Assembly: GCA_046293175.1 (NCBI GenBank)
Contig: JBKBPM010000001.1
Location: 593,408 to 657,407 of the forward strand
Length of the DNA stretch: 64,000 nucleotides
Direction: 5' to 3'
Source of the DNA: Minisyncoccia bacterium
GTDB lineage: Bacteria > Patescibacteriota > Minisyncoccia > Phycocordibacterales > UBA918
Made by a program: the position numbers and the translations under genes. Shown piece by piece: positions 1 to 64,000 of the stretch; the first letter of the stretch is position 1; the number at the start of each line of letters is the position of its first letter. The notes beneath the pieces were generated by a model. The model was not told the origin of the DNA. It searched no databases and saw only the letters and a program-made list of their open reading frames with translations.

Positions 1-2234
1 AGTTGTGTGAGCGCTGCCTCTACATTGTTCTCTTCAAGCAACATCAAAGCCAAGAGGTACCGAGCATTAGCAAACTGAGGATCTAGGGTGATGGCATCTT
101 GAAATGCAGCAACCGCAGCGGCCTTATCACCCTTGGCACGTGCGAGTACGCCAAGTTGGTAATAACGACCTGGATTGGTTGCTTCAATTGAGAGTAGTGA
201 TTTGGTCGTCTTAATTGCCTCATCAAGGTTCCCGGCAGCTACATCAAGCTCAGCGAGCGCACTGAGAGCTTCGGTATAATTTGGTTTTTTCTGAATTGCC
301 TGACCCAGTGCCGCACGTGCACCATCGGTGTTATTTTTACCCGCTTCAAGTAGAGCATTTTGGAAGTCATAATAGGGATTTTGTGGATCACGCTTTGACG
401 CTTCAATATAGTCTGCTTTGGCTCGGTCATAAGCACCTTCTACCTGAAGTCGGGCGAGGAATGCATAGATATCACCCCGGGCTGACCAGTTACGAGCATC
501 ACTACCACGATTATTGATTGCGGCACTAGCGGCTTCAAGTGCGGCAGTGGTAAGCGCATTAAACTGCTCGATATCAGCTGGTGACGGACTGCCCTTAGCG
601 GACAAAGCCACCAGAGCCTGGAGATGGTACTGGGAAAGATCGCGAACATACGCATCATTAGGATACAGATTGTAGGCAGCAACCACAGTACTGGTCACCG
701 CTGCGACCTGGTTATCGTCAGCTGGCATTTCAAGTGCAGAAGCAAATGTTTTGATACTGATGACCTGACGTATGACGTAGTACTCAATTGCTACTCCGAG
801 TACTATCACCATCATCACACCAGCAATAAGCACAAAGCCAGTTCGTGAATCACGTAGTAAGTTAAACGTCGCAGCTGACTTGTCTTGAAGAACTTCATAC
901 GCCACAGCGAAGAGGCCGGTGGCCGCCACACCCAATACCAAGATAACAACTCCAGGTACATAAATAAGTGCTGTTGTCCAAACAAAGGCGGCTACCGTAA
1001 AGCTCACAGTGGCAATAAAGTACCAAAAATGATTGGTTACCACTGGCCGTATGAGCGCTCGTACCCCTTGCCAAAACAAGAGTCCAACAAATACCAACCA
1101 AGCAACACCCCCCAGTACACCACTGGTGACAAACCAGGTTGGAATGTAGCCACTACCAGCATAAAACGGCGTGTTCCAGAATAATGTTGCATTGAGACTT
1201 TGATCTTTGTGCTGCAACCACGCCTCATGGAAATGATTCGGACCAACACCAGTCAACATCCGGTCACTGTATACCCCTTTCATAATGTCTAGCGTCGCGG
1301 AGATAGAAGGACGAACTTCAAGATACGAAACACCGGTCTTGCTACTTACGTAGCCACCCAGCGCCGTACCGCCAACCACAAACACAATCGCCGTCAAACA
1401 GGTAATCCCAAGCGCTGACACAATCAACAGTGAAGTTGGCTGGCTTGTACCAGAGGTAGTATCGATGCGACCTTTGGTGAGGGTGAACATAAAGAGGAGG
1501 AGACTGAAGAAGCCAACCACATACCAAGTCATTGAAAAATTAATCACGCCCAACATCACCAGCGAACACACAATCGCCATCAAAACAAACACCTCAATAA
1601 ATCGTGGCAACGCCAGTTGCAACAACGCAATAAGTCCAACGAGAATCACGATGGTAAAGAAGAGTGCGAGGTCATTAAAGCTCCCCAGGAGTGTTGCCAC
1701 CGGTGAATCAACGAGACCAAATGAGAACACATCGGCACCAAAGATCAGTCGAATGAGGTGAATGATTGCCAGAACAACGGCGGTTACACAGAGACTGCCG
1801 TAGAAAAGAATGACACCGGATTTTGCATCCTTAAATACACCCATCATCGCCATGAGAAGGAGGCTGCCGAGCAAAAAGCCAACGGTGTGTATTTCAATTT
1901 GACTGCCCATAAACGCCACATTTGCCTGTGGTGCCAAAAGACCAGCGACCACGCCGGTAAGTGCTACACCGGCCCAGGCAAGCACGAGGGTTGGTACCCG
2001 AAGAGCAATTGAACCCCGACGCAAGACCGCAAGACTGTAGGTCACCAGTGCTGCTACTACTACCGCGATGGCGAGATGACTTTTGACGGACTGGGTGAGC
2101 ATAGGAAACCCAGGAATAAAGAAGAGAGGTAACAAAGCAACACCTACTATCAAGAGTCCTTGCGTTAGACGACTAAAAAACGTATACATCCGATCAACAG
2201 CAACGGTTTGGGGCGCAAATTGAGTAAAATTCAT
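1..2234 (-). CDS. Polytopic membrane protein with C-terminal TPR-like repeats (O-antigen ligase/Wzy_C-like family, putative). C-terminus lies beyond the window start.
   Basis: Hand translation of the minus strand from the ATG at 2234 (MNFTQFAPQTV...) gives an uninterrupted frame to position 1 that is absent from the ORF track, presumably because no stop falls in the window. It has many hydrophobic helices followed by Ala/Leu-rich TPR-like repeats (…YYQLGVLARAKGDKAAAVAAFQDAITLDPQF…). Every ORF-track entry in 1-2230 is in a different frame. Confidence 0.55.
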   Translation of the reverse strand, partial: MNFTQFAPQTVAVDRMYTFFSRLTQGLLIVGVALLPLFFIPGFPMLTQSVKSHLAIAVVVAALVTYSLAVLRRGSIALRVPTLVLAWAGVALTGVVAGLLAPQANVAFMGSQIEIHTVGFLLGSLLLMAMMGVFKDAKSGVILFYGSLCVTAVVLAIIHLIRLIFGADVFSFGLVDSPVATLLGSFNDLALFFTIVILVGLIALLQLALPRFIEVFVLMAIVCSLVMLGVINFSMTWYVVGFFSLLLFMFTLTKGRIDTTSGTSQPTSLLIVSALGITCLTAIVFVVGGTALGGYVSSKTGVSYLEVRPSISATLDIMKGVYSDRMLTGVGPNHFHEAWLQHKDQSLNATLFWNTPFYAGSGYIPTWFVTSGVLGGVAWLVFVGLLFWQGVRALIRPVVTNHFWYFIATVSFTVAAFVWTTALIYVPGVVILVLGVAATGLFAVAYEVLQDKSAATFNLLRDSRTGFVLIAGVMMVIVLGVAIEYYVIRQVISIKTFASALEMPADDNQVAAVTSTVVAAYNLYPNDAYVRDLSQYHLQALVALSAKGSPSPADIEQFNALTTAALEAASAAINNRGSDARNWSARGDIYAFLARLQVEGAYDRAKADYIEASKRDPQNPYYDFQNALLEAGKNNTDGARAALGQAIQKKPNYTEALSALAELDVAAGNLDEAIKTTKSLLSIEATNPGRYYQLGVLARAKGDKAAAVAAFQDAITLDPQFANARYLLALMLLEENNVEAALTQ

Positions 2235-2287
2235 AACACAAAACTCCGGTTTTATTACCTCACTTTAATGGAAATATGATACCACAA

Positions 2288-2322
2288 AAAAATGCCCGGG
2301 CTTGTTTCCAAGTTGGGCATTT
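2288..2322 (-). terminator. Rho-independent (bidirectional) terminator hairpin downstream of rnpB
   Basis: Hairpin aaaaaaATGCCCgggcttgtttccaagttGGGCATttttttt flanked by an A-run and a T-run. Confidence 0.6.
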
Positions 2323-2325
2323 TTT

Positions 2326-2660
2326 TGCACATAAGCCGAATTCTGTCCGAGCCAAAGCTCGGGATGGTCATATACCTGGGATGATTGTTACCAATCACCT
2401 CTTGCGGCTCTTCCTGTATTCGTAAACGATTACGGGACACGGCCTTGCACACACGTAAGGATTTAACCGTTTCACCTCATAGCTTTCACTACAAACTATC
2501 CCCGGGGGGATCTTTTGCACTTTCGCGCAAAAGCGTCTCTGCTCGCACCTCTCGTATTGCTACGGACGGGTATTACCCGCTACGCGTCTCCAAACCTATG
2601 AAGGTTTTGGGTGTGTTCGGACTTTCCTCTGCCTCAATGAGACAGCGACCATCGTGCTTT
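2326..2660 (-). ncRNA. rnpB: RNase P RNA (bacterial type A)
   Basis: The minus-strand read carries the universal P4 strands GAGGAAAGUCCGAAC (reverse complement of 2606-2620) and ACAGAAUUCGGCUUAUG (reverse complement of 2330-2346), plus a GGUGAAACGGU P11/12-like motif. A P1 pairing GCAC/GUGC joins the ends, and a TATAAT -10 sits just upstream (reverse complement of about 2664-2669). The region has no ORF. Confidence 0.85.
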
Positions 2661-2674
2661 CATATTATAACACA

Positions 2675-3196
2675 TTAATTATTTTTTTCAATAATTGCCA
2701 TCATATCGAGGTTATCACCTCCCTCAAGACCGAGTTCTGCGAATAAACCTGGCACCGTCTCTATCACATAACGGCTTGGAGTCGGTGGTGTAAATGAATT
2801 CGGGTAAGTGTCTGGGGAAACATTAGTTTCGATATGAGCGATGGTGCCAGTGGCGGTAACCCATATTATATCAATAGGATACTCCATCCCCTTCATCCAA
2901 AATGGCCATCGTTCATCAGTTGCAAACACAAATATTTTGACAATGTCTTTGGGTAAAGCCGATGTATACGAAAGTCCCAGCGCACGCGTTTCATCAGTTG
3001 TAGCCATAGAGGCATAAACAGTCTGCCCACCAAGGGTCCAGGGCAGGAGTGGTTCATAGTAGCTGCGTGGCGTGGTCGTGATTGATTGTACAACCGGCTC
3101 TGCAACGGGAGTAGCTGCTGACTGGTATTGCCACAACAAAACAGCGAGACCTCCGGCAATCAAAATGACCAGTAGAAGTCTAAATGAAACGGGCAT
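2675..3196 (-). CDS. DUF192 (COG1430) domain protein with an N-terminal signal/TM segment
   Basis: ORF 2675..3232. The likely start is the internal M (MPVSFRLLLVILIAGG). The domain pattern DIIWV...G.I..I matches DUF192. Confidence 0.55.
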   Translation of the reverse strand: MPVSFRLLLVILIAGGLAVLLWQYQSAATPVAEPVVQSITTTPRSYYEPLLPWTLGGQTVYASMATTDETRALGLSYTSALPKDIVKIFVFATDERWPFWMKGMEYPIDIIWVTATGTIAHIETNVSPDTYPNSFTPPTPSRYVIETVPGLFAELGLEGGDNLDMMAIIEKNN

Positions 3197-3584
3197 ACAG
3201 TAGGTATGTGACCACCGATACTGACATGCCAAGTACCGTACCCCAGGCCATATCGACGAGCGTTATTGACAGTGGCCAATCACGTAAGGTAGCGAGATTC
3301 GTGAGATCATACGTTGCATAGGTAAAGAATCCGAAGAGGGCGCCGTAGATAAGTGCGTATTGCCACTCACCTTTTACTACCGCTGGGTAAATTGCAAACA
3401 TAACCAGACCAACAAGGAACACGAGATAAAAAATAATTGCTGCTGTCCAATTAATATCCCCCATGATGTAGCCGAGTTTTTCTTTGTAAAAATTACTCGC
3501 CACCAACCCAAGCCAGACCATATCAATCGTAAAAAAGATTGGGACCGATATAAGGTATAACGTCAAAAATTGGCTGATATTCAT
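3180..3584 (-). CDS. Small polytopic membrane protein (DUF2177-like)
   Basis: 134 aa with four predicted TM helices and clear coding periodicity. Confidence 0.45.
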   Translation of the reverse strand: MNISQFLTLYLISVPIFFTIDMVWLGLVASNFYKEKLGYIMGDINWTAAIIFYLVFLVGLVMFAIYPAVVKGEWQYALIYGALFGFFTYATYDLTNLATLRDWPLSITLVDMAWGTVLGMSVSVVTYLLYARFI

Positions 3585-3646
3585 ATACCTCTATCATATC
3601 ACAACTGACCGGCGAACTATGTTCGCCGGTCAGTTGTTGATTATTT

Positions 3647-4525
3647 TTATTTACCGCGATGTTGTACTGATTCAAGGAGTGCTGCCATACCTGCCAAATC
3701 TTTGTTGGCACCAGCATCAAGAATAATGGTGTTGCCATGAGCGGCTGCACTCGTAATCGTATCAAGGCGGTTGGTATCAGAGAGTAACTGAATCGATTGT
3801 TCAGTGGTAAGTCCAGCGTTTTGCATGGTACGCATTGCTTCCTCAAGGCCGCGGGCAATTGCTTCACGCATCTGGGCCATCCCCTCACCTTGGAGCTTCT
3901 TACTCTCCGCTTCAGCTTGGGCGGCACCGACGAGCTTGATACGCTGCGCTTCAGCTTCGTTACGAGCTGCTTCCATGAGGCGCTTACTTGCAATCACTTG
4001 ATTAAAGGCATCTCGAACTTCGGTACTCGGTTGTGGTTCATCAACGAGGACGTTTTCGATAATGTACCCAAAACGAGCAAACTGCGCCGACAGAGCTGAC
4101 TGCACCTCTTGCTCAACCGCATCACGATTGGCATAGAGGTCGGTCATCTCCATACCTGAGGCAGTCTGCCGTACATTGTTAAGGACGTAAGAAGCAATCT
4201 GCTTTTCTGGCGCCTCGAGTTCGTAGTGTGCCTTCACTGCACCAACTGCGTCATCACTCGCCCGGTACTGCACTTTAACGGGTAAGGTCATAAACGCATT
4301 GTCACTTGTCTTCACTGATACGTCGGCGTGAATTTCCTGAATCTGCAAGTTAACCCGCGCCACCACAACCGTAATCGGCCATGGCAGTTTCGCGTGGAGT
4401 CCTGGAAATACCGCCGCCTTGTGTGGTCGGCCAAAGGTTTCAAGAATGGCAGCGGTTTTTCCACGAACGATGAAGAGAATCGACGGTAAAAGGAGCAAGA
4501 GAACAATGAGCAAAATCCAGAACAT
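3647..4525 (-). CDS. SPFH/band-7 (stomatin/prohibitin/HflC-like) membrane protein
   Basis: N-terminal TM, a band-7 core, and a C-terminal coiled region rich in A/E/Q. Confidence 0.8.
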   Translation of the reverse strand: MFWILLIVLLLLLPSILFIVRGKTAAILETFGRPHKAAVFPGLHAKLPWPITVVVARVNLQIQEIHADVSVKTSDNAFMTLPVKVQYRASDDAVGAVKAHYELEAPEKQIASYVLNNVRQTASGMEMTDLYANRDAVEQEVQSALSAQFARFGYIIENVLVDEPQPSTEVRDAFNQVIASKRLMEAARNEAEAQRIKLVGAAQAEAESKKLQGEGMAQMREAIARGLEEAMRTMQNAGLTTEQSIQLLSDTNRLDTITSAAAHGNTIILDAGANKDLAGMAALLESVQHRGK

Positions 4526-4598
4526 ATAGTTTATGACTACTGCTAATACTGTCTAGCATAGCGGAAAACTACCCTGGTGACCAGAGTAGCTTTCATAG

Positions 4599-5429
4599 CT
4601 AATGTATCAATACAGCATCGTGATGCTCTTCCCCAAGCTCATCATGCTCACCCTCACCATGGACATGCTCCCCTTTGATGGCAAAAGCTACCAGCGACAT
4701 CACCGCAAGGCCCACAACAAGGACGAGGAGATGTTTCGCAAATCCAGCACTGTCGGCATGGTGGTGTGGTTTTGGAATCAGGTCATGGAATACCACATGA
4801 AGGAAAAAACCAGCCGCCAGAGCGAGTAAGAGCACTTCAAGATCATGATTTACGACAGCGAGGTAGCTGAGTCCAATACCAATGAAGATGGTGCTCGAAA
4901 CAAGGAAGTTTATGACAAGGGCTCGTTTTGTGCTATACCCTGCCTGCCGAAGCACAAAGAATTCTGAAACTTCTTGCAGTGCCTCATGAATGAGGATTGA
5001 TACGGTCACCGACATACCAAGCGCCGGTGACACAATAAAAGCCGGAACCATAATAATCCCATCAGCCACATTGTGTACTGCGTCACCGACAATCAATTTT
5101 CGAGCACTCTGTTTATTGCCGTGACGATGATCATGATCACAGTCTGGATCGTGGTGTTGATGGGTCTCGGGGATGAGGTACTCAAGTCCCCACGCCAAAA
5201 GATACCCAACCGCAATGAGGACTACCGCCATGAGGGCGGTATCAGCGAGTTCAAATACCTCAAGCGCGAGTGCACCCGATGTAACCAAAAATACCCCAGC
5301 CGAAAATGATACAAGATACGACAGTTTTTCCTCCAAAAACTTGGCAGCAACTTTATGAGTAAATAAAACCCCAGTTAGTGACGCGAGCATCACCATTCCT
5401 CCTGCGACGATAATTGATATAAATTCCAT
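4599..5429 (-). CDS. zupT: ZIP-family zinc transporter (ZupT-like)
   Basis: His-rich loops (HQHHDPDCDHDHRHG; HVHGEGEHDELGEEHHD) and an 8-TM ZIP architecture including HNVADG/HEALQE-type motifs. It is divergent from a Fur-family gene. Confidence 0.8.
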   Translation of the reverse strand: MEFISIIVAGGMVMLASLTGVLFTHKVAAKFLEEKLSYLVSFSAGVFLVTSGALALEVFELADTALMAVVLIAVGYLLAWGLEYLIPETHQHHDPDCDHDHRHGNKQSARKLIVGDAVHNVADGIIMVPAFIVSPALGMSVTVSILIHEALQEVSEFFVLRQAGYSTKRALVINFLVSSTIFIGIGLSYLAVVNHDLEVLLLALAAGFFLHVVFHDLIPKPHHHADSAGFAKHLLVLVVGLAVMSLVAFAIKGEHVHGEGEHDELGEEHHDAVLIH

Positions 5430-5505
5430 ATTAATGCAAATTACTTGTATTAACTAGAATAACAAAACATCGCTCATAATGCAATATATTTGCATTAATG
5501 ACATG
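5430..5505. promoter_or_regulatory. Two Fur-family (Zur-like) palindromic boxes in the zupT/zur divergent promoter region
   Basis: Box 1 is attaatgcaaattacttgtattaa (about 5432-5455). Box 2 is the near-perfect palindrome taatgcaatatatttgcatta (about 5476-5496). Box 2 overlaps a -35 TTGCAT (5490-5495) that pairs with a -10 TATACT (5514-5519), placing the transcription start at about the zur ATG (5526). Confidence 0.55.
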
Positions 5506-5525
5506 AGATGCGCTATACTTTACGT

Positions 5526-5891
5526 ATGCAAAAGCGATTTAGTCAAAAGCGTGAAGACATTCGTCAATACCTTAATGATACCCCCGGTGCGGTTTCGGCA
5601 GCCGCGATTCACCACGCCCTTCCCCATATCAATCTTACGACGATATACCGTAACCTTGATCTATTTGTTGCCGAAGGTGACGTCAAAAAAATCACTCTCG
5701 GGGGTGAAGCGCTTTATGAATACCAACCGCACCCGCACCATCACGCGGTTTGTGACGAGTGTCATAGCGTCATTCACTTCACTGCCCCCGATGAAAAAAT
5801 CAAACAATTGCTCGGCCTGCAAGATTTCACGATTAGCAATCTTGAGTTAACGGTACATGGTATTTGTAACCATAAGCTCGCCAAAAAATAA
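5526..5891 (+). CDS. zur: Fur-family metalloregulator, probably Zur
   Basis: The winged-helix region and the HHHAVCDECH...H metal-site motifs fit Fur/Zur. Its pairing with a ZIP transporter supports the Zur assignment. The ATG at 5526 sits right after the -10, so the mRNA appears leaderless. Confidence 0.75.
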   Translation: MQKRFSQKREDIRQYLNDTPGAVSAAAIHHALPHINLTTIYRNLDLFVAEGDVKKITLGGEALYEYQPHPHHHAVCDECHSVIHFTAPDEKIKQLLGLQDFTISNLELTVHGICNHKLAKK

Positions 5892-6130
5892 GTATGTGTT
5901 ACGCGTGCGGTCTTCCAACTACCCATATTAGTTTCTGGCAGACAGTCAGTCTCACGAGTCTTCTCATGTCTGGTGTACTGAGTTTTTTGTGGGTGTATAT
6001 AATACTCAGTCGAGCGTACTTAAAAAACAAAATCCGCTCCTTGCTTGATAAGATTTTTCCATCAAATAAGTAGCTTCAAAAGATACTAACCAAATTCGCC
6101 ATGTCGCACTACGCGCATCGGTGGCTCATT

Positions 6131-7381
6131 TCAGGTCAGAATCAATGTCCCCAACCCCAGGAGGCAGGCAAATCCTAGTACATCAGTAGCTGTCGATATA
6201 AACACCATTGAAGGAGTAGCGGGGTCATAGCCGAAGTGCTTGATGACAAGTGGTACCAAAGCACCAAAAAATCCGGCAACGAGATGAACCATTACCATAG
6301 AGAGACCAACCACGAGACCAAGCAGCCACGAACCATTCCACAAAAGTGACACCGCAGCAACAATAAGCCCAATGACCGCGCCACTATAGAAACTACCAAT
6401 TAATTCGCGTTTAACAGCTGGCCAGGCATTTTCGAGCGATATGATACCAAGTGTAATACCACGCATGGTCACAGCGAAGGTTTGACTTGAAGCATTGCCA
6501 CCCATCCCAGCGACAATCGGCATATACACAGCGAGTAATGCTAACTTATCTATCGTGTCATTAAAGGCTAACACGACACCGCCAGCCATGAAGGCTGTCA
6601 TGAGGTTCACAACCAGCCATGGAATACGGTTTTTGAACTTCATGACAGCAGTATCAAATGGCCGCTCACTACTGACGACTCCCGTAAAGGAATAGAGGGA
6701 TTCAGCCGGCATATGCCCAAAGAGATCAAGAGCATCATCGGCATAGATAATTCCGAGCACACTCTCATCATTATCAAGCACGACCACCTTTCGCTTGCCC
6801 GATCCAGTGAGTGCACTAATGATGTCGCCAACTTCAGCCTGGTAGGAAATAGTGGTAACCGGCAGGATAAATTTACTTAAGGTCAAATTACTTCGCTCTT
6901 TCACCAAAACTCCGAGTGGTACTTCACCTTTTAATATGCCGGCATCATGAACGAGAATTTCGGGGAATTTACCCGTTTCTTCATAATGCATTTCCATGAT
7001 ATCCCCCGCTTCAGCAATGGTGGTCGACTCTGGAACAAAGACGTAGTTGAAATGCACTAACGAAAACGAAGCCTTAGGATGAAAGCGCAAAAAGAATTCG
7101 ACTTTGTCTTTGATATCAGCCTTGAGTGCTCCGACAATTTTCTCACGACGTTTCTGATCTTTGATACGCATGACAAGACGCTGTGCCGCTTGTAAGTCCA
7201 TATGGTCGAGAATATCAACCACCTCACGATCAGTTAATTCTCGAAGTACCTGCTGCTGCACATACGCCGAAACCGATTGCAAAATAACACTTTGCTCACC
7301 GATTGAGAGACTTCGCAAAAGCGCTACACGCTCTTCTGGACGGTAGGTTACCTGTTTGGCGTATGTCGCTACCTCAGTCAT
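6131..7381 (-). CDS. mgtE: Magnesium transporter MgtE
   Basis: MgtE N-domain, tandem CBS domains, and the C-terminal MgtE TM domain (…GMGGNASSQTFAV…). Confidence 0.85.
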   Translation of the reverse strand: MTEVATYAKQVTYRPEERVALLRSLSIGEQSVILQSVSAYVQQQVLRELTDREVVDILDHMDLQAAQRLVMRIKDQKRREKIVGALKADIKDKVEFFLRFHPKASFSLVHFNYVFVPESTTIAEAGDIMEMHYEETGKFPEILVHDAGILKGEVPLGVLVKERSNLTLSKFILPVTTISYQAEVGDIISALTGSGKRKVVVLDNDESVLGIIYADDALDLFGHMPAESLYSFTGVVSSERPFDTAVMKFKNRIPWLVVNLMTAFMAGGVVLAFNDTIDKLALLAVYMPIVAGMGGNASSQTFAVTMRGITLGIISLENAWPAVKRELIGSFYSGAVIGLIVAAVSLLWNGSWLLGLVVGLSMVMVHLVAGFFGALVPLVIKHFGYDPATPSMVFISTATDVLGFACLLGLGTLILT

Positions 7382-7389
7382 GTGTGTGG

Positions 7390-8313
7390 TTAGATAAGCA
7401 CCTCAACTTCCGCATCTTTCTTGAGTGTATCAATGTACTCACTAATAAGCTCTTGTTGCTTACCGTAACGAATTTCTTGTTCTACTTGTGCTCGCACTTC
7501 TTCAAGTGGTGGTACTTGGACCTCTGGATTACTGGTAACACTCTTGTAAAAGGCATCAACCTCTTCTTTGGTTACCTCAATTTTAGACAGGTCAATCGTA
7601 GCATCAAGATGTGTCTGGATGAGTATTTCATCTTCGATATCTTGCATCAGACCATCTTTGGTGATGTTGAGTTCTGCCATACGGCTCGCGAGAGCTTCTT
7701 CCCCACCCTGTGCGTCAACAATACCTTGGTACCGTGAAGTGATTTGTTCATCAGTGACGACAATACCGGCATTGCGCGCCGCCTGCTTCAAAAGCGCACT
7801 GTTTACGAGCACATCAATGGTCTGCTTTTTGATTTGTTCAGTGGTAGCTGGATCGGTAACATTGGCCCCTTGTGAGGCTGCTTGCAACGAGAGTTGTTCG
7901 TAGTTTTTTTGATACAAAGACTGTGGGATTTTTTCTCCATTTACCTTTACCGCAGCTGGTTCTAGTCTCACCAATGAAGTGATTTTATCAAATACGCCAG
8001 TCTCCACTCGTCCTTGCTTTTCGAGCAGGTACCACAAGACACCACCCATAATCGCAACGATAAAAAAGGCAATACCGTACTGCTTTAACACAAGACTGCG
8101 GGTGACTGCTACAGCAGCGGTTGGAGCAGCTCCGGCAGCAGACATTACTGGTGGATTGGTGGACACACTGGTATCAGTAGACACAGTAACTGGAGTCGCT
8201 TCAGGTGAAGAAACAGTCTCAGTTGTCGCAACAGTGGTTTCTGTAGTAGAAATAGTCTTTGTAGAATCAGCCGATGTTGGCTGTGGCGTAGACGTGTTCG
8301 TAGGTTCTTGCAT
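7390..8313 (-). CDS. SurA N-terminal-domain chaperone-like protein with a Thr/Ser-rich N-terminus and a TM anchor
   Basis: Low-complexity T/S/P-rich N-terminus, one TM helix, and a SurA_N/PpiD-like helical domain. No obvious PPIase domain. Confidence 0.45.
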   Translation of the reverse strand: MQEPTNTSTPQPTSADSTKTISTTETTVATTETVSSPEATPVTVSTDTSVSTNPPVMSAAGAAPTAAVAVTRSLVLKQYGIAFFIVAIMGGVLWYLLEKQGRVETGVFDKITSLVRLEPAAVKVNGEKIPQSLYQKNYEQLSLQAASQGANVTDPATTEQIKKQTIDVLVNSALLKQAARNAGIVVTDEQITSRYQGIVDAQGGEEALASRMAELNITKDGLMQDIEDEILIQTHLDATIDLSKIEVTKEEVDAFYKSVTSNPEVQVPPLEEVRAQVEQEIRYGKQQELISEYIDTLKKDAEVEVLI

Positions 8314-8394
8314 AGTCTAATGTAACAAACAAATAAGCGTGATCACGGAAGGCGCTTCGCCTTTGTAATAACGCCGTTAGTATACCACAGGTTT

Positions 8395-9153
8395 TTATGA
8401 AGGTTGTAGTGCTCTCCCATGTTCTGAACTCCATGCATACATCACAATCGCTGCTGAGGCAGCCGCATTGAGGGATTCGCAACGGGGATGCATTGGAATA
8501 GACAAAAGCGTATCACAGGCCTCACGTGTCTTTTGGCGAAGACCGTACCCTTCATTGCCAAGCACAAATACCGACGGCTTCGTAAAACGTTCAGTTGGAA
8601 GTGGTACTGACCCGGCTTCTCCAGCTAGTCCATAGACCCAAGCGCCCCGTTTTTTGAGGTCAGTCAGTGTCGCATTTACATTACGGATTTCAACAATTGG
8701 GATACGAAAAGCCATACCCGCCGAAACCTTCACGACAGTACCTGTGAGCGGCGCTTGATTGTGTGGAGGAATCATGACCGCAGCAAAACCACACGCGGCA
8801 GCGGAGCGGATGACCGCACCCACATTATGAGGATCCTGCACTTCACCAAGCACGAGAATAGCGGTATCTGGAGTTAAAGTAATCGAGTCCATAAAACGCT
8901 TGTACTCCGTCAAAAGTCCCGCTACGTACACACCGGCAATCACCCCTTGGTGTACCGCATCATTGCGCAAGCCTCCTGGCAAACGTTTTTCATTAAGAAG
9001 CTTTGGCGCCACTTTTGCCCGATCAAATTTGGCGAGCAATTTGGCATCACGAAAATCTGCCGCCACATAGAGTTCAGAAACTAAATCAGGACGGAAACTG
9101 AGGGCCTCATCAATGGCGTGTTTTCCGTAGATATAAACGAGTTCTTTTTGCAT
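8395..9153 (-). CDS. rlmB: SpoU/TrmH-family 23S rRNA 2'-O-methyltransferase (RlmB-like)
   Basis: SpoU_sub_bind N-terminus plus SpoU methylase motifs (…VLGNEGYGLR…; …SLNAA…). Confidence 0.8.
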   Translation of the reverse strand: MQKELVYIYGKHAIDEALSFRPDLVSELYVAADFRDAKLLAKFDRAKVAPKLLNEKRLPGGLRNDAVHQGVIAGVYVAGLLTEYKRFMDSITLTPDTAILVLGEVQDPHNVGAVIRSAAACGFAAVMIPPHNQAPLTGTVVKVSAGMAFRIPIVEIRNVNATLTDLKKRGAWVYGLAGEAGSVPLPTERFTKPSVFVLGNEGYGLRQKTREACDTLLSIPMHPRCESLNAAASAAIVMYAWSSEHGRALQPS

Positions 9154-9336
9154 GAGATACCGTCACGATTAATGCTTTCATATTAACATCTTCCAAGATT
9201 TTGAGCGAAAAACATTTCTGGAGTTCGAGTCATATCGTAATATGACGAGAACGAAGCGATGTTTTGCAGCCAAAGGCTTGGATGATATGTGGAATGATTG
9301 ATCGTGACAGTATCGGCTAGCCTATCACAGTCGGGA

Positions 9337-9786
9337 CTATAGGCAAGTCATCGCTTTCATGCCTTCGACCACTGTTGGCGAGTCACCAGCTTTGATGGCA
9401 GCCACTCGCGTCTCGCCGATTGCCGTCACAAAACAAGCTTCTAGTTCGGGTGTGAGCGCTTCCGGTAGTTTTGCCTCATCGATACCAAGCATCGAAAGAG
9501 TGCGACGCTGTTCAGGCGACAACCAATCTTGCCTACTAGAGGCTGGCGCTGCGGCCGGCAACTCATTTGTTACTATTGATTCACCTCCATCAGGCACGAG
9601 CGAGCCCACTACATCAATACCCGCTTCTGTAGCAGAGTCAGTTATCTCACCAGCAAAATTAATTACTTCAGACCGTGACGGCATGGCCATGTATACCCGA
9701 ATCATGTTCACAATAACAAGCACAATTGCCCCTACTCCTAGAAACAAAATAACTCCTGCTAGTACAGAATGTTTTTTTGATGGCAT
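9337..9786 (-). CDS. Hypothetical membrane-anchored protein
   Basis: ORF 9337..9822. The likely start is an internal M before a single TM helix. No recognisable domain. Confidence 0.35.
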   Translation of the reverse strand: MPSKKHSVLAGVILFLGVGAIVLVIVNMIRVYMAMPSRSEVINFAGEITDSATEAGIDVVGSLVPDGGESIVTNELPAAAPASSRQDWLSPEQRRTLSMLGIDEAKLPEALTPELEACFVTAIGETRVAAIKAGDSPTVVEGMKAMTCL

Positions 9787-9852
9787 GTAATCCCTAGTAT
9801 ACCAGAAATAAGAATAACGCATCTGGTATTATATGTATGTAATTGCTGCCGT

Positions 9853-10896
9853 ATGCCTGTATTTGTACCGTCTACCACAAAACGCCGTCCTCGTAATTAT
9901 CTTCGTCTGTTTATTTGGACGAGCACCTTTCTTTGCACCCTCGCAGGCGTGGCTTTGATTGCGGTTTTGACGCAAAAGACTGCCACTCTAACGAACATCC
10001 AAACAAACGTCCCTATAAGCGACACCGCCCTGCCACCGCTGCCGGTTGGTGTTGACCCTGTAGCCAAAGTAATTGAAGAAAACCCTGCCGTCGATGCGTA
10101 CATGTCTGCGTTTGTGGCGAGCAACCACACAAAACCTACTATTGGGGATAGTTGGTTTGATCGTGTCTTAGCCAAACTCACTGAACATGACTGGTACCAA
10201 AACCTCGCTACCCCAGCGACACGCATTCTCATTATTCAATCAGGTGAGCGACATGAAGAAATTGCCAAAAACTTTGCACGTATTCTCCGGTGGACCCCCG
10301 AAGAAAAAAGTATTTTTACTGAACGACTGATGGATGAAGTACCGCCAGTAAAAGACGGCAAGCTCTATCCTGGCCGATACGTTGTTTCGAGTGATGCTGG
10401 ACCAGAAGAAGTAGCAGTAGCAGTGGCTGATCGTTTTAATGCAGAAGTTCGGACCCGTTACACTGATGAGGTAGCCAAAATCCTGCCGCTTAAAGAGGCA
10501 CTTATTATTGCTTCTTTGATTGAACGAGAAGCCTACGACTTTAATGACATGCGCTACATCTCCGGCGTGATTTGGAATCGTTTGTTTATTGATATGAAGC
10601 TGCAGATTGATGCCACGCTCCAGTACGTCCGCGGCGAGCAAAGTGCGGCCGCTGGTGGTCGCTGGTGGCCTGTCCCGAGGGCGCAAGATAAATTTATTAA
10701 ATCACCGTACAACACCTACCAAAATGTTGGCTTGCCCCCAGCACCGATTGCAAACCCGTCTATAGACGCTATTATCGCCGCCCTCAATCCCCGTGACACC
10801 GATTGTCTTTTCTACTATCACACTGATGATGGCACCTTCTACTGCAACGCCACCTACGAAGCACACGTAGCTGGTATCAAAGCGCATTTGAAATAA
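9853..10896 (+). CDS. mltG: Endolytic murein transglycosylase MltG (YceG family)
   Basis: N-terminal TM and a YceG-like domain (…LIIASLIEREA…; …SPYNTYQNVGLPPAPIANPS…). Confidence 0.8.
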   Translation: MPVFVPSTTKRRPRNYLRLFIWTSTFLCTLAGVALIAVLTQKTATLTNIQTNVPISDTALPPLPVGVDPVAKVIEENPAVDAYMSAFVASNHTKPTIGDSWFDRVLAKLTEHDWYQNLATPATRILIIQSGERHEEIAKNFARILRWTPEEKSIFTERLMDEVPPVKDGKLYPGRYVVSSDAGPEEVAVAVADRFNAEVRTRYTDEVAKILPLKEALIIASLIEREAYDFNDMRYISGVIWNRLFIDMKLQIDATLQYVRGEQSAAAGGRWWPVPRAQDKFIKSPYNTYQNVGLPPAPIANPSIDAIIAALNPRDTDCLFYYHTDDGTFYCNATYEAHVAGIKAHLK

Positions 10897-10921
10897 ACTT
10901 CAAAAAATAACTTTGACTATC

Positions 10922-11365
10922 TTATTTTGTGGCATCATTAACTAAATACTGCAGATCTATTTGACCAAGTTTGCCAGCCGTAAAATCAGACCAGACACCA
11001 ACCGGCCTCATGATCCGCGTATCATGCATATTTACCCAATTCACTGTGGCGAGTTCGTGTGCATGTGTTGGCGACTGTCCTCGATTTCGGAAATCAGCTG
11101 CATTATCAATCCAAAACAAAAACTCTACCACGTGTTTGCTATTGTCCTGCGTAAAATTATGAATATAGAGTAGTGCGCCAACAATAGGTGTTATACCTAG
11201 TTCTTCTTCCAGTTCACGGACTAGACCAGCCTTGATATCCTCACCCCATTCGAGATGCCCACCTGGCAATGCCAAAAACCCTTCTTTCCCTACATGCTCA
11301 ACTACCAATAGCTCACCTCTATCTATAATGATGCCCCGACAACGAATTTCAAATGTCTTGTCCAT
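10922..11365 (-). CDS. NUDIX hydrolase
   Basis: Nudix box GGHLEWGEDIKAGLVRELEEELGI. Confidence 0.8.
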   Translation of the reverse strand: MDKTFEIRCRGIIIDRGELLVVEHVGKEGFLALPGGHLEWGEDIKAGLVRELEEELGITPIVGALLYIHNFTQDNSKHVVEFLFWIDNAADFRNRGQSPTHAHELATVNWVNMHDTRIMRPVGVWSDFTAGKLGQIDLQYLVNDATK

Positions 11366-11380
11366 GTGTTTGATGATACC

Positions 11381-11743
11381 CTATTGCCATAACGCCAACC
11401 ACACCCCAATGTAATGCACCACCACATACAGGAAGAAGAGGTAACCAAGCACACCAACAATGAGTGTGAGCGCAAGGTAATTAATAATTTCATTACGCCG
11501 ACGTTTGGCTTCATCAATGGTACAGATACCTTTTTTGCGGGTTAGGTAATAATAAAGAGAACCAAGTAGCGCCAGTAGACCAACTCCACGAAATGCCCAC
11601 TTGTAATCTCCATAGAGAGTATCAGCGAGTGATGAGGCAAAACTAGCGCTCGCAATACCAAGGAGCACCAAAATAACCGGCGATAAACAACATAATGAGG
11701 CTAGTAGTACCGGGACACTTGAGATCTTAAAAATATCTTTCAT
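11381..11743 (-). CDS. Small membrane protein with a CC motif. It is the last gene of the trx-ccdA/msrAB operon.
   Basis: 120 aa with three or four TM helices and an SLCCLSPV motif in TM1. It is tightly spaced after the msrAB fusion gene. Confidence 0.4.
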   Translation of the reverse strand: MKDIFKISSVPVLLASLCCLSPVILVLLGIASASFASSLADTLYGDYKWAFRGVGLLALLGSLYYYLTRKKGICTIDEAKRRRNEIINYLALTLIVGVLGYLFFLYVVVHYIGVWLALWQ

Positions 11744-11752
11744 ATATAGTTA

Positions 11753-13603
11753 TTATACGGCAGACAGCCACAAACCGTAGCCAGCCGCTTCCATGTCAGC
11801 TAGTGGAATAAACCGGAGAGCAGCACCATTCATACAGTAGCGCATTCCTCCACGATCAGTCGGACCGTCCGGAAAGACGTGTCCGAGATGTGAATCCGCA
11901 AATCGTGACCGAACTTCTGTCCGAGTTGAAAAGAGCTTTTTATCTTCATGTAGGGTCACGGCAGTGTCATTGATAGGACGAACAAATGACGGCCACCCCG
12001 TGCCTGAATTATACTTGTCACGCGATAAGAATAATGGTTCACCAGAAACCACATCGACATAAATCCCCGGTTCATAATTTTTATCTAGTTCACTGGTACC
12101 TGCACGCTCAGTACTATCCTCCTGTGTCACCCGATACTCAATATCAGACAATTGCTGACGTAAGATATCGTCACTTGGCTTTACATAATTGTTCCAGCTA
12201 TCGGCAGTAAATGGTGTTGGCATAGTATTTGTAGTTACGGTTACTTCAGGGACGGTAGAATACTCAAACGTGTTTGCACTACTCCCCCAGACTCCTTCAT
12301 AAAACTTTGTCCGTCCTGATGCAGCTCGGTAGTAATTATACCGAACCGGATTCTTCTTGGCGTAATCTTGATGATATTCCTCGGCGACATAAAACATTGG
12401 TCGTGGCAGGATAGGTACAGTTATTGGTTTTGCTAATTTCCCCGACTTAGCTACGGCTTGTATAACAGCAGTGGCTATCTCCTTTTCTTCTTCTGTACCG
12501 TAATAGACTGCTGGAGCATAGGCCGCACCCCGATCATAAAACGAGCCTTCGCCATCGGTTGGGTCACCATGTTTGAGAATATGCTCAACCAGGTTTCCAT
12601 ACGACACTACCGTCGGATCATACGTCACCTCCACCACCTCACGATGACCACCTTGATAATAATCATCATATGTCGGATCAATCGTGTTCCCTCCCGCAAA
12701 ACCAGAGACAACAGCGATGACTCCAGGAACTTTTTCGAGATCGTGTTCAACACACCAAAAACAGCCGTTGGCCAATAACGCCGTTGCTGGAGTAACATCA
12801 ATTACTTTTGTATTGGTAGACACTGGCTGTGTATCAGCTGATTCCTGAAACGCTGAATCAGCGGGTACCGACGGTGCAAACTGCTCAAGCAATCCCTCTT
12901 CGAATTGAATGGTGGCTCCATAGCCGCCATCAAGAATCTTGGATTCAATCATTTTGTCAACACCTGAGATAATCGCTAAACCAACAAGAATTAAGAGGAT
13001 ACCCAACCCTTGCTTAATCATCGACGCGGTTGCAAAGTGACCGAGTATTCGATTGATGAGCTGTTGTCCGAAGTACGCTATAAGAAGCAATACCAAAACC
13101 AATCCTAGTACAAAGGCTCCTAGGTATAGTAATCCTATAGCCAGAGTAGCCGGCAGCACGGTGGCAATGATGTAAAGATAAGTTGGACTACAAGTCGAAA
13201 AAACGGGACCAAGCGCCAAGCCCATCATGACATCACCAGAGACGTTATTCTTCTGATACCCCTGGCCAACTGCTCGGTTACTCGTTCGCGAAAGTGTTGC
13301 CACTAATGGAATACGACCCCATGCTGTTGGGAATACTAATGTTAACCCAAGAAGCACTAACACCCCGCCTGAGAAACCTGTCCAAAAACTCGCTGGAATG
13401 GTGATAAGTAGCGTCGACACCTTGAGTAGTAAGGTAAAGACTATAACCGAAATTCCTAAGGTCCCAATCACGATGATTGACCGTCGTGAAAGCCCTCGCG
13501 CACCAGGCTCACTTGCACCAATTACCACTGGCAAGAGTGGTAAGATGCACGGTGCTAATACTGTAAGCACTCCAGCTAAGAATGAAATTAAAAGTAATGA
13601 CAT
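11753..13603 (-). CDS. msrAB: Tri-domain fusion: CcdA/DsbD-like membrane electron-transfer domain, MsrA, and MsrB (extracytoplasmic methionine sulfoxide reductase)
   Basis: N-terminal six-TM CcdA-like domain with Cys in TM1 (LAPCILP) and TM4 (FSTCSP). MsrA motif GCFWCVE. MsrB motif with GWPSF…RYCMNGAAL. Confidence 0.8.
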
Positions 13604-13606
13604 GAG

Positions 13607-14215
13607 TTATTGAACCTGGGCAACAATACTCGCAAGGGTTGAACCACCACTCCACTTCTTGATAAGTTTACCACTCGCATCCACTTGCACGAGTGTATGC
13701 TGCGTCGTGACACCATACTGCTGCTTCATAGCTGCCGAATTGTCATAATCTACTTCAAGAATCGTTAGTCCGGCTGGAATCGCTTCAAGATTGGCTTTGA
13801 TATTCCCATCAAGGGCACGACAACTTGGACACCATGATGCTTTAAAGAATAGGACGACGTCGCCAGTGTTTGCCATCGCTAGTTTACTCACTTCGTAGGG
13901 TGCATATTCACCCACCTTCTTCATAGCTTCGTCGCCTGACATAGCTTGATCTTCTTTTTTCATCATGACTTCTTCTCTGGACATTGCTTCGGCTTTATTC
14001 ATATCATCATTCATCATCTCGCCGTCTTTCTCCATCATCATCTTTTCATCCATAGCCTTTTGCTCCATCATCGCTTTCTCCTCCATCGTAGCCTTTTCCA
14101 TGGCCGCTTTTTCGGCCATCATGGCAGCATCATCAGTTTTACCCATCGACAGGACATACCAGCCACCAGTAAGTACCACTCCCGCAACAACAAATCCCAC
14201 TATTGCTTTTTGCAT
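13607..14215 (-). CDS. Membrane-anchored thioredoxin-like protein (WCPSC) with an extremely Met-rich low-complexity linker
   Basis: N-terminal TM, an M/E/K-rich stretch of about 75 aa (MMAEKAAMEKATMEEKAMMEQKAMDEKMMMEK…), and a Trx fold with a WCPSC active site. It sits immediately upstream of the ccdA-msrAB gene. Confidence 0.7.
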   Translation of the reverse strand: MQKAIVGFVVAGVVLTGGWYVLSMGKTDDAAMMAEKAAMEKATMEEKAMMEQKAMDEKMMMEKDGEMMNDDMNKAEAMSREEVMMKKEDQAMSGDEAMKKVGEYAPYEVSKLAMANTGDVVLFFKASWCPSCRALDGNIKANLEAIPAGLTILEVDYDNSAAMKQQYGVTTQHTLVQVDASGKLIKKWSGGSTLASIVAQVQ

Positions 14216-14246
14216 AAAATTACCAAAATAAACGGTTATGGGTATA

Positions 14247-14284
14247 GTATAGTCGACTTTACATTTATGTAAAGTCGACTATAC
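14247..14284. promoter_or_regulatory. Perfect 18-bp-arm palindrome, a candidate operator, upstream of the trx-msrAB operon
   Basis: TATAGTCGACTTTACATT / TATGTAAAGTCGACTATA at 14247-14284. This is 32-70 nt upstream of the trx start and just downstream of the stop of 14299..14658. Confidence 0.45.
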
Positions 14285-14298
14285 ATTCGCTTTGGGGA

Positions 14299-14658
14299 TT
14301 ACTGCCGATCTAGGTAGAGTCGAGCGAGGAGCTTTGTTGAGACCATCACGGCCAATACGACTGGTATCCACGGATCTATTTCGTGAGCAAGACCTTGCAA
14401 TACAAGTGCCAACATCAATACCAACATACCAGCCACATAGGCGACCCGCCCTGATTGGGATTTGATATTCACTTCCCGCTCATCACTCGCTGTCTCAGAA
14501 ACAATTAATCCTGCCCAAATAAGCAAGAGAACTGTCACCATCACAAGCGCCACCATCTCACCCATCATCGGCATCCAAAATGGTATGAAATCTGCCAATG
14601 CTAAAAGAAAGAATGTAATGACTAATGCGAGCGTGGTAAACAAAAATGATTTATGCAT
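14299..14658 (-). CDS. Small membrane protein that partners with the upstream XRE regulator
   Basis: 119 aa with four TM helices. Its start is 2 nt after the stop of the HTH gene. Confidence 0.4.
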   Translation of the reverse strand: MHKSFLFTTLALVITFFLLALADFIPFWMPMMGEMVALVMVTVLLLIWAGLIVSETASDEREVNIKSQSGRVAYVAGMLVLMLALVLQGLAHEIDPWIPVVLAVMVSTKLLARLYLDRQ

Positions 14659-14659
14659 A

Positions 14660-14860
14660 TTATTTTATGGTGAACATGTCCTCAACAGTCACGTTAAAGA
14701 CGCGAGCTATCTTAAGTGCGAGTAAGACTGATGGAGTATAGTTCCCTTTTTCGATTGATATGATGGTCTGTCTTGTCACACCAAGAGCCACTGCTAATTC
14801 TTCTTGGGTCATAGCAGACTTAGTGCGATATTCGTTGACTCGGTTGTGTACCGTCTCCAT
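14660..14860 (-). CDS. XRE-family helix-turn-helix transcriptional regulator
   Basis: MTQEELAVALGVTRQTIISIEKGNYTPSVLLALKIARVF is a classic Cro/C1 HTH. Confidence 0.8.
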   Translation of the reverse strand: METVHNRVNEYRTKSAMTQEELAVALGVTRQTIISIEKGNYTPSVLLALKIARVFNVTVEDMFTIK

Positions 14861-14924
14861 ATAGCAGGTATGCTAGCACGTTTTTCACAAACCGCGAGGA
14901 TTTTCAAATACTGCTTGGTATAAA

Positions 14925-15668
14925 TTATTCTAGACTAAACGTAGCACGAGTGGTTACCATCACCTCTTTATTAAGTGATCCAGTGTCGTATGAACCATAG
15001 TCACTAATGTCTACCCCGCCTTGCGGTAACACCTGAACCACGCCACCTACAGCATTGCGAAGCGTACCAACATTTCGTCCAGATTCAGAGGCAATTGCTT
15101 CAGCGCGAGCAGTGGCATCTTTAATAGCGAGAGACAAGAGTTTGACGCGCATCTCATCCAGCTTACTGTACGTTAGCTCAAAGCCGCCTGTGGTTACCAC
15201 ATACCCATCTCCATTAAGTGGACTGAGATCATTGGCAAGTGTGGTGAGCTTGCCTACATCACTACTGCGCACAATCACACTCCGGTAGATGGAGTACCCA
15301 GTCTGAACAGCCTCGGCATTTTGTGGGTAGTAGTAGGTGGCACTAATACTTCCAGCCGGTGTTTCAAAATCAGTATGGCCTTCTGACGTTAAATAGGCAG
15401 TTACCTTATCGACAGCTTGACCGAGTCGTTCAATCCCAGACTGTTGGTCATTGAGGCCAGTCTTCGCTTCAAGCATGATGGTAAGTCGTCCGGTGTCAGC
15501 CACCACCGACTCTTTGGCGGAACCAGTAACTTCAATCGTGTCACTCGCCAGTTTAATATCGTAGAGTACCTGTCCCCCATACCAAACCATCAGTCCAAGG
15601 GCGACCACAAAAATGGTAACCGCCGCCACTCGTGGTTCACTGTAATCAAATAATTTATTGAAATGCAT
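14925..15668 (-). CDS. SIMPL/DUF541 (YggE-like) periplasmic protein
   Basis: N-terminal TM and the SIMPL domain pattern (…GYSIYRSVIVRSSDVGKL…). Confidence 0.7.
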   Translation of the reverse strand: MHFNKLFDYSEPRVAAVTIFVVALGLMVWYGGQVLYDIKLASDTIEVTGSAKESVVADTGRLTIMLEAKTGLNDQQSGIERLGQAVDKVTAYLTSEGHTDFETPAGSISATYYYPQNAEAVQTGYSIYRSVIVRSSDVGKLTTLANDLSPLNGDGYVVTTGGFELTYSKLDEMRVKLLSLAIKDATARAEAIASESGRNVGTLRNAVGGVVQVLPQGGVDISDYGSYDTGSLNKEVMVTTRATFSLE

Positions 15669-15731
15669 AGGTATGAAATAGGGTAAATAATGTACTCATT
15701 ATATACCTCTCATTTCACTTCTGCACGATGT

Positions 15732-15977
15732 CTACAAACCGGGTTTGCGTGTGCCGTCTCGCTTAAAAAATGTCCACACGTAATACTGCTCAACCTTCTC
15801 TCGCGCCCAGGGAGTCTTGCGCAAAAAGGTGAGACTTGAGTTGATACTCGGCTTGTCGGTAAAACACTTAATCTTGATCTTTTGCCCAAGAGCTTCAAAG
15901 CCATAATGACTAACCAATTCTTCTACCTGTCGTTTGAGCGTAATGCCGTGGAGCGAATTATTTAGTTGGGTGGTCAT
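15732..15977 (-). CDS. DUF2132 (VF530-like) small protein
   Basis: ORF 15732..16052. Likely start is the internal M (MTTQLNNSLHGITLKRQVEELVSHYGFEALG…KTPWAREKVE). Confidence 0.5.
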   Translation of the reverse strand: MTTQLNNSLHGITLKRQVEELVSHYGFEALGQKIKIKCFTDKPSINSSLTFLRKTPWAREKVEQYYVWTFFKRDGTRKPGL

Positions 15978-15979
15978 AA

Positions 15980-16270
15980 TTATTTCTTCTTCACAGGTTT
16001 GAACCACTTGGCAGCACTTGGCCGACGGTGCGGACACCCCGGCCAACAGCACGGACGACGCTTCCCGCGTCCGAGGTCCTCGGTCAAACGGCGCAGGTGG
16101 TCGGCCCGGGTCTCAGCTTTTTTGACATAGGTTACCCAGCAAATCCACTCGTTACGTGCGAGCGGTGTAAGGCCATTCCAGATTTCTGGCATGCCTTTGA
16201 CACCGAGAAGTACCTTCCGCATATCAGCCGGTAACCGGTGATTCACCCCAGTGGCGAGGGTAGTTGTCAT
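15980..16270 (-). CDS. YdeI/OmpD-associated (OmdA) family protein
   Basis: C-terminal pattern …NEWICWVTYVKKAETRADHLRRLTEDLGRGKRRP… matches the OmdA family. Confidence 0.5.
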   Translation of the reverse strand: MTTTLATGVNHRLPADMRKVLLGVKGMPEIWNGLTPLARNEWICWVTYVKKAETRADHLRRLTEDLGRGKRRPCCWPGCPHRRPSAAKWFKPVKKK

Positions 16271-16344
16271 GGCACTATTCTATCCTACAAATCATCAATA
16301 TAGAAAAAGACCCTGGGCACACATGCACCCAGGGCCAGACCACT

Positions 16345-18114
16345 TCACTGCATGCTTCGTTCTTGGAGCTCGCGGATATAGGCTTGCAGCCGCTCCACGG
16401 CTTCTGTCCGTTCGAAGATGTACTGAAACAAATCAACGCGCACCGCTTCGATTTCGTCCTGAAGCTGTTTATCGGTGAGCACCTGCTCCCGTAGTGCTGC
16501 GATAGTTTCGTCGCGCTTTTGCACGAGTGTATTGAGACGGTTCACCTCCTTGGTTTTTTCCTCTACCAGCACAGACAGCGCGTCGATTTCTTTTTTCTTA
16601 TCGTCGAGAGCTTCCAAAAGTCCGGCAACAACATTGTCTGCGAGCATCGCTGCTTGCGAGACGATGGTGCGATTCGCCGCCTTAAGGTCTTTCAAGGTAG
16701 TCGCGAGCTTGCGTTCGAGGGTATCAATCCGTCGCTTGCGCAACGTACCAATACGACGAGCTTGTCTGAGCTCCCCTTTCATGTCCTCAGCCACAGGCCC
16801 GCCGCTATTTGATGGTCCCACCACAGTTTGCACTACCGGCGGGGCAATCATTTTTTCATGAAGCGCTGCGGCCAACAGTTGCCCTGTCGCAAAAAGCACA
16901 CCAACCAACTCACCAAGCTGCTTGATACGTTCGATCTGGTAAGTTTCCCGCTCGTACTGTTCGCGATCAATTTGCTGGCGACGGCGATTCGCAGCAGCAA
17001 CTTCATGGTCCTTTGTCGACAACTGGTTACGGAGAACCTGGTTTGTAGCTTCAACGTGTTGCAGTCGAGTCTCGAGATTCTCAACCCGAGCTGCTACCAC
17101 CACCAACGCCTTCTTTTCTCTTTCGAGCGTCGACAGCTTATGTCGTAGCAGTTGATTTTCGAGCCGCAAACCACTCTCATCAACGACCACCGGTTGCTGT
17201 GCGACCGGAGGTTCTACTCGCTTTACTGGTGGCGATACCACAGCGCGTCGCACTGGTTCCACCTTTGGTGGTGGCGCCACCACCACTGGTGGCGGTGATG
17301 GAGCCGGCGTCGGTGCTTGCGGAGTCATGGCCTTCGGCTGGGCCGGCGGTGGTACCGTCGGTTTGGCCGGAGGTATTAGTGGCGGCTTGACCACTTCTTT
17401 AACCACCGGCGTCACTGGTGGCTTTGGTGCAGGTGGCGCTTTTGGCGCCACCGGCATTTTGACCACCGATTTGGCCGCTGGTGCCGGTTGCGGCAGAGCT
17501 CTTACCGCACGCGGTTTCGGCAGTTTGACCATCATCATAGCATCTTCGAGTGGTGTGGGCGGCTTTACTTGCTTACCTCGACTCTTAGCCACATAGATTG
17601 ACGGTCTAGCATCTTCTTCACGAAACAACAATCCACTCGCCTCAGACATCTGCTTGAGAATAATAGAGGCATCGCTCGCTTCAGTTGTTTCAAGGAGCTG
17701 CACCAACTGGTACAAGCCAGTCCGATAGAGTTGGACCAATTCGGTGCCAAGCGGCTTGTCTCCTGGATGAAGATCCCGCACTAGGGTGGCAAGCAAAGAT
17801 GGATCACTTGTCCCGAGGGACGAAGCGTACTTCTTCTCAGTATGAAGCCAATTCGGCGGCTTTGCCTTGGCAGGACGACTGAGAATCGCCAACACTTCTG
17901 CAAGATGTGAGACTGCCGAAACGGGCACCAGAAGTGACTTCGCCTTCGCCTCAGGTACCTTGATAATGTTGCCAGTACCAAGATGAAGGGTAACCATGCG
18001 GATATTTTCACCAAACACCTTCTCGGTCTTAGTCTCTCCGACCGTGCAGATGCCATGGCTACCGTACGTGACTTTTGCCCCTTGCGAAAAGGAGACATTA
18101 GCTGATTCATTCAT
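16345..18114 (-). CDS. CarD/CdnL-type RNAP-interacting N-domain fused to a Pro/Ala/Lys-rich linker and a long coiled-coil C-terminus
   Basis: Likely start is MNESANVSFSQGAKVTYGSHGICTVGE… (CarD_TRCF-like). It then carries about 90 aa of PxxP/APK repeats and about 270 aa of heptad-rich Q/E/R/L sequence. Confidence 0.65.
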   Translation of the reverse strand: MNESANVSFSQGAKVTYGSHGICTVGETKTEKVFGENIRMVTLHLGTGNIIKVPEAKAKSLLVPVSAVSHLAEVLAILSRPAKAKPPNWLHTEKKYASSLGTSDPSLLATLVRDLHPGDKPLGTELVQLYRTGLYQLVQLLETTEASDASIILKQMSEASGLLFREEDARPSIYVAKSRGKQVKPPTPLEDAMMMVKLPKPRAVRALPQPAPAAKSVVKMPVAPKAPPAPKPPVTPVVKEVVKPPLIPPAKPTVPPPAQPKAMTPQAPTPAPSPPPVVVAPPPKVEPVRRAVVSPPVKRVEPPVAQQPVVVDESGLRLENQLLRHKLSTLEREKKALVVVAARVENLETRLQHVEATNQVLRNQLSTKDHEVAAANRRRQQIDREQYERETYQIERIKQLGELVGVLFATGQLLAAALHEKMIAPPVVQTVVGPSNSGGPVAEDMKGELRQARRIGTLRKRRIDTLERKLATTLKDLKAANRTIVSQAAMLADNVVAGLLEALDDKKKEIDALSVLVEEKTKEVNRLNTLVQKRDETIAALREQVLTDKQLQDEIEAVRVDLFQYIFERTEAVERLQAYIRELQERSMQ

Positions 18115-18224
18115 GATCGTGCCTCCTTGCAACGATGTTTGTAGATGGGCTTCTAATCGCCAAGTATGCCAAAGTACTCCTTGTAAAGCAAGGCAGTAAA
18201 CAACCATCGGACTTAGTTCACCCT

Positions 18225-18835
18225 ATCGGGATGAACGATTTCCCGGCTTAAGCCGGCGTATGGGTGATGATTAAGATATTAATTTGTTAAATAGTGATGG
18301 TTGGTCAATCTGATTATGGTGATGTTGATACTTAACGTATCGACGTATAATCATTTCATCTAGACCGATCGTTGATACAAAATAAACCCTGGCCCAGAGA
18401 GATTCTTTCTCGTATAGACCATGGGCTCGTTTTATTCTCTTCTTCATCCAAGCCGAGCTCTTCCCTTTAATTTTTTGCATTATGTATGAGACCGAGTCTC
18501 GTGGTGAAACAGATAGAATTAAGTGGATATGATCTTCTTGTATATTGAGTTCAATAATTTCCCAGTATTTGTATTTAGTTATTAATTCGAAAGTACGTCT
18601 TAACTCGTCTGTAACCTTTTGTGCCCCCAAGACCTTGCCTCGATATTTTGGAGTCCAGACCAGGTGGTATTTCATTTCGTAGTAACAGTGTGATAGTGTT
18701 TGGATGGTACGTTTGCGCATACGTATTTGAATTTATTACTAAAGCCGGGCTGCCGCCCGGCTTTAGTATATGCGTTGCCTTCAAACGGACACTCCGGCTA
18801 AAGCCGGAGGTTTTTAGAGATAAAAACACCACGAT
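18225..18835. mobile_element. IS200/IS605-family insertion sequence (TnpA only) with subterminal hairpins
   Basis: Carries the tnpA ORF. Hairpins are CCGGCTTAAGCCGG (about 18243-18256), AAAGCCGGGCtgccGCCCGGCTTT (18741-18764), CTCCGGCtaaaGCCGGAG (18793-18810), and aacaccacg…cgtggtgtt followed by a T-tract. The element boundaries are approximate. Confidence 0.7.
18271..18720 (-). CDS. tnpA: IS200/IS605 family Y1 (HUH) transposase TnpA
   Basis: HIHLIL HuH motif and a Y1_Tnp fold pattern (MKYHLVWTPKYR…). Confidence 0.85.
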   Translation of the reverse strand: MRKRTIQTLSHCYYEMKYHLVWTPKYRGKVLGAQKVTDELRRTFELITKYKYWEIIELNIQEDHIHLILSVSPRDSVSYIMQKIKGKSSAWMKKRIKRAHGLYEKESLWARVYFVSTIGLDEMIIRRYVKYQHHHNQIDQPSLFNKLIS

Positions 18836-18872
18836 CAACCCGACCGTGGTGTTTTTGATAGTGAGACGAGGA

Positions 18873-19190
18873 TTATTTAGTCTCTTGTTCGTCAGGTTTT
18901 ATCGCTGCTTCAGTCGTTGAAACAGTTTTACTCATGAGGAAAATTTTGATAACGCCAAGTGCAATAATCCAGTAGACAAACATCGCGAGAAGAGTTGTCC
19001 ATTCAAAGACACTGCCAGCTACATACGTCTTACTAAATACGTTCAAAAACGGCGATGCAAAGATATAAGTTACGGTGTAAATAAATGAGGTGAAGCCAAT
19101 TTCAACATTAGCACCAAGCAGCTTTAGTACAAATCGAAATACGAGCAACACTCCAATAAACCCTAAGATATACCAAAGGAGGTGCCCCAT
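18873..19190 (-). CDS. yggT: YggT-family membrane protein
   Basis: 105 aa with two TM helices and the YGGT pattern. Confidence 0.6.
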   Translation of the reverse strand: MGHLLWYILGFIGVLLVFRFVLKLLGANVEIGFTSFIYTVTYIFASPFLNVFSKTYVAGSVFEWTTLLAMFVYWIIALGVIKIFLMSKTVSTTEAAIKPDEQETK

Positions 19191-19537
19191 GGACTATCAC
19201 CAATTGCGCCCTCTACTTCTCCGCCTGAAGACAAAGCAGTAAAAATTCTTTCGGCTTCTTCTTTGCTGTCAGCCGCTACCATAATTTTGCTCCGGTTCTC
19301 GTTTTCGTTTACCTTACCCATGAATTCTGGCACATCATTACTAATGAGCATGTTGCCCCCAATCGGAAGCACAATCTGCATAATTTTCTCTGCCTCATTT
19401 GGATCAGGCTGGAAGTGGTCTGAGGCCAAATTCTTCAAGCGAATGATTTTTGTAAACTCTCCACCAAACGCTGACTTATAACAGTTAAATGCCTCTTCAG
19501 CATTGCCGTTGAAGTTGATCCATGGATTAATAGTCAT
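19163..19537 (-). CDS. VOC/glyoxalase-like (PhnB-like) family protein
   Basis: ORF 19163..19579. Likely start is MTINPWINFNGNAEEAFNCYKSAFGGE… (PhnB/3-demethylubiquinone-9 3-methyltransferase-like). Confidence 0.5.
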   Translation of the reverse strand: MTINPWINFNGNAEEAFNCYKSAFGGEFTKIIRLKNLASDHFQPDPNEAEKIMQIVLPIGGNMLISNDVPEFMGKVNENENRSKIMVAADSKEEAERIFTALSSGGEVEGAIGDSPWGTSFGIS

Positions 19538-19588
19538 TTCTGCTATTGCACTCCTTTTGAAACTATCGCAAAAGCACAAAAGAGTACT

Positions 19589-20371
19589 CTACTTTGCTAT
19601 TAGAGTCAGTGTAATTGGCATCCCTGTTGTATCGTACGCTAGCGCATCTTCTTGAGGAAGGAACATGCCATCACCATTGTCATAATAGAGGGTGGCCGTA
19701 TAGGTTTCACCGCGGCTGGCAGTCCGTCCGATTGGCAACACAAAATTGGTACGTTCGCCAGGTGGAATGAGGCCCGTGACCAACTCTCCGCCGCGCGCAC
19801 CCGTAATCTGCACAAACGCTGGTGCACTCACAGAGATAGAAGAAAATCGGATAGCCTTGCGGTCAGGGGTAAAGACTGCGGTAAAGGAGTCATTAGTACC
19901 AGCTGGAGCTTGATACATTCGCGCATCTTCGGCAAAACTAGCTGATGTCGCCGCATCATCCACAGTCTCTCCGCCGCGCTTACTCGCACCCATATCCATA
20001 TCTGTAGGTATCATCGCTGGCGCTACGTCAGTAGGAGCAGAGTAAATCTCAGTGTTGGTGCTTGTAGGAATAGGAGCAGATGGCGGCAGCACCTTCTGTG
20101 GCGGCTGTACAACCAAGAGTAATATCGCCGTCACCCCCACCGGCAAGGTATAGATAAGCCACCACGGGAGCGCAAGACGCTTTTCTTTAACTACTGGAGC
20201 ACGGCGGGTGAGCTCCGCCCGCAGGCGAGCGCGGAAGGCTGGATCCACACTGACCGTTGGCTGACCCGCCAGCATATCGGCAACGAGCACACGCAAAACA
20301 CCCGCCTCAATCTCCAAATCCGGATTTTGAGCCAACAGATCTTTGACGATGATGTCGATATCAGGCTTCAT
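19589..20371 (-). CDS. Putative anti-sigma factor (single-pass membrane protein)
   Basis: It lies immediately downstream of, and overlapping, the ECF sigma gene. One TM helix is followed by a Pro-rich linker. Confidence 0.45.
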   Translation of the reverse strand: MKPDIDIIVKDLLAQNPDLEIEAGVLRVLVADMLAGQPTVSVDPAFRARLRAELTRRAPVVKEKRLALPWWLIYTLPVGVTAILLLVVQPPQKVLPPSAPIPTSTNTEIYSAPTDVAPAMIPTDMDMGASKRGGETVDDAATSASFAEDARMYQAPAGTNDSFTAVFTPDRKAIRFSSISVSAPAFVQITGARGGELVTGLIPPGERTNFVLPIGRTASRGETYTATLYYDNGDGMFLPQEDALAYDTTGMPITLTLIAK

Positions 20372-20970
20372 ATATGTGTATAGTACGAATAGACCGAAAA
20401 AGGTAACGTCGCAGCAAGGAGTAATAGGAGCGGGGCCGAGTCCCCACACACCTCCCGCAGCTGTCTGATACTGCGTGAAAAGGCCATTTTTACACTACCC
20501 TCCGTCCCTCCGAGAATAGTAGCAATCTCCTCAAAACTCTTCCCTTCCCAGATCCGTAGCGTAATGATTTCCCGCTGCCGGGCTGGTAACGACTTCAGGT
20601 ACTCCTCGACTTTGGCGAGACCGGCCACCGCATCAAGCTGGTCCGGGGTGCGCTCATCGTGACCAAGGTCAAAAATGTCATCAATCGGGACACTCTCCTT
20701 TTTGGTCCGGTAGTGGTCGATGACAGTATTGCGCGCAATCTGATAGAGCCAAGAGTTAAAACGACCACGACTACTGTTGTATGACTGGAGTTGCTTGAGC
20801 GCCTTAAAGAAGGTATCGCTCACGAGGTCCTCGGCCACCTCACGACTAAACACCTTGTAGTATATGAACCGGTAGATAGCATCAAGGTAGTGGTCGTAGA
20901 TGAGACCAAAAGCCTCACTGTCTCCAGCTTGCGCTCGCTCTAGAATATCCGCTTCGTTCTCCATGCCCAT
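20368..20970 (-). CDS. ECF (sigma-70 family) RNA polymerase sigma factor
   Basis: Region 2 (…FGLIYDHYLDAIYRFIYYKV…) and region 4 (…SFEEIATILGGTEGSVKMAFSRSIRQLRE). Confidence 0.85.
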   Translation of the reverse strand: MGMENEADILERAQAGDSEAFGLIYDHYLDAIYRFIYYKVFSREVAEDLVSDTFFKALKQLQSYNSSRGRFNSWLYQIARNTVIDHYRTKKESVPIDDIFDLGHDERTPDQLDAVAGLAKVEEYLKSLPARQREIITLRIWEGKSFEEIATILGGTEGSVKMAFSRSIRQLREVCGDSAPLLLLLAATLPFSVYSYYTHI

Positions 20971-21143
20971 AAGTATGGCAGTTTATTGTATAAAAACAAT
21001 GGTGTGGGCGGGATGGCCACAAATTTCATCTCCATTTCTGCATAAATTGCCGGATCAACCCATGACATGGTCATGTGACCACAAACACCTTCGGGAGCCC
21101 ATCACTGGGCTCCCTTCTTTATTAGGGAAAGAGTCTGATGTTA

Positions 21144-21539
21144 CTAATCATTCAAACTAAAAAGCGGCTGATTCTCAAATTCTGTCTGGTGAACATAACC
21201 ACCCACGGTTGCACTGACCGGAAATGAAACTTCGTCTGTAGCAGTGTCTACCACCAACTGCCCCACCGTACAGGGGTGACCGTCGAGATTGATATCCTCA
21301 TTGCCACGGTAGGTGGCATCACGAAATAGTCGCGCCAATACCTCCAGTCGGCAGGTTTCCGCTAGACTAATCGATTCGAGATGCTGCTGACTAGCGAGAC
21401 TCCGGTCTTGAGCCCGGCGTACCTCACGTGAAATCACCCCAATACTTACTAAAAAAGAAAACCCAATGATAGTCACAAGTAGCAGCGTTGTGTAGCCACC
21501 AGTCTTATTTCGAGTTTGATTATAGTGGTACATATACAT
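21144..21539 (-). CDS. Pseudopilin-like small protein with an N-terminal hydrophobic segment
   Basis: N-terminus after the internal start is …KTGGYTTLLLVTIIGFSFLV…. Last gene of pilus-like cluster 1. Confidence 0.35.
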   Translation of the reverse strand: MYMYHYNQTRNKTGGYTTLLLVTIIGFSFLVSIGVISREVRRAQDRSLASQQHLESISLAETCRLEVLARLFRDATYRGNEDINLDGHPCTVGQLVVDTATDEVSFPVSATVGGYVHQTEFENQPLFSLND

Positions 21540-21960
21540 GATGTGAGATGGTTTTATTATCAATGATATACGAGACCCCCACCTGTTTATCACTATCTAC
21601 CGTTTCTTCAGTAGCAGTAAAATCTTCAATTGCCATATAAGCAGGAGATATTAGCTCTGGTCCTCGATGTAAAGATAGAATAAACAGCTGTCCGTCCGTA
21701 AGTACTAATCGTAATGTCTCAGACCCATAATCTAGTTCAAGAGTAGATGAGTCAACAACACTAACAGTATTGGCGGTATTAAGTAGCCACTCAATTTTAT
21801 CAAAAATAAACTGTTGATCTCGAAGTGCTATAAAATCTCTTTCTCTCTCGACTAGTCGATAGTTGAGATTACCCAGCACCACAATAAGTCCAGACATAAA
21901 CACACCAAAAATAGCCAGGTATATCAAACATTCAATCAATGTAAAACCGAAGTGCTTCAT
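21520..21960 (-). CDS. Prepilin-type N-terminal cleavage/methylation domain protein (minor pilin)
   Basis: KHFGFTLIECLIYLAIFG carries the class III signal (G|FTLIE). Confidence 0.7.
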   Translation of the reverse strand: MKHFGFTLIECLIYLAIFGVFMSGLIVVLGNLNYRLVERERDFIALRDQQFIFDKIEWLLNTANTVSVVDSSTLELDYGSETLRLVLTDGQLFILSLHRGPELISPAYMAIEDFTATEETVDSDKQVGVSYIIDNKTISHHVYVPL

Positions 21961-23462
21961 GGTGTATGCAAATTAATGATTGATTCTTCGCCGGCAGTGC
22001 GTTGTAACAAAACTACTCCAGTATCAGTTCGGTCACTAGCATACGATAGAAGTCCTGGATACGAAGTCCGATTGAGTCTCGCATTGTTCGTCTGCCACAA
22101 GAGTGCGTCAGTGCTATAGCGGTCAATATCACTTGGGGAACGACTCGTAGTAACCACCAGCTCACCACCAACACCAGCTATATTGCTTACTCCTGCCCCC
22201 ACTTCATACGTAGCACGTGGCGTAGTACTGCCTGCCAACAAATCCGTCAGTGCAAATTGGTATAACTCTGGGCCGCCTGATACTGATTGTCGACCGAGGT
22301 AGACCGTACCAGTCGTGAGATAGAGAGCCTCAACATTACTGGTACCTGGCAAATTGATGGCAAGAATCTCCGTCGGCACCCCAGATGTAACATCAAAAAT
22401 GGCAAACTCTTTAAGTGCTGCACTGGCACCTAAGAATAGGTACTCTTTGTATTCTCCGTCTTCGGTAATGCCAAGCACATCCATATCATTAACCGTTCTC
22501 GACAATTCTGTCCGACTTGAAATCAGTTCAATTGGAGCTGTTGGGTCAACAAGCGAAAATATATGGAGTTCGCTACCAGCCGTCTCACGTGTAAGGACAA
22601 ACAATCGTTCACCATACACCACTACCCGCCAGCCTTGCGGGAACGAACCACCAGCTATGGCTCCGCCGAGCGTCCTTGTAGTCAAAAGTATTGGTTCACG
22701 ATTATCAATAAATAGTTCAAACACCCCTAGCTGATTAGTGCGGTCGTGAAATACAACGTAAGCAAATAGCCTCCCGGATGATTCATGTCGTATCACGTCA
22801 ACAGCATTAATTCGCCGCCCATCACCTACTGCCGACGTTTTTAGTTCGTAAGTGTACGAAATCGATTCCGCTGCTTCATACACACGAAGCTGCGGACTCG
22901 AAGATCCCACTACCACCACTTTTTTATCAAAGACATCAATACCTAGACTATCGATACTAGCGCCGAGGGACGACACATCCGTTACAGGTATACCAAAAGA
23001 ACTTTGGTATACCCATGGACAATCACCACCCCGCTTTATTAAATCGTCGCTATTAAGCTCAAAGTTGGGGACGCGAAAGAAACGTACGGTGTCATTTGGC
23101 TGTTGCTTAAAAGCGGTAGACAATGTTCGTTTCTGTCCACAAGAAGTATCACTGACAATTTGTTCCGTATATGTGAGGCAACTTTGTGTCGAACAAATAG
23201 TTGGGTCAACAACCTCTCCATGTTGGATGTATTGAGTGACGTTAACAGCTGTCGAAAAAGGATGCTCACGGTGCAACAACTTTAATTCCTGAACAAGAAA
23301 CTGATAGGCTTCCAGCCGCCACGTAGTCCAAAGGAGTCCATCATCAATCTGTCGCACAGACTCATACATAGAAGCAAGGAGCATAGTACCAATGGCTAGC
23401 GCCAAGATTATTTCAACCAATGATAGGCCTGACTCTTTATTCGATAGTGCCTTCATAACCAA
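21957..23462 (-). CDS. Large minor pilin/pseudopilin with a repetitive beta-rich body (PilX/PilY-like role)
   Basis: GLSLVEIILALAIG N-terminus followed by about 470 aa of beta-rich repeats. Confidence 0.55.
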   Translation of the reverse strand: MVMKALSNKESGLSLVEIILALAIGTMLLASMYESVRQIDDGLLWTTWRLEAYQFLVQELKLLHREHPFSTAVNVTQYIQHGEVVDPTICSTQSCLTYTEQIVSDTSCGQKRTLSTAFKQQPNDTVRFFRVPNFELNSDDLIKRGGDCPWVYQSSFGIPVTDVSSLGASIDSLGIDVFDKKVVVVGSSSPQLRVYEAAESISYTYELKTSAVGDGRRINAVDVIRHESSGRLFAYVVFHDRTNQLGVFELFIDNREPILLTTRTLGGAIAGGSFPQGWRVVVYGERLFVLTRETAGSELHIFSLVDPTAPIELISSRTELSRTVNDMDVLGITEDGEYKEYLFLGASAALKEFAIFDVTSGVPTEILAINLPGTSNVEALYLTTGTVYLGRQSVSGGPELYQFALTDLLAGSTTPRATYEVGAGVSNIAGVGGELVVTTSRSPSDIDRYSTDALLWQTNNARLNRTSYPGLLSYASDRTDTGVVLLQRTAGEESIINLHTP

Positions 23463-23886
23463 TAGTTATACTTGTCGATGCCTGCGACCAAACATCATGG
23501 AATGTAATTTCACCCGGACTACTCACCCGCCCGCTATATGGATAAAACCAGACCTCAATTTTGTTTGGATTAGTTGTGATATGAGTTAGTGTTTTCGGAT
23601 CAGTCTCTAGAACCTGTACGGATGAGGTCGTAGCGGTCGGCAGCGCTGATACCAATGAGATATTCCCAGTCTCAATTGACACCCCAACCATACGCCCTTC
23701 TCGACCATACATTGCTTCTCCTCGAGCGACTGCAAGAAGACTTTTTATCTCAGACCGAGCCTCGCGGATTACCCGAGACTGTGTTTGAAATAGTAGCCCT
23801 GCCGATAGGCCTAAAATAATTGTCAGAAGTGCCAAAACAAGCAACACTTCAATCAACGTAAATCCATGTCTATTGTGAGAGTACAT
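23437..23886 (-). CDS. GspH/FimT-like pseudopilin
   Basis: HGFTLIEVLLVLALL prepilin signal. Confidence 0.7.
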   Translation of the reverse strand: MYSHNRHGFTLIEVLLVLALLTIILGLSAGLLFQTQSRVIREARSEIKSLLAVARGEAMYGREGRMVGVSIETGNISLVSALPTATTSSVQVLETDPKTLTHITTNPNKIEVWFYPYSGRVSSPGEITFHDVWSQASTSITIGYEGTIE

Positions 23887-25066
23887 TGGTGAGGCCATAG
23901 AGTGGCGTGATTATAGAGACAGCAATAAACCCAATCGTGAGTCCCATAATAATCATGAGGATTGGCTCGACGAGCGTCGTGAGTTTTTTGTGATAGGCAT
24001 CAAGATCATGGGTATATAACTCTGCAACCATTGCACAGGTTTTAGGGAGTGATCCGGACTGTTCCGCAACCTGTACCAACCCGACCATATCAGGTGGAAA
24101 TATTTTTTTGTGATGAACAAATAAATCGGACATCTTTCGACCTAAGACTAACTCACTACTTATTTCCTCTAAAGCACTTTTATACAAAGGATTATGGATA
24201 TGATGCGACACCAATGCAACGGCATCACTGCTACGAATACCACTCTCTAGGAGTACAGCTAGCATACGAGCGATTTGAATAATGTTCCAAGTGCAGATGA
24301 TATACCGCACAACTGGCAGAGACATTAAAGTCGCTGCAACACGACAAGCAAGCCAGCGCGACCGGTGTACATATATCCAAAACAAAACACTTGCTACTAC
24401 TACCAAAAGAAGTAACCACAGACCATAGTTCTCCAACCAATTACTAGTGCTCATAAGTATTTGGGTTGAAAGTGGTAGCTCGGCACGCAAGGTACTAAAT
24501 ACTGGGGTAATTTTTGGGAAGACACCAACCAAAAGAAACAGCGTGATGCTTATTGTTAGAAGAAGCAGGATCGCGGGATATAAAAGTGAGGTAATAATCT
24601 GCTGTTTTGATTGTCTTAATGCTTGTAACTCTCCTACGGCAGTAGTCATTTGCTTGGGTAGTGTTCCAGTTTGTTCACCGAGTGAGATGAGTGTTTTAAA
24701 GGCTAATGGGACTGCAGACTGATCAGCTAACACCTTTGACAGTAAGCGACCATTAGTGATTTCTGTGTAGAGGTGCTTGAGATAGAGTTTTTGTTGTCCG
24801 TTAGTTGTTTGGTCGTAGAGTATCGATATGGCAGTACTCTGTGGCACTCCTGCCGTAAGTAGCATGGAAAGCCGTTGAAAGATATGCAGAAAATCTCTCT
24901 GGCTGATATTCCATACAGACCTTTTATTTGATTGTATTATCGTACACCTTGAAATTATATGAAGTATGCCGGATATCGACCTCACTCCATAAAGCATTAG
25001 TCCAATTAACCGATCAAATTGGTAGAAAAGATTATTCATAGACTGCAGCAAGTACTTCACCGACAC
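23870..25066 (-). CDS. pilC: Type II secretion system F / PilC-family inner-membrane platform protein (copy 1)
   Basis: Two T2SSF repeats, for example …LSMLLTAGVPQSTAISILYDQ…. Confidence 0.8.
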   Translation of the reverse strand: MSVKYLLQSMNNLFYQFDRLIGLMLYGVRSISGILHIISRCTIIQSNKRSVWNISQRDFLHIFQRLSMLLTAGVPQSTAISILYDQTTNGQQKLYLKHLYTEITNGRLLSKVLADQSAVPLAFKTLISLGEQTGTLPKQMTTAVGELQALRQSKQQIITSLLYPAILLLLTISITLFLLVGVFPKITPVFSTLRAELPLSTQILMSTSNWLENYGLWLLLLVVVASVLFWIYVHRSRWLACRVAATLMSLPVVRYIICTWNIIQIARMLAVLLESGIRSSDAVALVSHHIHNPLYKSALEEISSELVLGRKMSDLFVHHKKIFPPDMVGLVQVAEQSGSLPKTCAMVAELYTHDLDAYHKKLTTLVEPILMIIMGLTIGFIAVSIITPLYGLTNVLSQ

Positions 25067-26264
25067 TCGTCTCTCCTTCTGTCACTAGCTTCATGCCCGA
25101 AGCAAGAAGACTACCCATCCCACTTTTTTCTGCAGATTGGCGGAGTGTAAATGCCGACTGCCGACTAAGGAGCATATCTCGTAGTTCACTTGTAACCGAG
25201 CAGACTTCATAAATTGCGACTCTTCCTCTATAGCCAATACCCCGACACAAAGGACAACCGCTAGCTATAAACACATTGGTTGGTAACGCCAGATTGGAAG
25301 ACAATATGTGCAAGCGATTGCATTCAGCTTCGCTTAGCGTTGCCATAACTTTGCAAGCAGGACACAGCCGGCGCACCAACCGTTGTGCAATAATCACGCT
25401 CACCGTTGATGCAACCAAATACGGTTCAACTCCCATTTCTACCAATCGCGTTAAGGCACTAGGAGCGTCATTAGTATGGAGTGTCGTCAGTACAACATGT
25501 CCCGTAAGCGCTGCGGTCGTAGCGAGTTTTGCAGTTTCACCGTCACGCACCTCACCCACCATAATAACGTCAGGATCTTGCCGTACAATGCTGCGTAATC
25601 CATTAGCAAAATTGAGCCCAACTTGATTATTAACAGCAATTTGGTTGGCCCCATAAAGCACATACTCGATAGGATCTTCAATGGTGATGACTGTGCGAGT
25701 AGGAGTATTGATCTCTTTTAGGAGTCCATAGAGTGTTGTTGTCTTTCCGCTACCTGTTGGGCCAGTAGCAATGATTAATCCATACGGATTTTGAATCGCT
25801 CGCTCTACCTGCAGGAGATCGGTTTTGGGTAAACCAAGTGATGCCAGTTCAATTGCAGCATCACTACGCAAGATACGAAGGACACAGTTTGGACCAAGGC
25901 GGATTGGCACAATCGAAACTCGCACCTCAACAGTTTCTTTATTTTTTGATTGAAATGAAAAACGCCCATCTTGGGCGATAAAATGTTCATCGGTGCGGAG
26001 CTCGGCCAATACTTTGATACGAGCGATGAGCTCATCTTGATACATGCGGTTGACTGTAGTCACTGTCTCCATCACACCATCGACCCGGAATCGCACCACA
26101 AGCCCATCTCTCTGGGTACTGAGGTGGACATCTGAGACCTGTTCCGTGAGTGCCGTCTCAAGTATCGCATCGAGGACCGACACGACCGAAAAGGGTTCGG
26201 TCGTCATGACTGTTTCTAAGTGAGCTCTTTTTGACTCCGGCACAGCCGTCGGTCCGCTCGTCAT
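25032..26264 (-). CDS. GspE/PilB-family secretion ATPase lacking the N-terminal GSPII domain
   Basis: Walker A GPTGSGKTTT, Asp/His boxes, and a C-terminal tetracysteine zinc motif (CPACKV…CPLCRGIGYRGR). Confidence 0.85.
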   Translation of the reverse strand: MTSGPTAVPESKRAHLETVMTTEPFSVVSVLDAILETALTEQVSDVHLSTQRDGLVVRFRVDGVMETVTTVNRMYQDELIARIKVLAELRTDEHFIAQDGRFSFQSKNKETVEVRVSIVPIRLGPNCVLRILRSDAAIELASLGLPKTDLLQVERAIQNPYGLIIATGPTGSGKTTTLYGLLKEINTPTRTVITIEDPIEYVLYGANQIAVNNQVGLNFANGLRSIVRQDPDVIMVGEVRDGETAKLATTAALTGHVVLTTLHTNDAPSALTRLVEMGVEPYLVASTVSVIIAQRLVRRLCPACKVMATLSEAECNRLHILSSNLALPTNVFIASGCPLCRGIGYRGRVAIYEVCSVTSELRDMLLSRQSAFTLRQSAEKSGMGSLLASGMKLVTEGETSVGEVLAAVYE

Positions 26265-26562
26265 GCAATAATCATGACACCTCCCTACCTGCCCGGCAAT
26301 AGGCTGTGGTGCACACTGATTTTACTGTCTACAACTGTACGCCAGCACCGAGGTTCATATCAGCCTACGTTGAATTCGGACTGATGAGACCAAGAGATAT
26401 ATGCCCATAGCGTATACATGCCGAGCAATAAAACAGTGATACCGAAAAGTATCAGAAGCGTCTTAAAAAAATCTTGAATGGCTTGCTCATGTATTCCATA
26501 ATTTTAACTTAAATAAAGCCATCTATATAGTAGGACAAAAAAGTGACCGAGTAATCGGTGAC

Positions 26563-26616
26563 TTTTTTGTCTGGTTACTGCTCTCAGCAGGTATGCAATT
26601 TCTCGGAATAGTACCT
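26563..26616. repeat. Left copy of a roughly 51-54 bp direct repeat that brackets the accessory island
   Basis: ttttttgtctggttactgctctcagcaggtatgcaatttctcggaatagtacct versus 42666-42716 tttttgttctggctactgctctcagcaggtatgccttttcagaatagacct (about 85% identity). In each copy it begins in the T-tract of a different terminator hairpin. A shared 13-mer gacgcgtctcgtg lies at 26819-26831 and 42730-42742. Confidence 0.6.
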
Positions 26617-26888
26617 ATGATTTCTACCGAAACTTAAGGAGTCTAGGACACCCCCTTTAGAGAGTTCGTGCCCATGACTCGTTCTTAAAATGCTTTGGAA
26701 AATATAACGATTTTAAGAGTCTCGATAGCTCTCACTTGATTGCTGGCCGTCTCGTGTTAGAACCGTGGCCGGTCAAGCCCTGCTTACTCCGTTTGGCTTC
26801 GTTTTAGGTCCTTGGAACGACGCGTCTCGTGTGCTTCAAAAAGTGACAAAAGTGACACAGGGAGGCACCTGAAAGTTACACGCTACTG

Positions 26889-27296
26889 TCACCTTCTCCT
26901 GTAGTGCGTTCGTACTCCCGTGGTTAACAAAATGAACCCAACGATCGAAAAAGAGACTATATAAACAATCGTTGCAATGATTGGAAAGTAATCGTTTGCA
27001 TATAGTTCAGGCCCTCCGATCAGGCCAATGACGAATAGGATCCCGAAATAGAAATAGTTGTAGAGAACGCTTCCTAGTACTCGCCACCTGCCTGTGATTA
27101 AGTACCTTGCTATGGCGTATATCAAAATAGCAATCAGGGCACCTAGTGTTGCTAACCAGTGCTGCACTAAGAACGAAAGAAGTATCTCCCAGAAAACACG
27201 GTAGGTATGGATAGTCGCTTCCGCAACACCGTTCATGAGTGTCTCCAAGGATTCCTTTACGAAGTCAGGACCAAGCGGTGTGGAAGTTGAGTTCAT
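26889..27296 (-). CDS. Small polytopic membrane protein; third gene of the CBASS-like operon
   Basis: 135 aa with three or four TM helices. Its start is 3 nt after the SLATT-like stop. Confidence 0.5.
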   Translation of the reverse strand: MNSTSTPLGPDFVKESLETLMNGVAEATIHTYRVFWEILLSFLVQHWLATLGALIAILIYAIARYLITGRWRVLGSVLYNYFYFGILFVIGLIGGPELYANDYFPIIATIVYIVSFSIVGFILLTTGVRTHYRRR

Positions 27297-27298
27297 TT

Positions 27299-27793
27299 CT
27301 ATGCAATCGTTTCTTCTCGCTTAGCGAGCTTCTTCACTGCCTTTTGGTAAGCCCATTCCTCTGTTGGAGGAGTAAGTAGGATGAGCTGGTTATATGCCTC
27401 AGAAAGCTTGCACACTTCCTTATACAATTCCTGCTCCGAGTGGAAGGACGCGAATGACTCATGTAGCGCACGCGCCCTATGCTTCACAACTGTAAAGCTT
27501 TTGGCCGAGTTCAAGTTCTCGTAGTACGACTTATGCGGACTTACAATACTGCTGGTCGCCGTAACAACGGCAGAGACAACGGTGAGCCAGCCCCACCATG
27601 CGGGTATCGCCTGCCCTACAACGAGCAAGCCAGAGAGTGAAGCGATGATCGCGGGAACGACCTCAAACCAGAAAGCCATTGTCTTGCTCCTCGACGCGAG
27701 TATGTGGTGCGCTTCAGCAGTGTGTCGCGCATTGTCCTCGATCGTCTGACATTCCTTTTTTAAGTTATCAATATTATTCATAAGTTGATCCAA
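27299..27793 (-). CDS. SLATT-like 2TM effector protein
   Basis: 164 aa with an N-terminal helix, two adjacent TM helices (AFWFEVVPAIIASLSGLLVVG / WWGWLTVVSAVVTATSSIV), and a C-terminal helical region. It overlaps the nucleotidyltransferase stop by 20 nt, which suggests translational coupling. Confidence 0.55.
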   Translation of the reverse strand: MDQLMNNIDNLKKECQTIEDNARHTAEAHHILASRSKTMAFWFEVVPAIIASLSGLLVVGQAIPAWWGWLTVVSAVVTATSSIVSPHKSYYENLNSAKSFTVVKHRARALHESFASFHSEQELYKEVCKLSEAYNQLILLTPPTEEWAYQKAVKKLAKREETIA

Positions 27794-29126
27794 TTGGTAC
27801 TAATACTTTGCCGATAGCAACGCATACATTGTCCTTCACGACGTAACACTCGACGTAGTGTTCGCCATGGTAGAGCGTGCTCTCTGTCTTCTCCTGTGAT
27901 CCCGCATCGGGAGTAATCTCACCACGCAAGCCGTCGGCTTTCTTGGCTTCTTCTCCGAAATTGCGGACTTTCCAAAAAATGCGGTACGGACCAGGCACAT
28001 TTATCTTCTGCACGCGGAACTTCAGCTTCTTTCCTTTCAGCAAAGGAAAACGCTTCTGAAGGAAGTCGGTGAGCCAGCCCGTCCGAAAGCCGTTTTGGGT
28101 AACTTCTGCGTCTATGGATACTTCGTACCCAGAAAATAACCTGGTCGGTATGCCATATTTGCTCTCAAGGAATTCTTCTTTCGCAGATGGATACTCGCGC
28201 GTTAGCTGTGCGATCTTGTCTGGAATCGGATCCACCGCAATCGCACGATCAGCCACCGTCGGGAAGTCTGCACCAAATATCTTCTGCCACTCGAGAGATG
28301 CGTCACGCAACTTATCCGCAGCTTCGTACTCGATTGCCTTCTCAGCACGAGAAACAGCCGAATCGACCCGCGAAGCCCATGCGTCTCCGAGGCTGATCGA
28401 CTGGCTAGAGCCGAGCGAGTGGACTAAACCATGACGCTTTGACCGAAGATACTCGAAGAATCCGAGCACGAGTTGTGGGTACCGCTCGTTCACTTGGTTG
28501 TTGTATCTGTCGCGCAGGTAATCAATGACGAGAATCTCAAGAATGTATGACTTGAGCGGAACGCCACAATTCCTCACCCACGCCTTAAGCATACGAACGA
28601 GCGACTTCGTGTGCTTCGTCTGCGTACTTGAATCATGAATCGCCTTGATCTCTGCGCTCGGGTTCCATATGTCCCACGATCCGCCCTTCTCGGTATTTGG
28701 AATGCGATATTCGCCTGAGGGCAGTCGCCATGCGGGAAGAAGCTCGACAGTATGCGTGCTTTCCGCGAAGCTAATGAGGATCACCTTGCCCCACGCCTTT
28801 ATGCCTTCTGTCGTACTGAATCGGTCTTTCAAAATACCTCGCACTTCCTGAAGTAGTTGGGACTGCTTGTTTCCGCTGAGAGCGTCGAACCGCGCAAACT
28901 CAGAGTCTGGCATCTTGAAGAGCAGATCAATGTCTTTCGGGGGACGAATATTCGTGTGCTTACCATACGAACCGATGAGGAGCTTCGTGCTTCCATCGTA
29001 GGTAGTCGTCGGGTAGTACTTGCCATGCAAAGTTTCAGAGACGTTCTTGATCTTCGTCTCAGCGTCCGCCTTTTGTGGGTCGGTTAGCTTGATGTTCTCT
29101 AAAAATTTGCGAAAGGCGGAATCCAT
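27774..29126 (-). CDS. cGAS/DncV-like (SMODS/CD-NTase) nucleotidyltransferase with a C-terminal extension of about 150 aa
   Basis: Pol-beta NTase motif GSYGKHTNIRPPKDIDLLF (GS…DxD) with the third acidic residue near …HTVELLP…. A helical domain follows, then an unassigned C-terminal domain. Confidence 0.7.
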   Translation of the reverse strand: MDSAFRKFLENIKLTDPQKADAETKIKNVSETLHGKYYPTTTYDGSTKLLIGSYGKHTNIRPPKDIDLLFKMPDSEFARFDALSGNKQSQLLQEVRGILKDRFSTTEGIKAWGKVILISFAESTHTVELLPAWRLPSGEYRIPNTEKGGSWDIWNPSAEIKAIHDSSTQTKHTKSLVRMLKAWVRNCGVPLKSYILEILVIDYLRDRYNNQVNERYPQLVLGFFEYLRSKRHGLVHSLGSSQSISLGDAWASRVDSAVSRAEKAIEYEAADKLRDASLEWQKIFGADFPTVADRAIAVDPIPDKIAQLTREYPSAKEEFLESKYGIPTRLFSGYEVSIDAEVTQNGFRTGWLTDFLQKRFPLLKGKKLKFRVQKINVPGPYRIFWKVRNFGEEAKKADGLRGEITPDAGSQEKTESTLYHGEHYVECYVVKDNVCVAIGKVLVPIGSTYE

Positions 29127-29192
29127 AATGTAATTCCTCTATTTTATTACATTTGACGAGGAGGAGCGAATGTCCTGAAAAAAGTCTATAAT

Positions 29193-29603
29193 ATGGGCAT
29201 GGAGTATCGACTCGAAGCAAAACCTACGGTCCTCGAGAAGGGGCAAAAGTATCGAATAATTCAGATCACTGATGTCGCGCATCACACAGCAAAGAAAACT
29301 CCTACCCCTTCCGTAGGCAAGAAAATAGAGAAAACGCCTGACGCAACGCCTGGACGAATCTACAGGCCTACGGATTTAGGTGTAGTACTTGATCCTAAAG
29401 CGTATATCCTCAAAATGCTCGGGGAGGACCCAGATTTCCAAAAGCTTGTGCGGGACGAGGCAGCAAAAGGGGTAAAGGTTGTCCTTGCCTTTCCCAAGGA
29501 CGGTGTCCCGGCAGAGTACGGAAAAGACACGATTGAGTTTCTGAAAAGTAAGAACGGCAAGCGTGTGCTTCGAGGGCTTGCCAAGGAAAAGCGTGAGGAA
29601 TAA
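29193..29603 (+). CDS. Hypothetical Lys-rich protein, divergent from the CBASS-like operon
   Basis: 136 aa with no recognisable domain. Candidate regulator or phage protein. Confidence 0.35.
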   Translation: MGMEYRLEAKPTVLEKGQKYRIIQITDVAHHTAKKTPTPSVGKKIEKTPDATPGRIYRPTDLGVVLDPKAYILKMLGEDPDFQKLVRDEAAKGVKVVLAFPKDGVPAEYGKDTIEFLKSKNGKRVLRGLAKEKREE

Positions 29604-29771
29604 AATAGTGACATAGCGTAGTAAAAAGTAGAGTAGCGTATCGCCTTCTGGCCATGCCTATTCCGCGCAAGAAGTGAGTTGAGGTTATCGAGCCTCTTCC
29701 TCGTTTCGTGTGTGGAATAGGCCTTTTCTATATCCATACATCCTTACAAATCGTAACGGTTTTAAAGGAGT

Positions 29772-31055
29772 ATGAAAAAACTCTCATGGACGACGGTCCA
29801 AAAACGTGTAAACGATCTCATTCCCCAGGAGATCAATCCCCGCAAGATCAGCGACAAGCAGATGTCCGATCTCAAGCGGAGCCTTAAGAAGTTCAATCTG
29901 GTGGAGATCCCTGCCGTGGATTATGACGGCACCATTCTCGCAGGACACCAGCGCATCAAGGCGCTCCAGCTTCTTGAGCGCGGAGACGAGACAATCGACA
30001 TCCGTGTGCCGAATCGCAAGCTTACGGAAAAGGAAGCCAAGGAATACCTGATCGGCTCTAACAAGCTCGGCGGAGACTGGGACTTCGACATCCTGAAGTC
30101 CTTTGAACTCGACACGCTCTCATTCGCTGGATTCGATGATATGGAGCTTGCGAAGTTCTGGGACAACGATAACGAGACCAAAGAGGATTCGTTCGATATC
30201 GAGAAGGAGCTGAAGAAGATAACCGATCCCAAGACAAAGCTCGGCGACATCATCCATCTCGGCAAGCATAAGATCCTCTGCGGGGACTCGACTGACCCAA
30301 AGAACCTTGCGCGCCTCCTCGGTGAGGAGCGAGCCAGCATGATTTACTCAGATCCCGTCTACAACATCTCTATCGACTACGACGGAGGCATCGGCGGAAA
30401 GAAGGACTACGGAGGAAACGTGAACGACACGCGTACCTACGAGGAGTACAAGGGGTTCATCAGAGATAGTCTCACAGCCGCACTCGCGGTTTCCTCTCCC
30501 AATACTCACGTCTTCTACTACTGCGATCAGGTCTACATCGGCTTGATTCAAGAAATCTACCGCTCGCTTGGCATCGCGAACAAGCGCGTATGCCTGTGGC
30601 TCAAGAACTCGCAGAATCCCGTACCGAAGGTGTACTGCAACAAGGCATACGAACCTGCCGTATACGGCACGCGCGGAAAGCCATACCTTGCCGAAGCTGT
30701 AAGCGATCTCAACGAAGTGATGAATAAGGAGTTCACCACCGGCAACGAGCTGGTGACGCAGGTCGATGACTTCCTTGAAATCTGGACGGCAAAGCGACTT
30801 GCCGCGAAAGACTACAAGCACGCTACGTCAAAGCCGATCACGCTCCACGAGAAAGCGATCAAGCGTTGCACGAAGCCGAATGACATTATTCTCGACAGTT
30901 TCCTCGGTTCGGGCAGCACCCTCTTGGCCGGAGAACAGCTCGGACGACGCGTATACGGTTGTGAGCTTGAGCCAAGGTTCTGCGACCTGATCGCGGCTCG
31001 CTTCGAGGCGCTTACTGGAATTAAGCCGGTCATCGAACGCCATGAAGAAAAATAA
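29772..31055 (+). CDS. ParB-like N-terminal domain fused to an N6/N4 DNA methyltransferase (phage-type orphan MTase)
   Basis: ParB_N region (…EIPAVDYDGTILAGHQRIKALQL…). MTase motif IV-like IYSDPVY. Motif I region TSKPITLHEKAIKRCTKPNDIILDSFLGSGSTLLAG. Confidence 0.8.
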   Translation: MKKLSWTTVQKRVNDLIPQEINPRKISDKQMSDLKRSLKKFNLVEIPAVDYDGTILAGHQRIKALQLLERGDETIDIRVPNRKLTEKEAKEYLIGSNKLGGDWDFDILKSFELDTLSFAGFDDMELAKFWDNDNETKEDSFDIEKELKKITDPKTKLGDIIHLGKHKILCGDSTDPKNLARLLGEERASMIYSDPVYNISIDYDGGIGGKKDYGGNVNDTRTYEEYKGFIRDSLTAALAVSSPNTHVFYYCDQVYIGLIQEIYRSLGIANKRVCLWLKNSQNPVPKVYCNKAYEPAVYGTRGKPYLAEAVSDLNEVMNKEFTTGNELVTQVDDFLEIWTAKRLAAKDYKHATSKPITLHEKAIKRCTKPNDIILDSFLGSGSTLLAGEQLGRRVYGCELEPRFCDLIAARFEALTGIKPVIERHEEK

Positions 31056-31515
31056 ATTCCAGAAGCAGTTTTTAGACGAACTGCGGAAAGTCCCGATTGT
31101 ACAGGTCGCGTGCGAGAAGACAGGACTTTCCCGCAACAGCGTATACCGTTGGCGAAACGAAGATGCTGAGTTCCGCAAGGCAATGGAAGAGGCCATCGCC
31201 GAGGGCGAGGAGCTCGTTAACGACATGAGCGAAGGACAGCTCCTCACGCTTATCAAGGAGAAGAATTGGTCAGCGATCAGCTTCTGGCTCCGCAAGCGTA
31301 ATCCGAAGTTTAAGGACCGCATTGAGGTGGAAGTCGCGCCGAAACAGGAAGAACTTACGCCCGAACAGGAAGAGACGGTGCGCGAGGCTCTTCGCCTTGC
31401 CTCTATGGATCCCATTACCAATCTAAAAGAAGCCAATCATGGAACACAGCCCGCTACCGCCTCATCTGATGGAAACGATGATGAAGGATCGGAAAGTACG
31501 AACGGCAATCACTAA
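31042..31515 (+). CDS. Phage terminase small subunit-like HTH protein
   Basis: HTH (…ACEKTGLSRNSVYRWRNEDAEFRKA…) with an acidic C-terminus. It lies directly upstream of, and overlaps, the TerL gene. Confidence 0.5.
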   Translation: MKKNKFQKQFLDELRKVPIVQVACEKTGLSRNSVYRWRNEDAEFRKAMEEAIAEGEELVNDMSEGQLLTLIKEKNWSAISFWLRKRNPKFKDRIEVEVAPKQEELTPEQEETVREALRLASMDPITNLKEANHGTQPATASSDGNDDEGSESTNGNH

Positions 31516-32911
31516 GGAAAGCCACTGGTACTTCTTCCACTTCTACTTTGCCCACTATGTGAAGTATCCGACAGCCCCGTTCCAGAAGGAACTTATGGGA
31601 CTTTCGGAACGTGAGGATGTGAAGAATCTCGTCGTGGTTGCCTTTCGTGGATCGGCAAAGTCCACGATCTTCACCATGTCCTATCCGATCTGGGCAATCC
31701 TTGGAAAGCAACAAAAGAAGTTCATCGTCATCCTCTCACAGACTCAGGCTCAGGCTAAGCAGCACATGATGAACCTGCGACGCGAGCTTGAAAATAATAC
31801 GCTTCTCAAAAGTGACCTAGGATCGTTCCAAGAAGAGCGAAACGAATGGGGCGCGACATCCCTTGTGTTCGGAAGACATGGTGCGCGCATCACAGCTGTT
31901 TCGACCGAACAGAGCGTTCGCGGTCTGCGCCATAACCAGCACCGCCCCGATCTGATCATCGGAGACGACCTAGAAGACATCGCTTCGACCAAAACACGCG
32001 AGGGTCGCAACAAGACGTATGAGTGGCTCACGGGAGAAGTGATTCCTGCTGGAGACCGAAACACGAGGCTCATTGTGATTGGAAACCTCCTGCATGAGGA
32101 CTCGCTCATCATGCGGCTCAAGGAAGACATTACTGACAAGCGCATTGATGGAATGTTCCGAGCGTACCCACTTATGGAGGGGCAGAGCATCCTGTGGCCG
32201 GGAAAGTACCCAACCATGGAGGATATCGAAGAGGAACAGAGAAAAGCGGCGAACGACTATGCGTGGCAGCGAGAATATCTCCTCAATATTGTTCCAGCCG
32301 AAGACCAGGTTATTGATCCCGCATGGATTCAGTACTACGACGAAATTCCGCCTCGTGTAAGGGTCTTCAAAAACGACACCTACATGACGAATCTGGAAGT
32401 ACGTATCGGTGTCGATCTTGCGATCTCAAAGAGGGACACCGCCGACTATACCGCGATGATCCCAGCTCTCCTTTACGAGGCGAAAAAAGGATACGACATC
32501 TATATTCTTCCGAAGATCATCAACAAGCGACTTTCCTTCCCTGAGACGGTTGAGACATGCAAGATCATACACAACTCGTATAAGGATGTTCCGCACTGGA
32601 ATGGTCCTGTGTTCGTGATCGAGGACGTGGCGTATCAGAGTGCGCTACCTCAACAGCTCAAGGCGGAAGGGCTTAGGCAGATACACACCGTAAAGCCAGG
32701 AAATACCGATAAGCGTGCGCGCCTCATGCTTACCGCGAACTTGATTAAGACTGGTGTCGTGAAGTTTCCGCGACAAGGAGCGGAGCAGCTAATCCAGCAG
32801 ATCGTACACTTCGGTGTCGAGAAGCATGATGACCTCGCGGATGCTTTCTCTGCCCTTGTCTTGGACGCACTTGCCGACCCGCCAAGTACGTTTCGTATTT
32901 TCTTTATTTAA
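31469..32911 (+). CDS. Phage terminase large subunit
   Basis: ATPase Walker A-like AFRGSAKST and Walker B LIIGDDLED. C-terminal RNaseH-like nuclease motifs (…VDLAISKRDTADYTAM…; …HDDLADA…). The start is uncertain between 31439 and 31481. Confidence 0.8.
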   Translation: METMMKDRKVRTAITKESHWYFFHFYFAHYVKYPTAPFQKELMGLSEREDVKNLVVVAFRGSAKSTIFTMSYPIWAILGKQQKKFIVILSQTQAQAKQHMMNLRRELENNTLLKSDLGSFQEERNEWGATSLVFGRHGARITAVSTEQSVRGLRHNQHRPDLIIGDDLEDIASTKTREGRNKTYEWLTGEVIPAGDRNTRLIVIGNLLHEDSLIMRLKEDITDKRIDGMFRAYPLMEGQSILWPGKYPTMEDIEEEQRKAANDYAWQREYLLNIVPAEDQVIDPAWIQYYDEIPPRVRVFKNDTYMTNLEVRIGVDLAISKRDTADYTAMIPALLYEAKKGYDIYILPKIINKRLSFPETVETCKIIHNSYKDVPHWNGPVFVIEDVAYQSALPQQLKAEGLRQIHTVKPGNTDKRARLMLTANLIKTGVVKFPRQGAEQLIQQIVHFGVEKHDDLADAFSALVLDALADPPSTFRIFFI

Positions 32912-33005
32912 GAGAATATGTGCAAACTACTTAAAGCGACCATGCGACGTTTTCTTAGTTCTGCATAGTCTATGCACCACCAACTGGTCTGGCATCAATA
33001 TACAT

Positions 33006-34325
33006 ATGCGAACGGATCAAATTTCAGCCCTTATTGGGCAGGCACCTGTCATACCTACAACAAAGGTTAAATACGTCCTGTATGCCCGAAAATCGACCGA
33101 GCAGGACGAGAAGCAGGCACTATCTATCGAATCCCAAGTAAAGGAAATGTTGGCGATAGCGGAACGAGAAAATCTTGAAATTGTAGATATACGCAGAGAA
33201 GCACATTCGGCCAAAGATTCAGGACAGCGACCAGTGTTCAAAGAAATTCTTGAGGATGTACGAAGAGAACGATTTAATGGAATTCTAGTATGGCATCCAG
33301 ACCGTCTAAGTAGAAATGCTGGCGATCTTGGATCTGTTGTAGATCTAATGGATCAGAAGCTCTTAGTACAGATACGCACTTACGGACAAACGTTCACAAA
33401 CACACCAAGCGAGAAGTTTCTTTTGATGATTCTCTGTTCTCAAGCAAAGCTAGAGAATGATAATAAAAGTATTAACGTAAAGAGAGGTCTCAAGACTAGA
33501 GTTGAAATGGGACTATGGCCTGCCCCTGCCCCAACAGGCTATCTCAAAGAAAAACGAATAGATCGAAAGTGCGAGACCCTAATAGATCCAGACCGAGGAC
33601 CAATCATCAGAAAAGTATTTGAGAAGGTCGCTTATGAAAAGTGGTCAGGACGAAAGGTATACAACTGGCTAAAGTTTGATCTCAACTTCAAGACCGCTGC
33701 TGGAAATAAAAATCTAACGGTGAGCAACATTTACTGCATTCTAGAGAATCACTTTTACTACGGTGTATTTGAATATCCCAAGAACTCTGGAAATTGGTAT
33801 CAGGGAAAGCATGAGCCTCTAATCACTAAAGAGCTATTTGAGCAGGTTCAAGAGCAAGTAAAAAGCCAATTCGTCAGGTCTGAAGGTAAGGAGTTTGCTT
33901 TTACTAAACTTATGACCTGTGGCTTATGCGGGTCAGGCATTACAGCCGACGAAAAGTTCAAGAAGCAGAAGAACGGCAATATACACCGGCACGTTTACTA
34001 CGGCTGCACCAAACGGAGAGATCCGAACTGCAAATGTGGCTATATCAACGAAATAGATCTCATTAAGCAATTTGAGGACTTAATGGATGTCATTGATATC
34101 GACGAAATCGGCATTAAAGAAAAGATGAAGAATGAGATTGAACGATTCAAGAAATTCCAGAGAATATTTTTAGGAAAATCTATTCAGGTAACAGTGGCAG
34201 ATGTAGATATACGCAATTACTCTAAATATTTGTTGAGGGAGGGTAAAGATATAGAGAAACGCGAACTACTCGGTTGTCTTAAAGGTCAAATTTTACTCCA
34301 ACACAAAACGATTTCGCTTAAATAA
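33006..34325 (+). CDS. Large serine recombinase (resolvase/invertase-type catalytic domain, recombinase domain, zinc ribbon)
   Basis: Catalytic region KYVLYARKSTEQDE…LSIESQ, a recombinase domain, and a Cys cluster CGLCGS…YYGCTKRRDPNCKCG. The start was chosen at MRTDQ. Confidence 0.85.
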   Translation: MRTDQISALIGQAPVIPTTKVKYVLYARKSTEQDEKQALSIESQVKEMLAIAERENLEIVDIRREAHSAKDSGQRPVFKEILEDVRRERFNGILVWHPDRLSRNAGDLGSVVDLMDQKLLVQIRTYGQTFTNTPSEKFLLMILCSQAKLENDNKSINVKRGLKTRVEMGLWPAPAPTGYLKEKRIDRKCETLIDPDRGPIIRKVFEKVAYEKWSGRKVYNWLKFDLNFKTAAGNKNLTVSNIYCILENHFYYGVFEYPKNSGNWYQGKHEPLITKELFEQVQEQVKSQFVRSEGKEFAFTKLMTCGLCGSGITADEKFKKQKNGNIHRHVYYGCTKRRDPNCKCGYINEIDLIKQFEDLMDVIDIDEIGIKEKMKNEIERFKKFQRIFLGKSIQVTVADVDIRNYSKYLLREGKDIEKRELLGCLKGQILLQHKTISLK

Positions 34326-34326
34326 G

Positions 34327-36354
34327 CTAAAGCACGTTTTTTCGAAGCAAAGACGCGTTAATTGCTACAATAACGGTTGAGAGTGACATAAAAACGGCAG
34401 CTACCGCTGGTTGGAGCATGATGCCGTACATCACAAGCGCACCTGCCGCAATCGGCAAGGCGATGATGTTGTACCCAGTGGCCCAGAAAAGATTCTCGAT
34501 CATTTTGCGGTACGTGAGTCGAGAAAGGTGGATAATCTTTGGTATGTCGCGCGGGTCGTTCTTTACAAGAATAATGCCCGCTGATTCAATCGCCACGTTC
34601 GTGCCTGCCCCGATAGCAATACCGAGATCTGCTTGTGTGAGCGCTGGCGCATCATTGACTCCATCACCCACCATAGCAACACGTTCACCACGCGCTTGTA
34701 GTTTCTTCACAGTATCCGCTTTCTCTTCAGGAAGTACATGGGCAAAGTATTCATCGATGCCAAGTTCTTTAGAAACCCATGCGGCCACATCTTCAGCGTC
34801 GCCCGTAATCATAGCAATGCGTACACCCATATCTTTGAGTTTGGAAATTGCTTCTCGTGATTCCTCACGAATGACGTCAGCAAGTGCAATGCTTCCAACC
34901 CAGCTGCCGCCTTCGACCACGTGGATAACCGTCTTTCCCTCAAGTTCGTGATTTTGTATAACCTTCTGTTGATCAGGAGGGATGACAATACCACTCTCCG
35001 CAACAAACGAAGATGACCCTACAAAGACTCGTTTGCCATTAATGTCTGCTTGAACACCCTTTCCACGAATGTTCGTGAAGGCTGAAGTTTGAGGAAGGAT
35101 TGTTTCCTCCGCATACGCATGAGCGACAATCGCACGGCCAATGGGATGTTCAGAAGTTTTGTTTGCACCCCCCGCAAGTGACAGTGTTTTGTTTACGTCA
35201 CCCATGATTGCCATAACACCAAATGATCCTTTGGTGAGGGTACCTGTTTTATCAAACAGCACCGTGGTGACATTCCGAGCCGCTTCAAGAGCCAATCGTC
35301 TCTTTACGAAGAAGCCGTTTCTCGAAGCCATTGTGGTTGAAATAGAAGCAACAAGTGGAATCGCGAGACCAAGCGCATGAGGACAGGCAATCACCAAGAC
35401 CGCCACGAGCCGCTCAACTGCAAATCCAAACGGTTGTCCAACAGCAATCCACGAAGCAAACGTAATGAATCCAGCAATTACTGCAAGGAGTGTAAGGTAA
35501 AACGCTGCACGGTCTGAAAGAAGCTGCAGCTTTGACTTTGAAGATTCTGCCTCAGCCACCAACCGCATGATTCCCGCAAGAAAGGTGTGTTCACCTAGTT
35601 TATCGAGACGAATTTCCAGACTTCCATCGCCATTAATGGAACCCGCGATAATCTCCACACCCTCTTGTTTTAGTACAGGGCGTGACTCTCCGGTAATGAG
35701 TGATTCGTCCACTTCCGATTCACCCTTAAGAACAACTCCATCAGCTGGAACTCTTCCGCCAGGGCGTACGAGCACCACATCACCTTCTTGTAGTTCGGAA
35801 AGAGAGACGGTAACGGGAGTGCCATTCCGCATCACTTCGGCAGTATCAGGGAGTAGTTTTGCCAACTCACGAAGTGCTCCTTGTGCTCCTTTGACTGCCT
35901 TCATTTCTATCCAGTGGCCAATGAGCATGACACCCACGAGGGTAGAGAGTTCCCAAAAAAGTGTCATGCCTTCGCCCACCAAAACAACCCCAATACTGTA
36001 GAGGTAGGCGGCACTGATAGCGATTGCAATCAGTGTCATCATGCCCGGCATCCGCATCTTAAGTTCGTCCCAAGCTCCTTTGAGAAATACAAAGCCACCA
36101 TAGAAGAACACGATACTCCCGAGTACAGCTTGTACATAATGAGAGCCAGGAAAAGCCGGAGCGGACCAACCAAGGAAGGCTCCGGGTAAATCCGAGTAGA
36201 GAATGATGGGGATTGTTAACACGAGTACTACCCAAAACTTCTTGAGGAAGTCCTCCGTATGATGACCTGCATGTTTATCATGAGTACCCCCGTGATCGTG
36301 GTGATGTCCGTGATTATGATTCATGTTTTTCTTTTTCGTTATGGTCGTGGCCAT
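34327..36354 (-). CDS. copA: Copper-translocating P1B-type ATPase (CopA-like) with a His-rich N-terminus
   Basis: CPH motif (…VIACPHALGLA…), DKTGTLT, GDGVNDAPAL, and an N-terminal MNHNHGHHHDHGGTHDKHAGHH. The exact start is uncertain. Confidence 0.85.
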   Translation of the reverse strand: MATTITKKKNMNHNHGHHHDHGGTHDKHAGHHTEDFLKKFWVVLVLTIPIILYSDLPGAFLGWSAPAFPGSHYVQAVLGSIVFFYGGFVFLKGAWDELKMRMPGMMTLIAIAISAAYLYSIGVVLVGEGMTLFWELSTLVGVMLIGHWIEMKAVKGAQGALRELAKLLPDTAEVMRNGTPVTVSLSELQEGDVVLVRPGGRVPADGVVLKGESEVDESLITGESRPVLKQEGVEIIAGSINGDGSLEIRLDKLGEHTFLAGIMRLVAEAESSKSKLQLLSDRAAFYLTLLAVIAGFITFASWIAVGQPFGFAVERLVAVLVIACPHALGLAIPLVASISTTMASRNGFFVKRRLALEAARNVTTVLFDKTGTLTKGSFGVMAIMGDVNKTLSLAGGANKTSEHPIGRAIVAHAYAEETILPQTSAFTNIRGKGVQADINGKRVFVGSSSFVAESGIVIPPDQQKVIQNHELEGKTVIHVVEGGSWVGSIALADVIREESREAISKLKDMGVRIAMITGDAEDVAAWVSKELGIDEYFAHVLPEEKADTVKKLQARGERVAMVGDGVNDAPALTQADLGIAIGAGTNVAIESAGIILVKNDPRDIPKIIHLSRLTYRKMIENLFWATGYNIIALPIAAGALVMYGIMLQPAVAAVFMSLSTVIVAINASLLRKNVL

Positions 36355-36511
36355 GGTGTCCATGATGCATAAACAGATGCATAAAGAGACACCCCAAGAG
36401 GAACGCAAATGGCAGATACGGCGCAAGGTGTTCTTGGTGGTTGGTTACTGCATACACACCTGCCACGATGACCAGTACTATAAGTGTATACCGAATATAT
36501 TTTGAATTCAT
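36314..36511 (-). CDS. Small His-rich membrane protein (DUF2933-like) upstream of copA
   Basis: 65 aa with one TM helix and a C-terminal HLFMHHGHHGHDH. Confidence 0.4.
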   Translation of the reverse strand: MNSKYIRYTLIVLVIVAGVYAVTNHQEHLAPYLPFAFLLGCLFMHLFMHHGHHGHDHNEKEKHES

Positions 36512-36531
36512 ATTTTTACTTTTACTTGTAA

Positions 36532-37287
36532 TTACTCCACAATGACAACCCCTTCGGCAGCGGGATTAAGATGATCGTGGTAATTCCATGTGCCTGGTTT
36601 GTCGAACGTATACATGTATTGATCTCCAGTCTTGAACTGATCAAATGTAGGAAGAATGCTGTGTTCCGGATGTTCATTTGACGCCACCCACATTTCTTTT
36701 GTACTTTCATTCACGAAGTGCACCATTGTACCGAGTGGTACTGAAACTTCTTTCGGTTCAAAGCCACTGTCGGTATAGCGAATAGTTGCCATAGCGGAAT
36801 TTCCCATCATGTGTATAGCGTCGGCATTTCCCGTATTTGTGGTGATTGAAGTAGGTACGGGAGCACCTGTTGCGACATACACGGATAGAGGCATTCCATC
36901 AACCTCGAGAGGTTGATCAAGGTCATTAAAGACCTTGTCATCACCCGCATCTTCGTACGCCATCACTATTAGTTCCTCACCGCCCTCGTAGAAGTCACCG
37001 AGGGGGATTGCAATACCATTATGAGTTCCTGTCGTAAGGTATTGGCTAATCTCAACGATTTGACCGAGACGACCATTATCAATGGAGCGGACCGCGAGGA
37101 ACCCTGGCTTTAGGAGTGTGACCGAATCAACAGTTACTACAGTGGTAGCGTTCTGCGCTGAAACCACTAGTTCTCCCTCTGCATTAGTTGCCATTTTTGG
37201 TGCTTCGCTGTGGGGTTGCTTAGTCGTGAGGAAAAAGACGATTCCTATACCGACTACCACCACGACTCCACTAATAATCGCTCTCAT
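36532..37287 (-). CDS. Secreted/membrane-anchored cupredoxin-like domain protein
   Basis: N-terminal TM with a C-terminal plastocyanin/EfeO-like cupredoxin fold signature (…GTWNYHDHLNPAAEGVVIV). Confidence 0.45.
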   Translation of the reverse strand: MRAIISGVVVVVGIGIVFFLTTKQPHSEAPKMATNAEGELVVSAQNATTVVTVDSVTLLKPGFLAVRSIDNGRLGQIVEISQYLTTGTHNGIAIPLGDFYEGGEELIVMAYEDAGDDKVFNDLDQPLEVDGMPLSVYVATGAPVPTSITTNTGNADAIHMMGNSAMATIRYTDSGFEPKEVSVPLGTMVHFVNESTKEMWVASNEHPEHSILPTFDQFKTGDQYMYTFDKPGTWNYHDHLNPAAEGVVIVE

Positions 37288-37292
37288 ATCAA

Positions 37293-38861
37293 TTATTCTG
37301 TTACAGCAAACTCAAACATCATTCCTGCTTCGAGATGTTCAGCAATGTGACAATGCGCCATCCATTCGCCGGGGTTTGTGGTGTCGAGTAGGATATCGAC
37401 ATACTGTCCAGCTGGTACCATCACCGTGTCTTTCCAAACCAAGTTGTCGTTTGTTGTTCCATTTTCATTGACTACCAAGAATCGCTGACCGTGGAAGTGA
37501 ATTGGGTGTTGCATTGGATGAGCAGAATTTGCGTCATTAGTGATACGGACCTTCACCTTGTCACCAGATTTGAAGCTCCACGCAATATCCATATTCGTCT
37601 GCCCGGTTGCCTTGTCGGTGATCTTCCACTTTGTCATATCCTTGGTCGCCATCTGGTTCATCATGGCCATGTCAGTATCCTCCCATTCAATGCCATCTTT
37701 ACTCACCGTATTAGCCATCATTCCTCCCATCATTGATCCATCGGGCATCCTGTGTCCACCCATGCCTCCACTCATACCGCCCATCATGTCGATGGTGAGA
37801 TTGAGTTCTTTATCGACTGGTTTGGCGAGGTATTCCCGATACGGGTCAATGCTTGCTTTCGCAACTTCGTTGGTGCGAAGCGTGCCAAAGATATCTCCGT
37901 AGTATGGAGACGCAACCCCTCCCGAGACAGTAACTTTGCCAAGTTCATACGTTTTTTCAGGCGTGCTATGGAGAAGTGCATACGTTCCTTCGTTAGCAAA
38001 TAGCACTTCCACAACTACTCGCTCAGATGGTCCGAGAATCACTGAGTCTTTCCATTCTTCTCGCTCCGTCGCCCCAGCATCTCCGCCGACTAATTTCAGC
38101 TTCGCACCCTTAATACTGAAGTTGAATGGTCGCGCGTTTGCGGCGTTTGTGAGATAGAAGCGAATCACTTCACCCTCTGTTGCTGTGAGCTCGTAATCAG
38201 TCTCACCATTTACGAGCATCACGTTTCCGTAACGACCCATGAGGGTACGATCTGCTTCCTTTTTGCTCAGATTTATCTTTCCGTTCTCAATGAGAATGTC
38301 GTCCAGAATAAGTGGTACCTCGCGGTTTACTTCATTCCAATACTTCTCATCGGTAGCTACCACAAGATAGTTCCCGTATAAGCCGAGCTCCTGTTCCAAG
38401 TCTTCACGAACATGCGGGTGGTACCAGTACATTCCGGCGTCAGGGAATTTCAGTTTGTACGAGAACGTCTCACCCGGTTTCATCTCCTCTTGAGTCGACT
38501 GTGAACCATCAAACTCATTGTCCATGCGCACGCCGTGCGAGTGGAGAAGTGTGTTCATGTCGGTACCATTCTTGAAGTTGATGGTCACCTCTGCACCTTG
38601 CGGTACTTTGATTAATGGTCCGGGTATTGAGCCGTTGTATGCGAGCATTTTGTATGACACGCCATTGATGTTTTTTTCGACGTAGCTGGCAGTGAGGTCA
38701 TAGGTGTCACCATTTTTAAGTTCAACAGTCTCTGATGCTTTTGCAGGTTCAGCTTTTGTAAGGGCAGTGCTCGCACCAGGTATAGTTCCTCCTTTTGATA
38801 GCAGAATGCCACCAACGACAAGAACTACGCCGAGCACTACCGCAATAAGTGTTTTATTCAT
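37293..38861 (-). CDS. Multicopper oxidase (CueO/laccase-like) with a Met/Gly-rich insert
   Basis: Copper ligand motifs WYHPH, HPIHFHG, and HCHIAEHLEAGMM. Met-rich segment MMGGMSGGMGGHRMPDGSMMGGMM. Confidence 0.85.
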   Translation of the reverse strand: MNKTLIAVVLGVVLVVGGILLSKGGTIPGASTALTKAEPAKASETVELKNGDTYDLTASYVEKNINGVSYKMLAYNGSIPGPLIKVPQGAEVTINFKNGTDMNTLLHSHGVRMDNEFDGSQSTQEEMKPGETFSYKLKFPDAGMYWYHPHVREDLEQELGLYGNYLVVATDEKYWNEVNREVPLILDDILIENGKINLSKKEADRTLMGRYGNVMLVNGETDYELTATEGEVIRFYLTNAANARPFNFSIKGAKLKLVGGDAGATEREEWKDSVILGPSERVVVEVLFANEGTYALLHSTPEKTYELGKVTVSGGVASPYYGDIFGTLRTNEVAKASIDPYREYLAKPVDKELNLTIDMMGGMSGGMGGHRMPDGSMMGGMMANTVSKDGIEWEDTDMAMMNQMATKDMTKWKITDKATGQTNMDIAWSFKSGDKVKVRITNDANSAHPMQHPIHFHGQRFLVVNENGTTNDNLVWKDTVMVPAGQYVDILLDTTNPGEWMAHCHIAEHLEAGMMFEFAVTE

Positions 38862-38876
38862 ACATAGTTGATAACG

Positions 38877-40019
38877 CTAATTAATAATTTTACTTCCCCC
38901 ACTCCAGATACTGATACCATTCGGCATATCGCCAACAGGGATCCTAGAAATTTCTCTGTTAGTATCCGTATCAATAATTGTTACGTCATCGCCGAGCAAA
39001 TTAGTAACATACGCGCGAGCTCCGTCTTCCGATACGACAATTCCGTGTGGCGCAGAACCGGCAGTAATAGTTTTGTCGACTATTTTTCGTCCGATATCTA
39101 TCCGATACACAAGATTTCCTGTCGGTTGATCGAAGTAGTAGCCTTGGTCAGCCACGTACAGGTATCGTGAGTCTGGGGTCGGGTAGATTTGCACAGGTCC
39201 ACGAGATCCTTCGGGAAGGGTTATGACCCCTTGTTCATTATTTTTCCGGTTGAGCCATACGATTTGTTTGGTGTCATACACTGACGAAAATGCGTATATA
39301 CCATCTTGGGTGACGGCTGTTTGGACACCAGCTCCAGGCAATGTGATGTTTCGTACGATATTGGTCTCTGTATCGAGGACAGCCATCCCTTTTCCATCAA
39401 TAAGCGCGATGAATACTTCCGTGCCATCCGGTGTCACTCGAAGTCCGTGTGGCCCACTTGCTTCACCGAGCGCAATTTCGCGTATAATTCTGCGACCCTC
39501 AACGTCTATCACGTAGACCTTGCCCTTTTCTTGTGAGGTCACGTATGCGGTTTTTGCGTCAGGAGAGGTGACGACGTGTGCAAGGTGGCTGTCGGTAGCG
39601 ACGGGAATTGAGTAAACAATTGTGTCAGTTACTGGGTCGATGATAAACAGCTTGTCGGAATTCTGTCCATGACCCATATCCGGCATTGCATCATCTTCCA
39701 TGTCCATGCCTTCCTCGACGTTTGCCGTCACCAGCACCTTCTTCCCGTCCGGAGCTACCTGCACATTATGTGCCATGTAGCGGACTGTTTCTCCGTCAAC
39801 CTTTTCAGACAAGTCGATGGTTGCAATAACTTTTGTACTCTTAGAATCAATTACAGAGACCTTTCCTTCGCCCTCGAGCGCAACGTACACTTTTTCACTC
39901 TGACTACTGACAGAAGTAGTTATTTCTTGAGGCGTATTTATATCCCTAGCTGACAGAGTCCAAAAAGCACCTCCAATAAGAACAATTGCTGCAATTGTGC
40001 CTAATACGTATTTATTCAT
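38877..40019 (-). CDS. YVTN-family beta-propeller repeat protein
   Basis: Repeated …AYVT…G.V.VID… units of about 40 residues (YVALEGEGKVSVID; AYVTSQEKGKVYVID; AYVTNLLGDDVTIID). Confidence 0.7.
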   Translation of the reverse strand: MNKYVLGTIAAIVLIGGAFWTLSARDINTPQEITTSVSSQSEKVYVALEGEGKVSVIDSKSTKVIATIDLSEKVDGETVRYMAHNVQVAPDGKKVLVTANVEEGMDMEDDAMPDMGHGQNSDKLFIIDPVTDTIVYSIPVATDSHLAHVVTSPDAKTAYVTSQEKGKVYVIDVEGRRIIREIALGEASGPHGLRVTPDGTEVFIALIDGKGMAVLDTETNIVRNITLPGAGVQTAVTQDGIYAFSSVYDTKQIVWLNRKNNEQGVITLPEGSRGPVQIYPTPDSRYLYVADQGYYFDQPTGNLVYRIDIGRKIVDKTITAGSAPHGIVVSEDGARAYVTNLLGDDVTIIDTDTNREISRIPVGDMPNGISIWSGGSKIIN

Positions 40020-40449
40020 AATGTAATTCGATCTTATCTCCATCCTTCATCTCATAATTTTCATACTCTGTGTTTGGTTCGCCATTCACCGTCATAGTCA
40101 CATTCTGTCCGAACTCTCGAAAGTCCTTACCCCATACCGCAAAGAATTTTCCAAGACGAGTATCTTCGCGGGTCACTCTGGCTGGGTATTCGAGATGTAT
40201 GATCGGAGCATCATCGTGGGTATGCATTGGCTGATGGACGGCACCAATGCCGACGTTTTGAGGTATCTCAATCTGTTCACCTTTTACGAATATCTTGAGT
40301 TCAGGATGGGTATGGATTCCACGCATGGAAAGAATATTTGAGTCTCCTGATGCTACTTGTTTTGTCTGATTTGCTTTTGCCCACCATATGAGTCCTATTG
40401 CCAACACAAGGATGGCAATAATGACAATAGTGAACGAATGTTTTTTCAT
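40012..40449 (-). CDS. Membrane-anchored His-rich hypothetical protein (putative periplasmic metal-binding)
   Basis: N-terminal TM with HTHPE / HQPMHTHDD motifs. Confidence 0.4.
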   Translation of the reverse strand: MKKHSFTIVIIAILVLAIGLIWWAKANQTKQVASGDSNILSMRGIHTHPELKIFVKGEQIEIPQNVGIGAVHQPMHTHDDAPIIHLEYPARVTREDTRLGKFFAVWGKDFREFGQNVTMTVNGEPNTEYENYEMKDGDKIELHYE

Positions 40450-40976
40450 AATATGTCACAGGTTAGTGGTTTGGTAATAGTGCGTACGAGAAGAAACGTG
40501 GTGTATCCGAGAATGAGTACGCCAAGGATGCCAATCTCTTGCCCTCGAAGTGGTAAATATGTGAGCGCGCCAATGCCACCCACAACTCCTAGGAATGAGG
40601 TGAGGATGATCGATCCACAGGCTGCACAGCCAACACTGAACATCCCAAAGAGTGCACCAACGGATGTGGTAGCAACGCTTCCACGTGTCAGGAAGTATTT
40701 TTGACGTCGATAGAGGTAGAACATCAGTGCGATATTTATTCCAACGAGGATCGAGATTGTTACCGTGGTCAGGGCTGAAAGTAGTGAGAAATTTGTTACA
40801 AGTGAACCAAGAAGGCTTAGTGTCACCGAGAGTTTCCCAAGTACCGATACACCCTCACTTGCCCACAGAAGCGTGAGAAGTGTGCTGTTTGGTAACAGGA
40901 TTGCAACAGCTAGCATGAGCGCACTCACGGCTAGCGCGAGAATGATGTATCCAATGTTTCTGCGTACGAACGTCAT
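40446..40976 (-). CDS. Polytopic membrane protein with an intramembrane CAAC motif. Possible thiol-disulfide oxidoreductase partner of the adjacent DsbA-like protein.
   Basis: 176 aa with about five TM helices and SVGCAACGS inside a TM segment. Translationally coupled to neighbouring genes. Confidence 0.4.
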   Translation of the reverse strand: MTFVRRNIGYIILALAVSALMLAVAILLPNSTLLTLLWASEGVSVLGKLSVTLSLLGSLVTNFSLLSALTTVTISILVGINIALMFYLYRRQKYFLTRGSVATTSVGALFGMFSVGCAACGSIILTSFLGVVGGIGALTYLPLRGQEIGILGVLILGYTTFLLVRTITKPLTCDIL

Positions 40977-40979
40977 GAG

Positions 40980-41747
40980 TTAAGAACTTTTAAGGGCGTT
41001 TTCGATGAGCTGTTTGACTGCTTCATATGGCTGAGCCCCATTGATTGGGAACTTGGTGCCGTCCGGCGCAACAAAGATGCTCCACGGTGTACCACGACCG
41101 CCGGTTGCTACCGCATTCTCAAGGTCGTTCGCCACATGCTCAGCATAGGTGCCACTACTCAAGCATTCATTGAACTTCGACACATCAATGCCAATATACT
41201 GTGCAATTTTCGGAAGTTCTGCTGGGTCAAGGCGGTCGTTTGATGGGGTGATTTCGTAGAGGCGATCTGCATATTTCCAGAACGTATCATTACCACCCTG
41301 TGCACCGGCGCATTCGAGTGCTTCGGCTTCTTTCCGGGCTTTTGGGTGCAGTTGATCAAGCGGAAAGTGACGATAGACCCAGGCAACTTTTCCGGTATCT
41401 CCATACTCGTCTATGACCTGCTTCATAGTCTCGTGGAAGCGTTTACAAAACGGGCATTCAGTATCCGAATACTCGACTATCTTAATAGGTGCATCAGGAT
41501 TACCGCGAATATGATCATCTGAAGCAACTGGTTTCATATTCTCAAGCGCTTTACCTGCATCTTGCTCGGCAACTTGCTGTGCTTGAGGTGCCACAGCAGT
41601 TGGTGACGGTGTAGGATTGCCTTTGAGACCGAAGAATACTGCTCCGGCGATAAGTCCTCCCGCTATAACAATTGCTAACGGTATCCCAAGTGCTTGTTTT
41701 TGGTTTTTTACTATTGGTTGTGATGGTTCTTGTGTAGTTTCATTCAT
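40980..41747 (-). CDS. DsbA-family thioredoxin-like protein (CPFC)
   Basis: N-terminal TM and a Trx fold with a CPFC active site (…VEYSDTECPFCKRFH…). Confidence 0.75.
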   Translation of the reverse strand: MNETTQEPSQPIVKNQKQALGIPLAIVIAGGLIAGAVFFGLKGNPTPSPTAVAPQAQQVAEQDAGKALENMKPVASDDHIRGNPDAPIKIVEYSDTECPFCKRFHETMKQVIDEYGDTGKVAWVYRHFPLDQLHPKARKEAEALECAGAQGGNDTFWKYADRLYEITPSNDRLDPAELPKIAQYIGIDVSKFNECLSSGTYAEHVANDLENAVATGGRGTPWSIFVAPDGTKFPINGAQPYEAVKQLIENALKSS

Positions 41748-41823
41748 GTGAATAGAAGTTAGTAGGTAATGCCATAACGGCAAAAAAGCAGAGTGCAGAA
41801 CACTCGCTCACATGAATGAGACG

Positions 41824-42267
41824 TTAGAACGTCTTTGGGTGGAGAATGCCTCGTGCGAACGCTAAACGAAGCGGATCGTATGTGCGTATGTCTGGATGTT
41901 CTCGGGCGTATTGCCTGAAGCGTATTGAAAGAAGATTTGTGTCGAGACGAGGTGCTGCCAGGAATCCTGCAAGAGCAAAAGAAGATGCAACCGCAAGTAC
42001 GATGAGTAGAACGAGGTCTTGGAAACCTTGTGGAATACCCACAAGGGTACTCTTCCAAAGCTCCATATGGTCACTTACCCCAGCATCGCAACAGTTCTTA
42101 AGCGAAACCTCGTGTGACGTATGCGCAATATGACCAGACCCATTTCCCGCATGAACAGGAGTCGCATGGATAAAGCTGATACAGAGAAAGCCGACGATCA
42201 ATGAGATCAGAACAGACCCGCCGAGGACGGTCTTGAGTCGATTTGCTTGTGGGAAGGCGAGCTTCAT
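41824..42267 (-). CDS. Membrane protein with His/Cys-rich loops (putative copper-binding)
   Basis: Two TM helices with HATPVHAGNGSGHIAHTSHE and NCCD motifs. Confidence 0.4.
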   Translation of the reverse strand: MKLAFPQANRLKTVLGGSVLISLIVGFLCISFIHATPVHAGNGSGHIAHTSHEVSLKNCCDAGVSDHMELWKSTLVGIPQGFQDLVLLIVLAVASSFALAGFLAAPRLDTNLLSIRFRQYAREHPDIRTYDPLRLAFARGILHPKTF

Positions 42268-42376
42268 GACAAGTCCATTTTAACAGAAAATTGAACTCCT
42301 GCACACAACATTATCAGCCTACAAGCAAGGGGGCATTATAATATACTCAGATGTTTATTAGCTTTTAAAAATAAAT

Positions 42377-42637
42377 ATGAATACTCTTTCGCCAGCAAGA
42401 TCTGGGATCGCACTATCAGGAACACTTATTGTCGCCTTCGTCCTGTGCGCTATCGCACAGGCAATCTTACCAAGCGCACAATTTTCCCATATGTGGCTCT
42501 CTTTGTTTACAGCTGCACCTTTGGGATCTTTAATTGCTTGGATAGAGGGAATAATAGCAAGTGTGGTGGTCGGCTTTATTTTAGGCTACTGTTTCGCTCA
42601 TTGTTATAACTGGAGCGCAAAACACGGAATCAAATAG
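42377..42637 (+). CDS. Small two-TM membrane protein
   Basis: 86 aa. Followed by terminator hairpin aaaaatcgccccatgaggggcgattttt. Confidence 0.4.
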   Translation: MNTLSPARSGIALSGTLIVAFVLCAIAQAILPSAQFSHMWLSLFTAAPLGSLIAWIEGIIASVVVGFILGYCFAHCYNWSAKHGIK

Positions 42638-42644
42638 TCAACAA

Positions 42645-42672
42645 AAATCGCCCCATGAGGGGCGATTTTTGT
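42645..42672. terminator. Bidirectional rho-independent terminator
   Basis: AAAAATCGCCCC-atga-GGGGCGATTTTT. Confidence 0.7.
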
Positions 42673-42716
42673 TCTGGCTACTGCTCTCAGCAGGTATGCC
42701 TTTTCAGAATAGACCT
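42666..42716. repeat. Right copy of the direct repeat that brackets the island (pairs with 26563-26616)
   Basis: See the left-copy entry. It lies 47-97 nt 3' of tRNA-Gln. Confidence 0.6.
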
Positions 42717-42762
42717 CTGACGGACTATCGACGCGTCTCGTGCGCGATAACCTATCACGAGT

Positions 42763-42836
42763 TGGCTGCCCGACAAGGACTCGAACCTCGATACCTTGGA
42801 CCAAAACCAAGTGTCCTACCATTAGACGATCGGGCA
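42763..42836 (-). tRNA. tRNA-Gln (anticodon UUG), CCA encoded
   Basis: Manual fold of TGCCCGA-TC-GTCT-AATGGTA-GGAC-A-CTTGG-TTTTGGT-CCAAG-GTATC-CGAGG-TTCGAGT-CCTTG-TCGGGCA-G-CCA. Confidence 0.8.
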
Positions 42837-43112
42837 AGTGGCTCCATTTATACCATATATCGTGCCAGAAATCATCCTTAATATTGAGGAAGATTTTCTC
42901 ACCGTAATTCGAAGCGTTCTGTGGTAATTATCTGCAATATTTTGTGCGGTTTGTTTTAATATTATGCTTTTTGTAGTAAATAAACTGGGGCTGAAAATCA
43001 TTTTTTTCTAGGATGTTGCTCCAGAATTTAATATCCTTAACTACATCTTTTTTATGGTTTTCATGGATATATAAACTATAGACAAGTCTATCAAGATTGC
43101 TGTTTAAGGATT

Positions 43113-43340
43113 CTAGGAGAAACCGTTTGAAAATTTAATCATATTTGGGTCAGTGTTTCCAAAAGTGACCGATTGACCATGTCGACTTCTTTCCTTTGAT
43201 CCTTCACCCCAATATAGAGCGACACCTACAAGAAACAATTCTCGTTTACTCAATATCCCAACTTGCTGGATTGCTTTTTCGTATATGTCCTTCGTCACAG
43301 CAATACGATGAGCACGACGAGCATCACCACCGCGCTGTTG
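43113..43340 (-). pseudogene. LAGLIDADG homing-endonuclease remnant (C-terminal fragment with no proper start)
   Basis: Frame …RRAHRIAVTKDIYEKAIQQVGILSKRELFLVGVALYWGEGSKERS… has a stop immediately upstream and no N-terminal half. It sits inside an AT-rich 730-bp non-coding stretch. Confidence 0.4.
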
Positions 43341-43570
43341 GGCTGCCAGCTTTTTAGAAGATGGCTTTTGCGTTTGCTCCCTGGTAAGTTTAGTTTCTCA
43401 AAGCCGTTAAGGAAAAAGTCGACTTAGCAATTGGAACAACAGCTAGAATGTCGCTGTATGTTTTCCCTTCTCGACGGAGGTTTATAGCTTTGATTTTCAA
43501 ATTATTTTTTATTGTACAGATGTACGCCTCACTTATTTTCCTTGACTGCCTCGTACTACATGCAAAATCT

Positions 43571-45253
43571 CTATTTATTGAGCATTGCAGCCTTTATGAA
43601 AGCCGTAAAAACAGGATGTGGAGCAAGTGGTCGTGCTGTAAGTTCTGGATGGAACTGAGTTCCAAGGAAAAATGGGTGGACGGACTTCGGCAACTCAACC
43701 ATTTCCATCAGACGACCATCCGGTGAAGTGGCACCAAAGACGAGTCCAGCCGCTTCGAGGTCATCCACATACTCAGGATTCACCTCATAGCGGTGGCGGT
43801 GCCGTTCGGTCACGGTACCACTCTTGTATGCCGTGTAAGCCTGTGTCCCTTTCTTCACCACCGCATCATATGAGCCGAGGCGCATCGTGCCACCCATGTC
43901 GCTCTTCGCGAGCTTTTCGCGTTGTTCTGGCATAATACCAATGACAAGATGTTCGGCCTTAGGATCAATCTCTTCGGTTGATACACTATCGAGCTTCAGC
44001 ACATTGCGGGCATATTCGAGCACCGCCAGCTGCATACCATAACAGATACCGAAGTACGGGATTTTCTTGGTGCGTGCATATTCGATAACCTTGAGCTTGC
44101 CTTCGATACCAGTCTTGCCAAAGCCGCCCGGGACAAGGATGCCATCAAAAGCGTCGAGGTCCTTAAGTGACTTCTTGCCCGTTTCAAAATCAAGAGACGA
44201 GAGGTAGGTGATTTCCGCTTTGGTGCCAAGCTTGTACGCTGAGTACTTAAGCGCTTCAAGGACTGAGATATACACGTCTGAGAGGACAAAATCCCCCGAA
44301 CTAAAGTACTTGCCTACGACCGCGATCTTGGTTACGGACTTGGTGCTCTTTGAGCGGTTCACGAATTGCTTCCAGGCTTTGAGGTCACTCGGTTTTGGTT
44401 TGAGGCCAAGGATATCGCAGAGGGCTCCCGATACACCCTCCTTTTCGAAGTGGAGGGGAATATCGTAGATACTGCGTACATCAGGCGCTGATATGACATG
44501 TTCGGGTCGCACATTACAAAAGCGAGAAAGCTTCTCCTTACGCTTTTGATCAATTGGTTCGGTACTACGAGCGACAATCAAATCGGCAAAGACGCCAGCA
44601 CTGTTCAGCGCTCGAACAGCGGTCTGTGTTGGCTTCGTTTTCATTTCACCAATACTACCGGGTACCGGGAGGTAAGACACCATCACCACTGCCACATCCT
44701 CAGGCGCTTCGCTCTTCATCATACGGACCGCTTCAAGGAACAGGACGTTTTGGTATTCGCCGACCGTGCCACCAATTTCGGTAATGACTACATCTGCCTT
44801 GGCGGCTACTCCGGCTTTTTTGATTCGGTCAATCACCTCCAGTGGAATATCTGGCACCACCTCGACATTGCGCCCCCCGTATTCGAGATTGCGCTCCTTT
44901 TTGATGACCGAGAGATAAACACTACCTGTGGTCATGTAGTTGATGGCCGGTAGGTCGATATTGAGGAATCGTTCGTAGTTTCCCATGTCTTGGTCTGTCT
45001 CCAGACCGTCCTTAAGTACAAAACACTCACCGTGCTCGGTGGGGTTCATGGTACCAGCGTCAACATTGATGTACGGATCGATTTTGAGTGCGGTTACATT
45101 AAGACCACGACCCTGGAGTGTGAGCGCGATTGAGGATGAAGAGATCCCCTTCCCGACGCCACTCATAACCCCGCCGACGATAAAGATGTACTTGGGACGT
45201 TTCTGCTGCTTTTTGGTCGTGCCTGTCATCTTCTTGGTCGTGCGGGTGGTCAT
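43571..45253 (-). CDS. pyrG: CTP synthase
   Basis: …GGVMSGVGKGISSSSIALTLQ…, a GATase C-domain …GICYGMQLAVLEYARN…, and …GTQFHPE…. Confidence 0.9.
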   Translation of the reverse strand: MTTRTTKKMTGTTKKQQKRPKYIFIVGGVMSGVGKGISSSSIALTLQGRGLNVTALKIDPYINVDAGTMNPTEHGECFVLKDGLETDQDMGNYERFLNIDLPAINYMTTGSVYLSVIKKERNLEYGGRNVEVVPDIPLEVIDRIKKAGVAAKADVVITEIGGTVGEYQNVLFLEAVRMMKSEAPEDVAVVMVSYLPVPGSIGEMKTKPTQTAVRALNSAGVFADLIVARSTEPIDQKRKEKLSRFCNVRPEHVISAPDVRSIYDIPLHFEKEGVSGALCDILGLKPKPSDLKAWKQFVNRSKSTKSVTKIAVVGKYFSSGDFVLSDVYISVLEALKYSAYKLGTKAEITYLSSLDFETGKKSLKDLDAFDGILVPGGFGKTGIEGKLKVIEYARTKKIPYFGICYGMQLAVLEYARNVLKLDSVSTEEIDPKAEHLVIGIMPEQREKLAKSDMGGTMRLGSYDAVVKKGTQAYTAYKSGTVTERHRHRYEVNPEYVDDLEAAGLVFGATSPDGRLMEMVELPKSVHPFFLGTQFHPELTARPLAPHPVFTAFIKAAMLNK

Positions 45254-45275
45254 AGTGATTATTTTATTTAGTGGA

Positions 45276-46196
45276 TTAAACGCGCAAGTAGCGGGTGATG
45301 GCCAGGATACTTGAAATAAGTCCAAGCGCCACACCGATACCGACGATGGTCAAAAAGAGGGTGCCGAAGTTGTTGACAAAGTAGACATAAAGATCGAATT
45401 CAAAGAATTCTGCGGTAGCAGGACCAATCCAAATCATAATTGGATAAAGGATGGCGAGCGCGAGGATACCCGAGATAACTCCGTACATAACACCTTGAAG
45501 CATAAACGGGCCACGAATGAAGGCGTTGCTTGCACCCACGAGACGCATCACAGAAATTTCTTCACGAGCAGTATAAATGGCGAGGCGAATGGTATTAAAG
45601 GTAATAAGAATAGCGGCAATGATGAGGACCACCATCGTGATAGTAGTTGCTCGCTCCACCGCGTTCACAATCTTGGTCAATGTTTCGATTGATTCTTTGT
45701 TGTTGGCGTAGTTTACCTCATCTATGAGGGCAGTCTCGGTGGTCTCCATCGCTTTTTGCTCATCGAGGAACCTCGCAATACTTTCGTACTGGGAGGTGTT
45801 TTTCGCCCGGATGGCAATGGTGGCACCAAGTGGGTTATCACCAAGTTCTTCGAGTGCCTGCATCGCAACACTATCGTTTTGGTTCTTGAGGCGATATTCC
45901 GTCAGAGCATCTTCGCGGGAGGTGTAGCGAACTTCGGCGACGTCAGGCAAGGCCTCGATTTTGGTCTTGAGCGCATTAATCGCGGTCTCATCGGCAGTAG
46001 TCACAAAGTACACATTGATATCAACTTTGGACTGGATATTGTTCAAAGAAACGGTGAGGAGCTGATCGAGGAGCATGGTTGTACCAATGACAAACAGCGC
46101 TACGGTAATCACAAAAATAGACGCCAGAGACACGTAGGCACTACGCCAAAAACCAATAAACCCAGACCGCACGATTCGTCGAAGACTTGTGATCAT
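45276..46196 (-). CDS. ftsX: FtsX-family permease
   Basis: Four-TM FtsX architecture with a periplasmic domain, adjacent to ftsE. Confidence 0.8.
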   Translation of the reverse strand: MITSLRRIVRSGFIGFWRSAYVSLASIFVITVALFVIGTTMLLDQLLTVSLNNIQSKVDINVYFVTTADETAINALKTKIEALPDVAEVRYTSREDALTEYRLKNQNDSVAMQALEELGDNPLGATIAIRAKNTSQYESIARFLDEQKAMETTETALIDEVNYANNKESIETLTKIVNAVERATTITMVVLIIAAILITFNTIRLAIYTAREEISVMRLVGASNAFIRGPFMLQGVMYGVISGILALAILYPIMIWIGPATAEFFEFDLYVYFVNNFGTLFLTIVGIGVALGLISSILAITRYLRV

Positions 46197-46204
46197 ACAC
46201 CAAT

Positions 46205-46888
46205 TTATAGCACGTACTTACCACTTTCGTCGTCCCGAATTATCCGACCACCATCCATAGTGATAACGCGGCGACCGAGTTCATCAATCACTCCCTTGTT
46301 GTGGGTGGTCATCACGACCGTTGTTCCAAGGTCGTTAATCTTTTTGAGAATCTGGACTACTTCGTAGGTAGCAATCGGGTCGAGATTCCCGGTTGGTTCA
46401 TCCGCAATGATGATGTCTGGCTGATTTACAATCGCCCGAGCAATCGCGACACGCTGCTTCTCTCCGCCGGAGAGTTCTCCTGGGAAATTCCACGCCTTAT
46501 CAGCGAGGTCGACAAGCGAGAGGGCCTGGGGGACATTCTCGGCTATTTCTTCGTCACTGCGCCCATTGGCCTCCATTGCAAACGCAATATTCTCGTAGGC
46601 AGTCTTGTTAGGGAGAAGCTTAAAATCCTGGAACACGGTACCAATCTTGCGACGGTAGTGAGGGAGCTTTGATCTCGGGATACGATGGATATCAAGTGAT
46701 TCAAAAAAAACGTTGCCGTGAGTTGGCTTATCTTCAGCAATAATCATCTTGAGGAGGGTAGTCTTACCGGCACCCGAGTGACCGACAATTGAGACAAATT
46801 CTTTTGGATCTATCTGGAAGGTGATTTCTTCAAGCGCTGCTTGCCGTCCATCATTGTAGAGCTTTGAGACTTTATCAAAATAAATCAT
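46205..46888 (-). CDS. ftsE: Cell-division ABC ATPase FtsE
   Basis: Walker A GHSGAGKTT, ABC signature LSGGEKQRVAIARA, Walker B IIIADEPTGNLD. Confidence 0.9.
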   Translation of the reverse strand: MIYFDKVSKLYNDGRQAALEEITFQIDPKEFVSIVGHSGAGKTTLLKMIIAEDKPTHGNVFFESLDIHRIPRSKLPHYRRKIGTVFQDFKLLPNKTAYENIAFAMEANGRSDEEIAENVPQALSLVDLADKAWNFPGELSGGEKQRVAIARAIVNQPDIIIADEPTGNLDPIATYEVVQILKKINDLGTTVVMTTHNKGVIDELGRRVITMDGGRIIRDDESGKYVL

Positions 46889-46903
46889 ATAACGAATTCT
46901 ATT

Positions 46904-47776
46904 TTACGTTACTTCGCCCTTCGCGTCGAGGAAAACCTGTATATCGCCTGCTAATACTTGGTCAATTTGGCGTACTTCCACACCCGTACGGTGGTCTTTG
47001 ACTAGTTGGTAGGGGTGGAGGACATAGGAGCGAATCTGACTCCCCCATTCAATCTTGACGGTCTTCTCGACCGAAAGACCCTGCAGTTCGCGTTTGTGCT
47101 GGGCTTCGCGGAAGGCATAGAGCTTACCAGCAATAAGCGAGAGGGCGCGTTCGCGGTTCTGCTGCTGACTGCGCTCGGTGGAGACATGTACCGAGATGTT
47201 CGTCGGGATATGCGTGATACGGACGGCGGTCTCACGCTTGTTTACATTTTGACCACCAGCCCCGCCCGAACGGGCAAATGTGATCTCGAGTTCATCCTCC
47301 GGAATCGCAACAGCAGACAAATCTTCAATTGCCGGAGACACTTCCACGAGCGTAAACGAGGTCTGGCGCTTGCCATTACTATTAAACGGTGAGATGCGGA
47401 CGAGACGATGGACGCCGGATTCGTTTGCGAGCGTGCCATAGGCATTTTTGCCCGTGACTTCAATTACGACATTACGGTAGCCGCCATGGTCGTTTTCGTT
47501 ACTATCGAGTTCAGTAACATGCCAGCCGCGACTTTCGGCGTACCGCCAGTACATCTCACGGAGCATCCGAGCGAAGTCTTCGGCATCGTCCCCACCAGCT
47601 CCAGCCACAATGGTGATGATCGCTGGATTGCGGTCATACTTCCCCTCACCCGAGGCTTCGGCTTTGAGGTCTTGGAGTTCTTTGATCATCGCTTGCGCTT
47701 TCTGGCTATCCTGCCAAAAGTCTGGTTGGAGCATCGCGGCTTCAATCTCAGCGATTCGGGTAGTCGGGTCAGTCAT
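46904..47776 (-). CDS. prfB: Peptide chain release factor 2, N-terminally short, with no programmed-frameshift site
   Basis: SPF tripeptide (…[15 protein letters not shown]…), GGQ (…[11 protein letters not shown]…), and the RF-1 domain. It has 290 aa versus about 365 aa in classical RF2. Confidence 0.85.
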
Positions 47777-47859
47777 AATATGAAGAGTATAGCAAATTAA
47801 CGCGCAAGACGGAAAAGAGTGCGGGCCAGCCGCGCTCTTTTCACGATTATTCTAACTTG

Positions 47860-47932
47860 AGCCAATGCCCAGGCTTGAACTGGGGACCTGACGCTTACGA
47901 TGCGCCTGCTCTACCAACTGAGCTACATTGGC
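47860..47932 (-). tRNA. tRNA-Thr (anticodon CGU), no encoded CCA
   Basis: GCCAATG-TA-GCTC-AGTTGGTA-GAGC-A-GGCGC-ATCGTAA-GCGTC-AGGTC-CCCAG-TTCAAGC-CTGGG-CATTGGC-T. Confidence 0.8.
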
Positions 47933-48085
47933 AGTGAATACTGCGTCCCCTATAGTAGTACACCTCACATTTGATTTCAAATGGTTTTTTGGTATGATAC
48001 GTGGGCTTCGAATACCACATGCTGTGTGTACAGACAAGCAACCGGCCAAGGTGACGACGTCACACGTCGCCCTTAGTCTCCCAAA

Positions 48086-48158
48086 GCCAATGTAGCTCAG
48101 TTGGTAGAGCACATCCATGGTAAGGATGAGGTCTCCAGTTCAATCCTGGACATTGGCT
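48086..48158 (+). tRNA. tRNA-Thr (anticodon GGU), no encoded CCA
   Basis: Acceptor and D-arm are identical to the divergent tRNA-Thr(CGU). Anticodon loop is ATGGTAA. Confidence 0.8.
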
Positions 48159-48160
48159 CA

Positions 48161-48205
48161 TAAATCAAAAAACGTCCGTCAGGGCGTTTTTTGATTTATG
48201 AGCCA
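48161..48205. terminator. Long perfect palindromic terminator that includes the tRNA-Thr 3' end
   Basis: ctcataaatcaaaaaacg-tccgtcagg-cgttttttgatttatgag with 18-nt arms. Confidence 0.65.
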
Positions 48206-48370
48206 ATGTAGCAAGCCAACTGCTTGGCTTGTGTCCAAGATTGAAAGCCGCAGCTATGTTTTTTGCTTAGGTAAAGCAAAAAACTGCGAGGCGGGGTCGA
48301 GAACACTTAGTAGATTAGGAACGTAGTGAACTAATATACTTAGTGATTCGTGACCGATCCTTTCACCACT
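48206..48370. repeat. tRNA-linked repeat R1: inverted partial copy of the tRNA-Thr 3' half with a 22-nt hairpin insert, followed by a conserved core of about 85 nt
   Basis: Reverse complement of 48181-48250 reads ggctTTCAATCtTGGACA[caagccaagcagttggcttgct]ACATTGGCTCATAAATCAAAAAA, against the tRNA's CCAGTTCAATCCTGGACATTGGCTCATAAATCAAAAAA. The core gcgaggcggggtcgagaacacttagtagattaggaacgtagtgaactaatatacttagtgattcgtgacc recurs at 50758-50830. Confidence 0.55.
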
Positions 48371-48377
48371 ACTCTTT

Positions 48378-48968
48378 TTACTTCCGCTTCCAAAACACCA
48401 TCACGAGTACACCCACTACTGCCCCACTGAGATTAAAGATGAGGTCGAGCATGGCGTTGGCGTAACCACCTACCCCATTACGCTCGACAGTGACCGCAAT
48501 CAAGAACTCCATGATTTCATTAAGACCACTGATACCAAGTGAAATCATTGTAGCAACGAGCGCAACAAGAAACGTATGTCCTTTGATACCAAGTGGGGCT
48601 CGTAGTGTGTAGTACGCCATCATAGCAACGAGCCCGTAGAGATAGGTATGAACTACCTGGTCGTACTTAAGGATGTAGAAATCACCACCAAGATCGAGGA
48701 ACGGATAAATCTTGTAGGCAAAGAGCACTCCATCAACCGTCTGCACTGCCCCACCCGCCACATGCATCAGTCCCCAGATAGATAGAAGCCAGAGCATCCA
48801 GATTGGAAATTGGGTCAAGCGCAGGGTGGCAAACACCCCAGTAAAAATTGCTATAATGACTGCGACATAAATGACGAACTCAAGGTTGAGGTCACGAGCG
48901 AAGTAAATCCCACCGAGAATAAGATAGAGGGCTGAAAATGAAACGACAGGGATGAGTGATTTGGTCAT
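48378..48968 (-). CDS. Polytopic membrane protein (DUF2238/YjdF-like, tentative)
   Basis: 196 aa with about six TM helices. Confidence 0.4.
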   Translation of the reverse strand: MTKSLIPVVSFSALYLILGGIYFARDLNLEFVIYVAVIIAIFTGVFATLRLTQFPIWMLWLLSIWGLMHVAGGAVQTVDGVLFAYKIYPFLDLGGDFYILKYDQVVHTYLYGLVAMMAYYTLRAPLGIKGHTFLVALVATMISLGISGLNEIMEFLIAVTVERNGVGGYANAMLDLIFNLSGAVVGVLVMVFWKRK

Positions 48969-49108
48969 ATAAAATTATAACACCAGAAAGGACTTAAACA
49001 TTACATGTTCAGTACCCCAATTGGCTTGATTGATGCGCTTCGCTTTCAATCCAGCTCAATCGGGCTTCGAGTCCCGCCCATATGTGTCCCACACATATGG
49101 GCATCGAT

Positions 49109-49140
49109 CGCTCACGAAAAAAGCCAGCTTTGGGCTGACT
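49109..49140. terminator. Hairpin terminator 3' of tRNA-Asp
   Basis: aaaaaagccagc-tttgg-gctgactttttt with 12-nt arms and one mismatch. Confidence 0.55.
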
Positions 49141-49150
49141 TTTTTCTTTG

Positions 49151-49224
49151 CGCGGTCGAAGGGACTCGAACCCTCGGCCTCTTCCGTGACAGGGAAGCGC
49201 TCTAACCAGCTGAGCTACGACCGC
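49151..49224 (-). tRNA. tRNA-Asp (anticodon GUC)
   Basis: GCGGTCG-TA-GCTC-AGCTGGTTA-GAGC-G-CTTCC-CTGTCAC-GGAAG-AGGCC-GAGGG-TTCGAGT-CCCTT-CGACCGC-G. A promoter TTGCCA-N17-TATAAG sits immediately upstream (reverse complement of about 49233-49262). Confidence 0.8.
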
Positions 49225-49304
49225 AGATATGCCTTATACTGCCACAAAGTAACAGTGGCAAGAGTATATACACTTTTCGTAAAAAGGGCAATATCTTGCG
49301 TGAT

Positions 49305-49632
49305 GTCGATGAGAGAGAACGATCCTGACTGGATCTGTAGACCTTTTCTGTCGTTCATTTCGCGTTGCTCACAAACGTCTAGAAAAGGTCATCCTTCCCT
49401 CACAAGCAGTCCCCCGGACTGCTTTCTATCAACAGCCGAACACTGCCATCACTGGCAATGTTCTTTGTGTCGATGGGAGGGAACGAATCTTACAGATTCA
49501 GTACACCTTTTCTGTCATTTGTTTCGCGTTGCTCACAAACGTCTAGAAAAGGTCATCGTTCCCTCACAAGCAGTCCCCCGGACTGCTTTCCATCAACAGC
49601 CGAACACTGCCATCACTGGCAATGTTCTTTGT
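49305..49632. repeat. Two tandem 164-bp repeat units, each starting with a copy of the 3' end of the adjacent tRNA(CAT)
   Basis: Units 49305-49468 and 49469-49632 are about 90% identical. Each begins gtcgatgRgagRgaacgatcct, which is the reverse complement of the tRNA T-arm plus acceptor 3' strand. They contain internal hairpins (ACCTTTTCT…AGAAAAGGT; GCAGTCCcccGGACTGC). ORF-track entries 49030..49686 and 49458..49664 are artefacts of this repeat. Confidence 0.7.
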
Positions 49633-49705
49633 GTCGATGGGAGGGAACGATCCTCCGACCTTAGCTTTATGAGTGCTACGCTCTAACCAACTGAGCTACA
49701 TCGAC
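49632..49705 (-). tRNA. tRNA-Met or tRNA-Ile2 (anticodon CAU) with an unusual T-loop (ATCGTTC)
   Basis: GTCGATG-TA-GCTC-AGTTGGTTA-GAGC-G-TAGCA-CTCATAA-AGCTA-AGGTC-GGAGG-ATCGTTC-CCTCC-CATCGAC-A, with G1:C72 paired. Confidence 0.65.
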
Positions 49706-49772
49706 ATGACTCCTTGCGAAGTGCTTGGAGTATACCAGAAGATTAAAATTATTCTAGTCCTTACTTCCCCGC

Positions 49773-50477
49773 TTATACCAGGCCGTGCATGAGGTTTTTC
49801 TCCCGGCTTTCAAGGATGGTCTCAGCCCGGGTGATGTCCTCAGGGTAACCGACCGGGATCCAGAGCTCTTGCTCTACCACTGCCATCGGGTACTTTTCGG
49901 CATACTCAACAACGACATCGGTGAGATAGTACTCCCCGTTTGTCTCCTTCTTCATCTCAAATTCAAAGATATGGGTATCAAGCACCATCGGACCAGTTGA
50001 AGCGAGATTGGAAGGCGGATGGGCCGGCTTTTCGACAAAATCTGCGACTGTACCGTCTGGATGACGTACCACAATCCCAAAGCGCTCTGGGGTCTTTGTA
50101 GGCATAGCGAGTAGTCCGCGACTGTAAGAAGTCAGTCGTGCCAAATCGTTAGCGCCATGAATATCGTCAGCAAACATAAACAAGAAGCGGCCTTTGAGTA
50201 AATCTTTGCAGAGCCAGAGAGCATGGGCAGTGCCCTTTTGCTCCACTTGTTCAACGTACGTCACTTTGCGGCCATGATACTCATTTCCAAAATGCGCACG
50301 TAATTGGTCGCCAAGATAGCCAACAACTAAAATCAACTCATCAATTGCACTTGGGAGCGCATCAATAGTGTGGTCGATAAGCGGCTTACCCGCCACTGTC
50401 ACCAGTGGCTTAGGTGTATTGTCTGTTAATGGGCGTAGACGAGTCCCCTTTCCGGCGGCGAGAATGACGCATTGCAT
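49773..50477 (-). CDS. Sugar-phosphate nucleotidyltransferase (RmlA/GalU-like fold)
   Basis: N-terminal ILAAGKGTRLRPLT…KPL NTP-transferase motif. Confidence 0.7.
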   Translation of the reverse strand: MQCVILAAGKGTRLRPLTDNTPKPLVTVAGKPLIDHTIDALPSAIDELILVVGYLGDQLRAHFGNEYHGRKVTYVEQVEQKGTAHALWLCKDLLKGRFLFMFADDIHGANDLARLTSYSRGLLAMPTKTPERFGIVVRHPDGTVADFVEKPAHPPSNLASTGPMVLDTHIFEFEMKKETNGEYYLTDVVVEYAEKYPMAVVEQELWIPVGYPEDITRAETILESREKNLMHGLV

Positions 50478-50572
50478 AGGTTTTTAGTATATCACCAAAC
50501 AAAATGGGGTGAAAATAATTTGCATTATTTTTATAAACATTGTATAGTCTCCGCACCTCTTCATAGAGATAT

Positions 50573-50643
50573 AGCGGGTTAGAGGAGAGGTACCTCGGGA
50601 GGCTCATAACCTCCAGACCCCGGTTCGATTCCGGGACCCGCAA
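50573..50643 (+). tRNA. tRNA-Met (anticodon CAU), possibly the initiator
   Basis: The best fold uses A1 with a 1:72 mismatch, U8, D-stem GAGG/CCTC, anticodon stem GGAGG/CCTCC, loop CTCATAA, T-arm CCCGG-TTCGATT-CCGGG, and discriminator A. The mismatch at 1:72 and A73 are initiator-like. Confidence 0.6.
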
Positions 50644-50690
50644 CAATAACAAAAACCACCCAGATGGGTGGTTTTTGTTATTGTTGCGGG
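50643..50690. terminator. Long perfect palindromic terminator that includes the tRNA-Met 3' end
   Basis: caacaataacaaaaaccaccca-tct-gggtggtttttgttattgttg with 22-nt arms. Confidence 0.65.
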
Positions 50691-50838
50691 TCAGGAAGCA
50701 AATTATTTTGCTTCCGTCCGGAATCGAACAGCCGCAGCGATGTGAGGCGACTCCGCAGGAGCCGAACCAGCGAGGCGGGGTCGCGAGTACTTACTAGAAT
50801 TGGAATGAAATGAACAATTATAGTTAGTAACTCGTGAC
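50691..50838. repeat. tRNA-linked repeat R2: inverted partial copy of the tRNA-Met 3' half with a 22-nt hairpin insert, plus a conserved core shared with R1
   Basis: The reverse complement reads gctgTTCGATTCCGGac[ggaagcaaaataatttgcttcc]tgACCCGCAACAATAAC, against the tRNA's GGTTCGATTCCGGGACCCGCAACAATAAC. The core gcgaggcggggtcgcgagtacttactagaattggaatgaaatgaacaattatagttagtaactcgtgac aligns with 48283-48360. Confidence 0.55.
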
Positions 50839-51002
50839 TCGATGGAGGGACCTGTTTTTTAAAGAAGTTAAAATTTGTATCCTCTTATTTTACGATAGTC
50901 TTTTATTTACTAACTTTAATAAAATTAAAGTTATAAGACTGTATATTGCCATTAGTAATATGACACCAAAAACACCGGGGAAGACCGGCACTGAGACGAG
51001 AG

Positions 51003-51248
51003 TCACCAGAACAGCATAGCTATACAAAGCACTGAATATGACTGAACAAAAGATGGTTTTAAGTTGATATTTAAGAAATAACTAATCACCAAAAATATAC
51101 CTGAGGCAACTCCTGAGAACAGTAACGCTAAAATAATCCAATCATTATATTTAACTATAATGTCAGAGCTGTAGATCTCTTTTTGATTAAGCGACAAGAC
51201 GCCGGCGACAGTAAAAATTGATAAAAATGTTGCGATGAAGATTTTCAT
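51003..51248 (-). CDS. Small two-TM membrane protein
   Basis: 81 aa, hydrophobic. Confidence 0.3.
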   Translation of the reverse strand: MKIFIATFLSIFTVAGVLSLNQKEIYSSDIIVKYNDWIILALLFSGVASGIFLVISYFLNINLKPSFVQSYSVLCIAMLFW

Positions 51249-51273
51249 GAATGGTCACTGACCCTCCCATCTC

Positions 51274-51936
51274 CTAATGATGCCCATGGCCTCCCCCTCC
51301 ATGACCATTATCAAGCAACCCAAGTTCACCAAACACTCGTTCGTAACGGACGATAGTCTCACGCGCCAGTTTGTGGGTAAGCACGAAGTCAACTCCACTG
51401 TGCGCGATTTCATTACGGATCTTATGCGCTTCCCAGGCGTCATCAAGTGTCTGCATCGAGGCGGGAGAAATACTACGGAGTCGCTCACCAAGTGAGGTAC
51501 CGGCATATCCTTGTCGCTTTAAGGCTTCATCAAGGATGATATCGGCTTCGATAATTGCCAACTTCCAATCGTTTGGATTTTCGGAGTTGATATGATTTTT
51601 TATATCATTAAAGCGATTTGGGGTAGCACCGCCCACCATTTTGCGGCGGTAGGCTTCTTCTTCCGCTCGGGTGTGATGATCTTCTTCTTCGTAGAGTTCT
51701 TCAACACTCACCGAAGCATAGATGTACAAAAACAGAAAGATAGCTGAAACAATGTAGGAGATGATGGCAAAAACTGTCCAAATCGCACCCAGTACCCCCA
51801 GTGTTTCATCAAGCGTCAAGCCAGCAAAAAGACCATCGGAGCCAAAGATGAATCGGAGTAGCGGAGTGAGTGCATCATAACCCACTACCTGAAGCGGGGT
51901 ATTACTGGCGGCAACTATAATTTCTTCATCAGGCAT
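51274..51936 (-). CDS. Membrane-anchored protein with a DUF4145-like C-terminal domain
   Basis: One TM helix plus a C-terminal …IIEADIILDEALKRQ…LDDAWEAHKIRNEIAHSG (R-N-x-x-A-H motif). A Gly/His tail GHGGGGHGHH follows. Confidence 0.4.
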   Translation of the reverse strand: MPDEEIIVAASNTPLQVVGYDALTPLLRFIFGSDGLFAGLTLDETLGVLGAIWTVFAIISYIVSAIFLFLYIYASVSVEELYEEEDHHTRAEEEAYRRKMVGGATPNRFNDIKNHINSENPNDWKLAIIEADIILDEALKRQGYAGTSLGERLRSISPASMQTLDDAWEAHKIRNEIAHSGVDFVLTHKLARETIVRYERVFGELGLLDNGHGGGGHGHH

Positions 51937-51942
51937 ATAGAA

Positions 51943-53367
51943 TTATTTGACCTGGTTGGCATCGTAGACTCGTTCGCCAATATCAAAGAGTCTCGCTTCG
52001 CCACCATGTGGTGCAATATATTGTACCCCAACCGGTAGCGCTTTGCCGTCTCGCTCCACAGTTCCCATCGGAAACGAAAGCGCTGGCACACCAGTGAGAT
52101 TGACTGGAACCGTAAAGATATCCTGGCGATACATTGAGAGCGGATCCTCTTGCGCGCCAATCGTAAAGGCTGGGGTTGGTGCCGTTGGGGTAATGATGAA
52201 ATCAACAGACTCAAAATGAGTACGGAGTTCTTCTCGCATTGCTTCTCGTACCGCTTCGGCTTTTCCATAGTAGGCATCGTAGTAACCCGACGATAGTACA
52301 TACGTACCAAGGAGGATGCGTCGCTTTACCTCTGCCCCAAAGCCTGCCCCGCGCGTCTGTTCGTAGACTGCCAATAAGTCTTTGCCATCTACCGACAACC
52401 CATACCGAATACCGTCGTAGCGAGCGGTATTGGACGAGACTTCGGCTGGCATCACGATATAGTACGCCGCGAGTCCCTGTTCAAATAGTGGCAAGTCGAT
52501 ATCAACCACCTCGTGCCCTGCCGCTGTCAGTGCCTCTATATGGGTTTCAAACGCAGCAAGCACATCAGCATCAATACCACTTTGTAAAAAGGTGCGCGGG
52601 ACACCAAAGCGGTAGGTATTTTTGACCGGTACGTCGCCATAAGCACCTACAGGGAGAGTAGTTGCGTCCATTCTATCCTGCCCTGCAATCATTGAATGTA
52701 TAAGCGCTGCGTCTCTAACACTAGTAGTGAGCGGACCAGCCTGATCAAGAGATGAACCCATAGCAATGATTCCATAGCGTGATACTGCACCGTAAGTAGG
52801 CTTTAAGCCCACGAGTCCACAGTAGCTCGCTGGCTGACGAATTGATCCGCCAGTGTCAGTACCAAGTGCCGCCGGCACCGCTCCCATAGCGACAGCCGCG
52901 GCAGATCCGCCTGATGAACCTCCAGGCACACGACTCTCATCGTGTGGGTTACGGGTAATACCAAAAGCAGAGTTTTCGGTTGAACCACCCATCGCAAACT
53001 CGTCCATGTTCGTGGCACCAACAATAATAGCTCCCGCTGCTTTGAGACGTGTGATGATAGTTGCATCATACGAGGCGACATAGTTCTCAAGAATCTTTGA
53101 CGCGGCCGTCGCTTTTTTGCCGGCTACCAGAATATTATTCTTGACCGCCACAGGCACACCCAAGAGTGGTGGTAGGTCGGTTTCACCGGACGCATAACGA
53201 TCGGTAGCAGCAGCAGCGGCAACAAGAGCCTCAGCTTCGTACGTTTCAAGAAAGGCATGGATACTGGCGTCTTTGGCTTTGATAGTCGCAAACACCCGCT
53301 CAACTTCAGTTGTTGGGGTTGTTGTCTTGGCACGGTAAGCGTCAGTCAGTGTAGCAATGGTAAACAT
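51943..53367 (-). CDS. gatA: Glu/Asp-tRNA amidotransferase subunit A
   Basis: Amidase signature …GGSSGGSAAAVA…. Confidence 0.9.
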   Translation of the reverse strand: MFTIATLTDAYRAKTTTPTTEVERVFATIKAKDASIHAFLETYEAEALVAAAAATDRYASGETDLPPLLGVPVAVKNNILVAGKKATAASKILENYVASYDATIITRLKAAGAIIVGATNMDEFAMGGSTENSAFGITRNPHDESRVPGGSSGGSAAAVAMGAVPAALGTDTGGSIRQPASYCGLVGLKPTYGAVSRYGIIAMGSSLDQAGPLTTSVRDAALIHSMIAGQDRMDATTLPVGAYGDVPVKNTYRFGVPRTFLQSGIDADVLAAFETHIEALTAAGHEVVDIDLPLFEQGLAAYYIVMPAEVSSNTARYDGIRYGLSVDGKDLLAVYEQTRGAGFGAEVKRRILLGTYVLSSGYYDAYYGKAEAVREAMREELRTHFESVDFIITPTAPTPAFTIGAQEDPLSMYRQDIFTVPVNLTGVPALSFPMGTVERDGKALPVGVQYIAPHGGEARLFDIGERVYDANQVK

Positions 53368-53372
53368 AAAAG

Positions 53373-53666
53373 CTATTCGCCTTGATCAATAATCTTCTTC
53401 ACACGGACAAAGGCACCAACCCGATCTGGTGCGGCAGCGAGCAGAGTTTCGGTATAGCTGCCTGGAGTCACTGTCACCTCATCTGGTCTAAAGACATTGT
53501 GTACAACGCCAATTTTCTTTGGGAGTGCCCCATCGCCAGCAATCGCTGACACAGTACTCACATACGCCAAAATAGCGTCGATTTCCTGACTAAACGCTGC
53601 TGCCTCAGCATCAGTGAGCGCCAGACGGGATAGATTCCCGAGATGTTTGATTTCTTCAACTGTCAT
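53373..53666 (-). CDS. gatC: Glu/Asp-tRNA amidotransferase subunit C
   Basis: 97 aa with the GatC pattern, upstream of gatA. Confidence 0.8.
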   Translation of the reverse strand: MTVEEIKHLGNLSRLALTDAEAAAFSQEIDAILAYVSTVSAIAGDGALPKKIGVVHNVFRPDEVTVTPGSYTETLLAAAPDRVGAFVRVKKIIDQGE

Positions 53667-53678
53667 AGGGTCATAATA

Positions 53679-56285
<2,607 letters not shown>

Positions 56286-56299
<14 letters not shown>

Positions 56300-56894
56300 A
56301 GACGTTTGTGAGATAGGTGACTAACTCGACTTTTTGACCAGCAATGAGGCTCCCGGTACGCCACGTCACCGTTGAGGTGGCGACTGCACCTTGAATACGC
56401 CCGTTCGAGGCAGTAATCATACCGATTCTAATAGTGCGCGTGTATGGCGTCTCAGTATTACCGGCTGCTGTATGGGTGTAGCGGGCCCGATTGGTCGGCG
56501 TGCTGGTATTGAGATACAATCGACAGTTTGTGAGTGTGGCGCAGTTTGTTACCGCATACGTTGGATCGGCATTAGTCGTCGTTAAACCGCAGGTACCTGA
56601 AATACAGTTAGCAAAAACTGATTGGAACTGTGCCCATGGTGGTTGCTCAATAGCTTGACCATTAATGATGTCTTTGAAGTCACGAAGCACCAAATTATCT
56701 CGACCAAGCTGTACCAACTCTAATCCTTCTTGAGCTAAGAAGTAGGCCACTATCTGTTCGCTACTGTAGGTTGTACTGTTGGTTGAACTTGTAAGTACAC
56801 GCATCGGACCAGCCATCACCAAAAGCAGTATCGTGATAGCAACAAGTACTTCGACTAAACTAAAACCTTGATTGTGTACGTGTTGATATTTCAT
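56286..56894 (-). CDS. Minor pilin (prepilin-type N-terminus)
   Basis: NQGFSLVEVLVAITILLLV. Confidence 0.65.
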
Positions 56895-57493
56895 AGATCA
56901 AGAGAACGTTGTGTAACCGTACTTTGGAGCGTAAATGTCTTGCCACTATCGGTGGTACTTGATTGGGCTTCAAGTAGAATTGAGACGGTTGGTTGAACTA
57001 CATCAGTACTGGTACCAAGTGGACTTGCCCCAGTGACCACAAAACGAGCGTTCGTAATACGGACATCGTTCGTCACGATTGGTTCAGCGGGATTGGCGCC
57101 AACTTTACGCCAGAGCGTGTTGCCGCTAAAGTAATAGGCAATACGCTTTGCGCCCACACCTCCCGTGATACTCTCACCCGCTTCACGGAAGGAGAAACCA
57201 CTATCTCCGGTAATACAGTTGCGCACAGCTGTGAGGCTGTTGTATACCGCACTACTACTCACCTGAGTAGGTGTATCGCAGTAGTACTCACTACCGGTGC
57301 GAATTTCACGGGTGATACTATCAAGCGCAAAGGAGAGTGTGGTAAGCGACGTCTGCTCACCAACTACTCGCGAGTTACCTGAAATGAGCACCAAGAGTGT
57401 TCCTACTGACATTGTTGCCACAATCGTAAAGAGCGCAAGCGATACAAGCATCTCAACGAGTGTAAAACCGTGTGTCGTGCGAGAGAGGTACAT
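56891..57493 (-). CDS. Minor pilin (prepilin-type N-terminus)
   Basis: THGFTLVEMLVSLALFTIV. Confidence 0.65.
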   Translation of the reverse strand: MYLSRTTHGFTLVEMLVSLALFTIVATMSVGTLLVLISGNSRVVGEQTSLTTLSFALDSITREIRTGSEYYCDTPTQVSSSAVYNSLTAVRNCITGDSGFSFREAGESITGGVGAKRIAYYFSGNTLWRKVGANPAEPIVTNDVRITNARFVVTGASPLGTSTDVVQPTVSILLEAQSSTTDSGKTFTLQSTVTQRSLDL

Positions 57494-57497
57494 ACGA

Positions 57498-58076
57498 TTA
57501 ATAGGTTACCACACTTATTTGGCCAGTATTGCTCACTTCGACTCGGCGTACCGTACCAACGTCAGTCCCAGTAATATTAGTACGAGCAATGTCGACGTAG
57601 GCTACATTATCAACTTGCTCCACGCCACTACTGTTATAGTACTTAGCATCAAAGTTTGGTCGCTCAAACAAAATAACCATCTCGCTGTGTGGGGTCGTAT
57701 CAACAAATGTCTCACGAATCTCAAACCGAGTATCGAGCTTCCCGGTGAGACCAATTTGCTCACCATTGTCATAACGACCGTCATTGTCACTATCACGAAA
57801 CAGAATATACTGATGTTGGGTAGCTCCACCGGTATTAAAATAAATACCGTAGCGCCGCACCGACTCATCACCACCACTCACCGCAAGCAGTTGCGCTTCA
57901 CGTAACGCAAAAGCCACTTCGTAGGCTTGGTTACGGAGCAAAACCGCTCCGTTAAATGATGATTGCCGAGTAATGATGACCGCCGAGACAAGCGCCATAA
58001 TACTAATCGAGACCATGAGCTCAACCAGTCCAAAACCACGACTTTGCGCTGCCAAACATTTAGACTGGTAATACAT
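57498..58076 (-). CDS. GspH/FimT-like pseudopilin
   Basis: SRGFGLVELMVSISIMALV. An internal start was chosen. Confidence 0.6.
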   Translation of the reverse strand: MYYQSKCLAAQSRGFGLVELMVSISIMALVSAVIITRQSSFNGAVLLRNQAYEVAFALREAQLLAVSGGDESVRRYGIYFNTGGATQHQYILFRDSDNDGRYDNGEQIGLTGKLDTRFEIRETFVDTTPHSEMVILFERPNFDAKYYNSSGVEQVDNVAYVDIARTNITGTDVGTVRRVEVSNTGQISVVTY

Positions 58077-58902
58077 ATGAGATAAGACGGAGCACATCAA
58101 CACCAAAGAGGTATACCAAGAGGAAGGCAATGATCAGAAAAGGTGCAAATGGGACTTCGCTTTTAATTGTAAGTGGTGGAGCCAAAAAACGTAAGCTAGA
58201 TTGTCCCCGTTTCTGGCGTATCTTCCCGACGAGAATAAGTAAAAGGCTGATGACTGTCCCAATCCAAAACGAAAGCACAATCATTGAAAATGCACCAACT
58301 AACCCAAGCAGATAGCCAAGTGGTAGTGCGAGCTTCGCATCTCCATAGCCTATCCACCGACCTTTTGAAAGGTACCAGAGTGAAGCAAAAAAACCATAAC
58401 TGAGCGCTCCAGCCACTAATTGCCACACAATACGCATTAGGTCGGGTAGTAACCAATAGTCGAGAAGTGTGATGAAAAATGCCAGCAAGGCGAGGAGCCA
58501 CACAAAAAAGTTTGGTATCACCATGTGGTAAAGGTCATACACTGCGACAACCACCAAGATTGATACAATCATGGCGCCAAAGAGCCAATACCAAGGGGAG
58601 AGCAAAGTTGCCACAAACACAAACAAAAGTCCCGTGGCCAGTTCTACCCAAAAATAGCAACTCGGAATACTGGCACTGCAGGTCCGGCAGCGACCTCGTA
58701 AGGTGAGATACGAAACCAAAGGAAATAATTCGTACCACGATAAATCAGTTTGGCAGGACAAACAGTGCGATGAACCACTCAGTGACTTCCCTGTGTGGAA
58801 ACGATAAATAACGACATTAAGAAAACTGCCGATGATAACCCCAAAGCCAAAAGCCGTTAGTGCTGTGTACCAAAGTGGTAGTGTCATAAGTGCATCAAGC
58901 AT
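58060..58902 (-). CDS. pilD: Prepilin peptidase (A24 family) PilD
   Basis: Tetracysteine motif CLSCQT…CRTCSASIP and the A24 catalytic region …VAVYDLYHMVIPN…. ORF 58060..59172 with an internal start chosen. Confidence 0.8.
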   Translation of the reverse strand: MLDALMTLPLWYTALTAFGFGVIIGSFLNVVIYRFHTGKSLSGSSHCLSCQTDLSWYELFPLVSYLTLRGRCRTCSASIPSCYFWVELATGLLFVFVATLLSPWYWLFGAMIVSILVVVAVYDLYHMVIPNFFVWLLALLAFFITLLDYWLLPDLMRIVWQLVAGALSYGFFASLWYLSKGRWIGYGDAKLALPLGYLLGLVGAFSMIVLSFWIGTVISLLLILVGKIRQKRGQSSLRFLAPPLTIKSEVPFAPFLIIAFLLVYLFGVDVLRLISYVLPV

Positions 58903-58993
58903 ACTCGTATAGTATACAGGAGGTAGCCGTGGCAGAGAGTACCCCTCTACACAAAAAGCGCTCCCAAGGAGCGCTTTTGTTGCCATATAACAT

Positions 58994-59452
58994 CTATGGA
59001 AGACAAGTGATGTCGTTAGCCCCCAGCACAGCGGTTTGTTCACCACTATAACCTGTACTATCAGCACAGAAGTAACGACCACCGGTGTTGAGCGGTGCAG
59101 ACACTGCCCAACCAGCGGTACCGTTTTCATGGCAGATAACTGTCGAAGCAGTACCGGCGGTAGAAAGTACACTTACTACAGAAGTAGCAGGAGATGAGTT
59201 AGCATCCACCGCCGCAAGTAAACGAGCGAAGTCTGCGTTAGCACACAAGCCACTGTACGTTGACGTAGCAGTGTAGTAGATTTCACCCTGCGCCTTCATA
59301 CTGTTCATACTACCCTTGATTGAAGCGTCGTTTCCTGATGAACGAGCGTTACCAAGTGAAGCAAGAACGGTAGCAGCGAGGATACCGATAATTGCGATCA
59401 CAACGAGGAGCTCGATGAGCGTAAAGCCTCGGTGTGCCATTTTCTTAAACAT
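58994..59452 (-). CDS. pilA: Type IV major pilin PilA
   Basis: [23 protein letters not shown] is the canonical type IVa prepilin N-terminus. A C-terminal Cys pair (C…C) is present. Confidence 0.8.
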
Positions 59453-59796
59453 AGTTGTTTAAAACATTAGGTGATTAAAATCGTGAGTATTCAGACATCA
59501 GCTGAATGTCTTAATATCGCACAACTAGGCACGTTGTACGTGACCTACCCCTATTATACGAGTATTGTTTACTATTCGGTCCCACTCAGTGTGGACAAAA
59601 CCAATTTGTCTTCTCGTAAATAACACTCTAAGTTTAGAAGAAATTTTCTCGGCGAGCGTATGCGCCAGATCGCATCTAAACGCAATAAATTGGCTTAGAT
59701 GCTAGATGCGGTAGTAAAATTTTATAAGTCGTACTGGTTGTACGGTGAGTAAAATTTTACGCACCGCTACAACGCAGATAAGTTAATTTCTTGAGT

Positions 59797-61005
59797 TTAG
59801 ACCCCGGCGGTGATGTTATAGATTGGCATCAATACCGAAGCAAGCAACAAGCCCACCCCAAGACCAAGCATTACAATCATCACTGGCTCAATGAGACCAA
59901 TCAGAGTATCAATTGCATTGTTCACTTCCCGACGATAAAAGACTGCCAGCGTACCAAGAATTTCGGAGAGGCTACCAGTTTCTTCACCAACACGAATCAT
60001 CTGTGAAAGTACCGTTGGAATTTCTGGATATTCTGAGATAGCGTCGGCAAATGAACGCCCGGCCTTTACATCTGCAAGAGTGGCTGTAAGGATTTCAAGA
60101 TACACAGCGTTTTCAACCACTTCACTGGTTACCTCAAGAGCTGGCACAATTGAGATACCATTACTAAGCATAGTCGACATATTGTCACAAAGACGGGTCA
60201 AAATAAGTTTACGTTTGAGATCACCAACATACGGCACACTAAGAACAAATTCATCAATTGCCCGAGCGCCGACTGGCGACTTAATAAACTGCCACATACC
60301 AATGATAGCAACACTAATGAAAATGAAGATAACTCCAACCCAGTCCACCAAAAAGTTAGAGAAGCCAATCACAATTTTGGTATAGATTGGTAGTTCACTT
60401 CCGGAATCAACCAAAATTTGAGCTACTTTTGGAATGACAAGAGTAAGCATTAAAATCATCACAACACAAAAGACCGTGATAACAAAAGCTGGGTAGATAA
60501 GCGCATTTCGAGCCTTTGTGGCAATTTCGTATGATCGGTCAAGGTAGTCGGCTAGGTAACTAAAAGACTTATCAAGTGACCCAGACTCTTCCCCGGCGCG
60601 CACGAGGTTGACGTAAAAGTTTGAGAAGACGCCTGGATGGGCAGCTAGCGCTCGAGAGATCGAACTACCACCCTGCAGGTCATCCACAATACGGTTGAGG
60701 ACATTCTGCAGCATTGGGTTTTCAACTTCGGCTGAAAGAAGACGGAAGATTCGTAGCGGTGATACATGCGCTTGAAATAGGGTGGAAATCTGACGGGAAA
60801 GAATCACCACTTCTTTGGCCTTGATGGTCTTAAAGAGACTGAGTTCTATATCAAAGAGACTCTTTTTGTCCTCTACCGGATCAATAGTGATGATTGTATA
60901 CCCTCGCTTTTGGACAACGGTAATTGCCGCATCAATATTTGATGCTTCGACCTTACCCTCACGCTGGGTATTACTACTATCAATGGCTTTGTATGCAAAT
61001 AACAT
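59797..61005 (-). CDS. pilC: PilC/GspF-family platform protein (copy 2)
   Basis: Two T2SSF domains across 402 aa. Confidence 0.85.
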   Translation of the reverse strand: MLFAYKAIDSSNTQREGKVEASNIDAAITVVQKRGYTIITIDPVEDKKSLFDIELSLFKTIKAKEVVILSRQISTLFQAHVSPLRIFRLLSAEVENPMLQNVLNRIVDDLQGGSSISRALAAHPGVFSNFYVNLVRAGEESGSLDKSFSYLADYLDRSYEIATKARNALIYPAFVITVFCVVMILMLTLVIPKVAQILVDSGSELPIYTKIVIGFSNFLVDWVGVIFIFISVAIIGMWQFIKSPVGARAIDEFVLSVPYVGDLKRKLILTRLCDNMSTMLSNGISIVPALEVTSEVVENAVYLEILTATLADVKAGRSFADAISEYPEIPTVLSQMIRVGEETGSLSEILGTLAVFYRREVNNAIDTLIGLIEPVMIVMLGLGVGLLLASVLMPIYNITAGV

Positions 61006-61007
61006 AA

Positions 61008-62099
61008 TTAGATAAGCCGCTCAAGGCCTTTTGGATTAGATGAGTGGAGAAAAGCATTTTCGACCGTAATCTCCCCTTTTTGTACCAGCTGAGCAAGCAC
61101 TCGATTCATGTCAATCATACCGTGCTCCAGGCCCGTTTCAATCACCGAGTAGATTTCGTGGACGCGACGTTCACGAATCAAGTTCGAGACGGCCGTGTTG
61201 TTCACCATCAGCTCGTAGGCCGGCACAAGTCCACCAGCAATGCGCGGGATGAGTCGTTGTGAGAACACCCCAATAAGCGATGAAGCGAGCTGGGTACGAA
61301 TCTGATCTTGCTGAGCCCCCGGGAAGGAGTCAATGATACGGTTAATAGTCTGCGCAGCATCGTTCGTGTGAAGCGTAGCATATACTAAGTGACCAGTTTC
61401 AGCAGCAGTGACCGCAGTCGCAATCGTATCAGGACTACGCATTTCACCAATAAGAATCACGTCGACGTCCTGTCGAAAGACGGCGTGTAAGGCAGTTTCA
61501 AAACTATCAGTATCAATCCCCACTTCACGTTGATCGATTATCGCCTTCTGCGGTGTGTAGATGTATTCAATTGGGTCTTCGATAGTAACAATGTGATCAG
61601 CACGCTTTTGGTTGATACGATTCACCATCGCCGCAAGCGTCGTAGACTTACCTTGACCAACCGGACCAACACACAAGAAGAAGCCTTGGGTTCGCTCGGT
61701 AAAACTATCAAGAATTGGCGGTAGATTGAGTTCTTCGAGACTCAAGATGACATTAGGAATGAGACGAAGCACAATTGATGGACTACCCTTTTGGTGGAAA
61801 GCATTACCACGAAAACGCACTTTGCCAGCTGCTTCATATGAGAAGTCAACTTCTTGGTGGTTTTGTAACCGTTCTAAAAAATCTGGTCGCATCAAAACTT
61901 TAGCAAAAGCGAACACATCGACGTCGGTGAGAATGGGTTTACGCAAAAGTGGAATCAAAGAACCGCTCACTCGAATAGTTGGATGATTACCTACCGACAG
62001 GTGTAAATCGGATCCGTGTTCATTGACCACCGACGCGATTAGGAGTTCGAGCTCTTTTTTATAATCTACTGCCATATATACACTAGCCACCAGTAACAA
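61008..62099 (-). CDS. pilT: Type IV pilus retraction ATPase PilT
   Basis: Walker A GPVGQGKST and PilT-type motifs (…AHLVYATLHTNDAAQTINRI…). Confidence 0.85.
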   Translation of the reverse strand: MLLVASVYMAVDYKKELELLIASVVNEHGSDLHLSVGNHPTIRVSGSLIPLLRKPILTDVDVFAFAKVLMRPDFLERLQNHQEVDFSYEAAGKVRFRGNAFHQKGSPSIVLRLIPNVILSLEELNLPPILDSFTERTQGFFLCVGPVGQGKSTTLAAMVNRINQKRADHIVTIEDPIEYIYTPQKAIIDQREVGIDTDSFETALHAVFRQDVDVILIGEMRSPDTIATAVTAAETGHLVYATLHTNDAAQTINRIIDSFPGAQQDQIRTQLASSLIGVFSQRLIPRIAGGLVPAYELMVNNTAVSNLIRERRVHEIYSVIETGLEHGMIDMNRVLAQLVQKGEITVENAFLHSSNPKGLERLI

Positions 62100-62454
62100 T
62101 TTCTTCTACCCGCTTTACCACCTCACTTGGAATTGACTGAGCTTTGATAATATAGCCAATTGCTCCAGCCGCCTTGGCTTCTTCAATATCTTGATCCTGT
62201 CCTTGGTTTGAGAGCACAATAAACTTGTACTTGCGGTCAGGGTGGATTTTGCCAAGTTCTATCATCATCTCGATACCCGTCATACCCGGCATAATCATAT
62301 CGACAATAACCAAATCAAACGAATCACCTTGTTCAATAATACGAAGTCCGTCCGCTGCGTGAACAGCCGTAGTTACCTCGTGTCCACACTCAACAAACTT
62401 GGTGGCATACATGTCACGCAAAAACGTGTCATCATCGACGAGTAGTATTTTCAT
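62083..62454 (-). CDS. Single-domain response regulator (CheY/PilH-like)
   Basis: MKILLVDDD…, phospho-acceptor Asp in LVIVDMIMPGMTG, and a conserved Lys …YIIKA. Confidence 0.8.
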   Translation of the reverse strand: MKILLVDDDTFLRDMYATKFVECGHEVTTAVHAADGLRIIEQGDSFDLVIVDMIMPGMTGIEMMIELGKIHPDRKYKFIVLSNQGQDQDIEEAKAAGAIGYIIKAQSIPSEVVKRVEEIVTGG

Positions 62455-62457
62455 TAC

Positions 62458-64000
62458 TTATAGTATAGCCTCTCCGGTGGCAGCAGGACTTGGGTTATCG
62501 ACATCTCCGATTGAAGTCGCGTTGATATCCTCAATCCCCACTTTCGTACCGAAGTTATTCATTTCTTCAAACGGAATCTTGTGATTAAGGGCTTTGATCA
62601 TGGCATCTTCTTGCATAGACATAAAGCCATGCTGGCGCGCTTCGTTATATATCTGTTCCTCAGACGCCCCCTTCAATATCATTCTCTGAATAGCTTCATT
62701 AACTTCCAGTACCTCCATAATCGCCACTCGACCCTTCAGTCCTGAAGTACTCCCTGGACTCGCAACCGGATGGAGCATTGTACGGTTTTGCGGGATACGA
62801 TTACGGTATTTTTCAGGCAATGTTTTGAAAGTGTCCTCAATGCGATATTTCATACTCTCATCGAGTGCTTCTTCACGACCAGTACCTGCTTTGATGCGGC
62901 GGGCAAGTCGCTGCGCAATGGCAAGCTTTAAGGTTGGTGCAATAAGGTAAGGGTCAACACCCATATCGATTAGACGTGGTACCACACCGATCGCGTTATT
63001 CGTGTGAATGGTTGATAGTACGAGGTGACCAGTAAGTGCTGCTTGAATGGCGAGTTGTGCTGTCTCTTTATCGCGGATTTCCCCCACCATGATAATGTCT
63101 GGGTCCTGACGGAGAGCCGCACGTAGACCGGTAGCAAATGTATACCCGATTTCTGGTCGTACTTGTGACTGACTTACCCCTTCGATGTCGTATTCAACCG
63201 GATCTTCCAGCGAAAGAACATTTTGCGTCGCCTTATCAAGCTCAGCAAGCATCGCGTAGAGCGTGGTCGATTTACCCGAACCAGTTGGACCAGAAATCAA
63301 GATGATACCGTATGGTTCTTTGAGCATTCGCTTAATAACATCAAGATGGTGTCCATCGACCCCGACATCCTCCAAGGTACGAATACCTTTTTCGTTATCG
63401 AGAATACGCATTACCACCTTTTCACCATGACTCGTTGGCAGTATCGACACACGAAAGTCAATCTTGCGACCATCAAAGGTAGCTGAGAAGCGACCGTCTT
63501 GCGGTTTACGCCGTTCATCGAGACGCATCGATGAGAGAATCTTGATACGGGCTGATACTGCTAGCTGTACATTCTTCGGAAGTTCAAGGCTCGTTTGAAG
63601 CACACCGTCCACCCGAAAACGCACCACTACTTTTTTATCAGTTGGTTCGATATGTATATCTGAGGCATTTCCATCAATTGCGTAGCGCAGGATAGTGGCT
63701 ACAATTTTAGTGACTGGTGCATCCTCCTTCATGTGTTCCATCACATCAGCTGGCTCATCAACATCACCGCCTACAGATTTTTTATCAATAGTGACATCTA
63801 GTTCACCCTCAAGTGAATCAAGAGCGTCATTTACATCAGCTTTAATATTCGCATAAAATGCCTGGGCCTTTTTGATTTCTTCAGGCATCAAGTAGACAAG
63901 CTTGTACGGTAGGTTGTGCTTGGTGCTAATGAAGTTCAAAACCTCACGGAGCTGTAAATCGTCTGGATTATGTACACCAACTAACAGAACACCATTTTCG
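62458..64000 (-). CDS. pilB: Type IV pilus assembly ATPase PilB (full-length type). N-terminus lies beyond the window end.
   Basis: Walker A GPTGSGKSTT and the GspE fold. The reading frame stays open upstream of the TTG at 63939 through to position 64000 (…ENGVLLVGVHNPDDLQLREVLNFISTKH…). Confidence 0.85.
   Translation of the reverse strand, partial: ENGVLLVGVHNPDDLQLREVLNFISTKHNLPYKLVYLMPEEIKKAQAFYANIKADVNDALDSLEGELDVTIDKKSVGGDVDEPADVMEHMKEDAPVTKIVATILRYAIDGNASDIHIEPTDKKVVVRFRVDGVLQTSLELPKNVQLAVSARIKILSSMRLDERRKPQDGRFSATFDGRKIDFRVSILPTSHGEKVVMRILDNEKGIRTLEDVGVDGHHLDVIKRMLKEPYGIILISGPTGSGKSTTLYAMLAELDKATQNVLSLEDPVEYDIEGVSQSQVRPEIGYTFATGLRAALRQDPDIIMVGEIRDKETAQLAIQAALTGHLVLSTIHTNNAIGVVPRLIDMGVDPYLIAPTLKLAIAQRLARRIKAGTGREEALDESMKYRIEDTFKTLPEKYRNRIPQNRTMLHPVASPGSTSGLKGRVAIMEVLEVNEAIQRMILKGASEEQIYNEARQHGFMSMQEDAMIKALNHKIPFEEMNNFGTKVGIEDINATSIGDVDNPSPAATGEAIL

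Follow-up and report, generated by a model that had tools for sequence, protein, structure and literature searches.

The window analysed here is a 64,000-nucleotide stretch of DNA from a Minisyncoccia bacterium. It carries plus-strand genes encoding a ParB-N domain fused to a DNA methyltransferase, the small (TerS) and large (TerL) terminase subunits, and a large serine recombinase. An earlier note on this DNA had named the same four genes, and all of them are present at the coordinates it gave. Together with a leader RNA, they form the core of the element, which is joined by a small upstream gene in some subfamilies (Table 1).

Table 1 Features of the island and its borders in the window.
Feature	Position	Strand	Basis or remark
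Left copy of the 58-nt imperfect direct repeat; probable left border region	26564..26620	.	84% identical to 42666-42720, E 8e-12
Left-end conserved non-coding element, ~170 nt	26721..26896	+	nhmmer profile
Cargo, 135-aa multi-pass membrane protein	26889..27296	-	Downstream of CBASS effector
Cargo, CBASS 2TM/SLATT-type effector	27299..27793	-	PADLOC 2TM 1.6e-17, RTasSLATT 2.7e-22
Cargo, CBASS CD-NTase (SMODS + AGS_C)	27774..29126	-	Pfam, PADLOC
p136, small conserved protein, 136 aa	29193..29603	+	Precedes core in one subfamily
Promoter-like site and leader	29578..29735	+	Promoter match, covariation, folding energy
Core gene 1, ParB-N fused to N6/N4 DNA methyltransferase	29772..31055	+	Pfam, PHROG
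Core gene 2, TerS, N-terminal HTH	31042..31515	+	PHROGs
Core gene 3, TerL, ATPase and RNase H-like nuclease, intact	31439..32911	+	phrog_38 6.6e-82
Palindrome TGCATAG-N-CTATGCA, putative operator-like site	32962..32976	.	~30 nt upstream of recombinase start
Core gene 4, large serine recombinase (integrase)	33006..34325	+	Pfam, phrog_95
Probable cargo between recombinase and tRNA	34327..42267	-	Pfam
Right end of island	42666..42762	.	Repeat copy, motif, inverted repeat
tRNA-Gln(ttg), probable integration target (attR side)	42763..42836	-	ARAGORN and Rfam; 3' end faces island

The first core gene matches the Pfam family N6_N4_Mtase (4.5e-30) and the DNA methyltransferase family phrog_498 (7e-82), with a ParB-like match (phrog_620, 5.8e-25) across residues 7-153, and its relatives bear the precomputed domain PF02195 (ParB_N). 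TerS was recognized by phrog_4044 (1.5e-12) and five other TerS PHROGs. TerL has the defining architecture of a large terminase, an N-terminal ASCE ATPase with Walker A/B motifs and a C-terminal RNase H-like nuclease with an acidic triad. Its match to Terminase_6C (1.7e-4) falls just under the Pfam cut-off, which several long relatives exceed, and the ATPase domain of T7 gp19 is a weak PDB match. The TerL start is probably M11 or M14, given the length of relatives (472-490 aa) and the invariance of M14. The Walker A (G71, K74, S75, and T76), Walker B (D176, D177, and E179), and nuclease residues (D326, E395, D464, D465, and D468) are invariant in 20 diverse members, so that the mutated active site named in the earlier note as a sign of a pseudogenized relic was not observed.

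The recombinase ORF was annotated at 32814-34325, and its true start is the ATG at 33006, giving a protein of 439 aa (440 aa in relatives). It has all three Pfam domains of phage-type large serine recombinases, namely Resolvase (8.3e-23), Recombinase (4.7e-14), and Zn_ribbon_recom (2.6e-8), and matches the integrase family phrog_95 (1.7e-62). Conserved non-coding DNA (32912-33005) lies between TerL and the recombinase. The palindrome within it is invariant in six of seven aligned loci from different lineages, amid otherwise variable DNA.

Upstream of the core, the region's best promoter match (TTGCCA-17-TAAAAT, 29578-29606, 10/12) precedes a conserved leader of ~110 nt, which includes the box GCGTAGTAAAAAGTAGAGTAGCGTATCGCC. 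A long hairpin (~29656-29721; MFE -46.7 kcal/mol, z = -5.8) is followed by a U-run, so that the leader looks like a terminated leader RNA. Six of the 21 predicted pairs show compensatory changes, and many G-U pairs fit the plus strand only. Leader nucleotide identity between classes (75-92%) is above that of the adjoining p136 protein, and an Rfam search of the leader returned no family. The p136 protein occurs in 32 loci, and none of its 42 homologues has a Pfam family. A structure search on this ORF, as the earlier note had proposed, gave a confident fold (AF2 model, pLDDT 84.5, pTM 0.72) for which Foldseek found no structural neighbor in PDB or BFVD; our guess is that p136 is a regulator or a recombination directionality factor. 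The left-end element is a cluster of GTGACA sites ending in AAAAAGTGACAAAAGTGACAC-N14-AAAGTTACA-N6-TGTCAC (TGTAAC in most relatives). It was detected by nhmmer in 45 loci. In all of them it is on the plus strand, lies 0.5-8 kb to the left of the methyltransferase gene, and bounds variable cargo. This element shows no conserved RNA fold (alifold -2.5 kcal/mol) and is a candidate pac site, operator, or origin.

The island probably extends from ~26.56 kb to the tRNA-Gln at 42.76 kb, including the CBASS genes and a copper cluster. The borders that we place at about 26564-42762 give ~16.2 kb; the roughly 16 kb suggested in the earlier note is plausible, but its borders may differ from ours. A terminator-like hairpin (26546-26559) lies just before the left repeat copy. 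At the right end, the second copy (42666-42720) is followed by the motif CGACGCGTCTCGTGCGC (42729-42745), which occurs again at 26818-26834, and by the inverted repeat CTCGTG-N13-CACGAG abutting tRNA-Gln. In many loci, a motif of the type CTCGTGC...GCACGA(G) abuts the 3' end of a Ser, Glu, Asn, or Gln tRNA, and the CTCGTG / CACGAG-type inverted motifs at the island ends are candidate att features.

The recombinase gene does end 1 nt before copA (34327-36426, minus strand), as the earlier note had observed in calling the att site not obvious; the probable answer is integration on the side of a tRNA, here the tRNA-Gln located 8.4 kb past the recombinase. An equal layout is seen in the close relative L009, whose tRNA-Gln is 7.1 kb from its recombinase. 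In 25 loci, the recombinase has a minus-strand tRNA on its right, the 3' end of which points toward the recombinase side, and recombinase clades track the type of the neighboring tRNA. Three elements (L027, L067, and L071) have exact copies of 19-22 nt from the tRNA 3' end as their boundaries; they span 14.7-18.6 kb and contain no structural genes. A GTCACG segment of ~150 nt follows the tRNA fragment in three loci and also stands alone beside a tRNA (L124). The exact attL is uncertain by ~200 bp, because a search of the window's left border found no tRNA fragment and the GTCACG segment can stand alone. Searches for a circular contig of the element and for an empty integration site of the window's strain found neither.

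Variable cargo flanks the core on both sides and often consists of anti-phage systems, as well as metal or disulfide resistance genes. The left cargo in the window is a type I CBASS. Its CD-NTase (Pfam SMODS 5.4e-27 and AGS_C 1.7e-40; PADLOC cyclase 4.6e-118) adjoins the effector, which also gives a weak match to Pfam SLATT_4, and there is no Cap2/Cap3 or HORMA/TRIP13. The sole other gene of the operon encodes the 135-aa membrane protein, which has no match in Pfam, PHROG, or PADLOC and a 41% identical relative in the equivalent slot of L070. Restriction-modification, Shedu, and DGR systems are found at other loci, and the cargo of the complete elements includes CBASS, type I and type III R-M, Shedu, and a Dda-like helicase. 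In the window, the genes between the recombinase and the tRNA encode a copA P-type ATPase, a DUF7282/cupredoxin protein, a multicopper oxidase, a YncE-like beta-propeller, two ORFs without assignment, a DsbA-like thioredoxin, and one more such ORF. We infer that this copper cluster is probably island cargo and not host flank, since relatives of the element lie beside tRNAs and the window's tRNA-Gln lies past the recombinase. Homologs of copA, Cu-oxidase, DsbA/DsbB, and DUF305 adjoin the element or sit inside it at many other loci, and in the repeat-bounded L027 they lie between the recombinase and the tRNA. LexA/CI-like S24 repressors form the commonest family beyond the core (28 of 119 loci), and XRE and ImmA pairs occur in others; the window copy has no recognizable repressor.

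The absence of portal, capsid, and tail genes, remarked on in the earlier note, was borne out by Pfam and PHROG searches of every ORF between 26.9 and 42.3 kb. An intact temperate Caudoviricetes prophage has portal, major capsid, and tail genes by its terminase; these are absent within +/-10 kb of the terminase in the 119 loci, where only the core families are widespread and no portal, capsid, or tail cluster recurs. The three complete repeat-bounded elements contain no virion, lysis, or recognizable replication genes, and no primase or replicase was found in the window island, in these elements, or among the recurrent clusters. As a positive control, the same searches did detect portal, protease, and capsid genes in the sister phages described below.

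Two peptide patterns recovered the cassette, with its order kept, from at least 384 species-representative genomes, almost all of them Patescibacteria. TerL homologs at 65-92% identity number more than 4400, under names including Pacebacteria, Taylorbacteria, and Gracilibacteria, and the family comprises 463 clusters of 50% identity at E <= 1e-30. Synteny is kept in ~110 of the 119 loci, even where TerL identity is as low as 43%: the ParB-N/methyltransferase is present in 113 and TerS in 109, and the recombinase follows TerL in 83. Across 80 species-representative loci, TerL is 57-93% identical. Substitution patterns indicate that the core genes are under strong purifying selection, with dN/dS of ~0.05 or less (methyltransferase 0.045 against L009; TerS 0.05); for TerL, pN is 0.046 and synonymous sites are saturated. 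A search of the full-text literature found no description of the cassette, which is apparently an undescribed and widespread mobile island of the ultra-small CPR/Patescibacteria. According to an explicit statement in a 2025 preprint, whether nested parasitism of the satellite type reaches the viruses of CPR bacteria is unknown.

In a tree built, like the others in this analysis, by neighbor joining without support values, the TerLs of the elements are monophyletic, and their sister group consists of Paceibacterota-associated tailed phages of ~32 kb. This tree and a full-length phage relative were the comparisons suggested in the earlier note. Such a relative exists in L203/L204, where the order is methylase-TerS-TerL-portal-capsid-tail tube; compared with the window proteins, L203 is 43.7% identical in TerL, 28% in TerS (E 1e-13), and 33% in the methylase. 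In L129 (TerL 38% identical), portal, protease, and major head genes follow TerL. Portal relatives lie on contigs of 28-36 kb, two of which are named Candidatus Paceibacterota, and the nearest TerLs of cultured phages include those of Mu-like phages. The methylase-TerS-TerL order is homologous in the sister phages (L203/L204, L201/L202, and L129; TerL 38-44%) and, more distantly, in Mu-like phages. Unlike in the element, where the recombinase comes next, TerL is followed in the phages by a portal fused to a Mu-F domain, a protease/scaffold, an HK97-fold capsid, connectors, and a tail tube, and the sister phages' methylase lacks the ParB-N domain found in the element. The phage contigs L201/L202 and the element loci L002/L001 come from the same two samples, which is only suggestive of a helper relation.

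The earlier note had left open a satellite, a PICI-like element, and a decayed prophage. The satellite-like reading is the best supported, because complete elements lack virion genes and the sister TerL clade belongs to real phages with portal and capsid; the other two were rejected. We consider it reasonably probable that the element is a helper-dependent, satellite-like integrative island, widespread in Patescibacteria. Helper-dependent encapsidation is deduced from the absent virion genes, the element's own terminase, and the sister phages in the same phylum and samples. A more tentative proposal, to which we give somewhat less than an even chance, is that capsid-less satellites with TerS, TerL, a ParB-methylase, and a serine integrase occur throughout CPR/Patescibacteria, parasitize the ~32-kb Paceibacterota phage lineage, and act as a major vehicle of defense and metal-resistance genes in these minimal genomes. 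Such satellites may start packaging straight from the integrated state, at a left-end pac site. They would be the first satellites to be described in CPR bacteria, and no earlier satellite type would rely on a large terminase of its own while lacking its own capsid.

We propose that the island would rest next to a tRNA as an integrated phage satellite. Infection by a helper of the sister lineage, or SOS cleavage of the LexA/CI-like repressor present in many members, would trigger transcription past the leader terminator into the packaging genes. The methylase would mark element DNA, TerS would bind a pac site, with the left-end GTGACA cluster as its candidate, and the element's own TerL would cut the DNA and, competing with the helper, pump it into procapsids that the helper has made. 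In a new cell, the serine recombinase would insert the element at a tRNA site, and the host would gain cargo (CBASS and copper resistance in the window) and possibly interference with the helper. We know of no capsid-less satellite with its own TerL, and why this element keeps one is a matter of conjecture. Headful packaging normally requires concatemers; the lack of a conserved replication gene in the element is at odds with this need.

Among the alternatives, a domesticated packaging module that serves the host, with its own spread secondary, is unlikely but survives best. It could act as an anti-phage device, in which a decoy terminase cuts or mis-packages phage DNA while the methylase marks self, or it could package neighboring chromosomal DNA in situ, like lateral transduction or gene transfer agents. 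The cassette always lies among defense genes, and its TerL is conserved to a degree unusual for a gene of mobile elements. Mu-like phages, which are among those with the nearest cultured TerLs, package integrated DNA starting at a left-end pac site, and the element has both a conserved site cluster at its left end and resistance genes downstream in the packaging direction. However, PADLOC models match none of TerS, TerL, the recombinase, and p136, and the constant linkage to a serine integrase, the tRNA-side position, and the tRNA-end repeats point to a self-mobile unit. A defense role is also compatible with helper-dependent transfer, which it accompanies in known satellites, and packaging of any kind still requires phage capsids.

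Slightly less likely again is an autonomous integrative element without virions, which would use TerS and TerL in another DNA transaction (such as the processing or resolution of replication intermediates, or end cutting) and would be transferred through natural transformation or some other route that these bacteria commonly use. The helper phages are only candidates, no replication or transfer genes were recognized, and the element is stable enough to occur in hundreds of MAG chromosomes. Yet every characterized TerS/TerL pair that we know of acts on a portal-bearing procapsid, the ATPase and nuclease motifs are both intact, and the packaging module of the sister clade is that of a conventional phage. 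That the element is a complete virus with structural proteins too divergent to recognize is improbable: many cargo ORFs have no family assignment and the p136 fold is novel, but each unassigned family is confined to a minority of elements, the 14.7-18.6 kb elements are filled by the core and recognizable defense genes, and the same searches readily detect structural genes in the sister phages. In related phages, the late operon begins with the same methylase-TerS-TerL order, but chance survival of its left part beside an integrase in a decayed prophage is highly improbable, being refuted by the gene order kept in hundreds of species, the identical truncation point with the recombinase after TerL in ~83 loci of many classes, the strong purifying selection, the invariant Walker A/B and nuclease residues, the conserved non-coding control elements, and the monophyly of the element TerLs.

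CPR/Patescibacteria account for a large share of bacterial diversity and have genomes of ~1 Mb; to our knowledge, almost nothing is known of gene exchange in them or of parasitism of their phages. If the satellite-like reading is true, the element would solve the problem of satellite packaging in a new way, with its own TerL and no capsid. A simple five-part signature would pick out mobile islands, together with their cargo, by the hundred in CPR genomes, where they are now either scored wrongly as viral in IMG/VR or lack annotation, and a concrete helper candidate would make the satellite question testable. For a phylum that has almost no genetic tools, potential ones would come from the serine integrases, whose tRNA-side targets can be predicted, and from the conserved DNA and RNA regulators.

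The element fits none of the PICI, cf-PICI, PLE, and P4 types. It resembles PICIs/SaPIs as an integrated island of ~15 kb, within their range of ~10-18 kb, with its own TerS, anti-phage cargo, no virion or lysis genes, a repressor in many members that would respond to phage or SOS, and a packaging operon that probably depends on a late-phase signal. PICIs, however, have a tyrosine integrase at one end, a primase/replicase with an origin, the packaging-redirection and capsid-size genes cpm, ppi, and rpp, and hijack packaging through TerS or a redirection protein without their own TerL. The element has a large serine recombinase as its sole integrase, a full-length intact TerL beside TerS, a ParB-N/methylase core, no conserved replication module, none of these redirection and capsid-size genes, and hosts of another phylum, and a PICI by definition was rejected on these grounds. 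Like the element, cf-PICIs encode both TerS and TerL, but their gene set extends to major capsid, portal, protease, head-tail connectors, and HNH, and they steal tails only; Pfam and PHROGs found no capsid, portal, protease, or connector genes in the element.

PLEs of Vibrio cholerae share with the element integration via a large serine recombinase; they excise in response to a directionality factor that the helper encodes, and they act against the helper. They differ in having their own replication initiator RepA and no terminase, in integrating into a repeat element and not beside a tRNA, and in being confined to one species and its phage ICP1, whereas the element has a terminase pair, no detected Rep, and Patescibacteria as hosts. 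There is no sequence kinship between them beyond the recombinase superfamily. The constitutive-looking promoter, short structured leader, terminator-like hairpin, and packaging genes follow the layout of lambdoid late-operon control (PR'-6S RNA-tR', read through by Q) and of helper-activated satellite packaging operons. Unlike in lambdoid control, no Q-like or other antiterminator was identified for the element; there is no sequence similarity, and read-through is hypothetical. The P4 core consists of a tyrosine integrase, a primase, and psu/delta/sid, tycheposons use tyrosine or serine recombinases and no terminase, and pipolins have PolB; what the element shares with P4-like satellite hotspots, tycheposons, and pipolins is a mobility core with exchangeable defense slots and tRNA-side integration.

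All four genes of the core, namely a ParB-N domain fused to a DNA methyltransferase (hereafter methylase), TerS, TerL and a large serine recombinase, were found by Pfam and PHROGs searches where the earlier note had placed them. The methylase additionally matches the ParB-like phrog_620 (5.8e-25, residues 7-153). The recombinase starts at the ATG at 33006, not at 32814, because 32912-33005 is conserved non-coding DNA containing an invariant palindrome; TerL probably starts at M11 or M14. An exact-sequence look-up of the window TerL gave no match, and more than 4400 homologues were found, the best 120 of which are 65-92% identical and come from Patescibacteria where named. When each species was represented by a single genome, 384 genomes proved to have a relative. 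Nearly all of the 80 loci fetched have the genes in the order methylase-TerS-TerL, and in most of those reaching far enough the recombinase follows TerL, either directly or past an insert of 1-8 kb. Mostly the same order is seen in 31 IMG/VR contigs whose TerL is only 43-63% identical. When every ORF within 10 kb was clustered in 119 loci, the widespread families were TerL (118 loci), methylase (113), TerS (109), recombinase (83) and p136, a 136-aa protein encoded at 29193-29603 (32), and no others; a LexA/CI-like S24 repressor (28) and a small secreted protein (27) came next. No structural gene family recurred in this set. On this comparative evidence, the cassette represents a conserved family and not a relic.

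Features of the window and of related loci (positions refer to the window unless a locus is named)
Feature	Position	Strand	Details
Left element	26721-26896		170 nt; in 45 loci, constant orientation, outer edge of left cargo slot
CBASS 2TM effector	27299-27793	minus	PADLOC 1.6e-17
CBASS CD-NTase	27774-29126	minus	PADLOC cyclase 4.6e-118
Promoter and leader	29578-29735	+	best sigma-70-like promoter match of the region
ParB-N/N6/N4 DNA methyltransferase fusion	29772-31055	+	Pfam N6_N4_Mtase 4.5e-30; phrog_498 7e-82
TerS	31042-31515	+	six TerS PHROGs, top 1.5e-12
TerL	31439-32911	+	phrog_38 6.6e-82
Large serine recombinase (ORF)	32814-34325	+	all three LSR domains
Palindrome TGCATAG-N-CTATGCA	32962-32976		invariant, upstream of recombinase
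copA	34327-36426	minus	ends one base past recombinase ORF
tRNA-Gln(ttg)	42763-42836	minus	end of copper/disulfide cluster
Repeat-bounded element L027			22-nt tRNA 3'-end repeat; spans 18.3 kb
Repeat-bounded element L067			20-nt tRNA 3'-end repeat; spans 14.7 kb
Repeat-bounded element L071			19-nt tRNA 3'-end repeat; spans 18.6 kb
GTCACG segment, L067	3422-3560		
GTCACG segment, L071	241-400		
GTCACG segment, L027	1602-1790		
GTCACG segment, L088	6046-6179		
GTCACG segment, L124	2273-2400		reverse complement

The family also shows variants. One subfamily (L011-L014, L017-L021, L031, L078, L105, L117 and L119) carries a second N6_N4 methyltransferase of about 250 aa between the methylase and TerS (Pfam 2e-24; L020 8738-9511). 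Some TerL homologues are broken by LAGLIDADG/Hom_end intein-like inserts (two among the long representatives, P0248 and P0263), and the C-terminal extensions of about 200 aa in some long representatives have no Pfam family; as clues to function, both were uninformative. A few loci lie in MAGs labelled Gammaproteobacteria, Bdellovibrionales, Flavobacteriaceae, Nanoarchaeia, Dysgonamonadaceae or Methanoregula (e.g., L032, L036, L039, L068, L081, L082 and L087), which are probably binning or labelling artefacts.

The best TerL matches in GenBank phages are 22-28% identical and include Mu-like phages, in which portal and capsid genes follow TerL; in the PDB, a weak match to T7 gp19 was the only one. 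A further IMG/VR scan used distant TerLs as seeds; the methylase-TerS(-recombinase) context was kept where TerL was at least 42% identical to that of the window. In contig L129 (38% identical), the genes after TerL encode a portal with a fused Mu-F domain, then a protease and a major head protein. Members of this portal family occur on contigs 28-36 kb long, of which two carry the label Candidatus Paceibacterota. A full-length phage relative, which the earlier note had suggested seeking, is provided by one of the phages with this portal family (contigs L203 and L204), where methylase, TerS and TerL precede portal, capsid, connector and tail tube genes. Compared with the window proteins, its TerL is 43.7% identical, its TerS 28% and its methylase 33%, and the phage methylase lacks the ParB-N domain. 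Another phage of this kind, on contigs L201 and L202 (32.6-32.8 kb), shares its two source samples with element loci L002 and L001. A neighbour-joining tree without support values places all element TerLs in a single clade, and its sister is the phage group of L129 and L201-L204. From this topology, the core either descends from the packaging genes of a lineage of tailed phages or has a common ancestor with them. That lineage appears to infect the same phylum and is the obvious candidate for a helper.

Cargo genes occupy slots on both sides of the core. The left slot holds a type I CBASS directly upstream of the core in the window, with a 135-aa membrane protein after the effector (minus strand), and other CBASS genes in L003/L015 (CD-NTase and Cap15), L027 (SMODS and HNH-SAVED) and L031; L005 has a 1268-aa protein with DUF5677, L001 Hypoth_Ymh with XRE/ImmA, and L071 a Dda-like helicase. 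The right slot, after TerL or the recombinase, contains a type I R-M system with an embedded Shedu gene in L071, a type III R-M system in L067, PLD-SNF2 and Eco57I-like enzymes in L105, and elsewhere bAvd with a reverse transcriptase (DGR-like). Such DGR-type cassettes lie inside or beside elements in approximately 8-11 loci (clusters 8 and 16; e.g., L031 20001-21390, L043 14213-15265 and L115 5791-7071). Genes for copA, Cu-oxidase, DsbA/DsbB and DUF305 recur in this slot, and downstream of its recombinase the window has a copper/disulfide cluster of copA, a DUF7282-cupredoxin protein, a multicopper oxidase, a beta-propeller and a DsbA-like protein. The terminase pair might itself serve the host, in defence or in transduction, which we consider unlikely.

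The recombinase has a tRNA gene (Ser, Gln, Glu, Asp, Trp or Asn) 0.1-8 kb to its right in 25 loci; in all of them the tRNA is on the minus strand, and its 3' end therefore faces the element. A recurrent palindromic motif, (A)CCTCGTGCTAGCACGA, abuts the tRNA; its form in the window is CTCGTG-N13-CACGAG. In three loci, the tRNA 3' end (acceptor strand to T-loop) is repeated exactly at the far left, and the units so bounded contain the core and defence genes with no virion-like genes. A life cycle that proceeds without virions is a reading that we find slightly less likely than a host role. In a neighbour-joining tree without support values, which is only suggestive, recombinases cluster by tRNA type better than TerLs do, and three Glu-side elements share one recombinase clade while their TerLs are scattered, suggesting that target choice lies with the recombinase and that modules recombine. 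The methylase-TerS-TerL module occurs twice, 7-27 kb apart, on single contigs (L119, 14-2077 and 7546-11521; L106/L110, one 39-kb IMG/VR contig), which points to tandem or multiple elements per genome, consistent with reuse of the same tRNA site.

No tRNA-Gln fragment was found at the left border of the window island. What was detected is a 58-nt repeat (26564-26620 and 42666-42720; 84% identical, E 8e-12), together with a 17-nt motif common to the left element and the right end, and the closest relative, L009, shares only the left element, core, recombinase region and tRNA-Gln. Because of these features, we infer an island of 16.2 kb at approximately 26.56-42.76 kb, in which the copper cluster is cargo. 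Type IV pilus genes adjoin it directly on the left, and that side also has an ECF sigma factor and an IS200-type transposase. The pilus operon (21520-26264, minus strand; a PilB-like ATPase, a PilC-like platform protein and three prepilin-type proteins, one of 501 aa) was dropped as an island part, being outside the conserved left element and missing from the islands of relatives, and appears to be host DNA. The IS200/IS605-type Y1 transposase (18271-18720, minus strand; Y1_Tnp 2.9e-31) lies some 8 kb from the left end of the island and adjoins a 620-aa CarD_TRCF-domain gene in a stretch of higher GC (0.55). A look-up of the neighbouring PilB returned just one contig with the same arrangement and hence no empty integration site for this strain; a terminal-overlap test found no circular contig among all loci collected. 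When metagenome contigs were searched for the predicted attP-type junction, L124 alone came up. In the three bounded loci, the tRNA fragment is succeeded by a GC-rich segment (about 125-160 nt) that begins with GTCACG and has no Rfam match. A 12-bp inverted repeat (GGnAGGGATTCG...CGAATCnCTnCC) flanks the segment, and the arms of the repeat co-vary with the T-arm of the neighbouring tRNA. Our first reading of this segment as the left terminus of the element was weakened by L124, where it is found by itself, with a tRNA-Ser 3' fragment on one side and an intact tRNA-Ser on the other; the exact left crossover is therefore uncertain by about 200 bp. Possible identities for the segment are a mini-element, an integration scar and a structured RNA.

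Pfam and PHROGs searches detected no portal, capsid, tail or lysis families among the ORFs at 26.9-42.3 kb. The p136 ORF, which the earlier note had singled out for a search for hidden capsid or portal genes, is not a hidden capsid gene: its confidently predicted structure (pLDDT 84.5, pTM 0.72) has no neighbour in the PDB or among predicted viral proteins, and its 42 homologues are all unannotated. That the element is an unrecognised virus is a reading that we consider very improbable. Over the core, the window and L009 are 82% identical in nucleotide sequence, with dN/dS of 0.045 for the methylase and 0.05 for TerS, and a pN of 0.046 for TerL, at which synonymous sites are saturated. A prophage relic is scarcely credible, since the core is conserved across the family under purifying selection, and TerL keeps its Walker A, Walker B and acidic nuclease residues unmutated and invariant across 20 diverse members; the decayed prophage, one of the options in the earlier note, is therefore set aside. 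Protein identity to L009 is mosaic (87-93% for methylase, TerS and TerL, 76% for the recombinase and 34% for p136). The G+C content is 0.50-0.54 in the core (29001-33000), 0.42 in the recombinase and about 0.46 in most of the window, a contrast that fits a mosaic, horizontally acquired origin.

Conserved non-coding pieces, none of which matched Rfam (gathering and E <= 1), frame these genes. The left element ends in GTGACA-AAA-GTGACA and a GTTACA/TGTAAC inverted repeat. A consensus RNA fold was sought and not found, so we treat it as a cluster of protein-binding DNA sites; its candidate roles are pac site, operator array and origin. The leader is 75-92% identical in nucleotide sequence across classes and more conserved than the adjoining p136 protein. 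Its 21-bp hairpin has six compensatory pairs and many G-U pairs that fit the + strand alone, followed by a U-run, and it resembles the terminated leader that precedes packaging genes in lambdoid late operons. The leader with this hairpin and U-run (29615-29735) may qualify as a new motif, either a cis-regulatory RNA or a small RNA, particular to the p136 subfamily of elements; an IMG/VR scan for phages sharing the leader returned two element contigs and nothing else.

We propose that the element is a phage satellite. Induction by a helper phage or the SOS response would be followed by read-through of the leader and methylation; TerS would recognise a pac site, TerL-driven packaging would fill helper procapsids, and the recombinase would mediate integration in a new host. 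Full-text literature searches turned up no description of the cassette, and a 2025 preprint states that the existence of satellites for viruses of CPR bacteria is unknown. The satellite-like part of the earlier proposal is retained, while membership of the PICIs proper is not: although the element does not show the defining features of PICIs, cf-PICIs, PLEs or P4, in function it would be most like a PICI-type satellite.

What the first reader, a model, noticed from the sequence alone, without database searches (positions are those of the whole stretch)
48131..48370. tRNA-Thr locus: 18-nt-arm palindrome made from the tRNA 3' end plus an inverted partial tRNA copy carrying a 22-nt hairpin insert
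Downstream of tRNA-Thr(GGU), the opposite strand carries an inverted duplicate of the tRNA's T-arm, acceptor 3' strand and 20-nt trailer. The two copies form a long perfect palindrome. The inverted copy is interrupted exactly between T-stem and acceptor stem by a perfect 22-nt hairpin (caagccaa-gcag-ttggcttg) with an apparent aca duplication. The same architecture, with unrelated sequences, occurs at the tRNA-Met locus (see next finding). A conserved core of about 85 nt follows in both. Candidates are a miniature hairpin-ended mobile element that targets tRNA trailers, an antisense or tRNA-like 3' module of a minus-strand transcript, or a recombination site.
Basis: seen in the sequence. Interest (0 to 1): 0.65.

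Follow-up and report, generated by a model that had tools for sequence, protein, structure and literature searches.

The report
Mini mobile element replacing tRNA ends
The palindrome after tRNA-Thr is one end of a roughly 210-bp gene-less mobile element, widespread in ultra-small (Patescibacteria) bacteria, that inserts into the 3' ends of tRNA, tmRNA and ribosomal-protein genes, rebuilds the gene end it displaces, and carries an internal copy of its target that looks like a base-pairing guide.

Summary
Downstream of tRNA-Thr(GGU) and of tRNA-Met(CAU, 50573) lie two copies of one element. Read on the minus strand it is: GUCAC, hairpin P2, CGACCCCGCCUCGC, hairpin P3, GCUGCGGCU, a sense copy of the tRNA from the T-loop to the trailer split by a hairpin, then a terminator shared with the tRNA.

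Exact-pattern scans found about 170 further copies, mostly in Patescibacteria and some in Elusimicrobia. Nearly all converge on a tRNA (17 identities), a tmRNA, or the 3' end of rplL or rpsI.

Syntenic relatives show empty and filled sites. The element is therefore an insertion. It brings a new gene end and a new terminator, and pushes the old gene end outward.

The internal target copy matches the uninterrupted target across the insertion point: exactly 2 nt on the gene-body side (77/77) and at least 4 nt on the other. Two 96%-identical cores sit at different tRNAs in one contig.

The helices covary without any excess of G·U pairs. No promoter or linked protein gene was found.

My best reading is a non-autonomous insertion element targeted by base pairing, probably acting as folded DNA with an unknown enzyme supplied in trans. 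I found no description of it.

The parts
48086..48159 (+). Target gene tRNA-Thr(GGU). Under the insertion model, its positions 56-74 (48141-48159) are the replacement 3' end supplied by the element.
   Evidence: ARAGORN and Rfam; empty versus filled sites L124 and L122.
48160..48199 (.). Element-borne trailer and bidirectional terminator palindrome. It forms the centre of the 28-nt-arm inverted repeat.
   Evidence: In L122 the equivalent terminator differs from the retained old terminator.
48200..48209 (-). Internal target copy, segment 2. On the minus strand it is a sense copy of tRNA positions 65-74.
48212..48231 (-). Branch hairpin that splits the internal target copy (8-bp stem, GCAG loop on the minus strand).
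   Evidence: By eye, hairpins with covarying stems occupy the same place in relatives.
48232..48245 (-). Internal target copy, segment 1. It is a sense copy of tRNA positions 54-67. Its first two bases (T54, T55) pair with the gene-body side of the insertion point.
   Evidence: repeat I3; the 2-nt rule.
48246..48254 (-). Conserved GCUGCGGCU (P3 3' strand plus 2-nt linker).
48255..48285 (-). Variable part of hairpin P3.
   Evidence: Covariation.
48286..48299 (-). Conserved CGACCCCGCCUCGC (junction plus P3 5' strand).
48300..48349 (-). Hairpin P2, long variant, with conserved A·A and U·C mismatches.
48350..48354 (-). Conserved GUCAC, the 5' boundary of the element.
48355..48363 (-). Decayed remnant of the displaced original tRNA 3' end (CGATCCTTT against CAATCCTGG).
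   Evidence: An intact 19-nt equivalent is present in L122.
50573..50644 (+). Second target gene, tRNA-Met(CAU).
50646..50681 (.). Element-borne trailer and terminator palindrome of the second copy.
50682..50729 (-). Internal target copy of the second element: segment 2 (50682-50692), branch hairpin (50694-50715) and segment 1 (50716-50729).
50730..50838 (-). Core of the second element: GCUGCGGCU, P3, CGACCCCGCCUCGC, P2, GUCAC.
50839..50852 (-). Partly decayed displaced tRNA-Met 3' end (TCGATGGAGGGACC).
   Evidence: Empty sites in L121, L122 and L124.

Best explanation
Both loci hold a copy of a non-autonomous, structured insertion element of about 210 bp.

Shown:
- It is inserted inside the 3' part of a gene. 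Here that is the tRNA T-loop between positions 55 and 56. In other members it is at 71|72 to 73|74, or in the last codons of rplL or rpsI.
- It brings a replacement gene end and a new terminator. The original gene end is left as a displaced fragment on the far side.
- Next to its conserved three-way-junction core (GUCAC-P2-CGACC-P3-GCUGCGGCY) it carries a copy of the target. That copy is complementary to the uninterrupted target across the insertion point: 2 nt on the gene-body side and 4 to 19 nt on the gene-end side.

Inferred:
- This internal copy acts as a base-pairing guide that selects the insertion site and aligns the element's own end with it. Because the conserved core is the same whatever the target, one enzyme supplied in trans could serve many targets.
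- The element probably moves through a small excised, probably circular, intermediate. The observed arrangement is what integration of such a circle would give, but no junction has been seen. In that form the guide and the element-borne gene end would fold into a rod that replicates the target duplex.
- The helices are almost purely Watson-Crick on both strands and no transcription signal is conserved. I therefore favour folded DNA over an RNA guide.

The enzyme is unknown.
For: Insertion:
- L124 has the DUF2238 gene, a terminator and tRNA-Thr with nothing in between.
- L122 has the old terminator, a 19-nt displaced tRNA end, the element, a new terminator and then the tRNA.
- L121, L122 and L124 are empty at the tRNA-Met site that is filled in the window.

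The gene end is carried by the element:
- In L209 the displaced flank still encodes GAKVTLK*, with synonymous differences from the new rplL end. Similar cases are L245 and L079.

Target association:
- 57 of 80 profile hits in genome contigs and 75 of 102 untruncated metagenome copies have a convergent tRNA. The median distance is 56 nt in the metagenome set.
- Other targets are tmRNA and rplL and rpsI.

Guide:
- Pairing with the 5' flank starts at offset 4 in 65 of 73 elements. The palindrome with the real gene extends exactly 2 nt further in 77 of 77.
- In the acceptor-end members those 2 nt differ between tRNAs and match each one.
- In L223 two cores that are 96% identical sit at tRNA-Leu and tRNA-Lys. 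Only CA|CAAA and GC|ACAA of the original targets match the guides.
- Cores do not cluster by target. The nearest neighbour shares the target in 14 of 91 cases, against a permutation mean of 7.6.

Structure:
- 90% of cells are paired against 72% in shuffles, and 21 pairs show double changes, with 0 of 500 shuffles as good.

DNA rather than RNA:
- 919 Watson-Crick pairs, 15 G·T and 20 A·C.
- No promoter-like site.
- The upstream gene is on the same strand in 29 cases and the opposite strand in 42.
Against: - No enzyme was identified and no recombinase recurs near the elements.
- No excised form or junction was observed.
- There is no orientation bias relative to local gene direction. Insertion into lagging-strand single-stranded DNA, as in IS200/IS605, would predict such a bias. 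The proxy is crude.
- The lack of G·U is indirect evidence. Young copies or very stable hairpins could also lack it.
- Displaced flank and guide show no joint changes away from the gene (0 cases, against 24 and 21 single-sided changes). Pairing with the old flank is therefore not maintained after insertion.
- The route by which a lineage acquires a guide plus a full matching gene end, for example 19 nt of a tRNA, is unexplained.
Confidence: 0.55

Rival explanations
1. The element encodes an RNA guide in the manner of IS110/IS1111 bridge or seek RNAs. The core is the protein-binding scaffold and the target copy is the programmable loop of an RNA that directs a recombinase supplied in trans.
For: - The target copy is split by a hairpin, as guides on the two sides of an internal loop are.
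- There is a precise 2-nt register at the insertion point.
- The scaffold is conserved while the target part varies.
Against: - Both guide segments have the same sense, whereas a bridge RNA reads the two DNA strands.
- The 2 nt are not duplicated at both junctions.
- No DEDD recombinase is adjacent.
- No promoter was found and the transcription context is inconsistent.
- There is no excess of G·U.
Confidence: 0.17
2. The elements are deletion remnants or attP-only derivatives (like cis-mobilisable elements) of integrase-bearing islands or prophages. Such islands integrate into the 3' ends of tRNA, tmRNA, rplL and rpsI genes, and the sites are recognised by protein alone.
For: - From my own knowledge, the target repertoire and the sub-locations (T-loop, extreme 3' end, rplL, rpsI) are those known for tyrosine-integrase elements.
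- The gene end is element-borne and the displaced fragment forms a direct repeat.
- Tandem and nested arrays occur.
Against: - None of about 170 copies has an integrase or any gene between the repeats.
- One conserved core serves more than 20 different targets, even within one contig. A protein-only site recognition can hardly do this.
- The core helices covary in sequence, which protein-binding palindromes do not do.
- There is no match in phage, plasmid or IMG/VR collections.
Confidence: 0.12
3. It is a cellular or selfish structured RNA gene. Examples would be an antisense RNA against the tRNA 3' end, or a tRNA-like minihelix RNA made from the tRNA strand that is processed and CCA-tailed like a tRNA.
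For: - On the tRNA strand the displaced gene end, paired with the inverted copy, would form an acceptor/T-stem minihelix. The branch hairpin would sit where the D and anticodon arms sit in a tRNA.
- Folding is strong, with z about -11.
Against: - The displaced end has decayed in the window copies and in many others, without compensation.
- Close relatives differ in presence or absence of the element.
- No promoter was found.
- Protein-gene targets cannot give a tRNA-like end.
- Rfam has no match.
Confidence: 0.08
4. There is no dedicated transposition. The cassette spreads between genomes only by natural transformation and homologous recombination. Its arms are the conserved gene body on one side and the duplicated gene end on the other.
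For: - Both flanks of the insert are conserved gene sequence. Filled sites retain the recipient's own old terminator.
- From my own knowledge, Patescibacteria are thought to take up DNA.
Against: - This cannot explain the same core at more than 20 unrelated targets.
- It cannot explain two 96%-identical cores at tRNA-Leu and tRNA-Lys with only 4-nt identity to the old flank.
- It cannot explain the exact 2-nt register.
Confidence: 0.06

Closest known systems
Integrase-mediated genomic islands and prophages in tRNA/tmRNA genes, and ICEs in the 3' ends of rplL or rpsI (from my own knowledge)
   Same: Inserts in the 3' part of the same kinds of conserved genes. The sub-locations are the same: T-loop or extreme 3' end. 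It carries a replacement gene end, leaves a displaced fragment as a direct repeat, and can stack in tandem.
   Different: It is about 210 bp with no gene at all. It has a conserved three-way-junction core. It holds an inverted copy of the target that spans the insertion point. One core type serves many targets.
IS200/IS605-family elements and their non-autonomous derivatives (PATEs)
   Same: No terminal inverted repeats and no fixed duplication. The ends are hairpin-rich. Insertion is immediately 3' of a short sequence that pairs with a guide inside the element, and the element's own end carries the same short sequence.
   Different: Here the guide is 6-21 nt rather than 4-5 nt. It also pairs 2 nt beyond the cut. 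The element rebuilds the interrupted gene. No TnpA link and no strand bias were found.
IS110/IS1111 bridge RNA or seekRNA systems
   Same: The target-matching sequence lies inside the element and is split by a hairpin. A 2-nt register is at the heart of site choice. The scaffold is conserved and the guide is exchangeable.
   Different: No adjacent recombinase. Both guide parts have the same sense. There is no 2-nt duplication. No sign of an RNA (no G·U excess, no promoter).
Folded single-strand recombination sites (integron attC, CTX-phage attP)
   Same: Structure rather than sequence is conserved. Two inverted copies can fold to rebuild a double-stranded replica of the chromosomal site.
   Different: The site differs for each target. 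No integron integrase or dif-like sequence is present. The partner enzyme is unknown.
Group IIC introns
   Same: On the element's strand the target is a terminator hairpin, then a short paired stretch, then the insertion point, then 1-2 further paired nucleotides.
   Different: About 200 nt instead of more than 400. No domain V/VI or GUGYG. No Rfam hit. No reverse transcriptase.

Membership tests
Integrase-borne island or prophage in a tRNA/tmRNA gene | Insertion in the 3' part of the gene, with an element-borne replacement end and a displaced fragment as direct repeat | tested here: met
   L124 empty against L122 filled; tmRNA cases; rplL and rpsI cases with the old C-terminus retained.
Integrase-borne island or prophage in a tRNA/tmRNA gene | A tyrosine or serine integrase gene lies between the repeats | tested here: not met
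   Only about 210 bp lie between the repeats and there is no ORF. No recombinase family recurs among the neighbours of 151 elements.
MITE | Terminal inverted repeats | tested here: not met
   By eye, the ends (GTCAC... and ...complement of the guide) are not inverted repeats of each other.
MITE | Target-site duplication of fixed length made at insertion | tested here: not met
   The identity block varies from 4 to 19 nt. The new gene end differs synonymously from the old one.
IS200/IS605-derived element (PATE) | Hairpin ends, and insertion 3' of a short sequence that pairs with an internal guide | tested here: met
   Covarying hairpins; flank-to-guide pairing with a fixed register. This shows that it works alike, not that it is related by descent.
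IS200/IS605-derived element (PATE) | Mobilised by a Y1 HUH transposase (TnpA) present in the genome | not testable with these tools
   Only 64 kb of the genome and 8-kb loci were available. No annotated complete genomes could be profiled.
IS200/IS605-derived element (PATE) | Orientation bias towards the lagging-strand template | tested here: inconclusive
   The fraction of coding sequence on the element strand has mean 0.45, with 18 loci above 0.6 and 25 below 0.4. Local gene direction is only a proxy for replication direction.
IS110/IS1111 bridge or seek RNA | A DEDD recombinase gene is adjacent to the RNA | tested here: not met
   By eye, the largest neighbour clusters are housekeeping genes and none looks like a recombinase. 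Pfam was run only on window genes and a few candidates.
IS110/IS1111 bridge or seek RNA | Core dinucleotide present at both junctions, with guides reading opposite DNA strands | tested here: not met
   The 2 nt occur once in both empty and filled sites. Both guide segments are sense copies.
Group II (IIC) intron | Domain V/VI and a GUGYG 5' end | tested here: not met
   No Intron_gpII or other Rfam hit at E<=1. The 5' end is GUCAC.
Known structured RNA families (tmRNA, tRNA-like, Y RNA and others) | Match to a curated covariance model | tested here: not met
   Rfam 15 gave only the tRNAs and chance hairpin hits.

The most novel reading that the evidence does not exclude
A previously unrecognised system for site-specific DNA insertion guided by nucleic-acid base pairing. 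A roughly 110-nt conserved scaffold is followed by an exchangeable guide that reads 2 nt plus at least 4 nt across the target. A small, still unknown enzyme encoded elsewhere in these reduced genomes would use it. The cargo replaces the end of the hit gene, so that essential genes can be targeted safely.
Probability: 0.3. Interest if true: 0.9.

Novelty: new variant of a known kind. Interest (0 to 1): 0.78.

Why it matters
If the reading is right, streamlined genomes of roughly 1 Mb carry many copies of a gene-less mobile element. It survives by landing in the most conserved sequences available (tRNA, tmRNA, rplL, rpsI) and repairing them as it lands.

It would be a compact, naturally retargetable insertion module. 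The rule relating guide to cut site is precise: a 2-nt linker, then 2 nt, then the cut. That rule is directly testable and could be useful for engineering.

It also matters for annotation:
- It explains palindromes, partial tRNA copies and 'extra' terminators downstream of tRNAs in these bacteria.
- It shows that tRNA 3' halves and terminators there are repeatedly replaced by foreign DNA.
- It gives markers of insertion history for strain-level comparison.

Tried and rejected
- **Known RNA families.** Rfam on both strands, with gathering and E<=1 thresholds, returned only the tRNAs and chance hairpin hits.
- **tmRNA, permuted tmRNA or split tRNA on the minus strand.** ARAGORN found nothing, and no 5' half is present.
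- **Group I intron in the T-loop.** The published Patescibacteria tRNA introns are at position 35/36. The core is too small and lacks a terminal G or a U at the splice site.
- **The 22-nt hairpin as a mini-transposon with an ACA duplication.** Rejected by family comparison (by eye).
- **Fold-back copying from the gene's own terminator as the origin of the inverted copy.** Rejected because in L122 the terminator next to the tRNA differs from the retained original one, and because the branch hairpin appears to be inherited.
- **A linked protein gene.** By eye, clustering of neighbours of 32 and then 151 elements gave only housekeeping synteny.
- **Phage or plasmid origin.** No match in INPHARED, PLSDB or IMG/VR.
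- **Strand call from folding energy.** The complement folds better in 52 of 52 cases. This is a composition effect, because the unbiased pair count shows no asymmetry.
- **Serine-recombinase-like 2-bp crossover.** The dinucleotide is not duplicated.
- **IS91 GTTC target.** The register does not fit.
- **Literature.** Five searches, one of them for the core sequence itself, found no description.

Full report
**What is in the window.** tRNA-Thr(GGU) lies at 48086-48159 and tRNA-Met(CAU) at 50573-50644, both on the plus strand. Each is followed by the same arrangement. A trailer and terminator come first. Its stem extends into a long palindrome with the tRNA 3' end; for Thr the arms are 48150-48177 and 48182-48209, 27 of 28 complementary. 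Next is an inverted copy of the acceptor 3' strand, then a short hairpin, then an inverted copy of the T-loop and T-stem 3' strand. Then come AGCCGCAGC, a variable hairpin, GCGAGGCGGGGTCG, a long hairpin and GTGAC. The 14-mer occurs exactly twice in 64 kb, where 0.15 matches (at up to 2 mismatches) are expected by chance. The core is 107 nt rather than 85.

**The family.** I read the core on the minus strand and scanned one genome per species with CGACCCCGCCTCGC-N22-42-GCTGCGG. A profile search of the fetched loci gave 80 hits. Many other pattern hits were chance matches in high-GC coding DNA. A stricter pattern gave 120 more loci from metagenomes. By their record titles the carriers are Saccharibacteria, Paceibacteria, Parcubacteria, Nomura-, Kaiser-, Adler- and Taylorbacteria and WWE3, plus Elusimicrobia. 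The window itself comes from a Candidatus Paceibacteria MAG.

- In 57 of 80 profile hits, and in 75 of 102 untruncated metagenome copies, a tRNA converges on the element. The median distance is 56 nt in the metagenome set, and 17 tRNA identities are represented.
- The other partners are tmRNA genes, tRNAs that ARAGORN misses, apparently because of group I introns, and the 3' ends of rplL (L182, L209, L245) and rpsI (L079, L172).
- Rfam has no family for the element. Five literature searches, one of them for the sequence itself, found nothing.

**Structure.** The core forms a three-way junction. The first arm, P1, pairs the 5' flank with the start of the target copy. The second is GGUC/GACC closing hairpin P2, which has a long and a short variant. 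The third is CCGC/GCGG closing hairpin P3. On 16 sequences 90% of cells pair against 72% in shuffles. Twenty-one pairs show changes on both sides, and none of 500 shuffles or slid registers comes close. An unbiased count over 51 distinct elements gives 919 Watson-Crick pairs, 15 G·T and 20 A·C. Wobble pairs are as rare as A·C mismatches and show no strand preference. The better folding of the complementary strand is therefore a composition effect.

**It is an insertion.** I fetched syntenic loci through the neighbouring DUF2238 gene.

- L124 has DUF2238, a terminator and tRNA-Thr(GGU) with nothing else between them.
- L122 has the homologous old terminator, then 19 nt identical to tRNA positions 74 to 56, then GTCAC and the element. 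After that come a different terminator, the same 19 nt again, and the rest of the tRNA.
- L121, L122 and L124 are all empty at the tRNA-Met site that is filled in the window.

The inserted block therefore consists of the core, the target copy, a new terminator and a new tRNA 3' end. The original end is pushed outward. In the window the displaced ends have decayed (48355-48363 and 50839-52) and the old terminators are gone, so these copies are older.

Protein-gene cases show that the new end is carried by the element rather than duplicated at insertion. In L209 the displaced flank still reads GAKVTLK* but uses different codons from the new rplL end.

Tandem and nested arrays occur in L038, L042, L073, L107 and L123.

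**The guide-like copy.** After GCUGCGG comes a 2-nt linker, CT in 90 elements and CC in 35. Then the target copy begins.

- Pairing with the 5' flank starts at offset 4 in 65 of 73 informative elements.
- The palindrome with the real gene reaches exactly 2 nt further in 77 of 77.
- Those 2 nt are present once in both empty and filled sites, so they belong to the target.

The copy is therefore complementary to the uninterrupted target across the insertion point. In members inserted at the acceptor end the 2 nt differ from tRNA to tRNA and match each one.

Cores do not cluster by target. In L223 two cores that are 96% identical sit at tRNA-Leu and tRNA-Lys. Only CA|CAAA and GC|ACAA of the original targets match the respective guides. 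One scaffold thus serves many targets, even within one genome. That is hard to reconcile with recognition by protein alone, and it is my main argument for targeting by base pairing.

**RNA or DNA.** Several observations argue against an RNA product.

- No promoter-like site precedes the elements.
- The upstream gene is co-oriented in 29 cases and opposed in 42.
- Units in tandem arrays abut without spacers.
- The helices lack G·U enrichment.
- Displaced flank and guide never change together away from the gene: 0 cases, against 24 and 21 single-sided changes.

I therefore favour a DNA-level element over an RNA gene or an RNA guide, though the evidence is indirect. A crude test found no orientation bias relative to local gene direction. 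That does not support insertion into the lagging-strand template in the IS200/IS605 manner.

**Mechanism: what is shown and what is inferred.**

- Shown: the insertion, the element-borne gene end and terminator, the guide register, the multiplicity of targets, and the absence of a gene inside the element.
- Inferred: an excised, probably circular, intermediate. In it the guide and the element-borne gene end would fold into a rod that copies the target duplex, and a trans-acting enzyme would bind the conserved core and cut at a fixed distance (linker plus 2 nt).
- Unknown: the enzyme. By eye, neighbours are housekeeping genes. There is no match in phage, plasmid or viral collections.
- Unexplained: how a lineage acquires a long matching gene end, for example 19 nt of a tRNA.

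The description is accurate. The 'mobile element' option is right in kind but wrong in unit and in target. The ACA repeat is coincidental. The antisense and tRNA-like transcript options are not supported.

**Comparison with known systems.** The element works most like two known kinds combined. One is integrative elements that replace gene 3' ends. The other is guide-using insertion sequences (IS200/IS605, IS110). It fails the defining features of each that I could test: it has no integrase, no terminal inverted repeats or fixed duplication, no adjacent DEDD recombinase or duplicated core dinucleotide, and no group II domains. I file it as a new variant of a known kind. I give about 30% to the reading that it is a distinct guided insertion system.

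Noticed in passing
window 49300-49652 (+ strand): Two to three tandem units of about 163 nt converge on tRNA-Met(CAU) at 49631-49705 (minus strand). Each starts after a partial antisense copy of the tRNA 3' end. Each contains a different, smaller core, a sense copy of the T-loop and T-stem, a hairpin, an acceptor copy and a terminator. The logic is the same as in the studied element, but the core differs and the insertion point is 51|52 in the T-stem. A related unit with a divergent GGTCAC core lies next to the orthologous tRNA in L123 (1331-1780).
   Followed up: partly
window 49065-49146 (+ strand): A core-less remnant converges on tRNA-Asp (49150-49224, minus strand). It has a sense copy of the T-loop and T-stem (cttcgagtcccgcc), a hairpin (catatgtgt-ccc-acacatatg), a decayed acceptor copy and a terminator.
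   Followed up: partly
L123 3400-4001: Three to four successive insertions are stacked at the 3' end of tRNA-Asp. A T-loop-type element with yet another core lies nearest the tRNA. Two acceptor-end-type copies of the studied family follow. Each displaces the previous tRNA end outward.
   Followed up: partly
L092 about 5480-5510, and L122 about 3270-3300: The same perfect 29-nt palindrome (GTGAAAAGCAATATTGAATTGCTTTTCAC) is inserted at the same place inside the element core (after CGACCC) in two different genomes. It may be a still smaller hairpin insertion.
   Followed up: no
L121 4771-5040; L122 4896-5150; L145, L160, L183, L211, L216: The orthologues of tRNA-Thr(GGU), and several copies of the initiator-like tRNA-Met, appear to carry a group I intron in the anticodon loop. 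I judged this from the sequence without running an intron model. ARAGORN does not call these genes. The window copies have no intron.
   Followed up: no
L122 1990-2673; L125 1137-1835; L128 and four further loci: Free-standing ORFs of about 230 aa lie just upstream of tRNA genes in several relatives. They have an N-terminal resolvase-type HTH (Pfam HTH_23/HTH_7) and a C-terminal part that looks like LAGLIDADG (LIAGLFLYWGEGGK). The window has no such ORF. L125 also has a large serine recombinase about 3 kb away.
   Followed up: partly
window 1-64000: 58 of 65 long ORFs are on the minus strand. The two tRNAs that carry the studied element are among the few plus-strand genes. Across the family, however, no orientation bias was found.
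   Followed up: yes
window 50573-50644: The tRNA-Met that carries the second element appears to have an A1·A72 mismatch at the top of the acceptor stem and an unusual D-arm. It may be the initiator tRNA.
   Followed up: no

Follow-up and report, generated by a model that had tools for sequence, protein, structure and literature searches.

A conserved folded core and a target-matched antisense segment recur at tRNA gene ends in Patescibacteria

Introduction

Flanking direct repeats together with a restored gene are the classic signature of elements that integrate into tRNA and tmRNA genes, and the sublocation preference of such elements was reportedly described by Williams in 2002. In the IS200/IS605 group, IS608 carries strand-specific, irregular subterminal hairpins, and the joining point at the hairpin foot is set by an internal guide lying 5' of the hairpin. 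The same group has non-coding, multi-copy derivatives (PATEs, REP/BIME) that are mobilised in trans. Class C group II introns enter DNA immediately downstream of intrinsic terminator hairpins, with short pairing to the flanking DNA. The bridge RNA, or seekRNA, of IS110 elements is reported to be a folded non-coding scaffold of ~100-180 nt with two target-matching guide segments (PMC11208160, PMC11208158).

The locus analyzed here follows a tRNA-Met(CAU) gene in a window of 64,000 nucleotides (the whole stretch of DNA that was analyzed). Its best reading is that positions 50644-50854 represent one insertion of a protein-less element family, about 150-220 nt long, that is common in Patescibacteria. 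As in integrase-type tRNA elements, the tRNA 3' segment is directly repeated at both ends of the insert and the gene is restored; a recombinase gene, also expected of that class, is neither carried nor adjacent.

Results

Anatomy of the element following tRNA-Met(CAU)

ARAGORN places tRNA-Met(CAU) at 50573-50644 and the Rfam tRNA model places it at 50573-50643 (56.3 bits), and both keep its end inside the palindrome where a sequence-only reading of this DNA had located it. That palindrome is perfect and includes the acceptor 3' end as described, with arms of 28 nt rather than 22 (50635-50662 and 50665-50692, 100% complementary, 2-nt spacing); its left arm begins 9 nt inside the tRNA and thus covers the acceptor 3' strand. 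Inspection of the downstream sequence reveals the inverted T-arm/acceptor copy that had also been proposed: 50677-50692 is the exact reverse complement of 50635-50650, and 50718-50729 (CCGGAATCGAAC) bears the same exact relation to 50623-50634, which comprises G53, the T-loop and the T-stem 3' strand. The copy is indeed interrupted by a 22-nt hairpin, GGAAGCAAA-TTAT-TTTGCTTCC, at 50694-50715. A Logan contig from an independent assembly (L001, SRR31360863) matches without a difference across 3220 nt, element included.

All features of the locus are on the plus strand. A candidate promoter (TTTGCA-18-TATAGT, 50519..50548), recognized by consensus match only, lies 5' of the tRNA and is the sole candidate from the consensus scan able to drive tRNA-sense transcription into the element; the scan returned no promoter-like site within the element itself. 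In the initiator-like tRNA gene (50573..50643), the part 3' from G53 constitutes the target segment, X. X-left (50623..50650) runs through G53, the T-loop, the T-stem 3' strand, the acceptor 3' strand, A73 and a 7-nt trailer. HP1 (50651..50676), a terminator-like hairpin AAAAA-CCACCC-AGAT-GGGTGG-TTTTT, forms the apex of the palindrome 50635-50692. By eye, CCACCC-AGAT-GGGTGG-TTTTTGTT fits an intrinsic terminator; it is absent from the terminator scan list, probably because the A- and T-runs pair and lengthen the stem. The antisense part, X', comprises X'2 (50677..50692), the reverse complement of the trailer and acceptor 3' strand, and X'1 (50718..50729), a 12-nt 'guide' complementary to G53-G64 that abuts the core. 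Between the two stands HP2 (50694..50715), an optional hairpin whose 9-bp stem covaries and whose conserved tetraloop is here TTAT.

The conserved core (50730..50838) consists of J1 (AGCCGCAG, 50730-50737), the variable hairpin HP3 (50738-50771), J2 (GAGGCGG, 50772-50778) and the long hairpin HP4 (50779-50838), and ends in GTGAC. The lower stem of HP4 is conserved and bears a G.T wobble, a bulged A and a T.T mismatch. This core scores 91.9 bits with the family covariance model, to whose training set the copy belonged. It is followed by X-right (50839..50854), a decayed direct tRNA copy from T55 (TCGATGGAGGGACCTG versus TCGATTCCGGGACCCG, 12/16) that begins exactly 2 nt inside the X'1-target duplex.

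Read from the sequence, tRNA-Met has A1 opposite A72, A73, A11:U24 and two of the three initiator G-C pairs in its anticodon stem, with A-U at 29:41; an initiator identity is plausible, and it would have no special role, because at least 18 tRNA identities are targets. The inverted copies had been raised as possible tRNA pseudogenes. Neither ARAGORN nor the Rfam tRNA model scores them, even at E<=10, or finds a tRNA on the minus strand of 50677-50730, and the inverted copy is not a tRNA pseudogene, since only positions 53-73 are mirrored and these are interrupted by a hairpin. A tmRNA, a permuted tmRNA and a minus-strand tRNA-like gene were rejected on negative ARAGORN and Rfam results and on the far better folding of the core on the plus strand.

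A recurrent family with a target-matched antisense segment

A sister copy of the whole module lies at the tRNA-Thr(GGU) locus (48086..48367, plus strand), which comprises the tRNA (48086-48158), a palindrome (48150-48209), HP2 (about 48212-48231), X'1 (48234-48245, 11/12 complementary to the T-loop and T-stem), a core (48246-48354) and a decayed X-right from 48355. The tRNA-Met and tRNA-Thr loci are colinear across about 210 nt. Their cores, previously estimated as ~75% identical, match without gaps at 58/74 positions (78%; 48281-48354 versus 50765-50838), far above shuffled controls: their global alignment scores 12.9 sd higher than 2000 mononucleotide shuffles, and the next best 74-mer match on either strand of the window is 36/74. 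Modules are present at four of the six tRNA genes of the window.

To extend the family, a 22-nt core pattern was searched and returned at least 119 loci in about 105 Patescibacteria assemblies, many of which carry generic taxon labels; the pattern fixed 19 core positions as identical, which inflates the apparent conservation. Among the 119 matches listed, a same-strand tRNA end lies no more than 330 nt upstream in 90-94 (~80%), mostly at 57-140 nt; at least 18 tRNA identities serve as targets, tmRNA precedes at least five loci, and a few loci follow protein-gene terminators. Covariance-model matches not chosen by the pattern also sit 32-95 nt after tRNAs. The 'same grammar' with different tRNA-derived sequence, noted earlier for two loci, thus extends to over 100 Patescibacteria sites at tRNAs, tmRNAs and terminators.

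The layout is constant and passes from the gene 3' end (X) through a hairpin, X' as its reverse complement and the core to a direct copy of X. X' usually spans the tRNA or tmRNA T-loop to a few bases beyond the 3' end, and sometimes corresponds to the very 3' end plus the trailer. HP2, where present, invariably stands 11-12 nt upstream of the core, often splitting X'; its loop is CTGC in most copies, and an HP2-type loop occurs at about 50 of 105 loci. At 63 of the 105 loci, the 11 nt preceding J1 match the reverse complement of an upstream site with at most one mismatch, against 0/105 after shuffling, which excludes a chance origin of the target match and bears out the earlier argument against chance. 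Targets fall into two classes, starting at T54 (n=43) or at the 3' end (n=9), and in 16 of the 24 loci where X-right is well preserved, it directly follows GTGAC at target position 2. The tRNA-Met copy follows this register rule despite a guide offset of one base. Direct repeats measure about 6-13 nt in the 3'-end class versus 19-30 nt, and a fixed staggered-cut duplication was rejected because the length differs by target class.

Insertion polymorphism and uncoupling of the core

A direct repeat after the core, insertion polymorphism and tandem arrays, all missed by the sequence-only reading, together indicate a mobile insertion. At orthologous loci, zero, one or two units of a sister family stand between tRNA-Met and tRNA-Asp. 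A family-1 copy after tRNA-Asp is found in L123 and L125 and is missing from L126 and L127; in the filled site of L125, the native trailer and terminator stand after X-right. The initiator-like tRNA-Met site is unoccupied in L123 and L124. Tandem arrays are present at L003, L022, L082 and L121, and some copies are decayed.

Comparison of individual copies shows that the core varies independently of X and X'. The top-scoring core pairs, located at tRNA-Trp and tRNA-Arg in different species, are about 95% identical by eye, variable HP3 included, with X, HP1, HP2 and X' unrelated and the similarity bounded by J1 and GTGAC. Core similarity shows no correlation with that of X/HP1/HP2/X' (r=0.05). 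Locus L003 holds two tandem units with the same 83-nt X-HP1-X' and cores of different families, and the tandem units of L121 likewise pair an identical X-HP1-X' with different cores. In the orthologous copies of L123 and L125, the palindrome is kept perfect by compensatory changes, the non-tRNA trailer included.

With moderate confidence, we favor a mobile, non-autonomous, target-matched single-strand module. Its shared movable unit is best read as the core, which would act as a single-stranded nucleic acid with the sense of the tRNA. The differences in X, HP1 and X' among near-identical cores are not easily explained by a pre-existing guide, and the L003 units fit better with local templating, in which only the core would be imported and X-left, HP1 and X' would be made on site by template switching or fold-back copying. 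The intermediate would be a duplication-inversion-duplication product or a dumbbell/rolling hairpin, quasi-palindrome correction would keep the arms perfect, and X' would be an insertion by-product rather than a guide. Beyond the uncoupling and the tandem units of L003 and L121, this account gains from palindromes that are perfect even beside a decayed X-right, from compensatory changes that reach the non-tRNA trailer (L123/L125) and from an X-HP1-X' region that lacks strand bias.

Three observations weigh against local templating, which we consider unlikely. HP1 in related loci belongs to the inserted DNA and not to the native site: L125 and L126 place the native trailer and terminator after X-right, so simple fold-back at a native hairpin fails. 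The reuse of a native terminator as HP1 was rejected on this comparison of L125 with L126 for family 1 specifically; the window tRNA-Asp carries an older family-2b copy whose hairpin is shared with the native L126 terminator. HP2, a conserved module, combines a covarying stem of its own with a CTGC loop at a fixed 11-12 nt from the core, and its fixed place inside X' means that plain target copying cannot yield it. Finally, X' is imperfect in family 2. For the templated mechanism put forward earlier, the target-matched origin of the antisense part fits, although templating itself is not demonstrated: the facts that were read as templating are also explained by a guide that existed beforehand, or by a hairpin under selection or gene conversion.

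Direct repeats and the gene neighborhood

The direct repeats and restored tRNA also suit a Campbell-type integration, in which a small circle of X-HP1-X'-core would enter an identical X through a tyrosine-type (integrase/Xer) or integron-like recombinase supplied from elsewhere, the attP duplex perhaps forming by single-strand folding as in CTX phage or integron attC. T-loop-to-3'-end repeats flank the insert, tandem arrays are expected where integration regenerates its target, and pairing of X with X' by folding would give a duplex version of that target. The gene neighborhood argues otherwise. When ORFs of 120 aa or longer lying up to 3.5 kb from the 119 listed cores are clustered, no protein family is enriched; any one family occurs at no more than 8/119 loci and all are housekeeping, the top clusters being IF2, CCA-adding enzyme, ValRS, SmpB, FtsH and similar. 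No integrase lies near any of these 119 loci, and a linked transposase or reverse transcriptase was rejected on the same clusters. The genes of the window are housekeeping genes plus one unrelated island, and a serine recombinase (32814-34325) sits 16 kb off in a separate island. Moreover, a target range of at least 18 tRNA identities, tmRNA and non-tRNA terminators lies beyond one sequence-reading protein, the repeat length varies from about 6-13 to 19-30 nt, and the uncoupling of core from X/X' is unexpected for a unit that moves whole. Campbell-type integration is, on balance, rather improbable.

Searches for the element in other guises were negative. Rfam 15 (4227 models, omega RNAs, attC, ribozymes, group I/II introns and tmRNA among them) matches only the tRNAs, and 50693-50860 and 48210-48370 give no meaningful score even at E<=10. 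By eye, no hammerhead, kink-turn, group I or group II motif matches at the junctions. The element contains no ORF, and no free, circular or excised form was seen. A phage or plasmid origin was rejected, there being no match among 2.9 million viral contigs. The family shares with MITEs its short, non-coding, multi-copy nature and its insertion polymorphism; it departs from a classical MITE in that the inverted repeats on either side of the core (X' and X-right) are local target copies rather than a family consensus and the direct repeat varies from about 6 to 30 nt. Full-text literature searches, with the core sequence itself included, returned no published description.

Folding of the core and its strand

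The ~100-110-nt core (AGCCGCAG ... GAGGCGG-GGTCGNGA ... TCGTGAC) contains two covarying hairpins joined by conserved purine-rich junctions, and compensatory changes back J1/J2, HP3 and HP4. A G.U wobble at columns 87/157 is kept in 96 of 97 sequences. In 91 of 95 cores the plus (tRNA-sense) strand gives the more stable fold, with a mean advantage of 7.7 kcal/mol. Two conserved wobble positions account for most of this bias, and the X/X' region displays none. Among 152 apical loops there are 64 triloops, 32 C(GNA)G, 4 GNRA and 0 UNCG. GCGNAGC is a hyperstable DNA mini-hairpin whose RNA form is much weaker, and such mini-hairpins are found at single-strand DNA initiation sites (PMC13037366). The loop types, the position of HP1 before the core and the absent internal promoter hint at a DNA form. 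Wobbles of the G.T type and sheared G.A junctions are typical of RNA as well, and the core is therefore compatible with RNA as well as with single-stranded DNA.

These same properties could reflect a host-beneficial structured RNA co-transcribed with tRNAs, in which X' would serve as a pairing partner in cis or trans for 3'-end processing, termination or sequestering of the tRNA 3' end, and the repeats would be by-effects of spread. Strong covariation, conserved non-canonical junctions and strand-specific folding in the tRNA sense speak for such an RNA, as do the occupancy of four of six window tRNA genes and the sister family between tRNA-Met and tRNA-Asp, where the first hairpin lacks a T-run and the core is not preceded by a terminator-like site. 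We nonetheless judge it distinctly improbable: presence at orthologous sites of close relatives is patchy, tandem and decayed copies exist, some tRNAs have no module, the loops are DNA-like rather than RNA-like, and a terminator-like hairpin usually separates the tRNA from a core that has no promoter of its own. Decayed attL/attR scars of prophages or integrative islands, or an assembly artefact at the palindrome, would draw on tRNA 3' ends being classic integration sites and on long palindromes being able to mislead assemblers, but these explanations are already contradicted, with next to no likelihood left, by uniform size and architecture at more than 100 loci in about 105 independent assemblies, a conserved and covarying core, an identical independent Logan assembly and no match in 2.9 million viral contigs.

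Discussion

Under the favored reading of a mobile single-strand module, the inserted DNA would supply a fresh gene 3' end and a terminator-like hairpin, such that the tRNA stays intact and a long perfect hairpin arises with X'; the core would come next, followed by the displaced native copy of the target stretch. The element would act most likely as folded single-stranded DNA, or alternatively as RNA read through from the tRNA promoter. X' would pair with the target strand, an assumed trans-acting enzyme would recognize the irregular lower stem of HP4, and this putative enzyme would join the HP4 3' foot (GTGAC) to the target 2 nt inside the duplex. That is to say, we infer a single-stranded DNA form, guidance by pairing and a trans-acting enzyme, and this guide-plus-trans-enzyme mechanism, taken alone, is tentative. 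A bolder proposal, somewhat unlikely in our view, is that the core serves as scaffold in a programmable insertion system that is guided by nucleic acid and has no protein gene of its own. Its 11-30-nt antisense segment would pick a tRNA, tmRNA or terminator-proximal site, fix the 2-nt register and be rewritten for each target, with catalysis by the nucleic acid or by an unrecognized Patescibacteria enzyme acting on single-stranded DNA or RNA.

Patescibacteria have tiny genomes and few recognized mobile elements, yet one core family occurs in more than 100 of their species-level genomes. A conserved, covarying, strand-specific structure of 100 nt that is unnamed in databases is a new object for RNA and mobile-DNA biology alike. 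The target-matched antisense and fixed register point to base-pair-directed insertion without an element-encoded protein, which, if confirmed, would represent a new programmable route for inserting DNA, or else a new ribozyme or a new system of recombination on single-stranded DNA. The modules also substitute for tRNA 3' ends and terminators and introduce long perfect palindromes, with consequences for the tRNA annotation, assembly and binning of CPR genomes.

Comparison with IS200/IS605 elements reveals an irregular, strand-specific hairpin (wobble, mismatch, bulge) and a guide-like stretch 5' of the core on the side of likeness. In contrast, the guide here is 11-30 nt rather than 4 nt, the target is repeated both directly and inverted, and no fixed 4-5-nt target word exists, the T-loop and 3'-end classes being different. 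Assignment as a PATE is not supported, as the junctions (T-loop, after the discriminator) have no common word and no TnpA/TnpB gene lies nearby; Rfam gives no omega-RNA match. With tRNA/tmRNA-integrating islands, prophages and CIMEs, the element shares the T-loop-to-3'-end site, the restored gene, the displaced copy and the tandem arrays. Unlike tRNA-integrating islands, it measures only about 200 nt, has no integrase, contains an inverted target copy and a conserved folded core, and forms one family that uses all tRNA identities and even non-tRNA sites.

As in the IS110 bridge RNA or seekRNA, guide segments flank a small stem-loop and close relatives carry different guides. The element does not match this class, in that both guide segments, X'2 and X'1, are antisense to the same strand of one continuous target and no recombinase gene is near; further differences are the lack of a donor loop and of a DEDD recombinase gene, longer guides, and a target repeated on both sides rather than a 2-nt shared core. 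The one-strand imperfect hairpin with conserved extrahelical or mismatched bases, and a structure more conserved than its sequence, recall integron attC, CTX-phage attP and rolling-circle single-strand origins, and GCGNAGC-type mini-hairpins recall single-strand initiation sites (PMC13037366). Unlike attC, the element has no R and L boxes and no Rfam attC match; unlike attC and attP, it targets tRNA ends rather than attI or dif, and no link to Rep, IntI or Xer was seen. Class C group II introns differ in having ribozyme domains, a reverse transcriptase and an ORF, all absent from the element, and in a length of at least 600 nt against about 100 nt; like them, the element sits at terminator-bearing gene ends. 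The family is apparently undescribed and widespread in Patescibacteria (CPR bacteria).

Architecture of the tRNA-Met locus

ARAGORN and Rfam agree on tRNA-Met(CAU) at 50573-50643/4 on the plus strand, which leaves the gene where the sequence-only reading had it and its 3' end within the adjoining palindrome. The arms of this palindrome, read earlier as 22 nt, are extended by a repeat finder to 28 nt each (50635-50662 and 50665-50692; 100% complementary, 2 nt apart), and the left arm starts 9 nt inside the tRNA, taking in the acceptor 3' strand and A73. The inverted T-arm/acceptor copy split by a 22-nt hairpin was described correctly: exact reverse complements flank hairpin HP2 (GGAAGCAAA-TTAT-TTTGCTTCC, 50694-50715), with X'2 (50677-50692) matching the acceptor 3' strand plus trailer and X'1 (50718-50729) matching G53, the T-loop and the T-stem 3' strand. 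Scored with ARAGORN and Rfam, this copy gives no tRNA and so is not a tRNA pseudogene. The core follows at 50730-50838 on the plus strand, colinear with the core after tRNA-Thr(GGU). The proposed similarity of the two cores exceeds shuffled controls by 12.9 sd in global alignment score, with 58/74 positions identical without gaps against 36/74 for the runner-up match in the window. The element sequence is reproduced in the Logan assembly of SRR31360863, identical over 3220 nt.

Across copies, the order of parts is constant in the tRNA sense: X-left (the 3' segment of the target gene plus a few trailer bases), HP1, X' (the reverse complement), core and X-right (a direct copy of X). HP1 is mostly flanked by A- and T-runs and resembles a bidirectional terminator. 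HP2, a 9-bp covarying stem with a CTGC loop, interrupts X' in about half of copies, always at a distance of 11-12 nt from the core. The family-1 core, shared by the tRNA-Met and tRNA-Thr(GGU) copies, comprises junction J1 (consensus A-GCC-GNA-G), the covarying hairpin HP3 of variable length, junction J2 (C-GA-GGC-GG) and hairpin HP4. The lower stem of HP4 is conserved in sequence and contains a bulged A, a U.U mismatch and, in 96/97 sequences, a G.U wobble; variation in the upper stem comes with many compensatory changes. Small extra hairpins with CTGC-type loops occur at the T-stem/acceptor boundary of one X-right (retrieved sequence L011, about 5204-5250) and inside one HP2 (L019), and the CTGC hairpin might be a separable unit of its own.

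Genomic context and distribution

The window comes from the chromosome of a Paceibacteria/Kaiserbacteria-like member of the Patescibacteria, and its genes include prfB, ftsEX, pyrG, ligA, gatA and type IV pilus genes. Two of its six tRNA genes (Thr-GGU and tRNA-Met 50573) carry a family-1 core, and in two more the core is of a second kind, identically laid out: two tandem 164-nt units (49304-49631, minus strand) 3' of a minus-strand tRNA-Met, and one minus-strand unit 3' of tRNA-Asp. The divergent tRNA-Thr(CGU) (47858-47932) and tRNA-Thr(GGU) (48086-48160) genes, 153 nt apart, are 85% complementary over 75 nt, and only the GGU copy has a module. A likely integrated island (27774-34325), with no connection to the tRNA modules seen, encodes a CBASS-like SMODS/AGS-C nucleotide cyclase (27774-29126), an N6/N4 DNA methylase (29772-31055) and a large serine recombinase (32814-34325).

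Genome contigs were scanned with a family-1 pattern, GAGGCGGGGTCGNGANNACTTA, derived from the two window copies, which yielded at least 119 matching stretches from about 105 assemblies, nearly all bearing Patescibacteria lineage labels and several with 2-4 matches each. In 90-94 of the 119 listed loci a same-strand tRNA lies within 330 nt upstream, mostly with 57-140 nt between its end and the core, and the tRNA targets among these loci represent 18 or more amino-acid identities. Of the remaining listed loci, at least five have a tmRNA gene upstream, and a few others lie behind a protein-gene terminator. A covariance model trained on 97 cores gave 73 matches in 53 sources; those outside the pattern selection stand 32-95 nt after same-strand tRNAs or are second units of tandem arrays. 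The family-1 core has no match in viral contigs, the element has no Rfam match, a full-text literature search that included the core sequence found no description of it, and none of the protein families in ORFs within 3.5 kb of the listed loci is linked to it. Two core matches (L099, L105) lie on contigs of ~4 kb in MAGs that bear the labels Alphaproteobacteria and Parachlamydiaceae; mis-binning of Patescibacteria contigs probably accounts for them, rather than spread beyond the phylum.

Empty sites and sister units

Orthologous loci were retrieved via neighbours of the adjoining NTP-transferase gene. The interval from tRNA-Met to tRNA-Asp holds no units in L125, L126 and L127 (spacer 79-82 nt), one in L123 and L124, and two in the window. 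L123 and L125 have a family-1 copy behind tRNA-Asp that is missing from L126 and L127, and the initiator-like tRNA-Met site is empty in L123 and L124. In L125 the native 'CAGTTAG + terminator + CGTTACG' stands 3' of X-right, indicating that the inserted DNA starts just past the gene end and takes in HP1, X' and the core.

Tandem arrays are frequent. The two second-family units at 49304-49631, downstream of tRNA-Met 49631-49705 in minus-strand sense, are 91% identical, and each has X, a hairpin, an imperfect X' that a hairpin interrupts, a core that terminates in ...GGTGTACTGAAYCTGTAAG and then a direct copy of the last 22-23 nt of the tRNA. This tRNA-Met(CAU) has an odd T-loop, AUCGUUC, with A54 and U58 the reverse of the usual U54/A58; its L123 orthologue shares it, and the empty sites L125-L127 have the normal UUCGACU. 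Behind tRNA-Asp (49150-49224), positions 48995-49149 in minus-strand sense hold a third core variant, GCCCGATTGAGCTGG...CCAATTGGGGTACTGAACATGTAATG, then a decayed direct T-loop copy. Its first hairpin, unlike those of family-1 cases, is homologous to the native terminator at the empty L126 site; a relative occurs in L121, and the same site in L123 is overwritten by a family-1 copy. L121 also has a free-standing LAGLIDADG-type ORF (3434-4123, 229 aa, weak Pfam match) between a decayed family-2 array that follows tRNA-Met and the next tRNA-Asp, and about 130 nt of unrelated sequence interrupts the final X copy ahead of the ORF.

Target matching and uncoupling of core and flanks

In 63/105 listed loci, versus 0/105 for shuffled guides, an upstream site has the complement of the 11 nt 5' of J1; 43 such sites begin at T54 and 9 at the last tRNA bases. 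Of 24 preserved X-right copies, 16 begin right behind GTGAC, the core 3' end, with the target's third base. The tRNA-Met window copy fits this register even with a one-base shift of its guide (guide from G53, X-right from T55, 12/16 positions kept). In the 3'-end target class the joint falls directly behind the discriminator.

The most similar cores, ~95% identical by eye even in the usually variable HP3, stand at tRNA-Trp and tRNA-Arg of different species; their similarity runs from J1 to GTGAC, with no relationship between them in X, HP1, HP2 or X'. A comparison of 2701 pairs shows no correlation (r=0.05) between similarity in X/HP1/HP2/X' and similarity in the core. Two tandem units in L003 (reverse strand) share an identical 83-nt X-HP1-X' and have cores of different families: 3' of the family-1 core (913-1014), the second unit carries a longer core, CTCAGGAGGGGGTCGGGGAACC...ATGTAACTCATGACC, after which come the tRNA-Gly end, in its third copy, and the native terminator. 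Between L123 and L125 the orthologous copies show several compensatory differences through which the long hairpin stays perfect, non-tRNA trailer included. Taken together, any mechanism has to account for a common core with target-derived flanks that are exchanged at every new site and afterwards stay paired.

Strand preference and mechanism

The tRNA-sense strand gives the better core fold in 91/95 copies (mean advantage 7.7 kcal/mol; 206 G.U pairs versus 47 on the other strand), and the X-HP1-X' part has no strand bias in folding. Apical loops (n=152) comprise 64 triloops, 32 C(GNA)G, 4 GNRA and 0 UNCG. GCGNAGC is a hyperstable DNA mini-hairpin, much weaker as RNA, that occurs at single-strand DNA initiation sites (PMC13037366). 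A consensus scan found no promoter-like site inside the element, and the terminator-like HP1 precedes the core. Given this strand bias, these loop types, HP1 and the promoter scan, we lean towards a folded single-stranded DNA form, with a core RNA made by read-through as the alternative.

We tentatively favour a non-autonomous module that acts with a trans enzyme and a pairing guide. The irregular HP4 hairpin would serve as the enzyme's handle, the antisense stretch beside the core would pair with the target strand so that the joint is set 2 nt inside the duplex, and the inserted DNA would bring a replacement gene end and terminator, allowing the host tRNA to survive. Local templating, in which X-HP1-X' is made by template switching, best accounts for the uncoupling of core and flanks, but HP1 is foreign and HP2 lies within X', which plain copying cannot give; we consider it unlikely. 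Integration of the Campbell type, in which a recombinase encoded elsewhere would insert a small circle, appears less likely still, and a host-beneficial RNA is the least probable of these accounts. Ordinary island scars and assembly artefacts are both excluded as explanations.

Comparison with known systems

Among known systems, IS200/IS605-type single-strand transposons are closest in working, as they share a guide beside a hairpin and strand specificity with the element; bridge-RNA systems share a scaffold displaying split guides, and integrase-type islands share its landing sites. The element nevertheless departs from what defines each of the three and is thus filed as a new form of small non-autonomous mobile element, with a modest but real chance that its mechanism is of a new kind. 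It has neither a partner gene nearby nor a fixed target word, its two guide segments both pair with a single strand, and its core is flanked by target copies in inverted and direct orientation.
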